Positions 1-64,000 of a DNA stretch of 64,000 bases are shown here, piece after piece (position 1 is the first letter of the stretch; each line of letters begins with the position of its first letter). The notes under the pieces are model-generated. The model saw only the letters and a program-made list of their open reading frames with translations. It was not told the DNA's origin and did not search any database. The DNA is taken from assembly GCA_965202585.1 (NCBI GenBank), contig OZ241833.1, positions 31,124,001-31,188,000 on the forward strand, read 5' to 3'. The stretch comes from Thalia democratica (lineage: Eukaryota). The position numbers and the translations under genes were made by a program.

Positions 1-605
1 ATCAACTTTCGTTTGATTTCAATCTTCTAGATACAACAGAACACCATCAAAGTTTGAAATACCAACCGGAGCTTTTGAATGGAAAATATGCGGATTACGA
101 TTTTGTAATGCGCGCAGTCGGGGAGCAATCAGATCGAAAAGTGTTGCACGTGTTCAAATTAAACCCTGCAAAAAAAAGCGAATCGGCCGAGCTGAGCGGT
201 GAGTATCTCTTCTTCAAAGGAACCAACTCCGACAAAATCATCGGCGTTCTTACTCACGGATACTATAGAAGCTTGAGCGATATTATTCACAAACTCCTCA
301 GCGCGCCAACTTCACTTGCACACGACGATGGGTATACCGCCACCACTTGGTTGGAAAAAGAAATTTCCAAAGGATCGAATTACCACGGTGGAGCTGATAA
401 GACTGTGAAGAAAATATCCTGCGTGTTTCTCGTCAGTTCCGGACACGCGCGAGAAAACCCGTTTTTCGACGAGGAGGAGGTGACGGACACTAGAGGGAGT
501 CGTGTTGACGTCCACTTGATCGGAAGTGACGAGCACAATTGGAAGGAGCCGTGCAAGGTTCCGGCGTACCTCGTCGTGTTCGAGTTGAACGAACGAGACT
601 GCTAA
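1..605 (+). CDS. PARP/ADP-ribosyltransferase-fold protein, copy 1 (3' part only, truncated by the window start)
   Basis: Frame is open from the window start (QLSFDFNLLDTTEHHQSLKYQPELL...VPAYLVVFELNERDC*). About 90% aa identical (19/183 differences counted by hand) to the C-terminal half of ORF 6013-7698. Confidence 0.8.
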   Translation, partial: QLSFDFNLLDTTEHHQSLKYQPELLNGKYADYDFVMRAVGEQSDRKVLHVFKLNPAKKSESAELSGEYLFFKGTNSDKIIGVLTHGYYRSLSDIIHKLLSAPTSLAHDDGYTATTWLEKEISKGSNYHGGADKTVKKISCVFLVSSGHARENPFFDEEEVTDTRGSRVDVHLIGSDEHNWKEPCKVPAYLVVFELNERDC

Positions 606-819
606 TGGTGGCACCAACGTCCCGGACAAGACGTTAAAAGGTATCCGAGCGGTGTACGACTAGAAAATCGAAAGGTTCTCTCATGCACCAGGTTTCAGAA
701 CTAAAATTTTTGTTCGTTTTTTTTTAGTCGTTTAATAAACATATAGTTATCAAATTAAATTACGCAGTTGTTAGACACTATACTACTTATATTTATATTT
801 TTAAGTAGGGTTTTAAATA
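1..819 (+). repeat. Tandem segmental duplicate of ~7094-7898 (ART-like gene 3' half plus ~200 nt 3' flank)
   Basis: Colinear match at offset 7093; similarity continues past the stop codon to 'ttttaagtagggttttaaa' in both copies. Confidence 0.9.
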
Positions 820-2748
820 TCATTTTTGGTTTATATTTACTAGCACTTTCATACGACTTATAAAACTATTTTATTTGTATTTTGGAAAAATCTAAACAGA
901 AAGAAAACTTTACTTACTCAAGATAATTATTTAATATATTAGTAAAGGCAATTTACAAACTAAAAAGCAAATTAGTATGTGCTTACTTAATTTACATGAA
1001 ATGAGTTAGAGTTTACTTTATTTTCAACTTTAAACAGCGTACTTAACACTTTATTTAAAAAAAATTAGACATTACTTATACTGCCTAAGTTGTTTATTTT
1101 AACAAAAAGCACTTCAAAAGGAAAGACGTTTGGCTTTGCTGGCCACACTGGGCTTGAATTTTTCGGACCCGTTATTTCGTTATTGATGGGTTTTATACAT
1201 CATAACAATTATTATCATATTTTAAACTATAGACTGCTAGATTCAATAAAAAAAATCTTTCCAATTAATTGTAAACGATTCGGGTTGCAAGGACGTGGTC
1301 CTCTAGTCGTCCTGTTCAAATGGTGTAAAATAAATATTAGATTCCAAAGTATGTCAGTTTTGTTATTTAAAAAAAAAACGTCACAGCTCCGCTTTAGGAA
1401 GCTTTTTCATAAGTACATGATTGAAATGTTTCAGCAAAAATGGAAGTTTTCGCCGAGAAAAAAAAAAATTTCGAAAAACATCCCTGCATATAAGAACTAG
1501 AGTTGCAAAAAAGCGAGCGGTTTCTGTATTCTAGATTTAAAAGTTTGCCTTATATCGTAAAGAGTCATTAAGTTACAAGAAACAATGTTTTTGGTTGTTT
1601 CTTTGTGGTATAGGGTTACAAAGTTTGTCATTTGTTTCGTCATTTTAGTCGAAGTCACGACATTTTGTGATCCAATCGTTGTTGATAGTGAGTTAGTGTC
1701 ATTTGTGTATTTTATAGATATTAAGCAGTTTTGAATATTTGTCGTGTATATAGACTTAACTGTAACGTAAATACTTTATTTAAGTTAATACTAATTTCAT
1801 TTATTAAGACCGTAAACTGACTTTGTAAGTTTTCGAGTTTCTATTATTTAAGAAAAATATTTAGTACACTTTAAGAAGATTTTGGTTCTATGTGAAACTT
1901 GTAACGGAACTAATAATCTTAATAGTAACTAAACTTGTAACCGATAAATCGGGTAAAGAAATAATACACGACTATTCTCTTACTCAGTAGTGCAGTAACA
2001 ATAATATTTGATTAATTATCCCAAAATCGTCCCCTTACTATGTCCTCAACGTGAGCACCATGACACCCTAGCCTTCCTCCTAGCGCTCATACGACAGCTC
2101 ATTAGCTTTTACAAATTTAGCACAAAGTAAGTTTATTACTAAGAAGTAAAAAAATTAAAATTTTAACAAAACAAAAACGTTAATAGTTTGAATACTACGT
2201 AGAGTTAATAGCGTTTAATAAACATTGTAAATTTAAATAACTGAATTCCGAAAAACTTATGATAGCTGTAACATTACATTGTATTTTTATAATATTTTCA
2301 AAAAAATGTATACAACATAAATTGTTTTAGTTGTACAGCTTCTGCAGTTTAGCAGCCCGAATTATTTATTATAAATTTATTTAAATGTTATAGTGACAAA
2401 TGAATCTTTGAAAATCTACTTTTATACACAAATTGTGTAAATAGATGCAATACTTTACTTGTTTTTTCGTTGACATGTAATAAATTACTTTATTGGTGCA
2501 ATTTTGATTTGTTTTTAAAGTCTTACCATGATTATAAAAATAACATAAACATTGTAAAAAGATATATTGATACACAACACTTTTAATAAAAGCATATAAG
2601 TATAATTTTTAAAACAAATACTATTATACATTTACAAAAGACTTACTTTAGTTAGACGTGTTTTGCTTGAAAAAACATACAACTGAGTAAAAAAAAAATT
2701 GACAGAGATTTATCCTGAGTAGCGTAACAATAAGAAATAAAAAAAAAT

Positions 2749-2861
2749 TGTGGAGACAGCGCCTACGGTTGGGTTTGAACCCAGGGGTTGTGAAATATCA
2801 TGTTTCTATGATAATGATCACCATGTATATTGAAGTAACCGTTAGGCTAAGCTACCACACG
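2749..2861 (-). mobile_element. tRNA-derived SINE head or tRNA pseudogene
   Basis: Minus strand has A-box-like TAGCTTAGCCTAACGG, B-box GGGTTCAAACCC, terminal TGTGG/CCACA complementarity and a T-run just downstream. The cloverleaf is imperfect. Confidence 0.5.
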
Positions 2862-3770
2862 ATTAAATTGTAGAAAACTTGTATATAAACTAAATTTTAT
2901 CTAATTACTACAAATTAACTAATTATTAAATTGGTTTTAGTAAGTTAATATAGATGCGATGCGCGTTATGCTAAGTTAATTTGTTAATATTTTTCTTTAG
3001 AAGCTTAAATATTTCAGCAGAGTTTTTACTTTTAAATATTAAGCTACTTACCAAACTTTGTTGCTTATTTTTTTAAACTAAGTTAATTTAATTTTTCTGT
3101 TTATAACTAATTTGAGACAAAAGTATGATTACAGAATTGAAATAAGTAAAACCGCTAAACTTCAAAAATATTTTTTTTTACTTGTTGGAGAAGCTTTACA
3201 AATGAAAATTTAAACAATTAGTTTTTAAAAAAACAAATTAAATGACATTTTTTTACACTATAGTACACAGAAAGTAAAGTACTCTTTCAAAAAAATTTAA
3301 TAAGGTTTATTAATATGATAAGAAAGCTAATGTTATGTTTTTTGTAGAAGCTTTATAAGAACTAAAACCACTTGTTTTATAATTGAAAAGCAAGTAGTGA
3401 CTGAAAAAAGCTAAGTCTATTTCTAAAATATTACCACTACATAATGTTATTAAGGAGTTATATTTTGAGTTGCTTACTACTGTTTATAGAAAACCAACAT
3501 TTGCTGGCTAATATATTCCATTTCAGTCATTTTGCCCTTTATCTCAAAAACTCGGTTTAATTTCCTGTTTAGTATTCATAGCACACAAGATTTGTTCGAA
3601 AAAGTTGTTTAAAGAAGAATTAGATAAAATAAAAATAAAATAAAAATAGGACGATAAAAATTTTTGAAGCTCTTTGTTATCCATCGCATATAATCAGAAA
3701 GACAATTAACAATACAATCTCAAAATTTGAAAAACTTGTTAAATATGGTCCTAGTAAATGTCCTGTATAT

Positions 3771-4274
3771 TTGAGATTGCCATATCTCGGTAAAGCAGCA
3801 ACTGCTCTCGAAAAGACTGTCAAATACACTGTAAACTCCACTTTTAACTTTGTACAACTAAGAATCAGTCATGCTACAAGAAAGCCCTTAAATGGAATTT
3901 ATAAAGACCGTACTGCCGATAATGAAAAAAGCAAAATAATTTATATGTACAAATGCCACTGTGACAGTGAGTACATTGGCAGAACGTCCCAGAGATTCCA
4001 TATAAGAAGGGACCAACACGTTTTAAATTCCCTCAGAAGATGGATGGACACTGGTTCAAAAAAAACATCTAATAGATCATCAGCGATTGCTGAACACTTA
4101 TTAAACAATTTAGAATGTGCAAAGAACTATAGTGATAGTAACTTTTCAATTTTAAGTAAAGCTGGTAATGATTATCACCTAAGTGTTTTAGAATCTTTAT
4201 ATATAAAAACATGCAAACCTAATTTGTGTAAGCAACAAAACGTTTATAAATCTAATCTTTATAAGTTGTTATAG
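3771..4274 (+). pseudogene. GIY-YIG endonuclease domain of the Penelope-like element
   Basis: IIYMYKCHCDSEYIGRTSQRFHIRRDQH...SAIAEHL...NFSILSKA...LESLYIK..KPNLCKQ; no ATG start, and the upstream RT frame is broken. Confidence 0.85.
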
Positions 4275-4489
4275 ATTTTATTTGAATTTTGTCGCTTATT
4301 TTTTATTTTCATTGTTGCTTATCTTAGTTAAATTACTGATCAACTGTTTTATATATGCATTTATGAATTGTGAATGTCTAATTGATTAATTTTTGCTCAA
4401 TTATGCTAATTAGTGTTAATTGATTTTTCTGATGTAACCTCTAACTATTTATTTACTCAAAATTTAATCTTAAAATTAGTTGCTAACAA

Positions 4490-4527
4490 AAGTAGTTGAA
4501 AAGCGTTAGCCGAAATCGATTTTACTT
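4490..4527 (+). ncRNA. Degenerate minimal type I hammerhead ribozyme motif in the PLE 3' repeat
   Basis: AAGTAG-TTGAAAA-GCGTTAGCC-GAAA-TCGA-TT-TTACTT: 6-bp helix I, GAAA and a palindromic TCGA helix III loop. The CUGANGA core is mutated, so it is probably inactive. Confidence 0.4.
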
Positions 4528-6012
4528 GTGTTTTGCTTTAATAAAGATGTTTTTGAATGAATTTTGTCTTAGATTTTTGTACAACATATGTAGCACTAAA
4601 AAGTTATATACTTATCTTTAATTTATCAAACAAAACTTCAAAGTTTATAGGCTCACATTCATTTAAATTACGGTTTCCTAAAGTTGGCGATAAAAGGTGC
4701 TTATAAATCTTTTCATTTTTGCCAATTGAGCCTTAACTAAGTTTACTTTAGGAAAGCCTTTTGAAAAATAATCTGAAACATTCCGTATACTTTCATTTTT
4801 CATTATTGATCAATAACTTAATACACATAAACACATCCAACGCAATATCTATTTTAGTTTTGATAATTAAGTTCAGTTTATTTTACCAATGTATTTTTGA
4901 GTTCAAAGAACTGGTTTTTATCAGAAAATGTACCAAAAGTTTTCTAATTTTTTTCTTTATGCTTAGCTTGCTTTATATACTCTTTAAATTTTACACCATA
5001 GTTGTCTTTGTGGCGATAAGCATATTGTCACAACTGAGTTTGTTTTTAGAGCAAGACCGTTACAATATATTAAATCTAGCGGTTATAATTATTTCTTTTT
5101 ATTTGCACTAAAATTATTAAGTACAAATGCATGAATATCTAAAATAAAATAGCTAAGTAATTACAAGAACTAGGTTAACATAAGCTCTAATTATGGCAAA
5201 CTATGTAAATGTTGTTGTAAAATACTACTAATTCATAAACTTAACACTGGTCTCCCTGTTTTACTTGAAAAGTAATTAATGCTCGTTCAGTGAAATATTT
5301 AAATGAACAACAACCAATGTGGTATTTTAGTTTAAAGTCAAAGTGTTCAAGTACATACAATCTTAAAAACTGAATAAAATACTTATTTAAAGGAATTTCT
5401 ATGATTACCCCAGCGTAAAATTTTAGTTTAAAACAAACAAAATTTTATTACGCTCCATCACTCAATTGGCCTAAAAACAAACAACTGGCAAACAATTTTT
5501 CAACTAAGATTTAAACACACATAAACAGTAGAAACATATATTGATACATAAAGGTTAACTTAAAGCTTATTATGAATCAATTATACATTAATTGACTTTT
5601 AAACTAGATTTGATTACAAGTAGTTTACTTCAAAGCTAACCTTAAGATACATGGTAGAGTTTTTTAATATAAGATAGTTTACCCTATTTTTAGTGTGTAT
5701 TTGACCTTATGAGTTTAGATTTGATACCTATAAAGTTGTGGCTTATCGGCTATTTTTGTTTTCAAAACTGTAAGTGCTATATTGTTAAGCACATATGTTA
5801 TACTTGATTTAGACTTATTTAAAACATTAAGTTACAATACTGATTTTTTTATTGACCTATCTTTATATTACTTAGCTCTAGTTGTTAGCCTCCTTTTTTT
5901 AATACTTACTGGTAGTTTAAAAAAATAAAGGAAAAATAATTTTATTTAAAATATAACTTTATTTTGCAGTAAATTTATTATACAACATTTGTTGAAATAA
6001 CTAAATAAAACC

Positions 6013-7698
6013 ATGGAACCTTCAAAACGCAAGTCAAAGGAGTTTTTAAGATGTAATCCTGAATATAAAGATTTTCTCTGCGGTTACATTGACGAACAAA
6101 AAGAAAAACTTTATAAGGAAATGGAAGCAGAGAAAAAAGATTTGGCAGAAAAAGCCAATGAAAATATTTTCGAATGCGATGTTGGTTGCTTCAAAAATGA
6201 CGAACTTCAAGGATTCAAATACAAACTTGATCAGTTACAAGGCAATGATGATGACTTCAAGCTCTTGGAAAAAACAATAAACTATAAAAATATCCCGAAA
6301 CTTACCTCAATTAGTCCTAACATCACTGACGAAGAACGGCCGAAAGTATTGAAAATATACAGAGTCGTCTCAAACGACAACACTTCAGCTTCTAATCGCT
6401 CAAAAGTTCTCTTGCTCCACGGGACAAAAGCCCCTAACGTGGGAAGCATCTTGAAAACAGGGTTCAAACCGTCGGAGGGGGGAACTTACGGACCAGGAGT
6501 GTACATGACTGACAGTTTTAGTTATGCGTGTACTTACAGTAAAGGTAGTTTCGTGCAAGAAAGTGGTTTAGTGAAAAACTTCAGGTACATTTTTGTGAAT
6601 GAGGTAGAAAAAGTTGAAGGACAAGCGGCACCTGATCATTTAGAAAATGCAACTTATGAGCAGTGCCTTAAAAACTCGCCCTTCCTTAAAGTTTTTCATA
6701 ATTCTTTGACGGCTTTTCTCGGCGGAATGGTAGCAAATTTAGAAGATACTTTTTGTGATGTTTTTGACAGCAAAGACAGAAAAGTTTCACAAGTCACTTT
6801 TGGAAAAGACTTTGCTACCCAAAGAGTTGTATTGGCTCACCACAGCTTAGTTGTCCCGGCGTACTTAATTGAAATTGAAGAAAAATTCAATTTTAAAAGT
6901 CTTATCGATCAAGTTGTTTATTTGAATTTTGGTCTAAAAACAAACCAGAAAAATAGCACAAACCAAATTAGCTTGATTAAAGATTCAGACCTTACTTTAG
7001 AAGCATTTAAAACGGCTTTAAAACAGGAAATAAACGCCAGACTTCAGGAAAAACTAAGTATACAATTGTATGCCAAAATCGAAACAATGATAGATCAACT
7101 TTCGATTGATTTCAATCTTCTTGTTACAACAGAACACCACCGAAGTTTGAAATACCAACCGGAACTTTTGAATGAAAATGGTGCGGATTATGATTTTGTA
7201 ATGCGCGCAGTCGGGGAGAAATCAGATCGAAAAGTATTGTACGTGTTCAAACTAAACTCTGCGGAAAAAAGCGAATCGGCCGAGCTGAGCGGTGAGTATC
7301 TCTTCTTTAAAAGAACCAGCTCCGACAAAATCATCGGCGTTCTTACTCACGGATACTATAGAAGCTTGAGCGATATTATTCACAAGTTTCTCAACGCGCC
7401 AACTTCACTTGCACACGACGATGGGTATACCGCAACCACGTGTTTGGAAAAAGAAATTTCTAAAGGGTCGAGTTATCACGGTGGAGCTGATAAGACTGTG
7501 AAGAAAATATCCTGCGTGTTTCTCGTCAGTTCCGGGCGCGCGCGAGAAAACCCGTTCTTAGATGCGGAAGAGGTGACGGACACTAGAGGGAGTCGTGTTG
7601 ACGTCCATTTAATCGGAAGTGACGAGCACAATTGGGAGAAGCCGTGCAAGGTTCCGGCATACCTGGTCGTGTTCGAGTTGAACGAACGAGACCGCTGA
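6013..7698 (+). CDS. Intronless 561-aa protein with two tandem PARP/ART-fold domains (first has H-Y, second degenerate)
   Basis: LLLHGT (H136), GFKPSEGGTYGPGVYMTDS (Y164) and PAYLIEIE are PARP catalytic-domain motifs. A second repeat reads LFFKRT...GVLTHGY...PAYLVVFEL. Confidence 0.88.
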   Translation: MEPSKRKSKEFLRCNPEYKDFLCGYIDEQKEKLYKEMEAEKKDLAEKANENIFECDVGCFKNDELQGFKYKLDQLQGNDDDFKLLEKTINYKNIPKLTSISPNITDEERPKVLKIYRVVSNDNTSASNRSKVLLLHGTKAPNVGSILKTGFKPSEGGTYGPGVYMTDSFSYACTYSKGSFVQESGLVKNFRYIFVNEVEKVEGQAAPDHLENATYEQCLKNSPFLKVFHNSLTAFLGGMVANLEDTFCDVFDSKDRKVSQVTFGKDFATQRVVLAHHSLVVPAYLIEIEEKFNFKSLIDQVVYLNFGLKTNQKNSTNQISLIKDSDLTLEAFKTALKQEINARLQEKLSIQLYAKIETMIDQLSIDFNLLVTTEHHRSLKYQPELLNENGADYDFVMRAVGEKSDRKVLYVFKLNSAEKSESAELSGEYLFFKRTSSDKIIGVLTHGYYRSLSDIIHKFLNAPTSLAHDDGYTATTCLEKEISKGSSYHGGADKTVKKISCVFLVSSGRARENPFLDAEEVTDTRGSRVDVHLIGSDEHNWEKPCKVPAYLVVFELNERDR

Positions 7699-8876
7699 TG
7701 GTGGCACCAACGTCCCGGACAAGACGTCAAAAGGTATCCGAGCGGTGTACAACTGAATAATCGAAAGGTTCTCTCATGCACCAGGTTTTAAGAATAAACT
7801 ATTTGAGCGTTTTTTTTTTGTCGTTCAATAAACATATAGTTATCAAATTAAACTATGCCATTGGTAGTTTTTTTTTTTATTTTTAAGTAGGGTTTTAAAC
7901 ACCATATCTATTGTTTTTTTTGTTTTACTCGAAAAGTAAGGTTAGTCTGTTCAGTGAAATACTTGAATGAACAACAACCATAGTGGTACTAAAGTTTTAA
8001 ATCAAAGTGTTAATGTAAGTATGCACAGTCTTTAAGCACGTTACTTGAAATATGAAAATATATGTATAATTTCTATTTGTTTGATAAGTAAGAAAATAGT
8101 AGGAATAGTTGATATTCTGTAAAAATATTTTATTGACAGAAACAATATAATTTCACAAAGATGTAAAAATAAATATAAAACCTGAAGAGTTATGACTTAG
8201 CTTAACATTTTTATTTATTATGAGATTATCAAATCCTTAGTCGTTTTTATATTGGAATTTGAACTGTTAAATAATGAATAAAATTTTTATATATAAATAA
8301 CAGTTTTAAAAGAATAAAAAGTTGTAAAGAAAGTAATAATAACGACTTAATAATTTTTTCAAATATAAAATTCATTATTAGATGTAAAGTATGTACTTCA
8401 ATGAGATTAAATAACCGTGTAAATAAAAGTGTTGTGTTTCAATAAAAATATGTTGTACATTGAATGTAAAAACAAATAAAAATCAGTATGCATATATTAA
8501 GCACTAAAAATATTAAAATTACAATGAATGTTATAAAGCATGCTTGCTTGTAACACATCAGTGATAAAAAGTAACTTTTTCACGTAGAAAACTTTTTATA
8601 CGAAATTTAAGTAAGAGGTCTATAAACTTTTTTCAGTCTATTGTAAAGTACTTTTTTGAACAAATTATAAAATATAAATTTTTTTACATTGAAGAGCAAA
8701 ACATTATAAGAAGACTTAAAAAAAAAACGTTGCATGAAATTACTTTGAATAAATATTAAATAACTTGGAACGTCACCGAAATAATAACTTTTCAAACGAA
8801 AACAATTTGCGTGACCCTGCGATCTAAAACCCTGTGTGTGATGACGTCATGTAACGATGGTATGTGTCGTCACATA

Positions 8877-8957
8877 TCACTTGTTGAAAGTTCCGAGGAC
8901 GATTGAGCCGATCACTATCAGCAATACGAAGCAGCAGACGATTATGCAGATTTTCTT
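8877..8957 (-). CDS. STX1: Paralog B terminal TM exon 10e (canonical STX1-type, with Cys-Cys)
   Basis: ttccattcaacag|[26 protein letters not shown]; phase 0. Confidence 0.88.
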   Translation of the reverse strand, partial: KKICIIVCCFVLLIVIGSIVLGTFNK

Positions 8958-11900
8958 CTGTTGAATGGAATAAAAAACTGTTAAAAAATTCAAAGTAAAA
9001 TGATCATGTTCTAAGCTAGGTACAAACCTTTTTTAAAAGTATTTTGTTTTATGGTTACATTTAGTTAAAATAAAAAGTTTGATTCGATACTTTTACAGTT
9101 GTTGAGTTCTGATTGGTTATCCTTTATAAAGACAGTATTAGGTCTGTCGATTTAATCTAAAAAAATAAATAAATAAGTTTAAACAAAAATTTGGAGAAAG
9201 ATTAAGAAGTATGACGCTCGAGAAACCCTTTTTACAGCTTTGATCAGTTTTGATAAGTTTCCCAAAACTAATCTTACGAAAAGTTAAGCCTAGTATTTGG
9301 TTATGATAATCTTTAATTATCTTAAAGTAGAACTAACCTTTTCGTTAAATTTTATCTAATTGAGCAAAACTTTTCATGTATTTATTTTGTTCAAACACTC
9401 AGAAGTTGTATTGAGGCGTACTAAATAAAGCTTAACTAATTTTACAGACGCCTAGTGTAAAGCGTTGTTTATTGGCTTGAAAATAGTGGTTAATGTAGAA
9501 AAAAACATAATTTAGTATCTTCAAAAAGCATTAAAAAAAATTGTATTTTATAATTTTTTATTACCAAAACATTTTATTGATATTTTGGACTAGTGAAAAA
9601 AAATATCAAACTGTTAGCTTTTTCACTTTATTTGTATTATTTTTTAATACGGAGTTACCATAAGTACATGTTTTATAAGAATATTTTCGCAGAGGAACTT
9701 AATCTTGTTTATCAAGTGTACTTAGTTGTCTACCGGACATGAACTTTTCGGCCAAGATCCGACTGAGTCTTTGACAGATTAAAAGAGCAAGTGTTTTTTT
9801 CCTTATTTGGAAACTTTTGCACTAGATTTCGTAATGAGTAATATTTAACATACCTTTAAAATAACCTTATATTTGTTATACAAGAATTTTAGCCTTTCAG
9901 CTCAATTCATGAACCTTTAATAAAATACTTGCACCAGGTTTCAAACACATCTAACTTTTAGTCTTATCTAAACCCACCTTAGCTTAATAATTTTTTCAGT
10001 TTAATTCCTTAACCTTTAAACAAAACATTTAAATTCCTTAACATTTAAAAAGCTTAAAACTTTTACTTTAAACTTTGATGTTAAATAATAGTTAGGTATG
10101 TAAGAAAAAAAGTTGGCAAGTTGAAATGCAAAAAAGCTTCTATTTTTGATTACATTTTATTGTAACTCCACTCAGAATAAATTAGTACATGTTTCTAAAA
10201 GTTAAAAGAAATAACTGATTATCCTTAAAAGTCAACAAATAGTTTCGCGTTAGAATTTTTTTACCAAATGTCTTATTTCTGGGAAAGATTTTCCTGGCTT
10301 TTTATTAAAAAAATTTGTACTAGATTGTTTTTACAAATAAAATCTTGCAATAAATTTATAAGTTTGGAAAATTTAGAACTTGCTCCAAAATTTATTCAGC
10401 AACTTTTACTTTGTTCTATCTATCTACTATTGAGTTTATTAATCTGAAACATTAGTAGTCTTTTCTAAAAAAAGCTTTATTCTTGTAGCTAAAAAAAATC
10501 AATTGATGAAGTTGTTTCTTAATTTTTAAACTAATTCTTAAGTATCTTTTCTTATAACAAAATTTAGTGTCTAGCTTTTTTATTAAAATCAGACCGGCTC
10601 TTAATTTGAAAAAAAATGCAAACCTTTTTTTTATGGATTGCTATTTTAAAGAAGATGCTTGTCATACAAACCTATGGAATTAAAGTTAACTGCCTTACAT
10701 TAAGTATTTACTTAAAAAAAAATCATTTTAATAAGTTTCAACTTTTAAATTAATTAAGTTAAGCAGTCACAGCTATTTTTCGCATACTTATCAAAAAATT
10801 AAATTTTAAAATGCATTAAACCAGCGGTTCTTAACCTGTTTTACTCCGTTTTGAAAAATAGTTACCAAACTTATCCCCAATATACAAAGTAGTGTTTAAT
10901 TTTGAGGAAAAAACTATATTATTTATTATTTTGAGGAACTTGTTGTTTAAAAATTATAAAAAAATGTATAATTCAAAGAGTTTATTTAATTTAAAAACAA
11001 TCACAGTCAAATGTTAACTTGTAATTTTAAACGACAACTAATAAACATTAATTTACATAACTTTACTAATGAAAATTTGGCCTCTAAAACAAGGTAATTT
11101 AACCCCAGGTTAAGAACCGCTGCATTAAACTATTAGTCAGTACATAAATGTATCTATGTGATCAGAACTAGTTCACAAACAGTTGAACAGAAGTTAAACT
11201 GTTTAACAACAAAATCATTTCAAGTATAAAAAGTTATATCAATAAATTTTCATGTTTGTTAATTTTCTATTTACTTGGACTTAACAAATTTAATAAAACA
11301 TGCACTGTGAATACTTAGCATACAACTTACAGCCTTATAATTTTAACACTTACACATTTAGATTTTAATTCTTAAATATTTACTAAAGATTTTTATAATA
11401 ACTCAATTTCAGATGAATCAAAAAATCAAGCAGTATATCTGTTTAAAAAATATAGCACATAAATTTTAACTATAAACTATATTAACTTAATATCATTAAA
11501 TACGCTTTTTAAATTTAAAAGCTCAAATTTATTAAATAAATTTTTGGAAAAAACATTGCAGCCGAAAATGAAAAAAATAAAAAAAGTCAATGTTTTTACT
11601 GCTTGCAATTTAAATACAAATTATTTTTAGAAAATTTTTATTTGAATAAATTAAAAAGATTGCTAAAGGACAGAACTAATAAATAAAGGACGAGTTATTG
11701 CAGTTTTATATTTTAAAGTAATAAATATACAAGAGAAAAAGGACATTTTAATAGTATAATAAAACAGTAATTAAAAAATAGTTGGCCGAAAAGCAGTAAA
11801 AATGCATAATTTTAATAAAATGTTAAAAAAATATGAAAAAGCTTAGTGTAGTAATTTAAAGCAGTGGTCTTCCATTTTTTTCAAATATGTATACATTAAA

Positions 11901-14900
11901 TTACTTGAAAATGAATTTTGCAAAAACTAGACTATGAAAAACAAAATTTGTTCTGAAAAAACACTACTTGTTTATTTGAATGTATTAGTAAAACAATAAC
12001 GTGTTAAGAATTTTATTTTAATTAGATTTTTCCAATAGAAAAGGATAAAATCAACATCAATTGAAAAAAATATTTTTTAATCTCGGTAAATTTTCTGTGC
12101 ACACAAAACAATTTTTATGCACACCGTTAAGACCACTGACTTTAAACATTTAAAACACACTTAAATGAAACCGTTACAACAATACACTATTACGACATTT
12201 AAAATAGGCTTTTTCTCAATTAAATAAGCCAAATTAATTTATCCAAACTTAAAGTCATGTGAAAACGAGTACTATCAAGGTGAAACAAAATAAAAATGAC
12301 TAGTAAGAGTTGGAAAAGTTGGGATTTAAAAAAATAAATAGAATAAGAAGTGTGAAAAGAAATTGTTATTGAAGAAATGTATCGAGATTCAAAGAGGTAT
12401 AAAAGAGTACGCTCAACAATTTATTTTCAGCAACCTTCATGAAAAAGTTTAAATAAACATTTCGCCCAATGAGACCAGGCAATGGTGTGAACTGCATATA
12501 TTTTCTTGATTGTGGGAACTCACCGGTTTTCAGTATGACGTCATCAAACCTGATTTCTGTGCACGTTTGTAAAAAAGTTTAATGACAATTTTAAAAACAC
12601 CCATGACCCGACAGGTAGTTTAAATTTTTTTATATATACTTGCGCAAACTGCATTTATTGACCTTTGGTTACTTTTTGAAATCGTATAAAATAGTTACAA
12701 CTTAATTGAAACAGAAGGAATGAATGATAATCAGTGAATTTTCAAACATTAACTGAAACTATGTATTAAAAAAACCTTTTAACAATCATAATAGAGTAAA
12801 CTAATGTTAATTTACTAACTAAATTAGATCTAAGTAAAAAAAAAAAAAAACACTTTTCTATTTGTTTATACAGGATACTTTTTTGTCTTTTTTCAAATTT
12901 CAATCATCTTCATGTTTTTCCGTGACTACCTCGACTTCTACTGTTTCTTCTAAAATCATTAAAAATTCTCATTAAAAAGTTATACAGTCAAAAATGTTTA
13001 GTACTCAAAAAACAAGTTATTGTTTAGATGTAAAGAAAACAAACTGAATTCTTATTTGTAAATAATATACATAAACATACGCATTGAAACTTTAACTTCT
13101 ATAGTTCCAACAAAAGGGTGCTGAACTTGTTTTAATAATAAAGGTGCTGATTAAAAAAAAAAACATTAATAAAACTGTACAACCTGTAACAAAACACTGT
13201 CTTTTACTAACTGTAATTTAACTGACAATACAAAATTAATCTAAACTGTCATTATATTACCAATTAAAATAAATTCTCATAAGGTAACAAATGAAACAAA
13301 AACTGACTTTCGTAGTAAAACTTGAAAGTCAACCAGATGACAACTCCCAGTATTGCCAGCACCAACACTATACAGCAGCAAAACCTCGCCTGAAATCAAA
13401 GTAAATTGCTGCACTACTTGAGAACTAATAATAACATACAACTAAAAACAAATAAATAAAAAAACGCTGACCTCTCGAATTTTTTTTAAAAGATATATCT
13501 TAAATAAGTGTAAACTTGATCTAAACTGTCTAAATAAACTTTTTTTTTGTAAAAATGAAACCAACTTCATATTCAAAGACTGCCTCAGAAACTTACAACT
13601 ATTTCACAAAAGATAAACATTTGAGTATAATATACTAGTCATTAGACAAAGTCAAGCCATGGGAGTAGACACAGGAGTCATCGGACAACTTACAAACCTA
13701 TTATGACGTAATTAGTCCACTGTCTTTTATTGAAGTTGCGTCACAACAATGGCGACGATCACTCCCAACACCGCCAAGACTATCAGCGCCAATATTATCT
13801 TTTTCTGTAAATTTCACAGATTTTAAACAATACTTTTATTTATTTTCATAGTATTACTCCATGCAATAGAAATCAGTGACTATTTGTAATTCGTTATTAT
13901 TTTCTATGTTAATATTTTCATCAATCACGTTTGTAAGACTACCAAGCTTTGTCATCTTTTTAGTTGGAGCCAAAGATTTTGTTGTTGTATTACATGCAGT
14001 AAAATTAATTTGTATTAACTGTTAGCACTTGTGGTTATTTATATTTCATTGATTAGCTGGATATTTGTATTAAAACGTTAGCATCCAGGCAAATTTGTTC
14101 TTAGAAGCAGATATGAACCTAAATAAGTATTTTTGAAAAAAAAACTTTATTTAGAAGAAAATCAGGCGTGTTTATCAGCTTTTTAAACTTGGATGTCAAA
14201 CGTTTTCTCTTGTGGAAATAATCAAAACTGTTCTTAATTAAACTGGCTTATATTAAAAAAAGACTAAAATCTCAACTATCATTATTTAAAAAAATATAAG
14301 TGAATAATGTTTGATTTATGCTAAAAGTATCGTTTCTATTAAAATTCATTGATTGTTTAGTTAAAGTTTTTTCATAAAGTCAGGTCATGGAATCACCCAA
14401 GTAACTACCAGATTTATTTTTCTTACCTGTTCTGACGTCATAGTTACGTCACCTGCGTCACGATGATGATGATAATTATGACTAGGACGACCAGAACTAT
14501 CCCTCCCAATATTAACTTTTTCTGTAGAAGTCAGCGCTTTTGTAAACTAATATCATTTAAAGTAAGGGTATGGGGGGAAACTATGTTATGTTTTTACAAA
14601 AACAAAATATGTAAAATAATATTATTTAAAGTTTAAGTTATTGTTTCAATTAATTCATTTAGACTTAAATCAAAGCTACCAGATGCTTAATAATGACAAA
14701 GAAATTTAAAAATAAACTTTTTAAGTTGTTAATTTCATGTTTAAAATGTACCAGAGACTTAGCTTGAACGAATGTGCAGTTTTTCAAATTCCTTATAATA
14801 GTTTTATTTATCAGGACATTGCTTTCAGTTTTATAAAAACTAAACTAATTTAGGCAAAAAATGAACCAAAAGTACTACCTTAAGGAAACTGAAGAGCTAC

Positions 14901-17900
14901 AGATTAATTCAAGGTAGCCACAAAAAAGGTAAATGTAAAAACTTTTTATTCTGTTAAATAAACAAATTGTGCCTAATATTAGGAAAATGTCAAACTTACA
15001 CAACTTAACTTTTTTTAATTATTTAAAGTACTTTTGTCAACTTGTTCTTTTTAGTTAAATTTAGTTAATATTCAAAAGAAACTATCTCAATATAAACTTA
15101 TTGTAAAATTATTAGTTCGTTTATTGAGTACTTAAATAGTTTCTGCAAAACTTTGTAACCTCTTTTTTAGAAAACAATTATTTTTTAATGATATTAATAC
15201 ATGCTTTAAGCTAATTAGCATCCAACTTGTAAATTCTATGTAAAGCATAAGCTTTGTTAGCTTTTAAACAAAATAACTGGTTATTTCAGCAAAATAAGTT
15301 TCATTATAAAGTTTAACTTAAATAAATTTTTAATTTTGTTAACACGTAGAGTAATCTTGTTTGCAAAATTAAAAATAATCTTTTAATTTTTAACATTAAA
15401 TAACAGCATGTGGATAGATTGTTAAACGTATGCTTATAAAATCAGTAAGCTTTTAATATTTTTAAAGCAGTCCATCCCCATACCCGTAGTAAAGCAATAA
15501 GCAAAAGCAGTAAACATATATTTATTTTTTCCTTAAATAATCACACCAACCGACTTGCTTGATTTTTTTAAACACTACGTAATGATGAGCCTGGTAAAAC
15601 TGAAAAACTTTCAACGTATTTCTTAAACTGAAAACTCTTATAAAATCGTTTGAAATGTTATTATTCATACTCATTATTTTTAAAAATCTACTCACATCTA
15701 AGAGGTGCATAAAAACTTTCTTTTTCTCAACTGGGAATTGCTATCAAAATCTAAAATTATTACAAACGAATAAAACCTGTCAACCCTTCATTCGAAAAAA
15801 TTTCTCAGAGTAAACTATTAAACCGAAAATGATCGTCAGAGCAAATTGTAGGTAGAAATATTCAATCATAGAAATAACGACAACAACAATACAAAAATCT
15901 ACCACCGTTGATAGTAGAAATTTATTCTTTCAAGAATTTATTTTACAAATCAAGTTTCGGTCAAAGACCTCCGGTAGTTGAGATCTCTCTATTTGTTTTC
16001 TTAAAACCAAAACATATAATACCGTTTATAGTATAATAAATGAAGAATTCAAAATGAAAGTGGAGCAAAGATATTTGCAAAATTGTGTAATTCTGCGTAA
16101 AATAAATTACAAACCATAAAGAAGACCTACTTAACAAAGTAGAAAAAAGTAAACTGAAAAGACGTTGAACAAACACAGATGGAAGTTTAAATAAAAATAA
16201 AACAACATACAAGTGAAAAATAGGAAAACGAAAATCTTGAACAGCTTTAATGCAATGATTCTTACAAGTATTGTGCAACATATTTCTTACAAAATACAAA
16301 ATGAAACACAGATAAGTGGAACATGCAGCAGTTTGTGAACATAAAAAACTACAATACATAAACATGAATGATTTACAACAGTTAGTAAAATATAGTGTTA
16401 CAGTTACTAAGTCGTACACACATTACAAAAAATCAAGTCGACAAGTAAGACAATGACGTGAAAGCGTAACAACATTATGACATCACAACGGCACACTATG
16501 ACGTCATAACAACCGACCCTTCTCGCCTTGCTCTGGTACTTGACGGCCTTCTTGGTGTCCGACACCGCTCGCTCCACGTAGTCCACCGAGTGCTCCACGT
16601 TGTACTCGATCCTGTCGATTATCTCCCCCTGGAAAGACCCGTATAAAAATTAATATGAGGGCATTCGAGCATGTTGTTCAAAGTTGGCCATGCGTGTTCA
16701 CTGTTCAGTGTTAATGCAAAGGTTTTGCGCCCGCGCACGCGTTGCCTTTGCTTTAGATTTTTTACCAGACATCTTCAACTGATAGATGTTTAAAACTAAG
16801 AGACAATTTAACGCATCAACTGGCATAGGATTTCGTGCGAACGCTTTTAATTTTTAAAGGTTCTTACAAGTCTTTTCAATAATATCGAAAACTAGTGATA
16901 TAATATTTAACTCATACACCCCACAGACTCTTTTTAATTTTAAATCTAGCTTATCTTGACTTAACATACTATTATAATATGTTACGTTTGAGGCCGTTTG
17001 TTCTAAGCGTGTTGTTTTGAAAAAGCATGGTCAAAACAAAGTTACCAATCCTATTATGTATACATGAATTTAATAAGTTTTAATTTGTAGCTTTCAAGGA
17101 CTTTTTGATTTTTCCTAAATTCAAATCTAAAGGAACTTTGAAATTAACTTTGAAAGCTAAGTACTTTTTGAGGTTGAAATTAACCTAAATGTCTATGGAA
17201 GTAAAACTCTTATTAAAATCCTTATTATTAAAATTCTTATTAAAAGAAAGCAACAAAACCTTCCATAGAAGCGTTTCTGATAAATGATTCTTCAAACTTA
17301 GTTTACATTAAATGTTAATTAAAAAATCATAACTAGCTAACATTTTATAATGTTAAAAAGCCTTCTGTATTAATAACCTTTTAAAAATGCTAAAGATTTT
17401 AAACAAAAATCTTTGTTTTTATTAACACTTCTTTATTATAATACCATTTCTAAATACTCAACTTTAAATTTATGACTTTTAAAAAATAAAATTTAAAAGC
17501 ATATACTTTTGTAAGGTTTATGACATCATAAAACGACTAGCTTTGTGGAACTACGTTTTCTTTGAATACAATTATCTACACTTAAAGACTCTTTATGTTA
17601 GCAATGTAGCTGTAGTACAACCGTGCCAAAACTTAAAATTAAGAGCATCACGTAACAATATCTAGTATATTCCCTATTTTCAGGATAACCACTCTACACA
17701 CTTAACAGGGTCTTAACTTGGTCTATTCTGACTGCTTTTTATCCTGTTAAACCTATCAACTTTTTACCAACTTTTACCAGTGGACATGACAGTTTATGCT
17801 GACAAATCAAGCAAACGGGTCGGGGTGTTGTAATTTGTTACCCTTCTAGCTGAAGATTGGTAGTGAACGGCCTTCTTGGTCTCCTCCTTGGCCTGCTCAA

Positions 17901-20900
17901 CGTAATCGCCGGCGTTCGCCACGTTGTACTCTATCTGGTTCACTATTTCACCCTGCGAACATTTATTTGCGTTTTAGTTATTACTTTTATTTAAATATTT
18001 AAATTTATTAAAAAAATAATACAAAATTTATTATTTAATTAGACTACTTAGTTTGTTTCTAGAATGAAGTATTGAAGTTTTATTTTTTTTAAGTTAAAAA
18101 CGTACTGTAACATCATTTACTTTTTGAAATTAGTTTGTGTTTATAGTTTAATAATTTAAGTTTCATTTAATTAAGTTAAATTTGTACTGTAGCATCATTT
18201 ATTTGTTAAAATTAGTTTGTTATAATTTTATCAAACTTTTTATTTGTTTTGAAACATTTGGGAGTTTTTATGCATAAAATAAGTTTAAAATTATTCACTT
18301 GTTAAATTTAACTTTAAAGTTCTGTTTATTTTTAAAAAATTTAAAGTTTTCAAATAAAAGTTTTATTTAAGTTTGATTTTATAAGTTTATTATAATCTAA
18401 TTATAAAAATTTCTATTTATGATTTTTATAAAACTTTATTTAAGCATGTATATCTGCATTTTGCTCGAAAAATATTAAAACTCTTCGAAATATTTTTTTT
18501 ATAATTTTCGATCAATGTACTTATTTAGTATATATTTATAAAAAATATAAAAACTAAACTATTCATTAATACAAAACAAACAATTTACAACAAACTAATT
18601 ATTTATTGAAAAACACTTAATAAATAAACTAAATTCAAAACAATCTTTATTACAAACGAGACTAAACATATTTGTTTTTTGTTATGAAAATAAAAATGAA
18701 AAGCTTAAATTGAAAGTTACTCTAGAAGTTATGATAAAAGTACAACAAAAATTTCGAAAATTCACCTTTACTTTTTTATTAGAAGCAACTTAAATATTTT
18801 AAACGTGCATTTACAAGTTAACATTTACCAATCATTTTTTACATACAAAAATTTTAAAAAACATGCAAACAATTAGGATCTTACAATTCAAAATACAAGC
18901 ATCACAGTACACTTATGAATAAAACAGTAGATAAGTTCTTCTGATAATCCTATTTAAAAAAAATTTACTCGAAATCCGATTTGGCTGTCATGCTGCCGTA
19001 AAAGGCTTTTCTGCGAAAAAGGAGTTGAAATAAAAATTCGACAGAAGGTGAAATGAAGCGGCTGTTTTTATTACCGTAGGAATAAAAACAAGAACGAGTT
19101 GCTTCAAAAAGCAGAGGGATATAAAGTGATGTTGAGTTTTGAAGGCGTATGAGGTTTATTTGAAAAAAGTTATTCTGTTGCTTTCGAAAATTTATTAAAA
19201 TAAATAATATATTCAAGTATTTAAGGTTCTAAAGTTGTGAAATGTTTCTGTATTGTCTCATAAAATTAATTTTTAGTGTTAAAGTGTGCTAAAATTTTGA
19301 TGCTTGTTAAGTTTGAGGCATTGCTTTGAAATGTAGTAGTTTATACATTTTTCAAAACAATACTAAACCTCTTACAGAAATGTTCAATCAATAACATGCT
19401 TATACAAAACATACAAATGCAACTACGTGCTTAATGACATATTTACTACAATGTAATGAAACTTTAACATCGGTGTACTTTTTTAAAATCAATCTACATA
19501 ACGACACGTTAACAACACTGTAACGACATTTTTACAACAGTTGCTTACCTTGTTTAAAACAGCATATATTTCTTAAGTCTCTTTCGTCCAGAGAAATTTG
19601 CAAAATGTAACATTTATTAAAATTTTAGCAAAACTGTCTACCAAACTTAAAGTATTTTCCAGAATAATTAAAACAGTAGGCACTCTGAGGTAAGCTAATC
19701 TATCAAGTTTTTATTTTTCTTTAAAATCAAGATCATTATAAATCAATTTCGGTCAATAGTGAAAAAATATTTTTAAAAGTTGAATGCTTTTACAAGTGCT
19801 TTTTACACCTCAAACACTTTTCAGCTTAAAGTATGAGATGCTTCTTGAAATATTTAAACTTTTTTTCAAATGTTATTTCACAAAACTCAAGTTTTCCGTA
19901 ATAAATAATTAAAAATAGTTTACTAATGTTAGAATTTCTAAATTCTAAATCCTTAAAAACTATATAATATAAAGTAATGAATAGCTAAATAGCAAGTACA
20001 TCATAAAATTTAGTTAGTAAAGACGTATATTAATAATGCCATTAATGTTAAAAAAAAATGACATATATTTTTAAGTAATATATAATAAAACTCAAGTAAA
20101 AATAAGTCTTATTAAAATACTTAAAATTTGGCTTCTTTATTTCATCATTTTAACATATTCAGATTCAAAAAAATTAAAACACAAGCTTGTTTAAAACTTA
20201 TCACAAACAAAAACTAACTTGCTGCTCGACCATCATGGCCATGTCCATGAACATGTCGTGAAGTTCCCGTATCGAAGTTTCGAGCTTCATTATGTCGTTG
20301 TGCCTGGCCTCGATGTCGTTCAGCGCTTGCTTCGTCTGGACCGTGTCCATTATTATCTGTTAGTTTCTTAACATTTTCATCAAATAGATGTCAAGATGTT
20401 TTGGGTAACAAAATAATAAGGCTGCAAAAGGTTAAAGTAATAGTAAAGTTAAGCATAATTCTTCAAAGTAAACATATACTTTAGCTGATAAAAACAGGTT
20501 GTAAATATTCTCAACGAAAATGTTCAATAGGACATCATAAATACCTTTAAGCTGATAAACTCATTTATTTTCCTATATGTATTATTGAAACTAAAGAGTA
20601 AATCAAGTGTATATTTTTTACACAGAGTTGTTGAATTGATGGTATACTCACAATTCCCACTCAATTTTGTTATTTTTTTGTTACTATAGTTATTTTGTAA
20701 TGGGTAAATATATTTAATTAAGAAACCCACATTCGTGGCCGGTTACAATTTTTTAAATAATTTTTCCATCACTGTTACCCCTAACCCTTAGTCGGTATGC
20801 GGTTCTTGGATTTGATCGGGTGGGAATTGAGCGCGGTTTGGAACTGAGCGGTTCCCTGAAATGGTAAACACTGGACTGACAAATGAATCATAGTAACAAT

Positions 20901-23900
20901 ATCTTAAAACTTCATAAATTACATAAAGTAAATTTAAATTTTGTTAGTTTTTTATTTAAAAAGCAGGTTTTATGAATTTAAATTAATTAAAAATCGCAGA
21001 GGTCAAAGGATAAAATTCTAGTTAAAATAAAGTCATAACATCGGCCCAACCGGTGCTTCGCAAAAACACCATCACTAATTTCAAGCATATTTTTAGTTCA
21101 ATTAAATCTCCCACACCGGTGTATATAGCAGGACTTCCATCACTATTTTCCAACATATTTTTAACTTAATACAGAGAAATACTAACCCCTCCAGTAAATA
21201 TAGCAGGACTTCCATCACTATTTTCCAACATATTTTCCAACTGTTGGTCGTCAACTTGTTTTCCTGTTATTTCCAGTTGACGCTGTATGCGCGCTTTGCA
21301 TCGGTCTCTGAAGTTTTATTAAGTATTTAATGATTATGTTGCAAATATTTATATAATTCAAAAATAAACAAAACTTTGCAGTGCTGTTTTTGCTCATTAA
21401 AAAGTCAAGTAATATTACTATAACATTGTACTGTATAAAAGATTACATTAAAAAATTATATGTGTATGTTCGGAATCAAAGAAATCGTTGGCGAAAGTAT
21501 ACATAGCATAAGCCTGGACTTAAGTATGCCTTGAGACAAGCTCAAGTTTAACTCAAGGTTTGATCACACCAATTAAATCATCAGACCACAAGCCCTTCGG
21601 TAGACTGAAACTCGGGTTTCGTTCTTATTGAAACTCGTCAGTCAGCCGCAACGTTGCACGGCGAAAGACAATGCTGACGTCACTGATCGATACCAGCAAA
21701 CGGTTGCTTCATGTCATGATAAGAAGTTTATAGATCGGTTGTGACTAACTGATGAGTCCTAATAAGAACAAAACTCAGGTTTCGGTCTACCGAAGGGCTT
21801 GTGGTCTGATGATCGAAGTGGTGTAATCAAACCTTAAGGTAAACTTGAGCTTGTCTCACGGCATACCAAAGTACAGGCTTAGGCTCTGTAGACTTTCGCC
21901 GATGCTTTCATTAAGAAGAAACAAGTTTCAATTAACATTTTTTTCCATAAAGTACTTATAACAAAATAAAAAAATATCGAAAAATATTTCTTTGATTTTT
22001 TTTTCTTTTGAAAAACAGTAAACCTTAACAGTTCTTTTAGGAACTCTAATTGAAAACTATTTAATGTGAAAAACTCTTTGAATGTATTACTCTAAAAACA
22101 TATTCAAAAAACTATGGAACTTAGAAAATCAAACAATACAAACACAACCGTATTCACTGAAATAAAGTTTATGTATAAAATACCTGTAGTCGTTTTGTGT
22201 TGTGTTGTATTCCGTCATTACTGCTATAAATTTCCTTGATAATGTTGAATGCTGAAAGCGTAAAATATCTGTATTAGACAATCTCTATAAAACTATGAAA
22301 ATTTTACAGCTTGAAATATGTTATGTGATTAAAATTTAAGTTACCACAACAAATAATTAAAATTAAAAAATGTATACATATTGAAATTAATGGTATAAAA
22401 ATAAAAATAAACAGTCCAATTGAAAGATGTACAGGCTTAATTAACTTTTCTTTAAGCTGTTGCTCATTTGTTTGTATTAAAGATATTCAGAAGAAGAAAA
22501 GGTTAGGTACTATTATTTTTTGGTATCCTCACAATTCCCATCCGCATAATTCCCACTCGATTTTTAAAATAATTTTTCTCATCCATACAAATACTTCTTA
22601 TTTTTTTTGGTTATTACTTATTCATTTTTAACTATCCCTGTCATCCTTAACCTTGCACTCGGTCGGTAAGCGGTTGTCAGGTTTGATCGTGTGGGAATTG
22701 TGCGGGTGGGAGCTGAGCGGTATTTACAATCTCAAAGACTTAACATTAAAGAATACATCAGTCATTCAGTATTCAACATACTTTTCTCATTACCTGCGTT
22801 TTTTGGATTCTGAGATCAGCGGGCTTGGTGTTGGCGGAGTTTTCCTCGATGTTCTTGTCGATCAGCCGCAACTTTCTCCTCACCTTGTTGGCGTTCGACT
22901 TGATGTCCGCCATGCACTGCTCCATCTCCTCTTTCGTTTCTGTTTAGGGGATTTTATTTTTTGATTTGTCAAACAAGTTTTTTAATTAATAGTAGACTTA
23001 TATGTATAAGTAAGAAATACTATTCTATACTGCTGATTTACCAAAGTAAAGAGCTAATTGCGTGAGACGGAAAAACAAATTTGCAATTCTGCAAGGGAGA
23101 TTTTATTTGCGCTTGTTGTTGGATACACATTTATGATGTTATTTATTAAGTTTTCTATCAATGAAATTTACACTTTATGAGAAACGAATTGCAACTTCTG
23201 CATAACTTCTGTTTTTATAACAGCCTAAACAGTAAGTTGTCGAGGGCTTAAAAGCTATGTAAAAACTTTTAAAGTTTTAATTTGATTTTAAACTGCATGT
23301 ATATGGGGGATTTAATTTTGATCACCTTGTTATAACAATTCAATACTTGATACTTATTTATCAATTAAACTTATATGAAAGTCAAGTTTTAGATTTCTGC
23401 ACACTTGTACATTAATTGCAGTCTAAATAGCTAACTTTTGATTGTGTAGAAATCAGTTTAATAAACTGTCCAAGTCTCACTATAGTCTTGGATTATATAT
23501 TTATGTATATTAAAATACTATTGTAAGTTTTATGATCTTAGGATCTAAATTGAGTTTTCTTTACTCAAGTGCTTTAATCAAAAAATAAGATAGCCAATAG
23601 CTATAAATTGTACTAAAATTAAAAGTACATCAAAAGCTGAGCTTTAGTACTAGTATGATGAGACTTTAAATTTATACAACTTGTTTATACAAATTAATAA
23701 TAATATATCATTTTTGTGAACTTTTTTCTTTCATTGATTTTTGAATAAATTAAAATGCTTTTTCACTTAGTAGAAATTAAAAAAACACAATACAGCAGTG
23801 CCCGTAATACCTTACATGCCAAGTTAAATTCTATGTCACATTGAACCTTTTTGTATACAAAAATATTAAAAAATTTCAAAAATATTGATTCTATCTTTAC

Positions 23901-26900
23901 GTCGTAAGTTGCAGCTTAAAAAATTATATAAACTTCAGGTGGTATAGTAGTATAACTTAAACAAATTTGGTGATGGATTAAAATCTAAAATGTTTTCTTA
24001 ATTAAAAAATTAACAAATTTTAATAAAAAGTATTTTAGTGTACTCTTAGTTTTTTATAAAACGTTAAACAATTTTCACCAGGAATGCAGTAGTTTCAAAA
24101 CTATGTTACCCTAATACAGTTTTTTCTCTAAAACCAAAAGAACAAGCTAAGCTGAGTCATTTAACTTTGTTTACAAGCAAAACATTTCACGGTAAACTCA
24201 ATGACAACTTGCAACTTATCAATGCATAAAAGCCAGCCAGCTATTGTTTTCAAAGCAAAACATGTCAGGATACAAAACCCCACACTGTTTCGACACCATA
24301 AATATTTCAACTTATTACACTCTCAGCAAATTTTCAGAATAAACTCGGTTTGTTTTCAAATCACAACTATGACTGTAGGAGTTATAAAAGTTTTATTTTC
24401 ACGCGGAAAGTTTTCTTTCTGATCAATAATTCATTGGTTTTCGAAAGCCGAGAACATTTGTTACAACTGGTTCGTTCCAAAAGGAAAGTTTCAACAACGA
24501 GTAATGAGGGAAAATTAGCTGTTGCAGATGGTTGCTTTCTCAAAGTTCAAGAACTATTAGCTGTAAATTTCTTGATTTTATGTAATTTGTATCTCTTTTT
24601 GTAAGTTTCCAAAACACAAGAAATGCCACCATAAAACTTTCTTTGAATCGTTTGAAATTGTTCACAATGTGCTTGTGTGATAATTAGCCACATGTAAAAA
24701 AAGTTCAGCTTAAAAACCCAAGGATCCCATACATTTTGCATTTGGGTGGTTTTTAGATATTAGTTGGTTGCATTAGGTGGAGCTAAGGTGAAAGTTTCTT
24801 CAAATCACCTAAAATTTTGCACAGGGTGATTTTATGACATTTCCAAATAATTTTTTTCCAGCCGGAAAATCAAAAGTAGCTGTAAAAATAAGCACCCTAA
24901 TATACATGGTATCATTTTATACTGTAGCACAGTTTTAGTTGATAACTTAGAAGAAAAAAGAAATAAACTTTACACAATTAATTAGCTCCAAAAAACATAC
25001 CAACAAAAACGCTTAACAGAAATTTTCAACAACATTATGGTGATGGAAAGATAATTGTCCACTTCCAAAAGTTCATCTGCAGTTAAAGTTTCAATCTTTT
25101 AATCTCACAAAAATATGTTTTTACTTTCAAGTGCGGCATAATTAGCTGTACGTGTGACAAAAAAAGACTATGAATATTTTAAATGAAGTTTGCTTGTTTT
25201 TGAATCTGTATAAATGAAAATTGTTCTGTAGAAATGTAAACTACATTTCTTATAAGTTTAAAAAAAGTTAAATATTTAAATAGATCTTTGAAAAAATGCT
25301 TTCAAACCAGTACAGAAACAAAAATATTTTTTCTATATTGTTAAAACTAGAACTATAGTAAAGGCAGTAAAAGCCACAGAAACTTGGCATAATGCATATT
25401 TTTTATTTCTTGAATATTTATAATGGTTGAATCTGAATTATAACAAAACTATAGTTAGATACAATTAGAAAGCAGTTTGAATTTAAATATGAAATTAAAT
25501 AAACAAAGCACAAAAATCAAACTTGTTATTAAGCTTACAAAGCCCTGACCAATAATTAAGTTACAGCGCCATACATAAAACCACCATGACTTAAACTACA
25601 CATACGTTGATTATAATATGATGTTAAGTGAAATAATTAATTAATTGTTGTTTTGGAAAGAAACAGTCGGGTATCTAAATTAAAGATTTAAAAAATAAAT
25701 ACAGACGTTTTAAATATTTATAATTAAACTATGTTATAAATTACGGGTTTGTGTTTAATATGAACTCTAACTTGTAAAACATAAAACAACAAGGTGGATA
25801 TATGCTAAGTATAAACCTGCAGTAAAAAGACCTCTAGCCGTTCTATTGGGCGTAGTAGGTAAAAAAGCCCGGTTTATCTGTGTATAAATTAAAGTAAAAA
25901 TAAAAAATAAAATAACAAATTATAGTATAAACTACTTTTTCCAAACATAAAGAATAAATTATTATAAATTAACAAGCTAGTCCTAATGTTTATATATATT
26001 GTGACGTAATTATTAGATTTTTTTTTTTTCAATGATTAGTAACCAGTAAATATTTAGACTTAGTACTTCCTTCATTTTCATGTAAGTAGTTTATATTTTG
26101 ATTTGTTATTTTATTTTGTATTTTTACTTTAGTTGATTTAATTTAGACTTAATAATTATAAATATTATATATTTTTATAACAGTCAGATTTAACATTAAG
26201 TATTTTGTCTATTATTAACCATTAACCTATAGAAATATATAGCAATTATTTTTATTTTTAGCTGACACATGTATATACATACTTTAGCTTCTATTCTTTT
26301 TTTACAGTATTTATTTTTTTACAGAGCTCCGTTGAAGTGTGTTAATCCATTATAACACAGAAACATGTGTTAGTGTAATAAAAGAAGGATACTGTATAAT
26401 TTATTATTATTATATATTCCAGTGAACTTGTTTCGCTAGGATCTTTTGTTAAGAAGCGAAAAAATATTTTGAATAGTTAAAATTAAAACTATATACTCCT
26501 AAAAAAGACAAGTATGTAACAAAAAACTTTTTTATAGTTAAAAATATTTCGTTTTGATCGAATGCACGTCTATTATGATTTCAAAGCAACAATAAACCAT
26601 TTGATCAAAGGCTTTGTTACGTCATAAGTTAAAAAATGTTAACGCAACTACACAAATCTAAAACCATTTATTTAAGAGCTGGGAGCGTTTCAAACCTCAA
26701 TTTTTTACGACCAAGTGCACAGTTTGGTAGAACGCTATGTTAAAAAAAAAAGTTAAAATGTTTTGGGAAATTTTAAACACAAACAAACAACATATGGCTG
26801 CTACACGTTAAAAGTATTTTGCAATTTTAAGTGGAAAGTATTTGTTTTTGTTGAAGCAAAAACTTATCCTGTTACTGACTTTAGAAATGTTAAAACTGCT

Positions 26901-28411
26901 TGAACAGACATGCTTACACAACTAGTAGAAATAGTTCAATCGACAGTAAAAGTAATGAATTTATAAAACTATTTTTAATATTATTATCTATCAGTTTAAA
27001 AATGTTTTATAAAACATAATATAACGGGAAGTTATGTCATGTAGTTAACTATAACAAACTTGAATTCATCCTAAATTGCTACTGTACAAAACATAACTGC
27101 AAGTCTTTAAAATTAGGTTCAAATTTTGATTTCAGGTTAAGTCAATTAATTAGTTGATTTCGGGATAACTCGATTTTCTCCATACTAATATGAACTAATC
27201 ACAAGTACATCTAATTTAAACTCAAAACGAATTGGCGTGATGTCACAACAGCCAACTGAATACTGCTATGACGTCACAACTAGGACGACTACCAGGTCGT
27301 AGGAGGATAAAATGTACGAAAAAGTAAAGCAAGCGCTATGACGTCACAATAAAAATGTAAGGAGTAAAATATCAAACTAACTGTCATCAGCCTGAGGGGC
27401 CGACAGAATATCGGAATGTTGCTTTTTCACATCCTGGACTTTTTGCTGGATGATGTCTATGTACCCCCGTATCTCTTCAACCTGGTGAAATAATTTTGAA
27501 AGTATAAATGCGTTAAATGAAAGATGAGGTGGAAAAACCGGAATTACGTACACATTACGGTGTTTGAAAAATTACAAAAAGTTGTATAAAAACATCTTAA
27601 AAGTATCTAATTTTTTACCTGGTGAATTATTTTTATTATCAGTTGTGAAAAAGCACTATACTTTAACCTAACTGCTTTTATAATTTTATCAGCTTTCAAT
27701 AAAAAGTTCTTACTTGCACGAAGAACTCCTTCAGCGTGTCCTGCTCGTCTTCGATTGAATTCTCTTCGTTCTCGTCGTCAGATTCGACCTGAACGTGGGC
27801 CATCCCCTAAAATGAAAGTAATAACAAGTTAATAATAGCGATTAAATAAAAAAGTCAAATGCAAATGCAAAGTAATATAGGTATGTGTGATAGGAAAAAG
27901 CAACGACAAAATTTAATATCAATAATACAGTGTGATTCTATACTGTTTGCTGTTAAATGTTGTAATAAAAGATTGCTTGTGATAAAAATACCCGCAAAAA
28001 ATAAGGGGCTAATGTAAACTTTATGTGTGTCATTTCAAAAAAAAATTACTATCAAAAAATAGTTACAAGTCTTTTCCTATTTTAATTTCAAAGAAAACTT
28101 CAGTTTCGAAAAATGTAACTTATTTCACATGATGCACTTTGATGCTACAAAAATAATAAATTTTGGTTAAAAAGTTACAATTGTAAAAAACACCTCAAAT
28201 AAAGTATCAATTAATGTTTTAATGTTCAAAGGTGAACACAGATTTCTATTAAACTGTTAATTGAAACTAAGATATTGACTTCTACAAAAAAAAAACTTAC
28301 TTAAAGTATTAACTAAAGCATTTGAAAGGCTGAATTAAAAGTATTTTTCTAATGAGTTAAAAAAAGAAATTAAAAACTTACACTTTTGAGATCTGCTAGT
28401 CTGTCCCTCAT
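8877..28411 (-). CDS. STX1: Syntaxin-1-like Qa-SNARE, paralog B (multi-exon, alternatively spliced C-terminus; ~295 aa)
   Basis: Exons 28411-28382, 27806-27714, 27481-27382, 22939-22794, 22251-22184, 21307-21187, 20356-20219, then 17952-17842 or 16628-16518, then one terminal exon. All are GT-AG with consistent phases: [10 protein letters not shown]...EFFVQVEEIRG...HSTLSRKF...[20 protein letters not shown]...KARRKK-TM. Confidence 0.93.
10822..11122. mobile_element. hAT-type MITE
   Basis: 17-bp TIR CAGCGGTTCTTAACCTG / CAGGTTAAGAACCGCTG; perfect 8-bp TSD cattaaac. Confidence 0.9.
11862..12138. mobile_element. Degenerate hAT-type MITE
   Basis: 10-bp TIR CAGTGGTCTT / AAGACCACTG; flanks atttaaag / actttaaa only partly match. 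Confidence 0.55.
12530..12556 (-). CDS. Candidate TM-less terminal exon 10d of paralog B
   Basis: acgtgcacag|KSGLMTSY* in phase 0, followed 6 nt after the stop by a strong donor ccg|gtgagt. Confidence 0.45.
   Translation of the reverse strand, partial: KSGLMTSY
12900..12949 (-). CDS. Candidate luminal/extracellular tail exon 10c' of paralog B
   Basis: tgattttag|AA GAA ACA...; joined to the phase-1 donor of exon 10c it reads [16 protein letters not shown]. Read in phase 0 it gives KKQ*. Confidence 0.55.
13308..13389 (-). CDS. Paralog B alternative TM exon 10c (Cys-Cys-Cys)
   Basis: ctttgatttcag|[27 protein letters not shown]+A|gtcagt. If unspliced it continues [14 protein letters not shown]. 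Confidence 0.72.
13727..13804 (-). CDS. Paralog B alternative TM exon 10b
   Basis: aaatttacag|[25 protein letters not shown]; 78 nt, phase 0. Confidence 0.85.
   Translation of the reverse strand, partial: KKIILALIVLAVLGVIVAIVVTQLQ
14444..14521 (-). CDS. Paralog B alternative TM exon 10a
   Basis: cttctacag|[25 protein letters not shown]; 78 nt; donor cag|gtaag 17 nt after the stop. Confidence 0.85.
   Translation of the reverse strand, partial: KKLILGGIVLVVLVIIIIIIVTQVT
16518..16628 (-). CDS. STX1: Paralog B SNARE C-half exon 9b (STX1-type)
   Basis: tctttccag|[37 protein letters not shown]|gtcggt; 111 nt, nearly identical to vertebrate STX1A/B. Confidence 0.93.
17842..17952 (-). CDS. Paralog B SNARE C-half exon 9a (divergent duplicate of 9b)
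   Basis: tgttcgcag|[37 protein letters not shown]|gtaaca; 111 nt, same phases as 9b. Confidence 0.9.
20219..20356 (-). CDS. STX1: Paralog B exon encoding the SNARE motif N-half
   Basis: [46 protein letters not shown]; 138 nt, cag/gttagt. Confidence 0.93.
20641..20858. repeat. Short interspersed repeat with internal inverted repeats (copy 1; copy 2 at 22522-22725)
   Basis: ggtatactcacaattcccac...ccctaaccct...ggatttgatcgggtgggaattgagcgcgg...ctgagcgg; possibly Helentron/HINE-like, class not established. Confidence 0.6.
21040..21165 (-). repeat. Two intronic partial copies of the 3' end of exon 21187-21307
   Basis: AATATGTTGGAAAATAGTGATGGAAGTCCTGCTATA repeated 75 nt downstream, with a more decayed copy a further ~68 nt on. 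Confidence 0.8.
21187..21307 (-). CDS. STX1: Paralog B exon (end of Hc helix plus linker)
   Basis: (R)[40 protein letters not shown]; 121 nt. Confidence 0.9.
21603..21647 (-). ncRNA. Minimal type I hammerhead ribozyme motif (GUU site)
   Basis: GGCTGA-CTGACGA-GTTTCAATAAGAAC-GAAA-C-CCGA-GTT-TCAGTC; intact core and 6-bp helix I. Confidence 0.65.
21743..21787 (+). ncRNA. Mutated hammerhead motif (GAAA to AAAA)
   Basis: GACTAA-CTGATGA-GTCCTAATAAGAAC-AAAA-C-TCAG-GTT-TCGGTC. Confidence 0.45.
22184..22251 (-). CDS. STX1: Paralog B exon (start of Hc helix)
   Basis: gctttcag|[22 protein letters not shown]+AG|gtattt; 68 nt. Confidence 0.9.
22522..22725. repeat. Short interspersed repeat, copy 2 (family of 20641-20858)
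   Basis: ggtatcctcacaattccc...ccttaacctt...gtttgatcgtgtgggaattgtgcggg...ctgagcgg. Confidence 0.6.
22794..22939 (-). CDS. STX1: Paralog B exon 4 (Hb helix)
   Basis: (K)[48 protein letters not shown]; 146 nt. Confidence 0.92.
27382..27481 (-). CDS. STX1: Paralog B exon 3 (Ha helix)
   Basis: [33 protein letters not shown]; 100 nt, phase 0/1. Confidence 0.92.
27714..27806 (-). CDS. STX1: Paralog B exon 2
   Basis: [31 protein letters not shown]; tag/gtaag. Confidence 0.88.
28382..28411 (-). CDS. STX1: Paralog B first coding exon (SM-protein-binding N-peptide)
   Basis: ATG AGG GAC AGA CTA GCA GAT CTC AAA AGT|gtaagt = [10 protein letters not shown]; upstream acceptor ttccag at 28446. Confidence 0.88.
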
Positions 28412-31400
28412 GACTTGTTTATTTTTATTTTATTTATATAAATATCTGGAAAAATAACTAATTTGTCTCTAAAATGAATTAAGTATTATTAAACTAAAAT
28501 TTTTTTAATGTATGAAATATTTTTAAGTTTTAGTTTTAAGTTTTCAAAGAACATATACTTTCAAGAAAAAAAGAGTAAAACTATTATTTAAGTATTCATT
28601 TCATGAAAGTTTCAAAAACAAATTATACCCCTTAGGTGTTATCAAAACTGATTTGATACTAAACAAAACTTATTTTATTAAGGGAGTAAGTATTACAAAA
28701 AATTACATTAAAGCTGAAAAACAACTATTGAAAAAATAAATTTACTATAATCAAAGTAAACATTTAATAAAAGTAGTACTTATTCACTAAGCTTAATTTC
28801 CATAGTATATTACTTTCTTAAAAGATTTATTAAAAACTGCTTAGAATTAACAAATGTTTTAAATTTTAAACCATATCATTGTTATAGAAGTTTAAAACCT
28901 TTAAAGTTAAATTAAGTTTACAAAAAAAATAAAAATAAAGTTGTTTAAAATTAAAACAAATATTTTATGAATGAGTAATATTTTTATGGCGCTATTAACT
29001 AAAGATAATAAACTAATCTTATATTATAAAATTTAGTAAAAGTTTTATTTTAAAAATCTATAAAATAAGTAGTAACACTTAACGACAAAAAGTTTTAGGA
29101 TATTTAAGAGTTGAAATACAACTGTGCTGGCCAGCTGAGGTCAGTTTTAAGTGTGGGAGCTTCTCTTAACGGAAATTTAAAAAATTATAACTTAAAGCTG
29201 ACAAAGTTAGCATGGCTTTTCCGAATTAAAAAACAATTAGCAGACAGAATATTTACAACTTAGAGGAAAAAATAATAGAGTAGGTGGGGTCGGTTTTGAT
29301 GGAGAAAGACTATTAATCCTAAAAGAAAAGATTTTGCGAGATAAAAGAGGTCAGGGGGAGAACGAAAACTTTTAAAAGATTTCAATGAATTGATGAATTA
29401 AAGATGCGAAATTGATTTTCGTATTATTCAATTATCACGTCACAAGGAAACCTTTTCTCTCCTTCAAAACAAATGTGCCGATTTGCCTTTGGAAAGGGTG
29501 GGTGATTAAGAAATTAGAGCTCAACCGAGAAATTTCTATTTTCGTTTTTTTTTTGAAGAGCCCGTGAGATCTAAGATACTCTACACTGTTGAGGCGTTTC
29601 AAAATTAAATAACTTGATTAGTTTTATGCTGAAACTTAACTAAATTATCAATGGGTTTAAAATGAAAAACCGCGTGTAAGCTTTGTTAGTGGCATTTTAA
29701 AGTGGGTACTGCATTATACATCGATTATTTTGCTCCATTTTCAATTAATAGAATTTATTATACCAGTTGAAGCAACTTAATAAAGGTAACATTAATTTAT
29801 GTAATTTTTTTCATCAAAGTAATTACTAGCTCATATGTTGATGTAAGCTTTTAATTGCATTTTTTTACTTTTTAGTTTGGGTATAAACTACGAGAAACAA
29901 AGAAGTTTTTTTATCGGAAATTATCTAAAAAGAAGTTTTAAACTGTTTAAGTTAAGTCATTAAACTAAAATGTGAAATTTATCATTACTGGTCTCGAATT
30001 CAAGGCTACAAATTTAAATTTAATTGAGAACTCCAAGCTTAGATACAAAACAGACAAAACATTGTAAATTAAAAAAACTTGAAACAAACTTAAACTCGCA
30101 ACTCAAAAAAATACTAAGCTCATAAATATAAAAAATAAACTTTAAAAGGTTACAAGTCGGTTGAATTTATTAAGTTTTAAATGCACAAAAACGCTTTTGC
30201 AAATTACAAGAGCACCTTGTGTAGGCTAATTAATAAAATCAGATGAAAACCTAACTATAAACTTTTTGTTTTGGTCTTGTGAAGCACTTGGATATTTCTT
30301 AGAATAAGTATAACGAAATAAGAGTTTTAATGATTTTATAATTCTGTCTTTTATATTCTGGTCTACCAAAGGTTTTTGAGAAATTTCTTCCAAGTTTTCT
30401 GAATTTCTTCCAGGTTTTAGAAAGGACAAATTTTTGGGTCTAGTTTTAGTATTAAATTCAGAGTAAGTAAAAAACTGCTTTATTTAGTATTAAAATATTG
30501 TAAAGCTAATTTAAATATATAAAAAATAATTCACATTCCTTTAAATTAATATGCCAGATCTTTTGCGTCGAATCGAAACTTAATTACTTTACATGTAAAA
30601 ATTGCTTAAAATTCCAGGATTCCAGGTTTGTTGGCAACCCTTTATATTACCTACAAATATATTTTAGTAAATATTTTATTGTTTTCATTTTAAACGAAAA
30701 ACTATTTGATGCATTTTCCACTTGTGAAACATCAAATGTATAAAATAATAACTTTTTAAAATAAATTTTTCATTTTTTTAAATATATTGAAAATTTTAAT
30801 GACTAGCTTTAAATTTTCAAAGTAAGATTATTATAATATCATTATAAGAACTATGAATTAATTGTAGATAATTGAAAACTTTCAATAATTAAATAAACAT
30901 AAAAATAATGCTAAAAAACTGTATTTAACAGAATTACTCACAAAAACTTATTTTTATCCTAATAAACTCAACATCACAAACTTAAAACATCCTAGTAAAT
31001 TACATATATTTTTTGACCGTAAAGTAAAATCTATAATGCTAAACCAGAGTAATTATTTCTTTAAAGCGATAAAACGTATATTGTAAGGTAAAATCTTAGA
31101 CATCTTAAACATCAAAGTATAACTTTTTTTCGGTTTAACTCAAAGTTTGTCTGAATGGTTTGTATATTCAATTTGAGCAATTTACTAGTATGACTACCGT
31201 AAAACGCCTATCCAAAATTTTTGTGGCTAATAATTTGTGGCGAAAAAAAATGCTTTCGGTTTTTGGTTTCTAAAACATTTCTACATAGATTACGTAAAAT
31301 TGCAATCGATACTTTAAAGTAACTTATATAACTTCAAGAAACGGCAGCGTAGTATTTAAAATTGATTTTCTAAATTCAACTTCAAATAAGCATTATATAC

Positions 31401-31711
31401 GGCTTAACGTTAGAACAGAGTTCGATTTTGAATATATAAGCTAGATGATATTGAAAGTTTATCTGTCTAGTTATTTTAAGAAAATATTGAAGTATTTATT
31501 TTAATTAAACTAGTACTAATCTATGTAACTTTTGAAAATAAGGCAATAAGCTCCAAATGATGTACTAAAAAAAAAATATTTAATTTTTAACTTTCAAGTA
31601 TTTAATCCAACTAAAGAATATAAAACCATTTAATTATTTAGATACGAGTTGAAGAAAAACTTACATATTCTTATTTTTCTAAACCTTAACTGTAAAAAAT
31701 TAATAACTCAC

Positions 31712-32120
31712 CTGCGAAAAGTTAATAACGAGAGGAGGTTATTAAAGAAGAAAAAATATCGATTTCGGATAGACTTATCGACTTATGCTGTTATCAGATT
31801 TTCCCCAGCCTAATCTAATTAAAACTGTTTTAATTTTCCTTCTGATGACTTTTTTTTCTCAACCTTATCGCTCGAAGAAGTTATATCAAATGCGATCAGA
31901 GAAATCGATTATCTCAAAGCCGTTAGCTCTCTGCCTGTGTTGTTGAATTGTTATGCTAATTAATTAACTCACTTTTTCGTTCGCTGCTTCTTTCTGCTTT
32001 CGTCTAACTTGCACTCTGAACCCGCTGGCTTTCTTTCCTCTCGTTTAAAACTGTGAACGTTTTTACTACACTCGGTGGAACATTATTGTCTGTTGAATAT
32101 TTACTCTACTGGAGCAACAG
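31712..32120 (-). promoter_or_regulatory. Probable non-coding first exon/promoter region of paralog B
   Basis: CpG-richer island ending in a strong donor CGCAG|gtgagt (31711) that pairs with the acceptor at 28446. The 5' boundary is approximate. Confidence 0.45.
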
Positions 32121-33913
32121 CAACTGATATATAGTATAATAAATAGACCCCAATTACAATTAGTTAGAACCTTGTGGACTCTCAACTTTCAAACGAAACT
32201 AAGCTGCATTCTACTAAAAAATCAAATACACAAAGCTGTGAGAATTGATTTTATTAAACTTGCTAGAAAGACATCTCACTTGACTCAACTAACTTGCTTG
32301 GTTTCTGTAAAACTTGTCGAATAAATTTCAGTTTTGATCAATCAATGCAGATCATTTCAGTGAAAAATATACAAATTTAAACGTTTAATAATCTAAACAA
32401 TAACTTTAGTATAAGCAAAACTAGTATTTGAAATTTTAGTTCCATTGGAAACTCAATTTTACACTACTGCAAAAACTACTTTAAATCTTATTGCTGATTT
32501 CACATTACACTTTATAGTTATCCTACTTTAATTGCAAAGATGATGTTTTATATAACTTTAATAGAACATTAAGTTTGAAACAATCTAAATGAATTATTAT
32601 ATAAAGCAAGCAACTAAGACGTTAAAATTACAGCTTTTTGTATTATATTCAGCAAAACAAACAGAACATTAAACAAGTTATTAGCACGAAAATTTATGGA
32701 ATTAGAAAAGCATAAAACTAGTTTTTTTAGTAAAAACTGAAAAAAAGTTTAAATTAAATTTTACCACTATGAGAAGACCAAAAGAAATCTTTTTAAATAT
32801 AATCTTTTAAGTAATTTCGAAAAATCAAAAATTGTTTACCTTTTTAATTTTTAAAAATAAAAAAAAACACTTGTAACATATGCATCATAACGTTTCTAAC
32901 TGATTGAAAAATATATAAAAACTTTACTTTGATGTGAGACAAAGTAAAGTTTATTTCCTAGAAGGCGAATGTGAAAGCACAACTATTACTACAGCTAATA
33001 TGACGTCACAAACAACAATTTGACGTGTCACTATTGCATCACAACTGTACGCAAAATGGCTTATAAATTAACAAAAAACTTTAAAAACGTCTTTCTCAGC
33101 GTTTAAAAATTGACCTTCCAGGAAAAATTTGCAAATTATTTTAAAAATTTGAAGCTGTTTTTTCAGTGTAGTGCAATATTAAAAGTACAAGCTATAACAT
33201 ATTAGGTCAGTCGTTTTTATGTGTAAAACTGTTATTATTTTCTAATACAACTGTCATGCATAATTTACGAACAACAAACATTTAATTAAAGAAAACAAAT
33301 TAATTAATAAAACGTAATACTCTTTGAGTTGTGTAAAAATAAATTAGAAACGCAGGGTTCATGATTAAAAAAGCAAAGTTGAAATGATACGTGGAAAACA
33401 AAGCTTTCAAGCCATCAAGTATTGCAGTTAGTATAATTAAGCAGTGGCTAGCAAAATTTATTCACTACTTTGTATTACGACGTCACAACAGCTTACTAAA
33501 CCATCATTTATTTTCATTTGAACAGGAACTGAAATGTCTGCATGAGCTAAAAGTATAAACTGTTTATATCTCTAATAATTTCACAAAATACCACACATTA
33601 AATCTACTGAAAAGTTAACCATACAATTTAAGAATACATTATAAGGAAAAAAATCTACAACAGTATGCATTATGTATGCTGGTGAACTGTTGAGTATTGG
33701 AAACTTTAATTAAATGTTTATTTAGTGCATAAAACTCTATATTTTATTTTTGTTATATTTTAAGTTAGCACTACAATTCTGTGTTAAATAAAAACCTAGC
33801 ACTAACTAATTCTTTTTAACATCTACGAAAAACCTTTAAATAAAGCTATATATATATATATTAAAATGTATTTATAAAAATATCTGTACTTTAACAACTC
33901 TAACCTGTAGTTA

Positions 33914-33997
33914 TTAAGATTTCGGCATGGAAAAATAAATAACAAGAATCAAGGCGGCAGCTACAAGGCAAACTAGGATGAATAAAAAGAACTTTTT
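33914..33997 (-). CDS. Paralog A TM exon
   Basis: ttttacaacag|[27 protein letters not shown]; donor cag|gttag 9 nt after the stop. Confidence 0.85.
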   Translation of the reverse strand, partial: KKFFLFILVCLVAAALILVIYFSMPKS

Positions 33998-36900
33998 CTG
34001 TTGTAAAAAAGTAGTAATTAGTATGACGTTACATAAAACTTTCTGCTAACAGGTTTGTTTATGATAATTTTAAATTTAAAAGAAAGTTTACATTTATAAC
34101 TGAGTCGTTTGAATTACAATAATTAAGTACTTTTGACCAAAATAACACATTGTTAAATAACTTTTTTTTAAATGTTACTGGGAAATAATAGTTATCACTT
34201 TTACAAAGTGTCAGTAACAAAAATATTTGCTTTAACAAAAATATTATTTTTAACTTTTAAAAACTATTTTTTGTAATATTTTAAAAATACTTTTAATTTT
34301 GAAAGGAAAAAACATTAACAAAGCTTCCGTAAAATTATAAAACTTAGGCAATTTACACGGGTGATTTAACTTTTTAAACAGACTAGCTGTTAAATTCTAA
34401 CCTCACTTAACAACATTCAAAATTTTGTTATCACACACCAGATACATTTAGTTTTAACTGTTAAACAAACCCTAGCTGTTGTTAAATTTTACTCCTTACT
34501 GTTTTAAATCGTGTAAGATATTAATCCATGGGTCGGCAAACTTTCAAATAGTTAAATATATTTATGTTTTCAATAACCAAAAATTAAGTATTAGTGTTAT
34601 GTTTAAAGGATAATTTAGCACCTAAGTATTTTTGTTGAAAAAATATCTTTAAATATGATTTTTAAAGCACATAAAAAACGTTCCTTTTTTGACCTGCCGA
34701 CCCCTGTATTAATCAATCGACTTTTTATTTCAAAAACTTGTAAAATTATATTTTCAACCTTCCTCACGGCGGTCTGCATCACCACTGCTTCGTTCAGCTG
34801 CACGGCGGCTTTTTCCACGTACTCCTCCGCGTTGCTCACGTTGTGCTCTATCATGTTGATCATTTCCCCCTGTGACGTAACAAAGACGTTTTGAGATAAG
34901 TGCAAAATTTGTTAATTTATTTTTAACGCACTATCTATACGGTTCAAAATTCACCCGATAAATTTTGAGAACCGCTAACCGATCGAACGTAAGGCATAAG
35001 GGTAACAGTGATAGCGAAAAATAAAAATAGTTAATATAAAATAAATTAACAAAAAAAAAATTGGGTGGATTTTGAACGCGGGTGGATTTTGATAGTATAC
35101 CATCTATACGTTCTCCTCTGAATCACTAGAATCAGAGCATGCAAATTTAATTAAACACTATAAAGATCTTTTGGGTGTGAACATTTATACTTTTTACACG
35201 ACGTGATAAATTGGTGATTGCGTGAAAAAATACAAAAGTGTTTGCATGTTTTTTCCTGGGTTGCACAAAACAGAACGAACACAAACTGTGCCAACATATG
35301 TTGTCAGAATTTTCAGATGTCAACTGTTGAAAACTTATGACTTTATGAGAAAGTAATTTTTCAAATTATAAATGTGAATATTTTAATTTATATGTAAGAT
35401 TTGTTAAAATTGCCTAAATGTTATTGGATGGAATACTTAATTGATTTTTAACCTAAAAAATAGTACATGCTTTAAATAAATAGTGTAAACAAGTAAATCC
35501 TTAAATATGATTTAACTTGTAACAAAATGGCAAAACACACTTTTTTTAAAATTAAAAATCCTCAAAAAACATTTAATAAAAAAAAATTTGCAAACACTTA
35601 AACTACCAAAACCAACTTGCTGTTCGACCATCATGGCCATGTCCATGAACATGTCGTGAAGTTCCCGTATCGAAGTTTCGAGCTTCATTATGTCGTTGTG
35701 TCGAGCCTCGATGTCGTTTAGCGCCTGCCTGCTCTGCTGAGAATCCATCAGTGCCTGTGAGTAAGTGATATTTCTTAACTATTTTCAAATTTGATAGAAA
35801 AATCAAGTACAAAATAAGAAGCTAGTTAAATCTTGTTCTCAGGATGACTTGGTGCATGAAGATTTGCATAGTCCGAAACATATGCAAATTAGTGTGTTTT
35901 TAATTGAGTATATGTCATTAACAGGAACTTTTAAAATGGGCGATATTACTCCTTAGGGTCAAATTGAGAGGGTGAACAATATTGAGTTTATCAAACACTA
36001 GTTAAAAAAACTTGGAAAAAACAAGCTCGTAAAAAGTTATATTGAAAGAAAAACTTACAATTTCCTTTTGCCAAATATTTTATCCACAACATTTTAACCT
36101 TCGGTTTAGACTTAAAAAATAATTGATAATCTCTTTACCACTAAATTACAAAACAATAACATATAAACGGTTTTAAAAAACTAAAAAATATATCATTGCT
36201 CAAGTAAGTAAGTGTGTAAATGAGAAATTGAATTGTTATAGTGATGAGTCCAAAAATAATGTTTTTTTTAATCTCTTTATTTTTTCTACAGTTACTAAAA
36301 AAACCACTTGATTAAAACTAACAAGTCCACTAAAAAGTTCAACATTTCCTTACTAATTTTAAAACAAATAAAATAATATATTTATAATAAACTAACAAGT
36401 CCACTAAAAACTCCAACATTTCCCTCCTGATTATAAAACAAATAAAATAATATATTTATAATAAACTAACAAGTCCACTAAAAACTCCAACATTTCCTTA
36501 CTGATTTTAAAGCAAATGAAATAATATGTTTATAATAAACTAAAAAGCCCACTAGGAACATTTCCTTTCTAATTTTAAAACAAATATAATAATATATTTG
36601 TTATAAATTAACAAGTCCACTAAAAAAATTTCCTTCTTGATTTTAAAACAAATAAAATAATATATTTATAATCAACTAACAAGTCCACTGAAAACTCCAA
36701 CATTTCCCTCCTGATTTTTCTCCAGCATTTCTTCAACTTGTTCATCGTCCATCTGCGTTCCTGTTATATTTTTTTTTATTAACTACATATTTTATTTAAA
36801 ATCTGACGAAAAGTTTTGAAGATTTTACTGCTTTACAACTTTTTCATGCTTTCGCAACGATCACAAGCAAATAAACTATATTTAATTATTATATCTTATT

Positions 36901-39900
36901 TATACTGACCTATTGCCAAATAAATTAATTATATATTCATTTATAAGATGTAACATTAAAAGGCGTTAAATCCTGGAGATCGTGATAAGCTAAGCTTATA
37001 TATATATATATATATATATATGTAAGTGGTATATATTTATTTATATAAATTTACTATTTCTGCCTACCAGTTTAATGTTTACTAATATTTACATTAACCT
37101 GTCATTTTCAATTTTAAATGATACATAACACCTCATACTAATTTATACGTACAATTTGTATGTACAACAGTCTTACACAGGTGTAAATTATCATACTATC
37201 TTAGATTGGTTAAAACTTATATACGTTAAAATATTAACTTATAGTAACGTGATACTTCCGATATTTTTTATACAAAGCAATATAGACTAATTTATACCTG
37301 TAAAATAAATAAATAAATAAATATATATATATATGTTAATACCAACCGGTAATCTCAAGCTGCCTCCTGATCCTCTCCTTGCACTTTCTCCTGTGGTCCT
37401 GCTGCACGATGTTGTATGACGTCATAGTGGATATGAACTTCCTGGACAGCATGGCGTGCTGAAAATAATAGTAAGAATAAATATATATTTAATTAAATAT
37501 ATATGTTTATGAATAATAATATAAGACGTCCACTTTTGCTTGTCTGAATTAATAACTTGTTTTTTACAACTTTCGTTAATATTTAATTTATTGTTTCTAA
37601 ATTGACAAAACAAAAAGTGTTTTTATACTCTTATTCATCTATTAATTTATATATAAAAATACAAAGGTTTTTTTTTCAAAACGTTTTTATTACACTTTTT
37701 TTAATATATCTTGCTGATGGTATGAAAAAAAAGTGTAAAGTATGAGAACATTCTTTAACTGCACAAAAAGTTTACAAAAAAAATCAAGCAGCTGCTTACT
37801 TGCGTACAATAAAAAATAACTAGAATTTTTTTTAAATCCAAATATCAATGAAAAAATTGGAATGTCGTTGAACTTAATCCAGTTTAATAAACGCACCGAT
37901 TGTTTTATACTTACTAATGAAATTTATTAGATTTGTAAAAATTTAGACTTTATTGTTCTTATAAAAACTACAACTAGTAAACTATTGATTTTGGTATCCA
38001 AAAAAGTCCGAGCTTGGTATTGATCGTGCTTGTAAAGAAGTATAACAAGCAAGTTTATGACATCAAAAAGACATTACTTAAAAAAATTGTGTTAGCAAGG
38101 TTTGATCATACCAATTCGATCATCAGACCACAACCCTTCGCTAGACTGAGACCCGGGTTTCGCTCTTGTTTAAACTCGTCAGTCAGCCGCAACCGAAAAA
38201 CTTGCAGTCGTCAATTTACAAACAGTTTATCATGTTTCACCATGACTGCAAGGTTTTGGTTGCAGCTGACTGACGAGTTTAAATAAGAGCGAAACCCGGG
38301 TCTCAGTCTCCCGAAGGGTTGTGGTCTGATGATCGAACTGGTATGATCAAACCTTGTTAACATCATTTTTTTAAGTAATGTCTTTTTGATGTCATAAACT
38401 TGTTTGGCTTGTGATCTGATGATCGAATTGGTATGATCATCCTACTTAACTTGAGCTTGTCTCGGGGCATAAGAAACTCCAGGCTTAGATTCTGTAGACT
38501 CCGATGTTTTCTTCAAAAAAAATAAACTACACTGATAGAAAATGTTTTGTTCTTAATCAAACTAAAATTCTTTCGAGCTTTTACGTCTAAAAAAAATTAA
38601 ACTTGGTATTGACCTTCGTTGAAACAAACAACAAAGAAACTGACATAACAATTACTTTTATTTGAAAATCCGTGAACTATGCCCACCTTTCGGCATTGTT
38701 GGGTTCAAGCTACCCCTGTCTGCTGCCAACAGTTGAACTTTTTCCTATATTTGTATTCTGGAAAAAGAACCGCGCGCACGTTGGCACCGAATCATGTTTG
38801 ACAAACCAAAACCGAACTCTTTTTCTGCAAACAAACTCAAAATATTTAAAACTGCAGGCGGTGATAGTTCCTTTTCAAGCTCATGACTCAATTAGCGGCC
38901 TCATTATTTATACAAGTCTATTTTTAAATATTTCTTTATTTAAATAAACCGCTACTGATATCACAAGATGCAAACTGGAGTATCAGAATAAAATTTATAA
39001 ATTACAACTGGTGCAGACTTCGCTTTCCCCTACTTTTTATGATAGAAAAAATATTGGTTTGACAAACAAAACACTTTTCTGCAGTTAAACTCGAAAACTT
39101 CGAACTTTAATATCTAAATCCGATTAAAATTAAATTTCAAACTTATAACACGACCTGCAACCAAATACAAGCCGAAACGTTTTTACATTCGTTTTTACTT
39201 TCATCAAATCTTTTTTTTTTATATCATCAGATAAAAACAACCGTAACAAGACGGCGTTGGAAATCAACAGAAATTGCGACTAATGCGAAATTATTTCGCA
39301 GCCAATGGGGAATTAGTATCGATTCGCACTTTTCCGTGCATTGGCATCAGCGTAACATATGTTGGCCTTTGAAAATGTTTTTATTAATAAATACTTTCTG
39401 TGTGCTAAATTTCGTGAATGTTTTTTATCAATAAAAACTTCAAACTTCTGTGTGCCTTTACAATTTGTATTTTTGTTTTAAACGTTTTAATAAACTGAGT
39501 GTTGTAAATGTTTTTAGTGTTTCTTTATGAATATTTTTTTATTAATAAATGATTTGGGTGCAATTTTGTAAACATTTTTAAATCAATAAATGTTTTAGTA
39601 AATGCCTTTATAAACGTTTTATACTAATAAGTGACTTCAATATTAAATTTGATAAATGGTTTTAAACTAACATATATTTCGGTGCACTAAATTTTGTAAA
39701 TGATTTTATGTAAATAAATATTTCAGTGTGTTAAATTTCAGTTGTAATCTTGTTTTGGAACTGAACAATTAACAATAGTTGTATATACTATTTTTAACAA
39801 TATAACTTTAAACAAATAGTGTAAATTTGTTTGTATGTGTGAAGCCTTTATACTAATAAATGTTTTCTGTAAGCTTAATTTGTATATGTTTTTAATTAAT

Positions 39901-42900
39901 ATGTTCAGTGTTTCATTATAAATGTTTTTAAATTAATAAATTGTTTCAATATTATACTTTATAAATGATTTATGATAATAAATGTTTCAGCGTTGCTTAA
40001 TTTTGTAAATGTTTTTAATCAATAAGCGTGTTAAGGGTGCTAAATTTTAGTGGTAGTTGTAACATGCTTTGAAACTGAACAAACAGTGGACAGATAAGTG
40101 TTTGTTATTTTTAACTATGTTAAATTTAAAGTTAAGTTGTGAAACTATAATAAATACAAAAACACCACAAAATACGAAAAGTCATTTGAAGAGTACAAAA
40201 AAATGATAAGTTTTATTTATTAAAACTTTGTGTAAAGTATTATAATTATCTAAACAACTCATTTTTATTACTGTATCATGTAACTAATGCCAATAAAAAG
40301 TTATAAAACTTTACAACAAAAGAATTTAAAAAGAAAAAAATGTGTAAAGAACCTGATTATAAACATTTTTTTTATTATTGACTTCAAACACTACTTTTAA
40401 ATTTCTTTTTTTATACTATAACTAAACAAAACTCTTCTATAAAATTATTATTTTTCAGCAAATCAACAGAGTTCTATAAACAGACAAAACATTTTAGATG
40501 TATACAAAAACCCAACTAGTATTATTAAAACTAGATAAAATATTCGATCTAAATAAAAATTATGCAACACATTTAAAAATCAACACGTTGCGTTAATATT
40601 TAATAAGCACATCAAAATTATAAACAAAATAAAAATAATAATACAAAAAAATAAACTAGTCATCTAATAAAAAAATTCAAGTGTTAGAACCGACTTCAAC
40701 CCAGAAAAAATATTTTGTTTAACTTAATATTTTCAATAAAATGTTTTTCAAAGCTAAAGTTCATTAAAATCAAAACATCACAACAATACTCGCTGTTTCG
40801 AAAAACATATGAGCAAATAATATGGCGTTTATTAGGTCACAATCAGATCCGGTTGCGTCACAACGCGAAGAGTTACCAGGGAAAATATTGATTTCCATGG
40901 TAACGACTGCGTGGCAACGACTCTCTCCATGACAACGAAATGTTCGATTCTCTACGACTTGTTTTTGTTTTACTTGGTTAACTTTGCAGTTTTGTTTGTT
41001 CTCTATTTATACAGAGTCTCTTTTTTTTTTCTTGAGTTAAAAAAGTAATTACGAAAACTCTCTTTTATGAGCTGCCGTGTAAAAAGATTCACGCTTTCAA
41101 TTAATTTTTTGATGGTTTACTGCATTACAAAGGAGTTAGGTAAATGCTAAGCTCTTTCTAGTAATGTTCGACTTATTAACTTAACAACTGAAATTATCTT
41201 TTCTTCGCTGATACACAAGTGTATTTAAAAAAAAACATTGCAAAACAAATAGACGTAACTTTTACTGTATTAGTCGATTATTGTTGATTTAATTATTAAA
41301 AAAAAGTTTGAAAACTCATATGTTTAATGCTGAATAAATATAAAATTAGTTATTCACAATACTAAATAAACACATTTTATGTCAGATAGTTTATATGTTT
41401 TTAAAATAGGCTAATTTTTTTAATCCATGTTTAATACAAACAAAAAACACAAGTAAGTTTTGCCAAACTGATTTAAGCAACTCTTTTTTTTATGCTGTCT
41501 TATAACATCACATTTTTTACTTCATACATGTTCAAATACTTATATTATTTTACTTCATAGATAGCTTATAATTTACTGTCAAAATGTAATAAAAGTCAAG
41601 AGAAATTTGAATTAAATTGCAGTAAGTTTCAGAGGAATATAAAAGCAATAATAATTTTAAAGCAACGAAAAATAAAAGTTTGATGTTTAATATGATGCAA
41701 TATAAAAAACAAAACTTTAAAATTGAAACAAAATCGAGAAATTAAATATATAATAAAACATTTAATCCTACACATCAAAAATTAATCACCTTTCACAGAA
41801 ATAAAATGGAAATTCTTTAAACAAAACTGCCAGGCCTTTGAAATCAAAACTCTTTAAAATGTTTACTTCTTCACCAGTTTATAGATTTTATCTCGAATCA
41901 AAGCATATTGATTTGCCAGAGAAACCGCACAAAAGAAGTGATTGATTTTTTCGATGTTAATTAGAAACATGAACTCGGAACACACAAAATTACTGTCGTC
42001 TATTCCGTACGAAACCATAATAAAGCTTGTATTACAATGTACTTGTCATCGAGAAAAAGCAGAAGATAAATTTCTTAGTTAGAAACAAAATGTGCTCTAA
42101 GAGATAGGTTTTTGTTAGGTTTAGAAAATAGCAATTAAGATTAATTTCATTGTTAAAAATCAATTTGTTAAAAAACGGTGGTAAAAGTCTTGAAATCTTT
42201 AAATTTTCACTTGCTCAAAAAATAATTGTTTTTTGTTTGTGGAGTAACAAAATAATTAAAATAGTATACGGCAAGTGTAACTTAGTTCGGCCAATGATAA
42301 ACTCGATTATACATGAGTTAATATACATCAGCAAAAATTTATATGCTAACTGCTAGTAAGTTAGTATTAGTTTGTAAGTATGCGTTTTTAATAAACAGAG
42401 TTAAGCAAGTTAAGTTTGAATTAAATAAATAATAATAACTTTATCTCCTTTAAACATAAAGTGGTATTATTAAAATAATAAACAAATACAAACAAAACCC
42501 TAAAGTGTAACAATACTTTGTTGTCAAGAACAGACACATGAAGTAAATAACGTACAAGTGTATTTATAACCGAAAAGTCACCTAGATTTTTTTCAGAGTA
42601 TATGCTTCATGAACCACTAGTTTAAAATTTACAGTGACGTACAAGTCACTATTTATATAAGCCATAGAGTTGCTTGGCAAGGAGGTGTTTATACAACTGT
42701 TATTTGTAACTGTTTATATAAAATAAAATCAATTTTAAGGGTAAAGAGAAACAGCTGTTTTTATATATGGATCAAACCGACACGTGGCTTGGCGTAATTA
42801 CATGACTGTTTCACATAAATTCATACGAAGTTTTTACAAATTTCAACTATGATATGAAAAGAGTTATATCAATATATGTATACTCATAAATTAATAAATA

Positions 42901-45900
42901 CATATGCATTAAAACTTATGCTGTGTGTATACATTTATATTCGTAAAGTTTTAGTTTTGTAGTAAAATATTTAATTATTTGTTTTTATTAGTTTAATAAA
43001 CATTGTATAGAAATAACACAAAAAAAAATCGAGTAAAAAGGTTTGTATAAATTGTACTTGTAATATGATAAACTTCATTTTAAGCAAGACAATGAAATTT
43101 ACAGTTTAAATATTAACTATATAACAATGTTAAAAGTATATGGAAAACAAATGCGTAAAAATGTTTAATAAAACCCGGAGCTTACACATAGAAATTATTA
43201 TGCTCATCTTATTTTTTCTTAGAATATGCATTGCATAGCAACAAAATTTTTCAAATCAATCATAGTAACCAAACTTATGACTTCATTCAGTTTAAGGCAT
43301 GTTTCAAAAATACTTTCATTTTGGTATGTCATAATAAAAACACAAGACATTTGAAAAAAAATATGAAAGCTACTTATAAAAACCTCAAAATAAAACCTGA
43401 CCAATCAAAACAATCAAATTGTAGTAATTGTAACCTTTAAAATAAGTTAAGTGCTAATAAACTGTTATTTATAATTTCTTATTTGTATTTTGTTTAGTTC
43501 AATCAACCTTTCGACTTGTATATTCTCATCTAAAGTACATTTTAAGAACATATGCAGGTTGAATGCATAATATATCACTTAATAGTAATTCAAGATTAAA
43601 ACTAAAATACAACAAATCAAAATTGTTTAAATCAAACCTGCGACTTGTAAATCCTTTGTTCTGCAATGACGCTCAGAAAAAATATATTTGTATGAAACAC
43701 TAAACATTATAAAAAAAATATGGAAGTTTAATCAAAACATTATTTAAGTTAAAAAAATCAAGATTAATTTATTTCAATCAAACCTGCGACTTGTAAATCC
43801 TCTGCTCGGCAATGATGCTCAGATCGGTCTGCACGTTCTCCACCTCCCCCTTCATATCCGCCAGCTTGCCCCTCACCTTCTTCGCGTGCCCCGATATCCC
43901 GCTCATCGCCGCCTCCATCTCCTCCCTCGCAACTGTCACGTCATAGATAATTTTACTGTGATGTCATCACAACTATATGTCATGCGTGCTTAAAATAAGC
44001 AACTCTTCATAATGACTTTTTACAATACATACTAGCTGACGGTTACTCTTAGCTGAGTCCAGCTGTGCTTAAAAAAGGACTTTTGACGCTAGCTAAAGAC
44101 AATCTTGTGTGAGCACCAATTGGCAGTTTGCTGTATGACGTCATAGAGAAATGACGAACAACTCTACAGCAGGGTTGGTGAAAAACCCTTTTCACACCCT
44201 TCCGTTGAAAAAATTTCAGAAGCACTGTTTTAGATGCAAAATGAGATTAAATACTTATCGTTATTTATTTAAAAACTTAACAACTGCATTGTCTGCAGTT
44301 TAGAAAACTTTCAAGCAATTACTTTGTTTTGGGCCAAAACTAAAATTTTACCACCACCATGATAAAAGTCAATAAAGATAAGAAGCGAAGGTTTATTTTC
44401 AAAATTCTGTGAAAGTTTTTGGTGTCGTTTTGAATGTTTCTTTATTTTTTCTAACGATGAAAATATCAAGCACTACTCAATATTTCAAAAGTATCACGCA
44501 AACTTGTAAACGATTCAAACACTTATAATAACTGAAAAAGACTGTGTTAAATTAAATTTGTAAGACACTATAGATATCATAAAAGGTAAAGATCTGAAAT
44601 AACGTTGCAACGTATTTATTTCGAAGAGTATCTTAAAATATTGCTATACCATGAACAATTTCTTACTGGTATGTTTGAATTCTTGCTAAATAAAAATTTG
44701 ATAAATGATTTATTTAAGCATTTGTATGAAGATTAAAAATTGAAACCAATTATTTAATAAAAAAAATTGTACCTCAAACTGTTGCTAATTTTTAGGTTAA
44801 ATTGAAACATTTATTAAAGTTTGGAGAAAAGGTATAAAGTTTTAAACGTGCACCTTAATTAAAACATTAGAACTAATTAGCAATTGAGATATTTCAATGA
44901 TAACCAATGCTAACTTTTAGGTTAAAATTTAACTTCAATAGAAATACTATTTAAAATGTAGAGAAAGGGACACGTTTTAACATTCGTACTTTTTAATTGA
45001 AAATCTGAGCCGAAAAGTCAACAAAAATTTATACGTGTCAAACCGCTTCCAACTTGTAGGTCAAGCTTAAATACTAATTGAAACATGGAGAAATGCACTT
45101 CTAACACATAAATAGAAGCAGGGATACATTTTAACACTTTCAACATCTAGGCACGTCAAGCTGAAAAATGGAACGCAATTCAACTGTTTTCACCTTAACA
45201 ATTTGAAATGCGTGCGTAGGCATTTACGCAGTAATAACTCCCATTAAACAAATACAAGCCAACTTTTACAAATTTTCGAGCGTTCTTTTGTTGTTTGCAG
45301 TAATCAATTTTTTTTTTCAAACCTTCAAGGTCTTTCAGATTACCAGCAGTTGTTTGAAAGATTGGTTTCAGTTTTGTGCAAAGTTTTAAACAAATACAAA
45401 CACGCTTTTTAAACGCTTGCTGTTTGTAATGTAAAACCGTTTTTAAATTCACATTTTCATGCTTAATAAAAACTAAATTACTGTTATTTTATGTATAAAA
45501 CAATTAAGTACAAAGAATTCAAACATAGGCGAAGTTTAAGGATATCTAAACGTATTATCTTTTTTTTTTCTCTACAAAAAAATTAAAATTAGAAGAAAAA
45601 ACTTTTAAGGCCAACTTAAAAATTTTACCAAACCAGTTATAATTGAAAAGTTAATCAAAGTATAAAAAAAACGAAACAAGACGCTTATAAAAACTAATTA
45701 AAACTTGTTTCATTTTTGTAACCACAATTACTAAACTAACAACAGAATTTTTTATTACTACACTTTTCAAATTATACCACAAAAACAAGATGTTTAAAAA
45801 GCTATGAAAACTATGAAGTTATTATGAAAACTAGCAAACAACATAAACTGTCGTACTCTACATGTATAAAGTTGGAAAATGGCCCCCTTTAAAGAAATAA

Positions 45901-48900
45901 AAAAAGCCATGGCCCCCTTCAACAAGATTACTCATAAACTACCTTTTTTTTGTTTTCTTATCTTTATCTGCAACTCGAGAATATCTAGTGTAAAGTTTCA
46001 AATTATAACCTCATGGCCTCCCTGTGGCTCCTTTACTGCTCATGGCCCCCTGAGTATCTGTCATGGCCCTAAGGGGGCCACTTGGCCCACTTTGGGAAAC
46101 CCTGGCATAGACACATGTTTTATAGTTAAATTTCATTAAATTAAAAAACTTCTGCTTGCACTATACAAGCAATCAGTAATTTTTTATAGTTGTGACATTT
46201 GAAGTTAATTCAAGTCTGTCCTAAAATGATTATAACTCTTCTCTTGGTAACAAAAAAGACCTTTTCAGTGTCCTAATGTAACATGTTGGTAAAAAACAAT
46301 TATAACGAAAACAAACTTTAAGATTTATAAAGATCAAAGTTACTATAGAATAAGTTTTGTTTTACCAAATTTACAGTGGCTTCAAACTCTAGATTTGAAC
46401 ATTGTCTTGTCATTTTATATTTTATTTGCTCACTAATTATCTCACATAAAGAATTAAACCCGATTGCAGGGTTAAGAAAGTTTATCTTGAAAAGCAGTTT
46501 TCTTGATATCAAAAATAAAACTCTTATCACTTTTTTGTATCCTGTACAATTTAAAGGTTCACTATGTATTAATACAAAATAGAACAAAATGTAAAATATA
46601 TATAATTTTGTTTACAATGATTTTATATTTAAAAATAAAAATGAAAACAGCATTTAAAATAAAATATAGTACATTATTTAGGTTTTCATTATCATTTTGC
46701 TTATAAAAGTTCCCCAAAAGTTCATAATTCATCTTGATTTTATAAATTTTATCTATAAATTTCTAACTTAAACATATAATGAAACATGCTTGGTGTAACT
46801 TTTTAAATTAAAGATTTTTCAGAATTAGTGACATACTCTTTTTAACTCAATGTATTTCTTTAAAAAAATACTAATTCAAATGAGTTTTCTGTTTTAACTT
46901 TTTCACCAATGCAACCAAACTACATGTACTTTAATACATTAAAATCATAACAAAACAAGGTAAACGTTAATTGATGTTTTATTATCTGTAAACTTAAACA
47001 GAAAATAGATGACAAGTACTACATTAGAACTGTGTGCATATTTCTAGTAGACCTCGATAAACCTTTTTAAATTAGTCATATAAAAGCAGTAAGTAGTTCA
47101 AAGAAAAAATATACACTTTATTTTATCTACAGATGACTTGAACTTCCTATCAAAACAAACAATTTATTGAGCGGATTATTTTCATAGCGTCTACCGCCAC
47201 TACCGCCATCTACTAAACTCAAAATCACAACAGAACACTTTTAACATAAAAAACACCAGAAAAACTTCAAGATATTCAAAATTAAACAAAATTACCATCT
47301 GTTCACTGGCATTTTCAATGGAAACAAACAGCTAATTTAGCATCACGGTTTCATTAACCCCCAAACGAAAGTTACAACAAAATACTTAATATGTTAACTC
47401 TTAAGCTACTCTCAAAGTACTCTGCGTTTTGAACTCAACTCAGATTGCTTTTATTGTCAGTTTGTAAAGTGAAAGTCACACAACGACGAAATAAATATTG
47501 GAGCTCTCAAAGTTGAAAAAGGTGGAGGTTCCTTTTGAAAAGTTTTTTTTCTGTGTGGAAGACAAAGTTGGCGTAGGGGGGAGAGAAATAAACTTCATAA
47601 ATATTTCATCGTTATGACGTCACTGAGGCACAACTTGTTACTTTGAAGCTGGAAAAAGTCAATAAAAAGTTTGCGAGCGAGAAAAAAGCTACTAATCAAA
47701 ACGCTTGGCTCGGGAGTTTTTGGAAAGCCATCAGCGAAACTCACCTTTTATTTTCTTATGTCAAGTCAATTTTTCATAAATGAGTGAAGAAATAGTTTTC
47801 GAATTGATTGTTTTTGATAACTTTTCCAGACAAGGTTACAATCAAAATAAGTTGCTTCAAACAAATTAAAAATAATACCAAACATTTTACTTTAATAAGT
47901 TTAATCCCCTAATTTGATTTTAAAAAATAAAAACCAACTGAGCACTAAGGTTTTTTATCTAATTATAATATCTGTTAAAAAAAAATATGCTAAAATAAGC
48001 GATATGAATAAACTTAATAGAGCTAAACTGGGCTTAATATGAATCAAATTCAGGAAAAAAACCACAAGTATAAGCTAAATTATTGAATATTAAAGCCAAG
48101 AGTAATATTCATATAACTTTTAACTTATGTGTTTAATTTTGCTACTTCAGTAGTTTAGAATAAATTTGATATTGATTTAGACTTTTTTTTGTCTTATACT
48201 TTACAAATTTAAATTTGTACAGACTTTTGTTATATTTGTAACATTTTTTTAGTTGATTTATGTTTAAGGTTTACAATTGAAAAACAATTAAATTTCAACT
48301 TATAAAAAGTAAATTAAGTATGATCTCTTAAGTTATATACTGCATGACTGATAAGCAATTACTTTCTTAACTAAGCAAAATTACTTGATTTATTTTTTAA
48401 ATTTAGTCACATTAACAGCCACTTAAACAATTACCGTTTCAATCATAATCCATAGTAATTTTAAATAATTAAATTTAGAACTTTATAGTCAGTTACAGTT
48501 TATAAAAGTTTTTTTTTTAATTTAAACACTATTACTTCATTAAATGACTTATTTAGAATTTATTTTTGTTAACAAACTTTTTTCTTTATATTCTTTTCAT
48601 CACTTAAAGTCTTATATAAAAAAAACTACATCTAAAAACATATTAATAACTTTTTTACCACAATTAGCTTTAGACATTCCTTTAAAGATATAACTTAAAC
48701 TTGAAGACATAAACTTGTAACTTAATGTTTCATTTATATTTACATAAACATATTTGTCTTTACCTATTAATTGAAGAAGAAAAAATAAAGCTGAACAAGT
48801 TTTATATTTTAGAAGTAGTGTTTAACTATTTGTATGGAAAGTCATAACTTGAGACAAACGAAACTGATTTTAGTAGTGTTTTTATAAACGGATTTTGATT

Positions 48901-51900
48901 AAATGTTAAACTCAGTTAATTTGCATACTGTAGTAAATCTCAAGGGGCTTCATGTAACAAAACTGATAACATTTTATTTTTACACTGATTGTTATCAAAT
49001 TAAACTCAAACTTGTGCTAAATGTGTTAACTTTTGAATAATTAAATTTCAAGACTTAAGTGCTATTTGAGAGTTTTCCAAGCCAATTTTATTGATTGGTT
49101 GTCAATTTGGTTGGCGTTTGAACCTCAGAGTGCTTAATTACTTTTGTTATTACAAATTAAAAATCTATAAAAAAGTAAAAATGACTTTGTGTGTCATAAA
49201 GTAATTTTCAGCGGACTATTTTCATCAGTCCGTGAAAATCTGCGTGAGATAAAAATTATTTTCAAATTGATTTTTTGTCATTGGGCAATTTTGATATGCT
49301 ATAAATACAAAACAGTAATGAATCTGTATAATGTAGGTCAAAATATTTTAATGCTTATATGTCAACATAAAAAATTGAATAAAACATTTATTGGGTTAAT
49401 ATTTAAGTAGGCAATTACATTTATAAATATACTGTTGTAATAGACTTATACTTTTTATACTTTTATTGTTACTGAGCTAAAATCATCAAAATAAACAGGA
49501 TTTTTTTTTTGAAATAAACATTGAAACAGTTCATTACGATCAATTTACAGGCATTTACAGGCTGTGCATGCGTTTGAAATAAATTTTAATAGTTTTAAGT
49601 TTTTTTAACTCTAGTAAGAAAAAAGATTATTAATACAATAACAAATTGATGTATTTTTCAATAAATGTCCTTAAACTGACTTACGAAACCTAATTAACAT
49701 TTTAAGTTAAGGTATGTATTGCTATTATTTTATTTATAAATTTGGTAGAGTATATTTACTGACTTTAAACACTACCTTAAACAGTTTAGTTCACATCAGC
49801 TTTTTTTATGGCAATTATTGCTCTAGTTCCATAAATTAAACATTCCTGAACTCTAAAAAAATATTTTTTTGATGCTATTTTTATGAGGTACTTGTTATAT
49901 AACAAAAAAAATAATTGCGTGTTTACTTTGTAACCATAAATTCACTCAGTAAACATTTAGCGTTATAAAAAACTACTTAGGCCAGATAAATCATTAATTC
50001 AAGCAATGAACTGCATGCCATTATCACTACTTATCTTCTACTCTCCACAATAAACAGTTGCTTTGACATTATAAATTCATCATACATAATTACAGCAACA
50101 ACTTAATTAAGTTCCATGTACACAAATTATATTTCATATTGATACTATACTTTTATATTAACAAGAATAAACAACAAACCATTGTCATTGGTAGGGGCAG
50201 CTAGTATTTGTGATTGTTTTGTTTTGACGACGTCTACTAAACTTTCAATCTTTTCTATGATGCTTCTTATTTCTTCTACCTGAAAGAAATCACCAAAATC
50301 TTTAAAATACTACTGAATGTTAATAATTGAATTGCTTATTGTTTCGAAATAGCAAAAAACAGAAAAAAGAATCAAACAAATGTATTTTAATTTTACTAAA
50401 GTACTTTAATTTGTTTGAAAAATTCAGTGTAAGTACATACAACTTTAGGTTTAAAAAATTCTGTTTTTAACATTTGTAATTTTATTTTTGATATAAAAAA
50501 GGAATAATATTAATAATTAAAGATTTAAATTATAGCTTTTATAATATTTGTCTCTGCGTAGTAAATATTCACTTGTCAGTTAGAACACATGTGACTAAAA
50601 TCAACAGGTTTATAAAAGGGTAAACATAAAAAAAAGACTGCAAAAATTTAATTTACATAATTTCTTCTTTAAAATCAAGTATATTTTAACACACAGGAAA
50701 AAAGCAAAATAACGCTAGCAAAATACTTTTTGCTAATAATTACTACTTTAATTTAAAACTTACTAAGCAAAAAGCAAATACAAACGACCAAATTTTAAAT
50801 CCTTACATTATTTTTATGAATCAACTGATAAGTGCCTTAAAACAAAAATTAACATTGGTTAGTTAGGTTTTAAAAAACGCATATGCATTATTGAATTAGA
50901 GAACACCACACAACTGTCAACAAGGCTTCCTACATTTTGAGTGCACCTATAAACGGAAGCTTTGGTCAAAAGTACATTGTTTAGAGACAAAAACAGCAAT
51001 TAATATGTCACTATGTATGTCTGATGAGTTCTAATAAAAACAAAATGTAGTGTTTTGGGGATTTTGCTGTTTAATGTTGTTTAGTGCAGTCTAGGGTAAA
51101 CTAAATGAGATGGTGAAAATAATATAAGCTTAGTGGATGACAAATGCCATTGACATTACTAGCAGATATTAATAATTAGAAAAAACAATACAAATAAATA
51201 AAATATTTAATCCTACTTGTTATAAAATGACTTGTAAAATTTCCACACATTTTATCTTTTAACATTTAATGTATTTTAACTAAAAAAAAGAGTCATTTTT
51301 TTACGAAACTACTGGTAAGTAAAATTGATCATATAAAAATAGATAACAGATAGATTAACAATAAGTTAAAGTCGTTTGAACATTGTTGCAAAAATTTTAG
51401 TTATATATTGTTTGTAATTTAAAAATATTAAAAAATGTCATACAAAAATAACAAAATTTTTAATAAAAAAAAAACTACAATATTGTAAATGATTAATACA
51501 TAGATAGTTTCAAGTTTCAATAGATGTTTACTTATTTCATTTATTTAGCTTGACGGTAATAAAATGATAAAAATTTATACTAAAATGTTTATTTTGTAAA
51601 CACAACATGTATGTATTGTTCTTAAGACTTTTTTTTTTGAATAAAAACTAAAACAACATAACTTTTTATTTTTTAGAAAAATCTAATTAAAAGTTTAACA
51701 TGATAATAAAAAAAATGTCTGATAAAGTTAGAAAGCAAATGTTTATCATAAAGAATTTTATAAACATTAAACTTTGATAATATTCAAACTATTTCAAACA
51801 AGCAAAATATGTCTAAAATGTTCTTATTAATAACTCAGTTAACCTGCAGTAGAAACTGTGTGACGTTTTCATTGGCTAGTGGCTCATCATCCAAGCTGTT

Positions 51901-53153
51901 TGATTGGACAACTGTTTCACCATCTTCATCATCCACTTGTACCACAAAATCCTAAGAAAACATATTCATTTTTTTAAACTTAATCAGTAATTTTAAGAAA
52001 ATATGAAGTAAAATGGTTAATATGAAAACTGTATAGTACCAAAAAAGTGCTGGTTAAGTCTTTTGCTCTATAACCTAAAGGTGTTTGAAAAATAATGGAA
52101 AGACTTCAATAAACTAAATGTACTTTTTATCATTTATCTTTGGAAAAAATCACAGAGTATTTAAGTTTACAGAGTTATCAAACTATCATATAGATGTTTA
52201 TATTAATGTGAGTGTCATGATTTTAATCACTATAACAATACCTTGAGTGAGCATAAATATTGAAATATGCATCTAAAATATGCATCATTTTGATCAAAAT
52301 ATTTTTTTTATAATTTAAGTTAATACAGGTTTTTGGAAACAATACTATGTGAAAAAAAATACCAAATTAATCAATAAACATGTTTATACAAGTGGTAAAA
52401 AAACATATTATAATGTTAATTAAATGATAATCATAGATATTCTAAACGAACTTACAAGGCAACACAACTTAAAAAACAGATAAATACATTATAATAAAAT
52501 ATTAAATCCCTTTTAAACTAAATAACCATAAACTATAGAAAATTTACAAAATAGCTATTCAAACTACCAGCAAACTTGTTTAAAGTACACATCTACTTTT
52601 ACGGAATTTTTTCAATTAAAAAAAATCAACTAGGCATTGTGATTTTATTCTTAAGAGCAGTTAAATTTATTTTTATTATTTATTTTTACTATTTTAAGAA
52701 TACAAATTTTTACAATTTATTGTTAAAACATTTTTTGAAGAGGTAGCTATTTATTTCATAATATTACATTAAAAACTTATATATTGTTTAATAATTACAG
52801 GAACAAGCAACTAAAGATTAAAATTATTAGGAAAAGTAAAATAACTTGGTATTGAATATACAAGTTTCAGAAATAACTCACTGGTTATGTTTTAAAAGCA
52901 CAGTTAAAAACACCAGTTATGTTAGATATAAAATATTTTGCTAAAACCAACTATCAACAAAACTAGACAAAAATAAATTCATCTCTACAGTTTGTTTTAA
53001 TTCAAAACGTTTTTATTTTATCTTGTGAGAAATCAAACATTTAAACTTAAAACAATTTTTAAAACAAAATACCTTTGAATAACTATTGGTGAAATATTTT
53101 GTATAAAAATAAAAACTCACCCTTTGTAGATCTGCCAAGCGATCTTTTGCCAT
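33914..53153 (-). CDS. Divergent syntaxin-1/2/3/4-family Qa-SNARE, paralog A (~304 aa, 9 coding exons)
   Basis: Exons 53153-53121, 51951-51844, 50279-50180, 43932-43784, 37458-37347, 36760-36681, 35754-35617, 34869-34759, 33997-33914; all GT-AG and in frame. Confidence 0.9.
34527..34706. mobile_element. hAT-type MITE
   Basis: TIR CATGGGTCGGCA / TGCCGACCCCTG; perfect 8-bp TSD tattaatc. Confidence 0.85.
34759..34869 (-). CDS. Paralog A SNARE C-half exon
   Basis: ttacgtcacag|[37 protein letters not shown]|gttgaa; 111 nt. Confidence 0.88.
34938..35097. mobile_element. Small TA-flanked MITE (Tc1/mariner-like)
   Basis: tacggttcaaaattcacccg ... cgggtggattttgatagta imperfect TIRs, with the right TIR partly duplicated. 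Confidence 0.55.
35617..35754 (-). CDS. Paralog A SNARE N-half exon
   Basis: [46 protein letters not shown]; 138 nt. Confidence 0.93.
36312..36716. repeat. Tandem repeat of ~6 units of ~70-75 bp derived from an exon 3' end, donor and intron start
   Basis: Unit aactaacaagtccactaaaaactccaacatttcc...ttttaaaacaaataaaataatatatttataat; the last unit overlaps coding exon 36681-36760. Confidence 0.9.
36681..36760 (-). CDS. Paralog A linker exon
   Basis: (G)[26 protein letters not shown]; 80 nt, phase 1/0. Confidence 0.85.
37347..37458 (-). CDS. Paralog A Hc-helix exon
   Basis: [37 protein letters not shown]+G; 112 nt. Confidence 0.9.
38144..38188 (-). ncRNA. Minimal type I hammerhead ribozyme motif (GUC site), sense in syntaxin A pre-mRNA
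   Basis: GGCTGA-CTGACGA-GTTTAAACAAGAGC-GAAA-C-CCGG-GTC-TCAGTC; intact core and palindromic helix III loop. Confidence 0.75.
38264..38308 (+). ncRNA. Minimal type I hammerhead ribozyme motif (GUC site)
   Basis: AGCTGA-CTGACGA-GTTTAAATAAGAGC-GAAA-C-CCGG-GTC-TCAGTC; predicted cleavage after C38302. Confidence 0.75.
39375..40060. repeat. Degenerate AT-rich minisatellite-like tract
   Basis: Recurrent taataaatgtttc...gtgc/gttaaattttgtaaatgtttt motifs; the unit is poorly defined. Confidence 0.5.
40851..40936. promoter_or_regulatory. Cluster of RFX X-box-like motifs in a CpG-rich patch
   Basis: GTTACCAGGGAAAA (40872), ATTTCCATGGTAAC (40891), GTGGCAAC (40911) and CTCTCCATGACAAC (40923) versus consensus GTTNCCATGGNAAC. 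Confidence 0.55.
43501..43680 (-). repeat. Intronic partial copies of the 3' end and donor of paralog A exon 4
   Basis: CTGAGCGTCATTGCAGAACAAAGGATTTACAAGTCGCAG|gtttga ending at 43638, and a more decayed copy near 43508. Confidence 0.8.
43784..43932 (-). CDS. Paralog A exon 4 (Hb helix)
   Basis: (V)[49 protein letters not shown]; 149 nt. Confidence 0.88.
45875..46085. mobile_element. Right end of a hAT-like non-autonomous element with GGCCCCC subterminal motifs
   Basis: Repeated atggccccc; ends ggcccactttgggaaaccctg. Related sequence at 63470-63895. Left TIR not identified. Confidence 0.5.
50180..50279 (-). CDS. Paralog A exon 3 (Ha helix)
   Basis: [33 protein letters not shown]+G; 100 nt. 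Confidence 0.9.
51844..51951 (-). CDS. Paralog A exon 2
   Basis: [36 protein letters not shown]; ttcttag/gttaac; acidic like the equivalent exon of B. Confidence 0.78.
53121..53153 (-). CDS. Paralog A first coding exon (N-peptide)
   Basis: gaaaATG GCA AAA GAT CGC TTG GCA GAT CTA CAA AGG|gtgagt = [11 protein letters not shown]. Confidence 0.87.
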
Positions 53154-54599
53154 TTTCACCCAAAGCAATCCAAAAAACTTCCAAAATATTTAACTTTAAT
53201 TAAATTTTTACACCTTGCCTACTTTCAATCTGGGGAAGTTATATAAAGTATTAGATTAGCTTAACAAATTAAATCAAAAGCACTTACAGCTGCTGACTAC
53301 TATGAGATTTTAATCAAAAAATTCACCGAACAGTCGTGACTTAAAAAATTACAATAAAATATATTAAAATCATTAACTGATGCAAATGTGAAAATAAACA
53401 TGACTATTAAGTTTATAGACATTGGCTAGGTCAAAACACAAAAATAATTAAACTAAAAAAAACTTTATAATATTTTGTTTACTTTATCTTTCAAAATTTA
53501 AAGTTGTTGCTAGTTAAAATAAATTAACTTTAAAGTAGCTTCTTTTTATACAAGTAAAATATTGAGTATTTAGGAAGTAATACAAACATTTCTATTTCTT
53601 AAATTTCAAGAACATCGTTATTTTATAAAACTTTCAATTTCACAAACATTATTTTTAGAATACAGGTTAATAATTAAAAATATATAAAACTTAACTTTTT
53701 AATGAAGCCATCAAATTACAAAAAAAAATAATTTTGTAACCAGTGATTTAAATAAGTTTGTATTGTGTTTGTTAAAACCGTACAAAATCAAAAACTGTTC
53801 CAATATATAAGTATAACTTATCTTACAAAGGGAAAGGAATTGCATTGAAAAGCAATGTTTTTAGTTTTTAGGAAAAGTTAAGAATTAAGTATTTGAAACT
53901 TAGGATATAGAGTATATTATATTGTTTTCACAGCAGTGTAAATTTTTCTTTCAATACACACCACTTGACAGAAAGTAATTTGAAACTAGTGTAGTAAATG
54001 AGCAATATTTTAGTTGTTTATATTACTTTTCAACATAAAAAAGCAATAATAATGATCAGTTTTTATTTTGAAAAAAAAAAATTCATTCTCCTTACACCAA
54101 TATGAAAGACCTAAAATTCATATTAAGACAGTTTGTTGTATTTTGTGTGTGATACCCAGTTACAAACTATGTGAGTGCAAGTCCAATTATAAACAAACTT
54201 CAGTCATAAGTGCTCCTAATTACAAACAAAACATCAAAACAAATTCTATTTCCAATACAAACATCTGAGGTACCTGTTTGCTGCATTCATTATTAAACTG
54301 TGTAATTACTTTTCATATATCAAGTTTTTAATGGCTAGTAACCATAAAAACAATTATATTATTGTCAAGTTTGTAGGTTTAGTGTTGGCCTTGAAATATT
54401 AAGGGGAAATTATTAGATTTCACTTGATTCAAGAAATTTTAGTTTTTTTTCCACAAGTTAATGAAAATGAGATTGATTGAGTGTTCATTTAAATAGAGTA
54501 TGATACTGTTCAAGCGTAATTAATTCCATTAAAATATTTCTTACACTAAGATAGCAATTCACAGTGGCTACTTTATTTTAATTGTACAATAGCTTTTAA

Positions 54600-55281
54600 G
54601 GCCATAGGGGGGGTCCAACATTTTTTCTTACAAAAATTAACTTTGGCTTTTATATGAAAGCTTCAAGTACAAACTACAAGCAAGTTTTTATAGAATTCAA
54701 AAATATCATTTAACTTTTGAGATATTTAATTTTTTGAAAAAATCTTCCGATATAGAGGACCACAAATTTTTAAGGTCAATTTTCTCAGAAATTTTAAAAT
54801 TCACTAAAAATCTATCTCCTCCTTCATTTTTCAAGCAATCTTCTTCAAATTTTCAGGAAACGTTCCTTATAATAAAAAGAAAAAACGTTACTTTAGAATT
54901 TTATTAACTTAAAAAAATAATAATTTTATCACAAAAATAAAAAAAAAAGTGTTTTTTTCTCAAAAAATTTAATTTTTTACAAAAAATTTTTTTAATTCCA
55001 AAGTAACATTTTTTTGTTATTGTATAAAGATTAGACTGTGAAAGTTTGAAGAAGATTGCTTGAAAAATGTAGGAGGAGATAGATTTTAAATGAAATAGTC
55101 TTTTTTTGCTGTTTTAGTTTTCCTTTCCTATAGGGAACCTATTATGCGGCCAGACTTTGACTAGTCATATCTCCAAAAATTAATTTGAATTTTTTAAAAC
55201 AATAAAAATCATCTTGAAGCTTAAAAAAACTCTAGAAAATAAGATCAACTAGTAAAAAACATGGTTAATCCCCCTATTGCC
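54600..55281. mobile_element. TTAA-flanked non-autonomous DNA transposon (Kolobok-like)
   Basis: TTAA|GGCCATAGGGGG ... CCCCCTATTGCC|TTAA; long internal inverted repeat ~54812-55083. Confidence 0.72.
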
Positions 55282-58200
55282 TTAAATATAATGTTTTCTT
55301 TTTTTTTATATTAACTAAATTAAGAAAACACATTTTAAAGTAGTTTAAACGTATTTTAAAAACATTACTGTGACTTATTAAATGATTTATCTTTGTCATA
55401 ATCATATTTATTTATACTAAGCTTTTATCGAACATCTGAAAGTATATATTTTAACTTTAAACATTTGACCTTGAAATTTTTTTTATTACATTACACATAC
55501 ATATGCTGTAATTTAGTTTCTGCTTGTCTTAAATAACTTTTGTTAATTAAGCAATAGTTAAGTTTTAATTAAACTTGCTAAAATATAAACTACCTGAGTT
55601 CAATAGACCGCAAAAGTTTTACTGTTAAACCAGATCCTCAAGCAGAAAATTTGGTAATTACTTAGGATGATGTTGCACCAAAATCAAGCTGAAACTATAT
55701 CATATTTGATGTTTTTTTTATCCATAATTTTAAACTAAAACGTTATATTTTATAAAAACATAAATAAAGTTAAACTTATTTATCATAAAAAAGTAATAAA
55801 ACTTAAATTTTCAATTGCTTTTATTTGATAATATAAAGCAATTACATCAATACAATAATTTATATTGATTACAATGTTGTGTAAAAAAATTAATTAAATA
55901 TTTTATTTTTTAACAAATAAATTTATTTCTTACTATGTACATTTTTTTTTTTTAAACAAAGTATCTTTTTAGATTAAACTTAGTAGGCTTAAAACATTTA
56001 TTTTTAGCCTATAATTATGGTTTCAATAAACATCAAATACAATATAATTTTGGCTTTATATTGGAGTGACATCATCCAAGTAGTTACCAAAAAATCTTTT
56101 TTAGCACTAATTGTACATTCTGAGACCTTTGTGGATCATTTTTGTTTGTTTGAGCTCCCTAAAGTTTTTGCATTAAATTATTTTTCCTAATATCTGAACT
56201 TTTCTTTTTTTTCAATCAAAACATTTAACCTGTTTACTTGACTAGTTTTAAAAAAAATTATCATATCTTTGTTTTTTTCTTTAATTTTAATTATAATAAA
56301 CTTACTTATATTAGTTACTTCATTAAAATTTTAACGACCATGCAAAGAAAACTTTTTGTAAATTTGAGGTCTTAAGCTTAAAAATTCAGAAAAAAACTAA
56401 TTTCATTTGATCTTTTTTTTTATTTCCCAAAAATTAAGTCAAGAAAATATTTTCTTTGTACACTTGTATCAAAAACTTTTAACTAAATACTAAACAATTA
56501 AAACATTCAAGTATGGGCTAATAAAATTTTGCCCCTTGTTATCATTCTTTTTTTTTAAATCAGTAAAATTTTTCATCTATTTTAGGAGTTTTAAAACTCT
56601 ATATTTCCATTTTTTTAGCAGAAAAAAAACATTTACATATGCTAAGTATTCAGCTTTAAAAAAAACAATACAAATAAAATCATGGTTAAAGTATAAAAAG
56701 CAACTTTCCATTTAAAATTATACAGAATAAACAGTTTTTTTTCTAACAGTATAAGTAATTAATAATAGACATCTTTAAAACCTGCCAAAATAAATATTTT
56801 ATTCTTTTTATTAATTTAATTAGAGAAACCTATAAGAGCGTAAAACAAGTATGATTTTTTTTAATGTACAATAATAACTATTTTATTTATTAATTTTATA
56901 TATTACTTAATTATCTCCTATTATATAAAGATGTTGTATTCGAATTTACTCCACCTATTAATAAATTTGCTATGTAATAAACAAATAATAAAGCATTTTC
57001 CACGCATGGGTAAGCAAAAAACCAAATTAGTCTGTTTATTTTTATCATGTTTACTAGAGTTATTTTTAGCTTTTTTAAGCTAATGCTAAATTAAGTACTT
57101 TAACACGTTTGAGTAAAAACTTGCATAAAAAAAAACATCAACACGAACAAATTTTTTTACAAGTACTTGCCCCTATACAATAAATAAATTATAAAAATGA
57201 ATTAATATAATTAATATATCATTTTAAATAAAAATAAAAAGTTTTTTTTTACAAACATTAAAAGCAGCTTATTAATTATACTTTGATTCTATGGTTTAAT
57301 TAATTTTTTGTGTATTTTTACAGCGCTTACATGGTCTGCACTGTACATTTACTTTTTTTTGTATTATAACATTTCACCAGAGTTACCTACACCCGAATGG
57401 GAAACTGTTATAGATGAAGTACTAATGCTTTTAAACGAAAACTAAAAGTATTAATAGCAATTTAATAAAATTTCACAAATGAATAAAAAATTAAATGGAT
57501 ATTAAATAGATAAAAGTTTCTAGTTGTAAAAAAGTTTGTTCAGATAAAGAACTAATTTTTATCGGTTTATTATAAAATTAACTGTTGGCTGGGAGCAAGT
57601 ATAAAATTATTACGACAGGAATTTATCTAATGTAAGTTTATTAGAAAATAAGACTTTAACTAGAAGTTAGGCGTCATCATTTCGAAATCCCGGTTCTGAG
57701 CTACCTGAACAAAACTTCAGGGATTATAAGCTTTTTCATGGTTTGCATAGACATAATCTAATAAGTAATTTAAGTTTTACGTAGCACGTTTTGAATACAA
57801 ACTTAAGTAACAATTTCACTTTGTTAGGTGTTAGGACTTCAACGCTGTTTAAGTGAAATATTTTGTTTTTCAACAGCTGTTAGCTGAAGCTACTTGTATA
57901 GTTAAAGAATTGACCAATTAATTTACTTTAAGAGTTATATATTACAAACTATAAAAAGTGAAAAATAAAACAACTTGTTTTTTATTAATTCAGCCCAAAT
58001 AACTTGTATACCGTAGAATTAAGGGTCACAAGCAACTTTATTTACAGCTTTATAGAAAAAAAAACCTTTGAAGACCTTAACAATGTAACTTGTATTAACT
58101 TTTGCAAAGAAATATTCACAAGATTAAAAATCTACTTTTTGTCTCATAAGTAAAAAAATTTTAATAAACAAAAAACTACCTAACAAAAAGTTTAACTATA

Positions 58201-61074
58201 AAATAAAAAGTTTACAGTGTAAACTTTACACTATCCAATTTTATATGTATCACTATAAAAAAAATATTTTGGAATATAATATAAATAAAAAAACCTTACT
58301 TATTTTTAAAACAGCTTCCAAATTACTTTTTTATTGTATGTTCCTCAAAACTACACCGACTCAAAAATATTCGAACATTCACAACGGTCCTCAAAAAGTT
58401 CATTTACTTTGTTGCCGCCTCTCCACACTGCAATTCAAAAGTAAAAGCTGTTTTCAATGTTGTTAAAAGTATTGAGCACTCCATTCTCCAGCTCCCGTAG
58501 CTGGAGATGCTGTTAATGATGTTGCGATCGATTCTTACAAGGATGTAACAGAGCCGATGGTCGGGCAGTTTCAGATGACCGTACCGTTGAATGTGTTGGC
58601 TCATCTGGGCTGAAGTTCAACTGTTAACTATTTGTTGCTCGAAAAACTTCTAATAAAATAAATTGGTAACTTTCTTTAGTTTGAAGACTCCCCTTGAACA
58701 CGAAGATAATACAACGTAGTGTCAGCACTAAAAAGCTTTTTTTTTTAATATATGAGGAAACGTTTAAAGTAGCTGTTTAAAACTATATTTACAAGTAAAA
58801 AATGCTTTCTTCACTTCAAAGTTGAAAGAAATATCAAGTTTAAAGTAAAGTAAATTAGGTTTAGTATAAAAATAATAAATCATAAAACAATTGTTCGGTA
58901 TTTTACATGTTATATTTCAGAGCAGCAATTAGTTAAACAAATAAATAAGAATTGCAATATACTGAATTCAAAATTGTAAAGTAAAACTTATTTTAAAGTA
59001 TTTTCTAAACTTCTTAGTTTGCAAATTATTTTGATAATTATGATATTCTGTTTCAATATTTATACAATTATATAATTATTTTGGACGTACATTTATTTTA
59101 CTTTTTTAACTATTATAGTTAAAAATTCTCACTTCAGCATATGAGAATTAACATTAATAGTTATTTTTCAAAAATTAGTTTCATAAAAAAAACAAATTAA
59201 TTGATTTTCTATTTAAAAATTATAAAATTTTTAGTGAAGAGTGTTACAAACCACTAAAATATATCTTAAAAAGTTATAATAAATCATCAGTAAAACTAAT
59301 AAAAAGAAAGCTGTAAACTTAAAATTTTAATTTGTTGTTATTGGGTGATAATTTTATAAAATATAAATAAACTACATCATGGAAAACTAAAATAGTTATG
59401 TATTAAGTCAAATCTGTAAAAAAATAATACATGTACTAGTCTGTTTTTAAATAATAATACTAGTATGTGCTAAAGATAATACACTCAATGAAATACATAA
59501 AACATTAATGAACTTTAGTAAAAGTAGTACTTCTATTAAAATTTCAAAACAATTGTTAATAATGTATGACTTCAAAAGATGAAATGAGTTTCAACTTGTT
59601 TTTAAACATTTATTTAGTTAAACGTCTAGTTCCAGAACCTTGAAATTTAAAAGAAATAGTAAAAGGATTTTCGCCTTATGTTAAAAAAAGTTCAAATGTA
59701 CAGTGACAATTGAGAAAATAGTTAAATTAAAGTGCATTGTTTACTTTTTAAACTGTAAGCAGGTTTTAAAACCTATCGATATGATTTTTAAACTTAAAAC
59801 AACATTCATTTCAGTTACTAGTTGATTTTTATGAAGCTTCTTAACAAAAAAAGCGGTATTTGAGGTAAGCCGAGTAAAAAAAGAAAAATGTTATAAAGTT
59901 AAAAGGTATATCACTTGGATTGTACTTTTAACATTAACCGGATGTTTTTATTTACAGAATAAAACTGTTGTTCAAAGTTCAGTGGTATTTATTGTTGAAA
60001 GAAATCGATCTTTGTCCTTATAAAATATTCACAATGTTCAAAAAATTAAGATTTTTAAACTTTGAGTTTATTGAAAAAAGTAATTTTATAACATACACAT
60101 ACATTTTGCAACGATAAGTTTAAGAAGTTTTAAACTTTATAATTCTGACGTTTTAATTTATTTTTAACATTAATATGATAAATTAAATCAAAATTAAAAA
60201 CTTGCAAAAACAAAAATATTAACAATAAGGAAATTTTGTTAAACGTTATTATTTTATTAACAAGCTTAAATATTATCAAAATTAAAAAACGGCTTGATTA
60301 ATAAAAAAGTCACGATATATTATAAATTAATAATATTTTCAATTATAGTTTTTGGAAACAGATTTTTAGGCTTTTTTTAAACTATATTACTTTGAACTAC
60401 AGACGGTTTTACTAGAGAGCTTTAATCATATATCATTACTCAAACTGTAAAAAAAAAACTATATCGTTTTTTATAAATTTATAGTACAATACTCTTCGAA
60501 TATATAATAATTTTTTTAGTATTGATTTGAAAAGATTCACTTAAGTTTTGACAACAAGATTGTTAACCTTGGTATGGTGGTTATCTAATTTGATTCAAAA
60601 TTATTTTGTTATCAAGTAATTAGTTAAATTGAAAGTATGGAGATATCAGAAAAGATATTTTGTTGAGTATGTTTAATATCAGCTAAGTATTGTTTTTGTA
60701 AAGATCTGTTAGCTATATCATTTTTACATAAAGTGGTAAAGTACTTAACAAGTCTGAGACACTTAAAATTAAACGCAAATTTAAGTTAGGTTGAAAATGT
60801 GATTTTTATAAACATTTTAATGCAAATAAATTTTCGTTATAAATGAATGTTGATATTGTTTAGCCTTTCTAAACTACTTTAAATATTTTATAGTACTTAG
60901 CAGGTTTTTTTATCAAAAATACTTAAAAAACTGCTATGGTCCTGCTTATACTTTTTCTACATATTTAGTTTTAATATTAAATTTAATTTTGGTGTAAAAA
61001 TATATGCAATTTGTCCTTCAAAAATACTAAAATAAATTAATAAAACTCAGGAATTGTAGTTCAAAAAAGTAATT

Positions 61075-61407
61075 ATGTCGAAATATTGGGGTTTTGTGAA
61101 AAATGTCGTGACATATATAACAAGAGAGTTGTCAATCGAAGCAATAACTCGATTAGGTGATAACGCCCTAAAAAAAATTGGGGTTGATTTAAACTTGAAA
61201 AAAAAAAGAGAAGTATTTATTGACAGCTCTTATATCAACCAAAAAGCTCAGGAAAATTTGATAAAGAGTAAGGAGAAGGAAAATGCTGAGAAACTTTCTG
61301 GAGCTGATAGTGACCAGAAAACAGAAGCTTCTCTTGGAATTATTGGTACAATTAGAAAAAAAATTAGCAGTATTTCTTTGTGGCGTTCTGACCGCACTGA
61401 TTCTTGA
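61075..61407 (+). CDS. Hypothetical 110-aa protein (orphan ORF)
   Basis: ATG-initiated 333-nt ORF with mixed, protein-like composition in stop-rich AT DNA; no family recognised. Confidence 0.4.
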   Translation: MSKYWGFVKNVVTYITRELSIEAITRLGDNALKKIGVDLNLKKKREVFIDSSYINQKAQENLIKSKEKENAEKLSGADSDQKTEASLGIIGTIRKKISSISLWRSDRTDS

Positions 61408-62465
61408 TGAAGATAATTTTTTACAATCTTTTTTGTCCATACATTCAGCATCTTAAAGAACTACTTTATATATTTTTAAAGTTCTTTGCAGAATGTATGT
61501 CTTGTTAAACCAGTTAGTATAAAACTGTTAGTGGACAATTTTTTAATACTTTAAGTTTTTCTATATTTTCATATTTTATTTATAATTTTTATAATTTTAA
61601 ATGGGAATAAGAACAACCTTCAATTTTGAATCGGATTACAAGAACCATTTTAAGAAAAGAATAACAGCAAAGCTAAGATGAATTGTGGTCAATTATTTGG
61701 AGTTATTTGGTGCTAACGCTTAGCGAAGTTTGTTCCTGAGCGTATATTCACGTATACTATCCGCGTAGTAACGGCCGCATGACCGTATTAAAGATGAGTT
61801 TTCACAGGCGAAGATTTCTTATGTCAAACTTCATATTTGGATTGCAACAGGTTTCTCACAAAGCCAACGAGTATCAATTGAAGAACAATTCGAAAATATT
61901 CAGACATGAAACTCGGAACGGAACTTGAGTTTGCATGTGTCTGTAGCACACTTTCCTCCGTTGTCTAAATTGTAAACAGTAAAGAATGTATTTTGTCCTG
62001 TTGAATTGATGTGTTTTTCAAGCGTGTATAACTATTTACAGTTGCGTTTTTTAGTTTATAAGTGTTTTGTATTCCTTCGTTTCAATAAACTTCTTTGATT
62101 TAACGAATTGTTTATCTTTATTTTAAACCGAATGATGTTAGAATGACGATTAAATGTAAATAAAGTTTTTATTAATAGTAAGAAAATCTTACTATTTAAC
62201 TTAAAAACCTTTAAAACATGTTACATATTTCAAACATACTTTACTAATAGAAATTGGCATTCTTCTTTTAAACTGTTATCTATTTTTATAGATAGACTTT
62301 TAACATTAGAATATGTAGAATAATATACAAAGAATAATTTATTTACTTATAGTTTTAGTTACTTGAGGTTTTATTTGTTTTAAGCTTTAAAGCTTCAAAT
62401 ATCTGTATCAATATATTTGTATTTTGTAATGATTAAAGCGAATAATAATTACATTAAAAAATAAG

Positions 62466-62980
62466 TACCTTATCATGATAGTATTTTATTTGTGCTTTTA
62501 ACGAATGGAAGTTATACTTTTACCCTTATGTATATAGTCTTAACCACAATGAACACATATGTAAATAGTAAAAACATTTCACAAATTTCCGTGATGTTAA
62601 ATATATACCTTATAACAGTATCTATAACTTTGGCATATTGAAACAAATTCTTAATTTCAAAATGACGATCAGTATTTAGATGTAAAAAAATTAAACGATT
62701 AAAACGGTTAAGATCAATAGTTATAATTTAAAACTACTTAATTTTACTTATTTTCACTATTTCACTATTATTTTTTTTTACTTTTAATTCTACCTTATCA
62801 TGAAATTATTGTATTTGTGCTTTTAACGAGTGGAAGTTATACTTCTACCCTTATGTATATAGTGTTAACCATAATGAACACATATGTAAATAGTAAAAAC
62901 ATTCTAAAAATATCCATGATTTTTGAATATATACCATATAACTAAATATCTTTAATTTTTGCATATTAAAAAAATCTTAT
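62466..62980. repeat. Direct duplication of ~190 bp (62466-62655 and 62791-62980)
   Basis: taccttatcatga...gtgcttttaacga.tggaagttatactt...atgaacacatatgtaaatagtaaaaacatt occurs twice, 325 bp apart. Confidence 0.85.
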
Positions 62981-63469
62981 TCTTATCTACTTATTCTTTC
63001 AAATTATTTTCTATTTATTTTTACTATCAATGTTATCCCTAAAACTTACCTTTATCGGTCGGAGACATATTTTTCTTCTTATATTTTTGTTTTTTATTAA
63101 CTTGTTTTATTTTCTTAAAAATTTTTATTTTTTTAACCTGATCATTTCTAACCCGATTATATCTAACTCGATTATTTCTAACTCACTAATGTTTTTCCTC
63201 GATCTGTGTATACTTGTTTATTTTTTATCGTTTTAACTGAAAAGTCTGTTTTCGATTGCAAACTAAAAGGTCAGTTTGATTTGTACATTTACTGAGTAAT
63301 CCAAAAAAAGCTATTTTATGTTAGTTTTAATAATTACAATTTTTTTTAAGAATAATATTTAAATTAATACTTAGTACCTGTTTTCGATTGAAAAACAGAA
63401 GTCGATCGTGTTGTATAAATAAAAACCACCGGTGTTCACAGAAAATCCAGTGTAAGTTTTAGTTTGTTT

Positions 63470-63895
63470 TAACTTGTTGCCCCTTTGCAGCTTGTGGCCC
63501 CCTAAATTTCTAGAAATATTAAAACTTGAAGCAATTAAGATGTTATGCCCCCCCCCCACCTAGTAACATTTCACAAAAACTAGTTTTAAATACAACTAAA
63601 ACCTTATTCTTTTTTTTCTCTTCATTATCAACTTCAGGATATCTAGCGTAAGTTTTAAATTATGGCCTTGTGTCCCCCTCCCCTGTGCAGCTAATGGCCA
63701 GTCCCTAGTTTATTAAAATAGCCCACTTTGGGAGCCCCAGGTGTAATGTAAGTTTCAAAGCTACCCACCCTTAAATCAGCCTAAGACCTTTCACCATTAA
63801 CTCAAGAATACCTAGTGTAATAGAAACGTATGGCCCCCTTAAATTTCTAAAATTACCTCCAAGAAGGCCATATGGTACACTTTAGGAAACCCTTA
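63470..63895. mobile_element. Fragments of the hAT-like GGCCCCC element family
   Basis: gtggccccctaaatttctag, gcccactttgggagcccc and cactttaggaaaccct resemble 45875-46085. Confidence 0.45.
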
Positions 63896-64000
63896 TCTAG
63901 AATTATTTACTTTAGCCAAGTTTTTATAAACATAATATCTTCCAAAAATGTTAGTTACAAGCTGTGATAGTCACAATGTTAACTAATCGCTATCTAATAC

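Follow-up and report, generated by a model that had tools for sequence, protein, structure and literature searches.

A tunicate syntaxin 1/2/3 counterpart probably alternates between two interleaved and coupled C-terminal modules

The vertebrate STX3 gene yields STX3A from exons 9A/10A/11A, STX3B from 9B/10B/11B, and soluble STX3S, in which 9A is joined to 11A (PMC8263458, PMC11476516), besides a form named 3C. In C. elegans unc-64, alternative 3′ exons supply neuronal and non-neuronal anchors under CELF/UNC-75 control (PMC4946901), and in SNAP-25 the equal-sized exons 5a and 5b are mutually exclusive (PMC2581893). We analysed a 64,000-nucleotide stretch of Thalia democratica DNA (the window), where a syntaxin gene, paralog B, runs on the minus strand from ~28.4 kb to ~8.7 kb; all exons given below are on that strand. 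We consider it probable that paralog B encodes the plasma-membrane Qa-SNARE of this tunicate, corresponding to vertebrate syntaxin 1/2/3, with two interleaved, coupled C-terminal modules that give three mRNAs. The initial annotation had cited vertebrate precedent as merely limited alternative C termini in STX2 and STX3, which understated it, since STX3 has exactly this layout (PMC8263458, PMC11476516). The likeness concerns exon make-up and pairing.

Both the Habc domain (Pfam Syntaxin, PF00804) and the SNARE motif (PF05739) are present, by precomputed Pfam matches, in the mRNA-derived proteins P0154, P0156 and P0157 and in the mRNA contigs L003-L012. These ten contigs come from JGI marine metatranscriptomes and represent this or a sister species and two further related lineages. 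The top named matches are tunicate 'syntaxin-1A-like' proteins, then amphioxus, lamprey and insect syntaxin-1A; the closest named proteins belong to Clavelina, Styela and Ciona, and PDB matches are to syntaxin-1A in every case. As the one tunicate counterpart of STX1/2/3 together, the gene differs from an orthologue of STX3 alone.

Exon 1 (5′UTR and coding start, 28382..28435) was placed by spliced alignment of cDNAs L003/L004 and ends at a GT donor. cDNA alignment and tblastn of P0154 together placed exon 2 (27714..27806, GT-AG), exon 3 (27382..27481, start of Habc), exon 4 (22794..22939) and exon 5 (22184..22251); exon 6, the linker (21187..21307), was placed by cDNA alignment. A 39-nt copy of the 3′ end of exon 6 lies in the intron at 21161-21123. 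Exon 8 (20219..20356, donor GTTAGT), seen in cDNA, is the constitutive N-terminal half of the SNARE motif and ends in ...MVEQQ at the zero layer; the zero-layer glutamine is present, and the reading continues with GE. Over 77 nt (20302-20226) exon 8 is identical to paralog A. According to the model we propose, exons 1-8 would be constitutive up to the zero-layer glutamine, as the shared exons 1-8 of STX3 are, and the rest of the protein would come from one of the two interleaved modules.

The initial annotation had read two 111-nt phase-0 exons after the single SNARE N-half exon, and indeed both are present and used in mRNA. Exon 9a (17842..17952; cDNAs L003, L004, L006-8, L010-12) is joined to 10a or 10b, and exon 9b (16518..16628; cDNAs L005, L009) to 10e. 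They are duplicates of 37 residues each, identical at 76 of 111 nt, and every mRNA among all cluster members carries either 9a or 9b alone, with no product containing both or neither. Exon 9b matches vertebrate STX1 at 36 of 37 residues, and against the STX1A C terminus 9b+10e scores 96.5 bits vs 51.5 bits for 9a+10a. By sequence comparison, 9b+10e reads as almost identical to vertebrate syntaxin 1, while 9a+10a/b appears divergent and somewhat nearer to the non-neuronal vertebrate syntaxins. In STX3, too, module B is the more syntaxin-1-like, and there are two equal-sized, same-phase SNARE C-half exons, each with its own TM exon, a pairing found here in 10/10 contigs and in ascidian RefSeq.

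Exon 10a (14427..14521; cDNAs L003, L007, L008, L010-12) encodes a Cys-free TM anchor and a stop, followed by 17 nt of UTR and the donor GTAAGA. Exon 10b (13698..13804; cDNAs L004, where it is spliced to 12556, and L006) is a Cys-free TM anchor alternative to 10a. Neither is the end of a transcript, as the initial annotation had it: both are internal, stop-bearing cassettes that splice onward to a common exon at 12556 (junctions 14427>12556 and 13698>12556 in L003/L004), which rules them out as terminal exons. That common exon, exon 11 (11527..12556, 3′ end approximate), had been listed as a TM-less candidate, '10d', a reading we reject; it is the 3′UTR exon shared by 10a and 10b, with the proximal poly(A) region, placed by the L003/L004 junctions and by the 3′UTR of L010, which aligns down to 11527.

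The counterparts of the two STX3 exon sets would be 9a/10a or 10b/11 and 9b/10e. In STX3 the module A TM exon has a separate 3′ exon behind it, and a transcript that skips the former encodes a soluble protein (PMC8263458, PMC11476516). The tunicate gene has that exon layout, in which exon 11 would read KSGLMTSY* only through a direct join of 9a to 12556, with 10a and 10b both skipped. No such mRNA occurs among the contigs, and a short tail of the KSGLMTSY type is not conserved in L010. Besides the absence of the soluble form from its contigs, the tunicate gene differs from STX3 in that no 11B-type exon was seen and in that its module A expresses two TM cassettes, and perhaps a third.

The distal terminal exon, 10e (8686..8957, 3′ end approximate; cDNAs L005, L009), encodes a Cys-rich TM anchor followed by 3′UTR, and RNA runs X5 and X1 contain 17% and 9%, respectively, of the words of 8200-9000. 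Exons 10a, 10b and 10e share the basic juxtamembrane sequence ...ARR followed by KK, then 21-23 hydrophobic residues and a stop. TM-like ORFs stand directly behind AG acceptors at 14521, 13804, 13389 and 8957. We scanned 12 kb on both strands for an AG, a basic pair or short lead, at least 18 hydrophobic residues and a stop; the sense strand gave those four and a weak match at 13196, and the opposite strand none. The matches exceed chance expectation.

Between lineages, 9a shows 7-14 synonymous and 0 non-synonymous differences and 9b shows 11 synonymous changes with the amino acids unchanged; pN is at most 0.055 vs pS up to 0.45 for 10a, and 0.017 vs 0.32-0.64 for 10e. These substitution patterns indicate strong purifying selection on 9a, 9b, 10a and 10e. 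All the cassettes used in mRNA are under purifying selection, with weaker constraint on 10b (pN/pS ~0.3-0.75, on few sites).

The faster evolution of 10b speaks for the view that only two products are functional, 9a+10a and 9b+10e, with 10b and 10c being decaying duplicates that enter mRNA through splicing noise, if at all. In the window, the 10b stop comes 4-5 codons sooner than in relatives, and Clavelina has just one TM-A and one TM-B exon. The candidate exon 10c (13259..13389), known from sequence, is a TM-like, Cys-rich ORF preceded by a good acceptor; it begins AR (ARR followed by AR), unlike the near-universal KK/KM, and has an AT-rich read-through tail. Neither the P0154 cluster nor the search with the N terminus contained a 10c transcript, and no homologue was found among 400 collected syntaxins. 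Against this view, full-length mRNAs from two lineages carry 10b with its TM intact and its splice to exon 11 correct, the TM segment of 10c has an exon-like 48% GC vs 23-26% in its tail and flanks, inside an intron of 25% GC, and Ciona joins 9b to a second Cys-rich anchor, so tunicates do use extra anchors. We regard the restriction to two functional products as quite unlikely. Of the four TM exons with acceptors that the initial annotation had listed, all are present as predicted and 10a, 10b and 10e are found in mRNA; 10c is the one left with neither transcript nor homologue.

Spliced alignment confirmed five predicted junctions to the base, all GT-AG: 20219>17952, 20219>16628, 17842>14521, 17842>13804 and 16518>8957. 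The proposed joins of exon 9 to 13389 or to 12556 are absent from the contigs. In the cluster listing three isoforms are seen and no others: 9a+10a (P0366, P0367, P0373, P0374), 9a+10b (P0370, P0371) and 9b+10e (P0154, P0369). Through exons 1-8, isoforms from the same sample are nearly identical (L003 vs L004, 0 differences in 720 nt; L007 vs L009, 1 difference in 731 nt), which means that one gene is alternatively spliced. Across the constitutive exons, L003/L004 match the window at 98% identity; they probably derive from a sister population and not from the sequenced animal, as exon 9a is 93% identical while its flanking exons are 98-100% identical.

The isoforms could instead be artefacts, either chimeric metatranscriptome assemblies or separate paralogous genes in mixed plankton. 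The samples do hold several related species, and P0158 is a clear chimera, joining the paralog B N terminus to the paralog A C terminus across the identical stretch of exon 8. We find this explanation very hard to sustain, because the alternative exons all lie at a single locus in the window and follow the required order, every junction of the full-length mRNA contigs falls on GT-AG sites at the predicted bases, and the variants share only ~6 nt at their exon 9-exon 10 junctions, too short for k-mer chimeras. Moreover, a like arrangement exists in the genomic DNA of Clavelina and amphioxus, with RefSeq isoforms.

The initial annotation proposed that exons 9 and 10 combine freely, any exon 9 with any TM exon including 10c, so that a single locus gives at least 8 isoforms and a whole plasma-membrane syntaxin repertoire. 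Every pairing is indeed in frame, all exons being phase 0, and several C termini do come from one locus. Free mixing is nevertheless unlikely, given that 9b+10a/b and 9a+10e products number 0 in the 10 mRNA contigs from three lineages, where three coupled forms are all that is found; assembled contigs show dominant paths only, so rare isoforms are under-represented in them and minor cross-combinations may occur. A search with this N terminus in 5.8 billion clusters returned no other C terminus except that of the chimera with paralog A, and '10d' and 10c drop out as the UTR exon and the exon without a transcript. RefSeq isoforms of Clavelina, Ciona intestinalis and Styela contain no cross-pairs: 9a goes with Cys-free and 9b with Cys-rich anchors. 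On the side of free combination, amphioxus, with two exon 9 copies and five TM exons, is annotated in RefSeq with 2x4 = 8 isoforms (X1-X8), and the Ensembl-derived Ciona savignyi model P0407 links 9b to a Cys-free anchor.

We therefore return to the two coupled modules. In the proposed mechanism, module A would run from 9a to 10a or 10b, mutually exclusive, stop-containing and Cys-free, and on to the non-coding exon 11 with its proximal poly(A) site. Module B would run from 9b, by a 7.6-kb splice across the entire 3′ part of module A, to the distal exon 10e with its Cys-rich anchor. Inclusion of both 10a and 10b would place a stop more than 55 nt ahead of the last junction, and removal of such products by NMD, which is to be expected, would account for the apparent exclusivity of the two exons. 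Joint inclusion of 9a and 9b stays in frame, so that regulation would have to block it. If STX3A/3B and UNC-64A/B are a guide, neurons and regulated secretion probably rely on module B, and general exocytosis on module A; by the same kind of analogy, CELF/ELAV-like cell-type RNA-binding proteins would select the 3′ end as well as the exon 9. An inverted-repeat search of 8600-20300, in the introns of this single species (~75% A+T), returned AT-rich low-complexity pairs only and no convincing docking/selector pairing of the kind found at Dscam-like mutually exclusive exons.

Like unc-64 (UNC-64A/B/C) and mammalian STX2, the gene uses alternative 3′ exons to equip one syntaxin with different hydrophobic anchors. 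In those genes the SNARE motif is unswapped, whereas in the tunicate gene the choice of anchor goes together with an exchange of SNARE layers +1 to +8. An equal-sized duplicated exon also exchanges a segment of SNAP-25, a SNARE protein that takes part in the same fusion complex; SNAP-25 is another gene with one exon pair, its anchor and 3′ end remaining unchanged.

A like design is present in other invertebrate chordates. Clavelina genomic DNA has the order 9a, 9b, TM-A (a stop, then a GTAAGT donor) and TM-B, which matches the interleaved order of the window. The RefSeq/Gnomon sets of Clavelina (X1/X2), Ciona (X1-X4), Styela (X1-X3) and Branchiostoma (X1-X8) contain the same two exon-9 types and Cys-free versus Cys-rich anchors. 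These sets are automatic annotations, and the Thalia lineage adds to them the tandem duplicate 10a/10b and the candidate 10c. Branchiostoma differs in that its two exon 9 copies both resemble syntaxin 1 and, in the annotation, combine freely. We found no paper describing these isoform sets. The design is real, functional and ancient; it is already annotated in other chordates and is no new kind of mechanism.

The analysis corrects the gene model to three verified C-terminal isoforms, with an internal pair of stop-containing TM cassettes, one UTR exon common to both, and a syntaxin-1-like terminal exon far downstream. It also makes the swap of half a SNARE helix together with its anchor a chordate-wide design and no oddity of vertebrate STX3. 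Since tunicates have both modules in the same interleaved order and amphioxus has a simpler form, we tentatively suggest, at somewhat less than even chances, that the two-module C terminus is the ancestral state of STX1/2/3, and that, once the vertebrate genome had duplicated, STX1A/B fixed module B, STX2 fixed module A and STX3 kept both. In that ancestor a syntaxin-1-like half with a Cys-rich anchor may have alternated with a divergent half with a Cys-free anchor, which bears on the origin of the neuronal syntaxin 1 genes. The conserved pairing of half and anchor provides a natural experiment that asks if the composition of the anchor and the membrane-proximal SNARE layers form a functional unit. 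If evolution has maintained the pairing for over 500 million years, this would point to co-adaptation of SNARE layers +1 to +8 and the linker with the transmembrane segment.

The window is AT-rich (~27% GC) and carries two syntaxin genes in tandem, both on the minus strand: a divergent paralog A (~53.2 kb to 33.9 kb), with one exon 9 and one transmembrane (TM) exon, and paralog B (~28.4 kb to 8.7 kb), the plasma-membrane syntaxin gene studied here. Alignment of mRNA contigs placed the constitutive exons of paralog B at 28435-28382, 27806-27714, 27481-27382, 22939-22794, 22251-22184, 21307-21187 and 20356-20219. The sequence and the mRNAs both put the 3′ end of exon 8, which encodes the SNARE motif's N-terminal half, at 20219, with the donor GTTAGT. 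Downstream on the same strand lie two alternative exons for the C-terminal half, 9a (17952-17842) and 9b (16628-16518), duplicates of 111 nt and phase 0 each (76/111 nt identical), and then TM-like ORFs directly behind AG acceptors at 14521, 13804, 13389 and 8957. All of these features were found where the initial annotation had placed them. We scanned both strands of 12 kb for the pattern AG, short lead, ≥18 hydrophobic residues, stop. The sense strand returned the same four sites and one weak match at 13196, the other strand gave no match, and the TM-like array is, thus, not a chance outcome of AT-rich sequence.

The linker exon's 3′ end recurs in introns of both genes, with one copy of 39 nt in paralog B (21123-21161, in the downstream intron, 100% match to the cDNA) and three in paralog A (36322-36508; at 36508, 36432 and 36360); judging from the sequence, they are possible alternative donors or microexons. 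On the plus strand, a 565-aa ORF without introns and with an H-Y motif region of PARP/ART type lies at 6001-7695, and a partial second copy of it at the window start (3-602). Between the two is a GIY-YIG-like ORF (3639-4271), suggestive of a Penelope-type element.

Among RNA runs, near-identical sequence was present in marine metatranscriptomes only. A search restricted to exon 8 yielded full-length proteins from the JGI marine metatranscriptomes, and the 90% identity cluster of one of them, P0154, comprised all forms with the paralog B N-terminus. Ten encoding contigs (L003-L012) were aligned to the window, with refinement at GT-AG sites. Across the constitutive exons, L003 and L004 matched the window at 98% identity, and the other two lineages at ~91% and ~86%. 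A search of representative sequences with exon 8 returned mostly genomic fragments running into the intron, together with a paralog A mRNA (P0002).

The contigs represent three mRNA forms with two alternative 3′ ends: 9a-10a-11, 9a-10b-11 and 9b-10e. Exons 10a (14521-14427) and 10b (13804-13698) each hold a stop codon, then ~20-30 nt of UTR and a donor, and are followed by exon 11 (12556 to ~11527), which was traced in contig L010 to ~11527, beside AATAAA-like signals. Exon 11 had been taken for a TM-less C-terminus ('10d'), and is really the common 3′UTR exon of the 10a and 10b forms. The 9b-10e mRNA splices out a 7.6-kb intron containing 10a, 10b, 10c and exon 11 together with the proximal poly(A) region, and ends in exon 10e (8957 to ~8686). 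Five of the predicted junctions proved exact to the base (20219 to 17952, 20219 to 16628, 17842 to 14521, 17842 to 13804 and 16518 to 8957). The initial annotation had, however, proposed that either exon 9 combines freely with any exon 10, giving at least eight isoforms, and this is unsupported in the present lineage: 10/10 contigs pair 9a with the Cys-free 10a or 10b (module A) and 9b with the Cys-rich 10e (module B).

Contigs of one sample are identical across exons 1-8 (at most 1 difference), and are therefore isoforms of one gene. A caution on metatranscriptome contigs is provided by protein P0158, an assembly chimera of the paralog B N-terminus and the paralog A C-terminus, with its crossover in exon 8, within 77 nt shared without mismatch by the two genes. 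Chimeras of the same type at the exon 9-exon 10 junctions are excluded, because the sequence common to the variants there is only ~6 nt. The 77-nt stretch itself (20226-20302 versus 35624-35700) is perfectly identical in an exon otherwise 86% identical, and looks like the product of gene conversion.

The predicted array of TM exons stood for 10a, 10b and 10e, with the correction that 10a and 10b are internal cassettes, and fell short for 10c (acceptor at 13389), which appeared in no transcript found: it was absent from the contigs, from the P0154 cluster members and from the matches obtained with the N-terminal 186 residues alone. From sequence only, 10c has possible donors at 13307 (GTCAGT) and 13258 (GTAATA) for the spliced acidic tail proposed in the initial annotation, and its composition looks exon-like, with 48% GC in the TM part and 23-26% in the tail and flanks. 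It begins with AR, in place of the KK, KM or KL seen in nearly all syntaxin anchors collected, and has no counterpart among ~400 collected syntaxin proteins.

Synonymous and non-synonymous differences were counted between the window and the three lineages of mRNA contigs. The expectation that the cassettes are under selection held for 9a, 9b, 10a and 10e, in which non-synonymous changes are few or absent: 9a has 0 non-synonymous and 7-14 synonymous differences, 9b has 11 synonymous changes across lineages with an identical protein, 10a has pN ≤0.055 with pS up to 0.45, and 10e has pN 0.017 with pS 0.32-0.64. It held less well for 10b, where constraint is weaker (pN 0.04-0.07, pS 0.05-0.25) and the window copy has its stop 4-5 codons before that of relatives, with the TM segment intact. 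The expressed alternative exons of paralog B are real and functional. In exon 9a, L003 and L004 depart from the window at 7-8 synonymous sites (93% identity), with flanking exons 98-100% identical; also, 5-6 synonymous sites differ within a sample between 9a linked to 10a and 9a linked to 10b (L003 versus L004, L007 versus L006), a pattern that old alleles or mixed populations could explain.

Inclusion of both 10a and 10b would be expected to create an NMD target. Inclusion of both 9a and 9b would keep the frame and would have to be blocked by regulation; an inverted-repeat search for docking/selector RNA pairing that might keep them exclusive gave AT-rich noise only. Against 0.32 expected, the window has 11 copies of the palindromic octamer TGACGTCA, a number reached in 0/100 shuffles (at 8842, 12536, 14433, 16499, 21675, 27269, 27339, 33001, 37417, 44136 and 47615). 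In 10a and 10e a copy lies just past the stop codon; others lie where exon 11 starts and 12 nt past the 9b donor, and 10b has a copy with one mismatch. The 3′UTR copies are kept in cDNAs of 3/3 lineages, at synonymous divergence of 30-60%. The octamer may be a motif in RNA, a DNA site of CRE type or a trace of exon duplication. Pairing of octamers as a bridge from the 9b donor to 10e was rejected: the partner copies lie inside downstream exons, away from the acceptors, and the Clavelina locus has no copy of the motif.

The named proteins nearest to the N-terminal 186 residues are those of Clavelina (76%), Styela (71%) and Ciona (67%); together with the metatranscriptome matches, they point to a tunicate, and probably to a pelagic species. 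The two modules differ in affinity; the STX1A C-terminus (PDB) matched 9b+10e with 96.5 bits versus 51.5 bits for 9a+10a, in a database without STX2/3/4 C-termini for comparison. Exon 9b is identical to vertebrate STX1 at 36/37 residues. Exon 9a is fast-evolving (25-28/37 identical among tunicates) and is slightly closer, at 24 versus 18-19 identities, to a vertebrate-like contig and to a syntaxin of non-neuronal type from hagfish; a homology search with 9a+10a gave 2 matches from 32 candidates. An 'STX2/3A-like' label for 9a thus depends on a single contig, the hagfish protein and identities that differ little, and is suggestive only. The 59-aa open frame of 9a had one match only in a JGI metagenome search, a genomic contig (MDSQ01095482.1) that encodes a vertebrate-type exon 9 at 1590-1712 and is presumably animal DNA inside a metagenome record.

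Two coupled modules are the dominant pattern in tunicates. RefSeq isoforms of ascidians keep the pairing of 9a with Cys-free and 9b with Cys-rich anchors (Clavelina X1/X2, Ciona intestinalis X1-X4, Styela X1/X2), and in Ciona a second Cys-rich anchor is also joined to 9b; the sole cross-form is an Ensembl-type model of Ciona savignyi (P0407). Genomic DNA of Clavelina is interleaved in the same order: 9a, a 94-nt intron, 9b, a Cys-free TM exon with a GTAAGT donor after its stop and, distally, a Cys-rich TM exon. The amphioxus gene has its two exon 9 copies side by side, each syntaxin-1-like, as is the last of its five TM exons; its RefSeq entries list all 2x4 exon 9/TM combinations, and mixing there may be free. 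In Branchiostoma lanceolatum (CM068847.1, gene at 47129-54336) the exon 9 copies are ~55 nt apart and the TM exons are at 47772, 47984, 48631, 49519 and 54262; one annotated amphioxus protein (P0395) wrongly carries both copies. The modular C-terminus is old and widespread in chordates, as it is found in Clavelina and amphioxus genomic DNA and in RefSeq isoforms. Judging by the isoforms listed for echinoderms, hemichordates and insects, the design may extend beyond chordates. Arthropod syntaxin-1A genes (insect and crustacean RefSeq isoforms) have a second divergent exon 9 (for example, GELVDRIEHHV...), and some gene predictions concatenate both copies, as in the mispredicted tandem proteins P0140 and P0143.

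The closest known system is vertebrate STX3, which, like paralog B, joins common exons 1-8 to a swapped SNARE C-half and anchor, and has a separate 3′ exon after the TM exon of module A; skipping of that TM exon gives a soluble form (PMC8263458, PMC11476516). In unc-64 and STX2, the anchors alone alternate, and SNAP-25 exon 5a/5b is an analogous swap in a partner SNARE (PMC2581893). By analogy with the alternative C-terminal forms STX3A/3B (PMC8263458, PMC11476516) and with the CELF-controlled UNC-64A/B (PMC4946901), module B, which is syntaxin-1-like, would most likely serve neurons or regulated secretion, and module A would be the general form. Our literature search found no paper describing the tunicate or the amphioxus arrangement, which is already in public automatic annotation. 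The two-module gene may be ancestral, with STX1, STX2 and STX3 partitioned from it.
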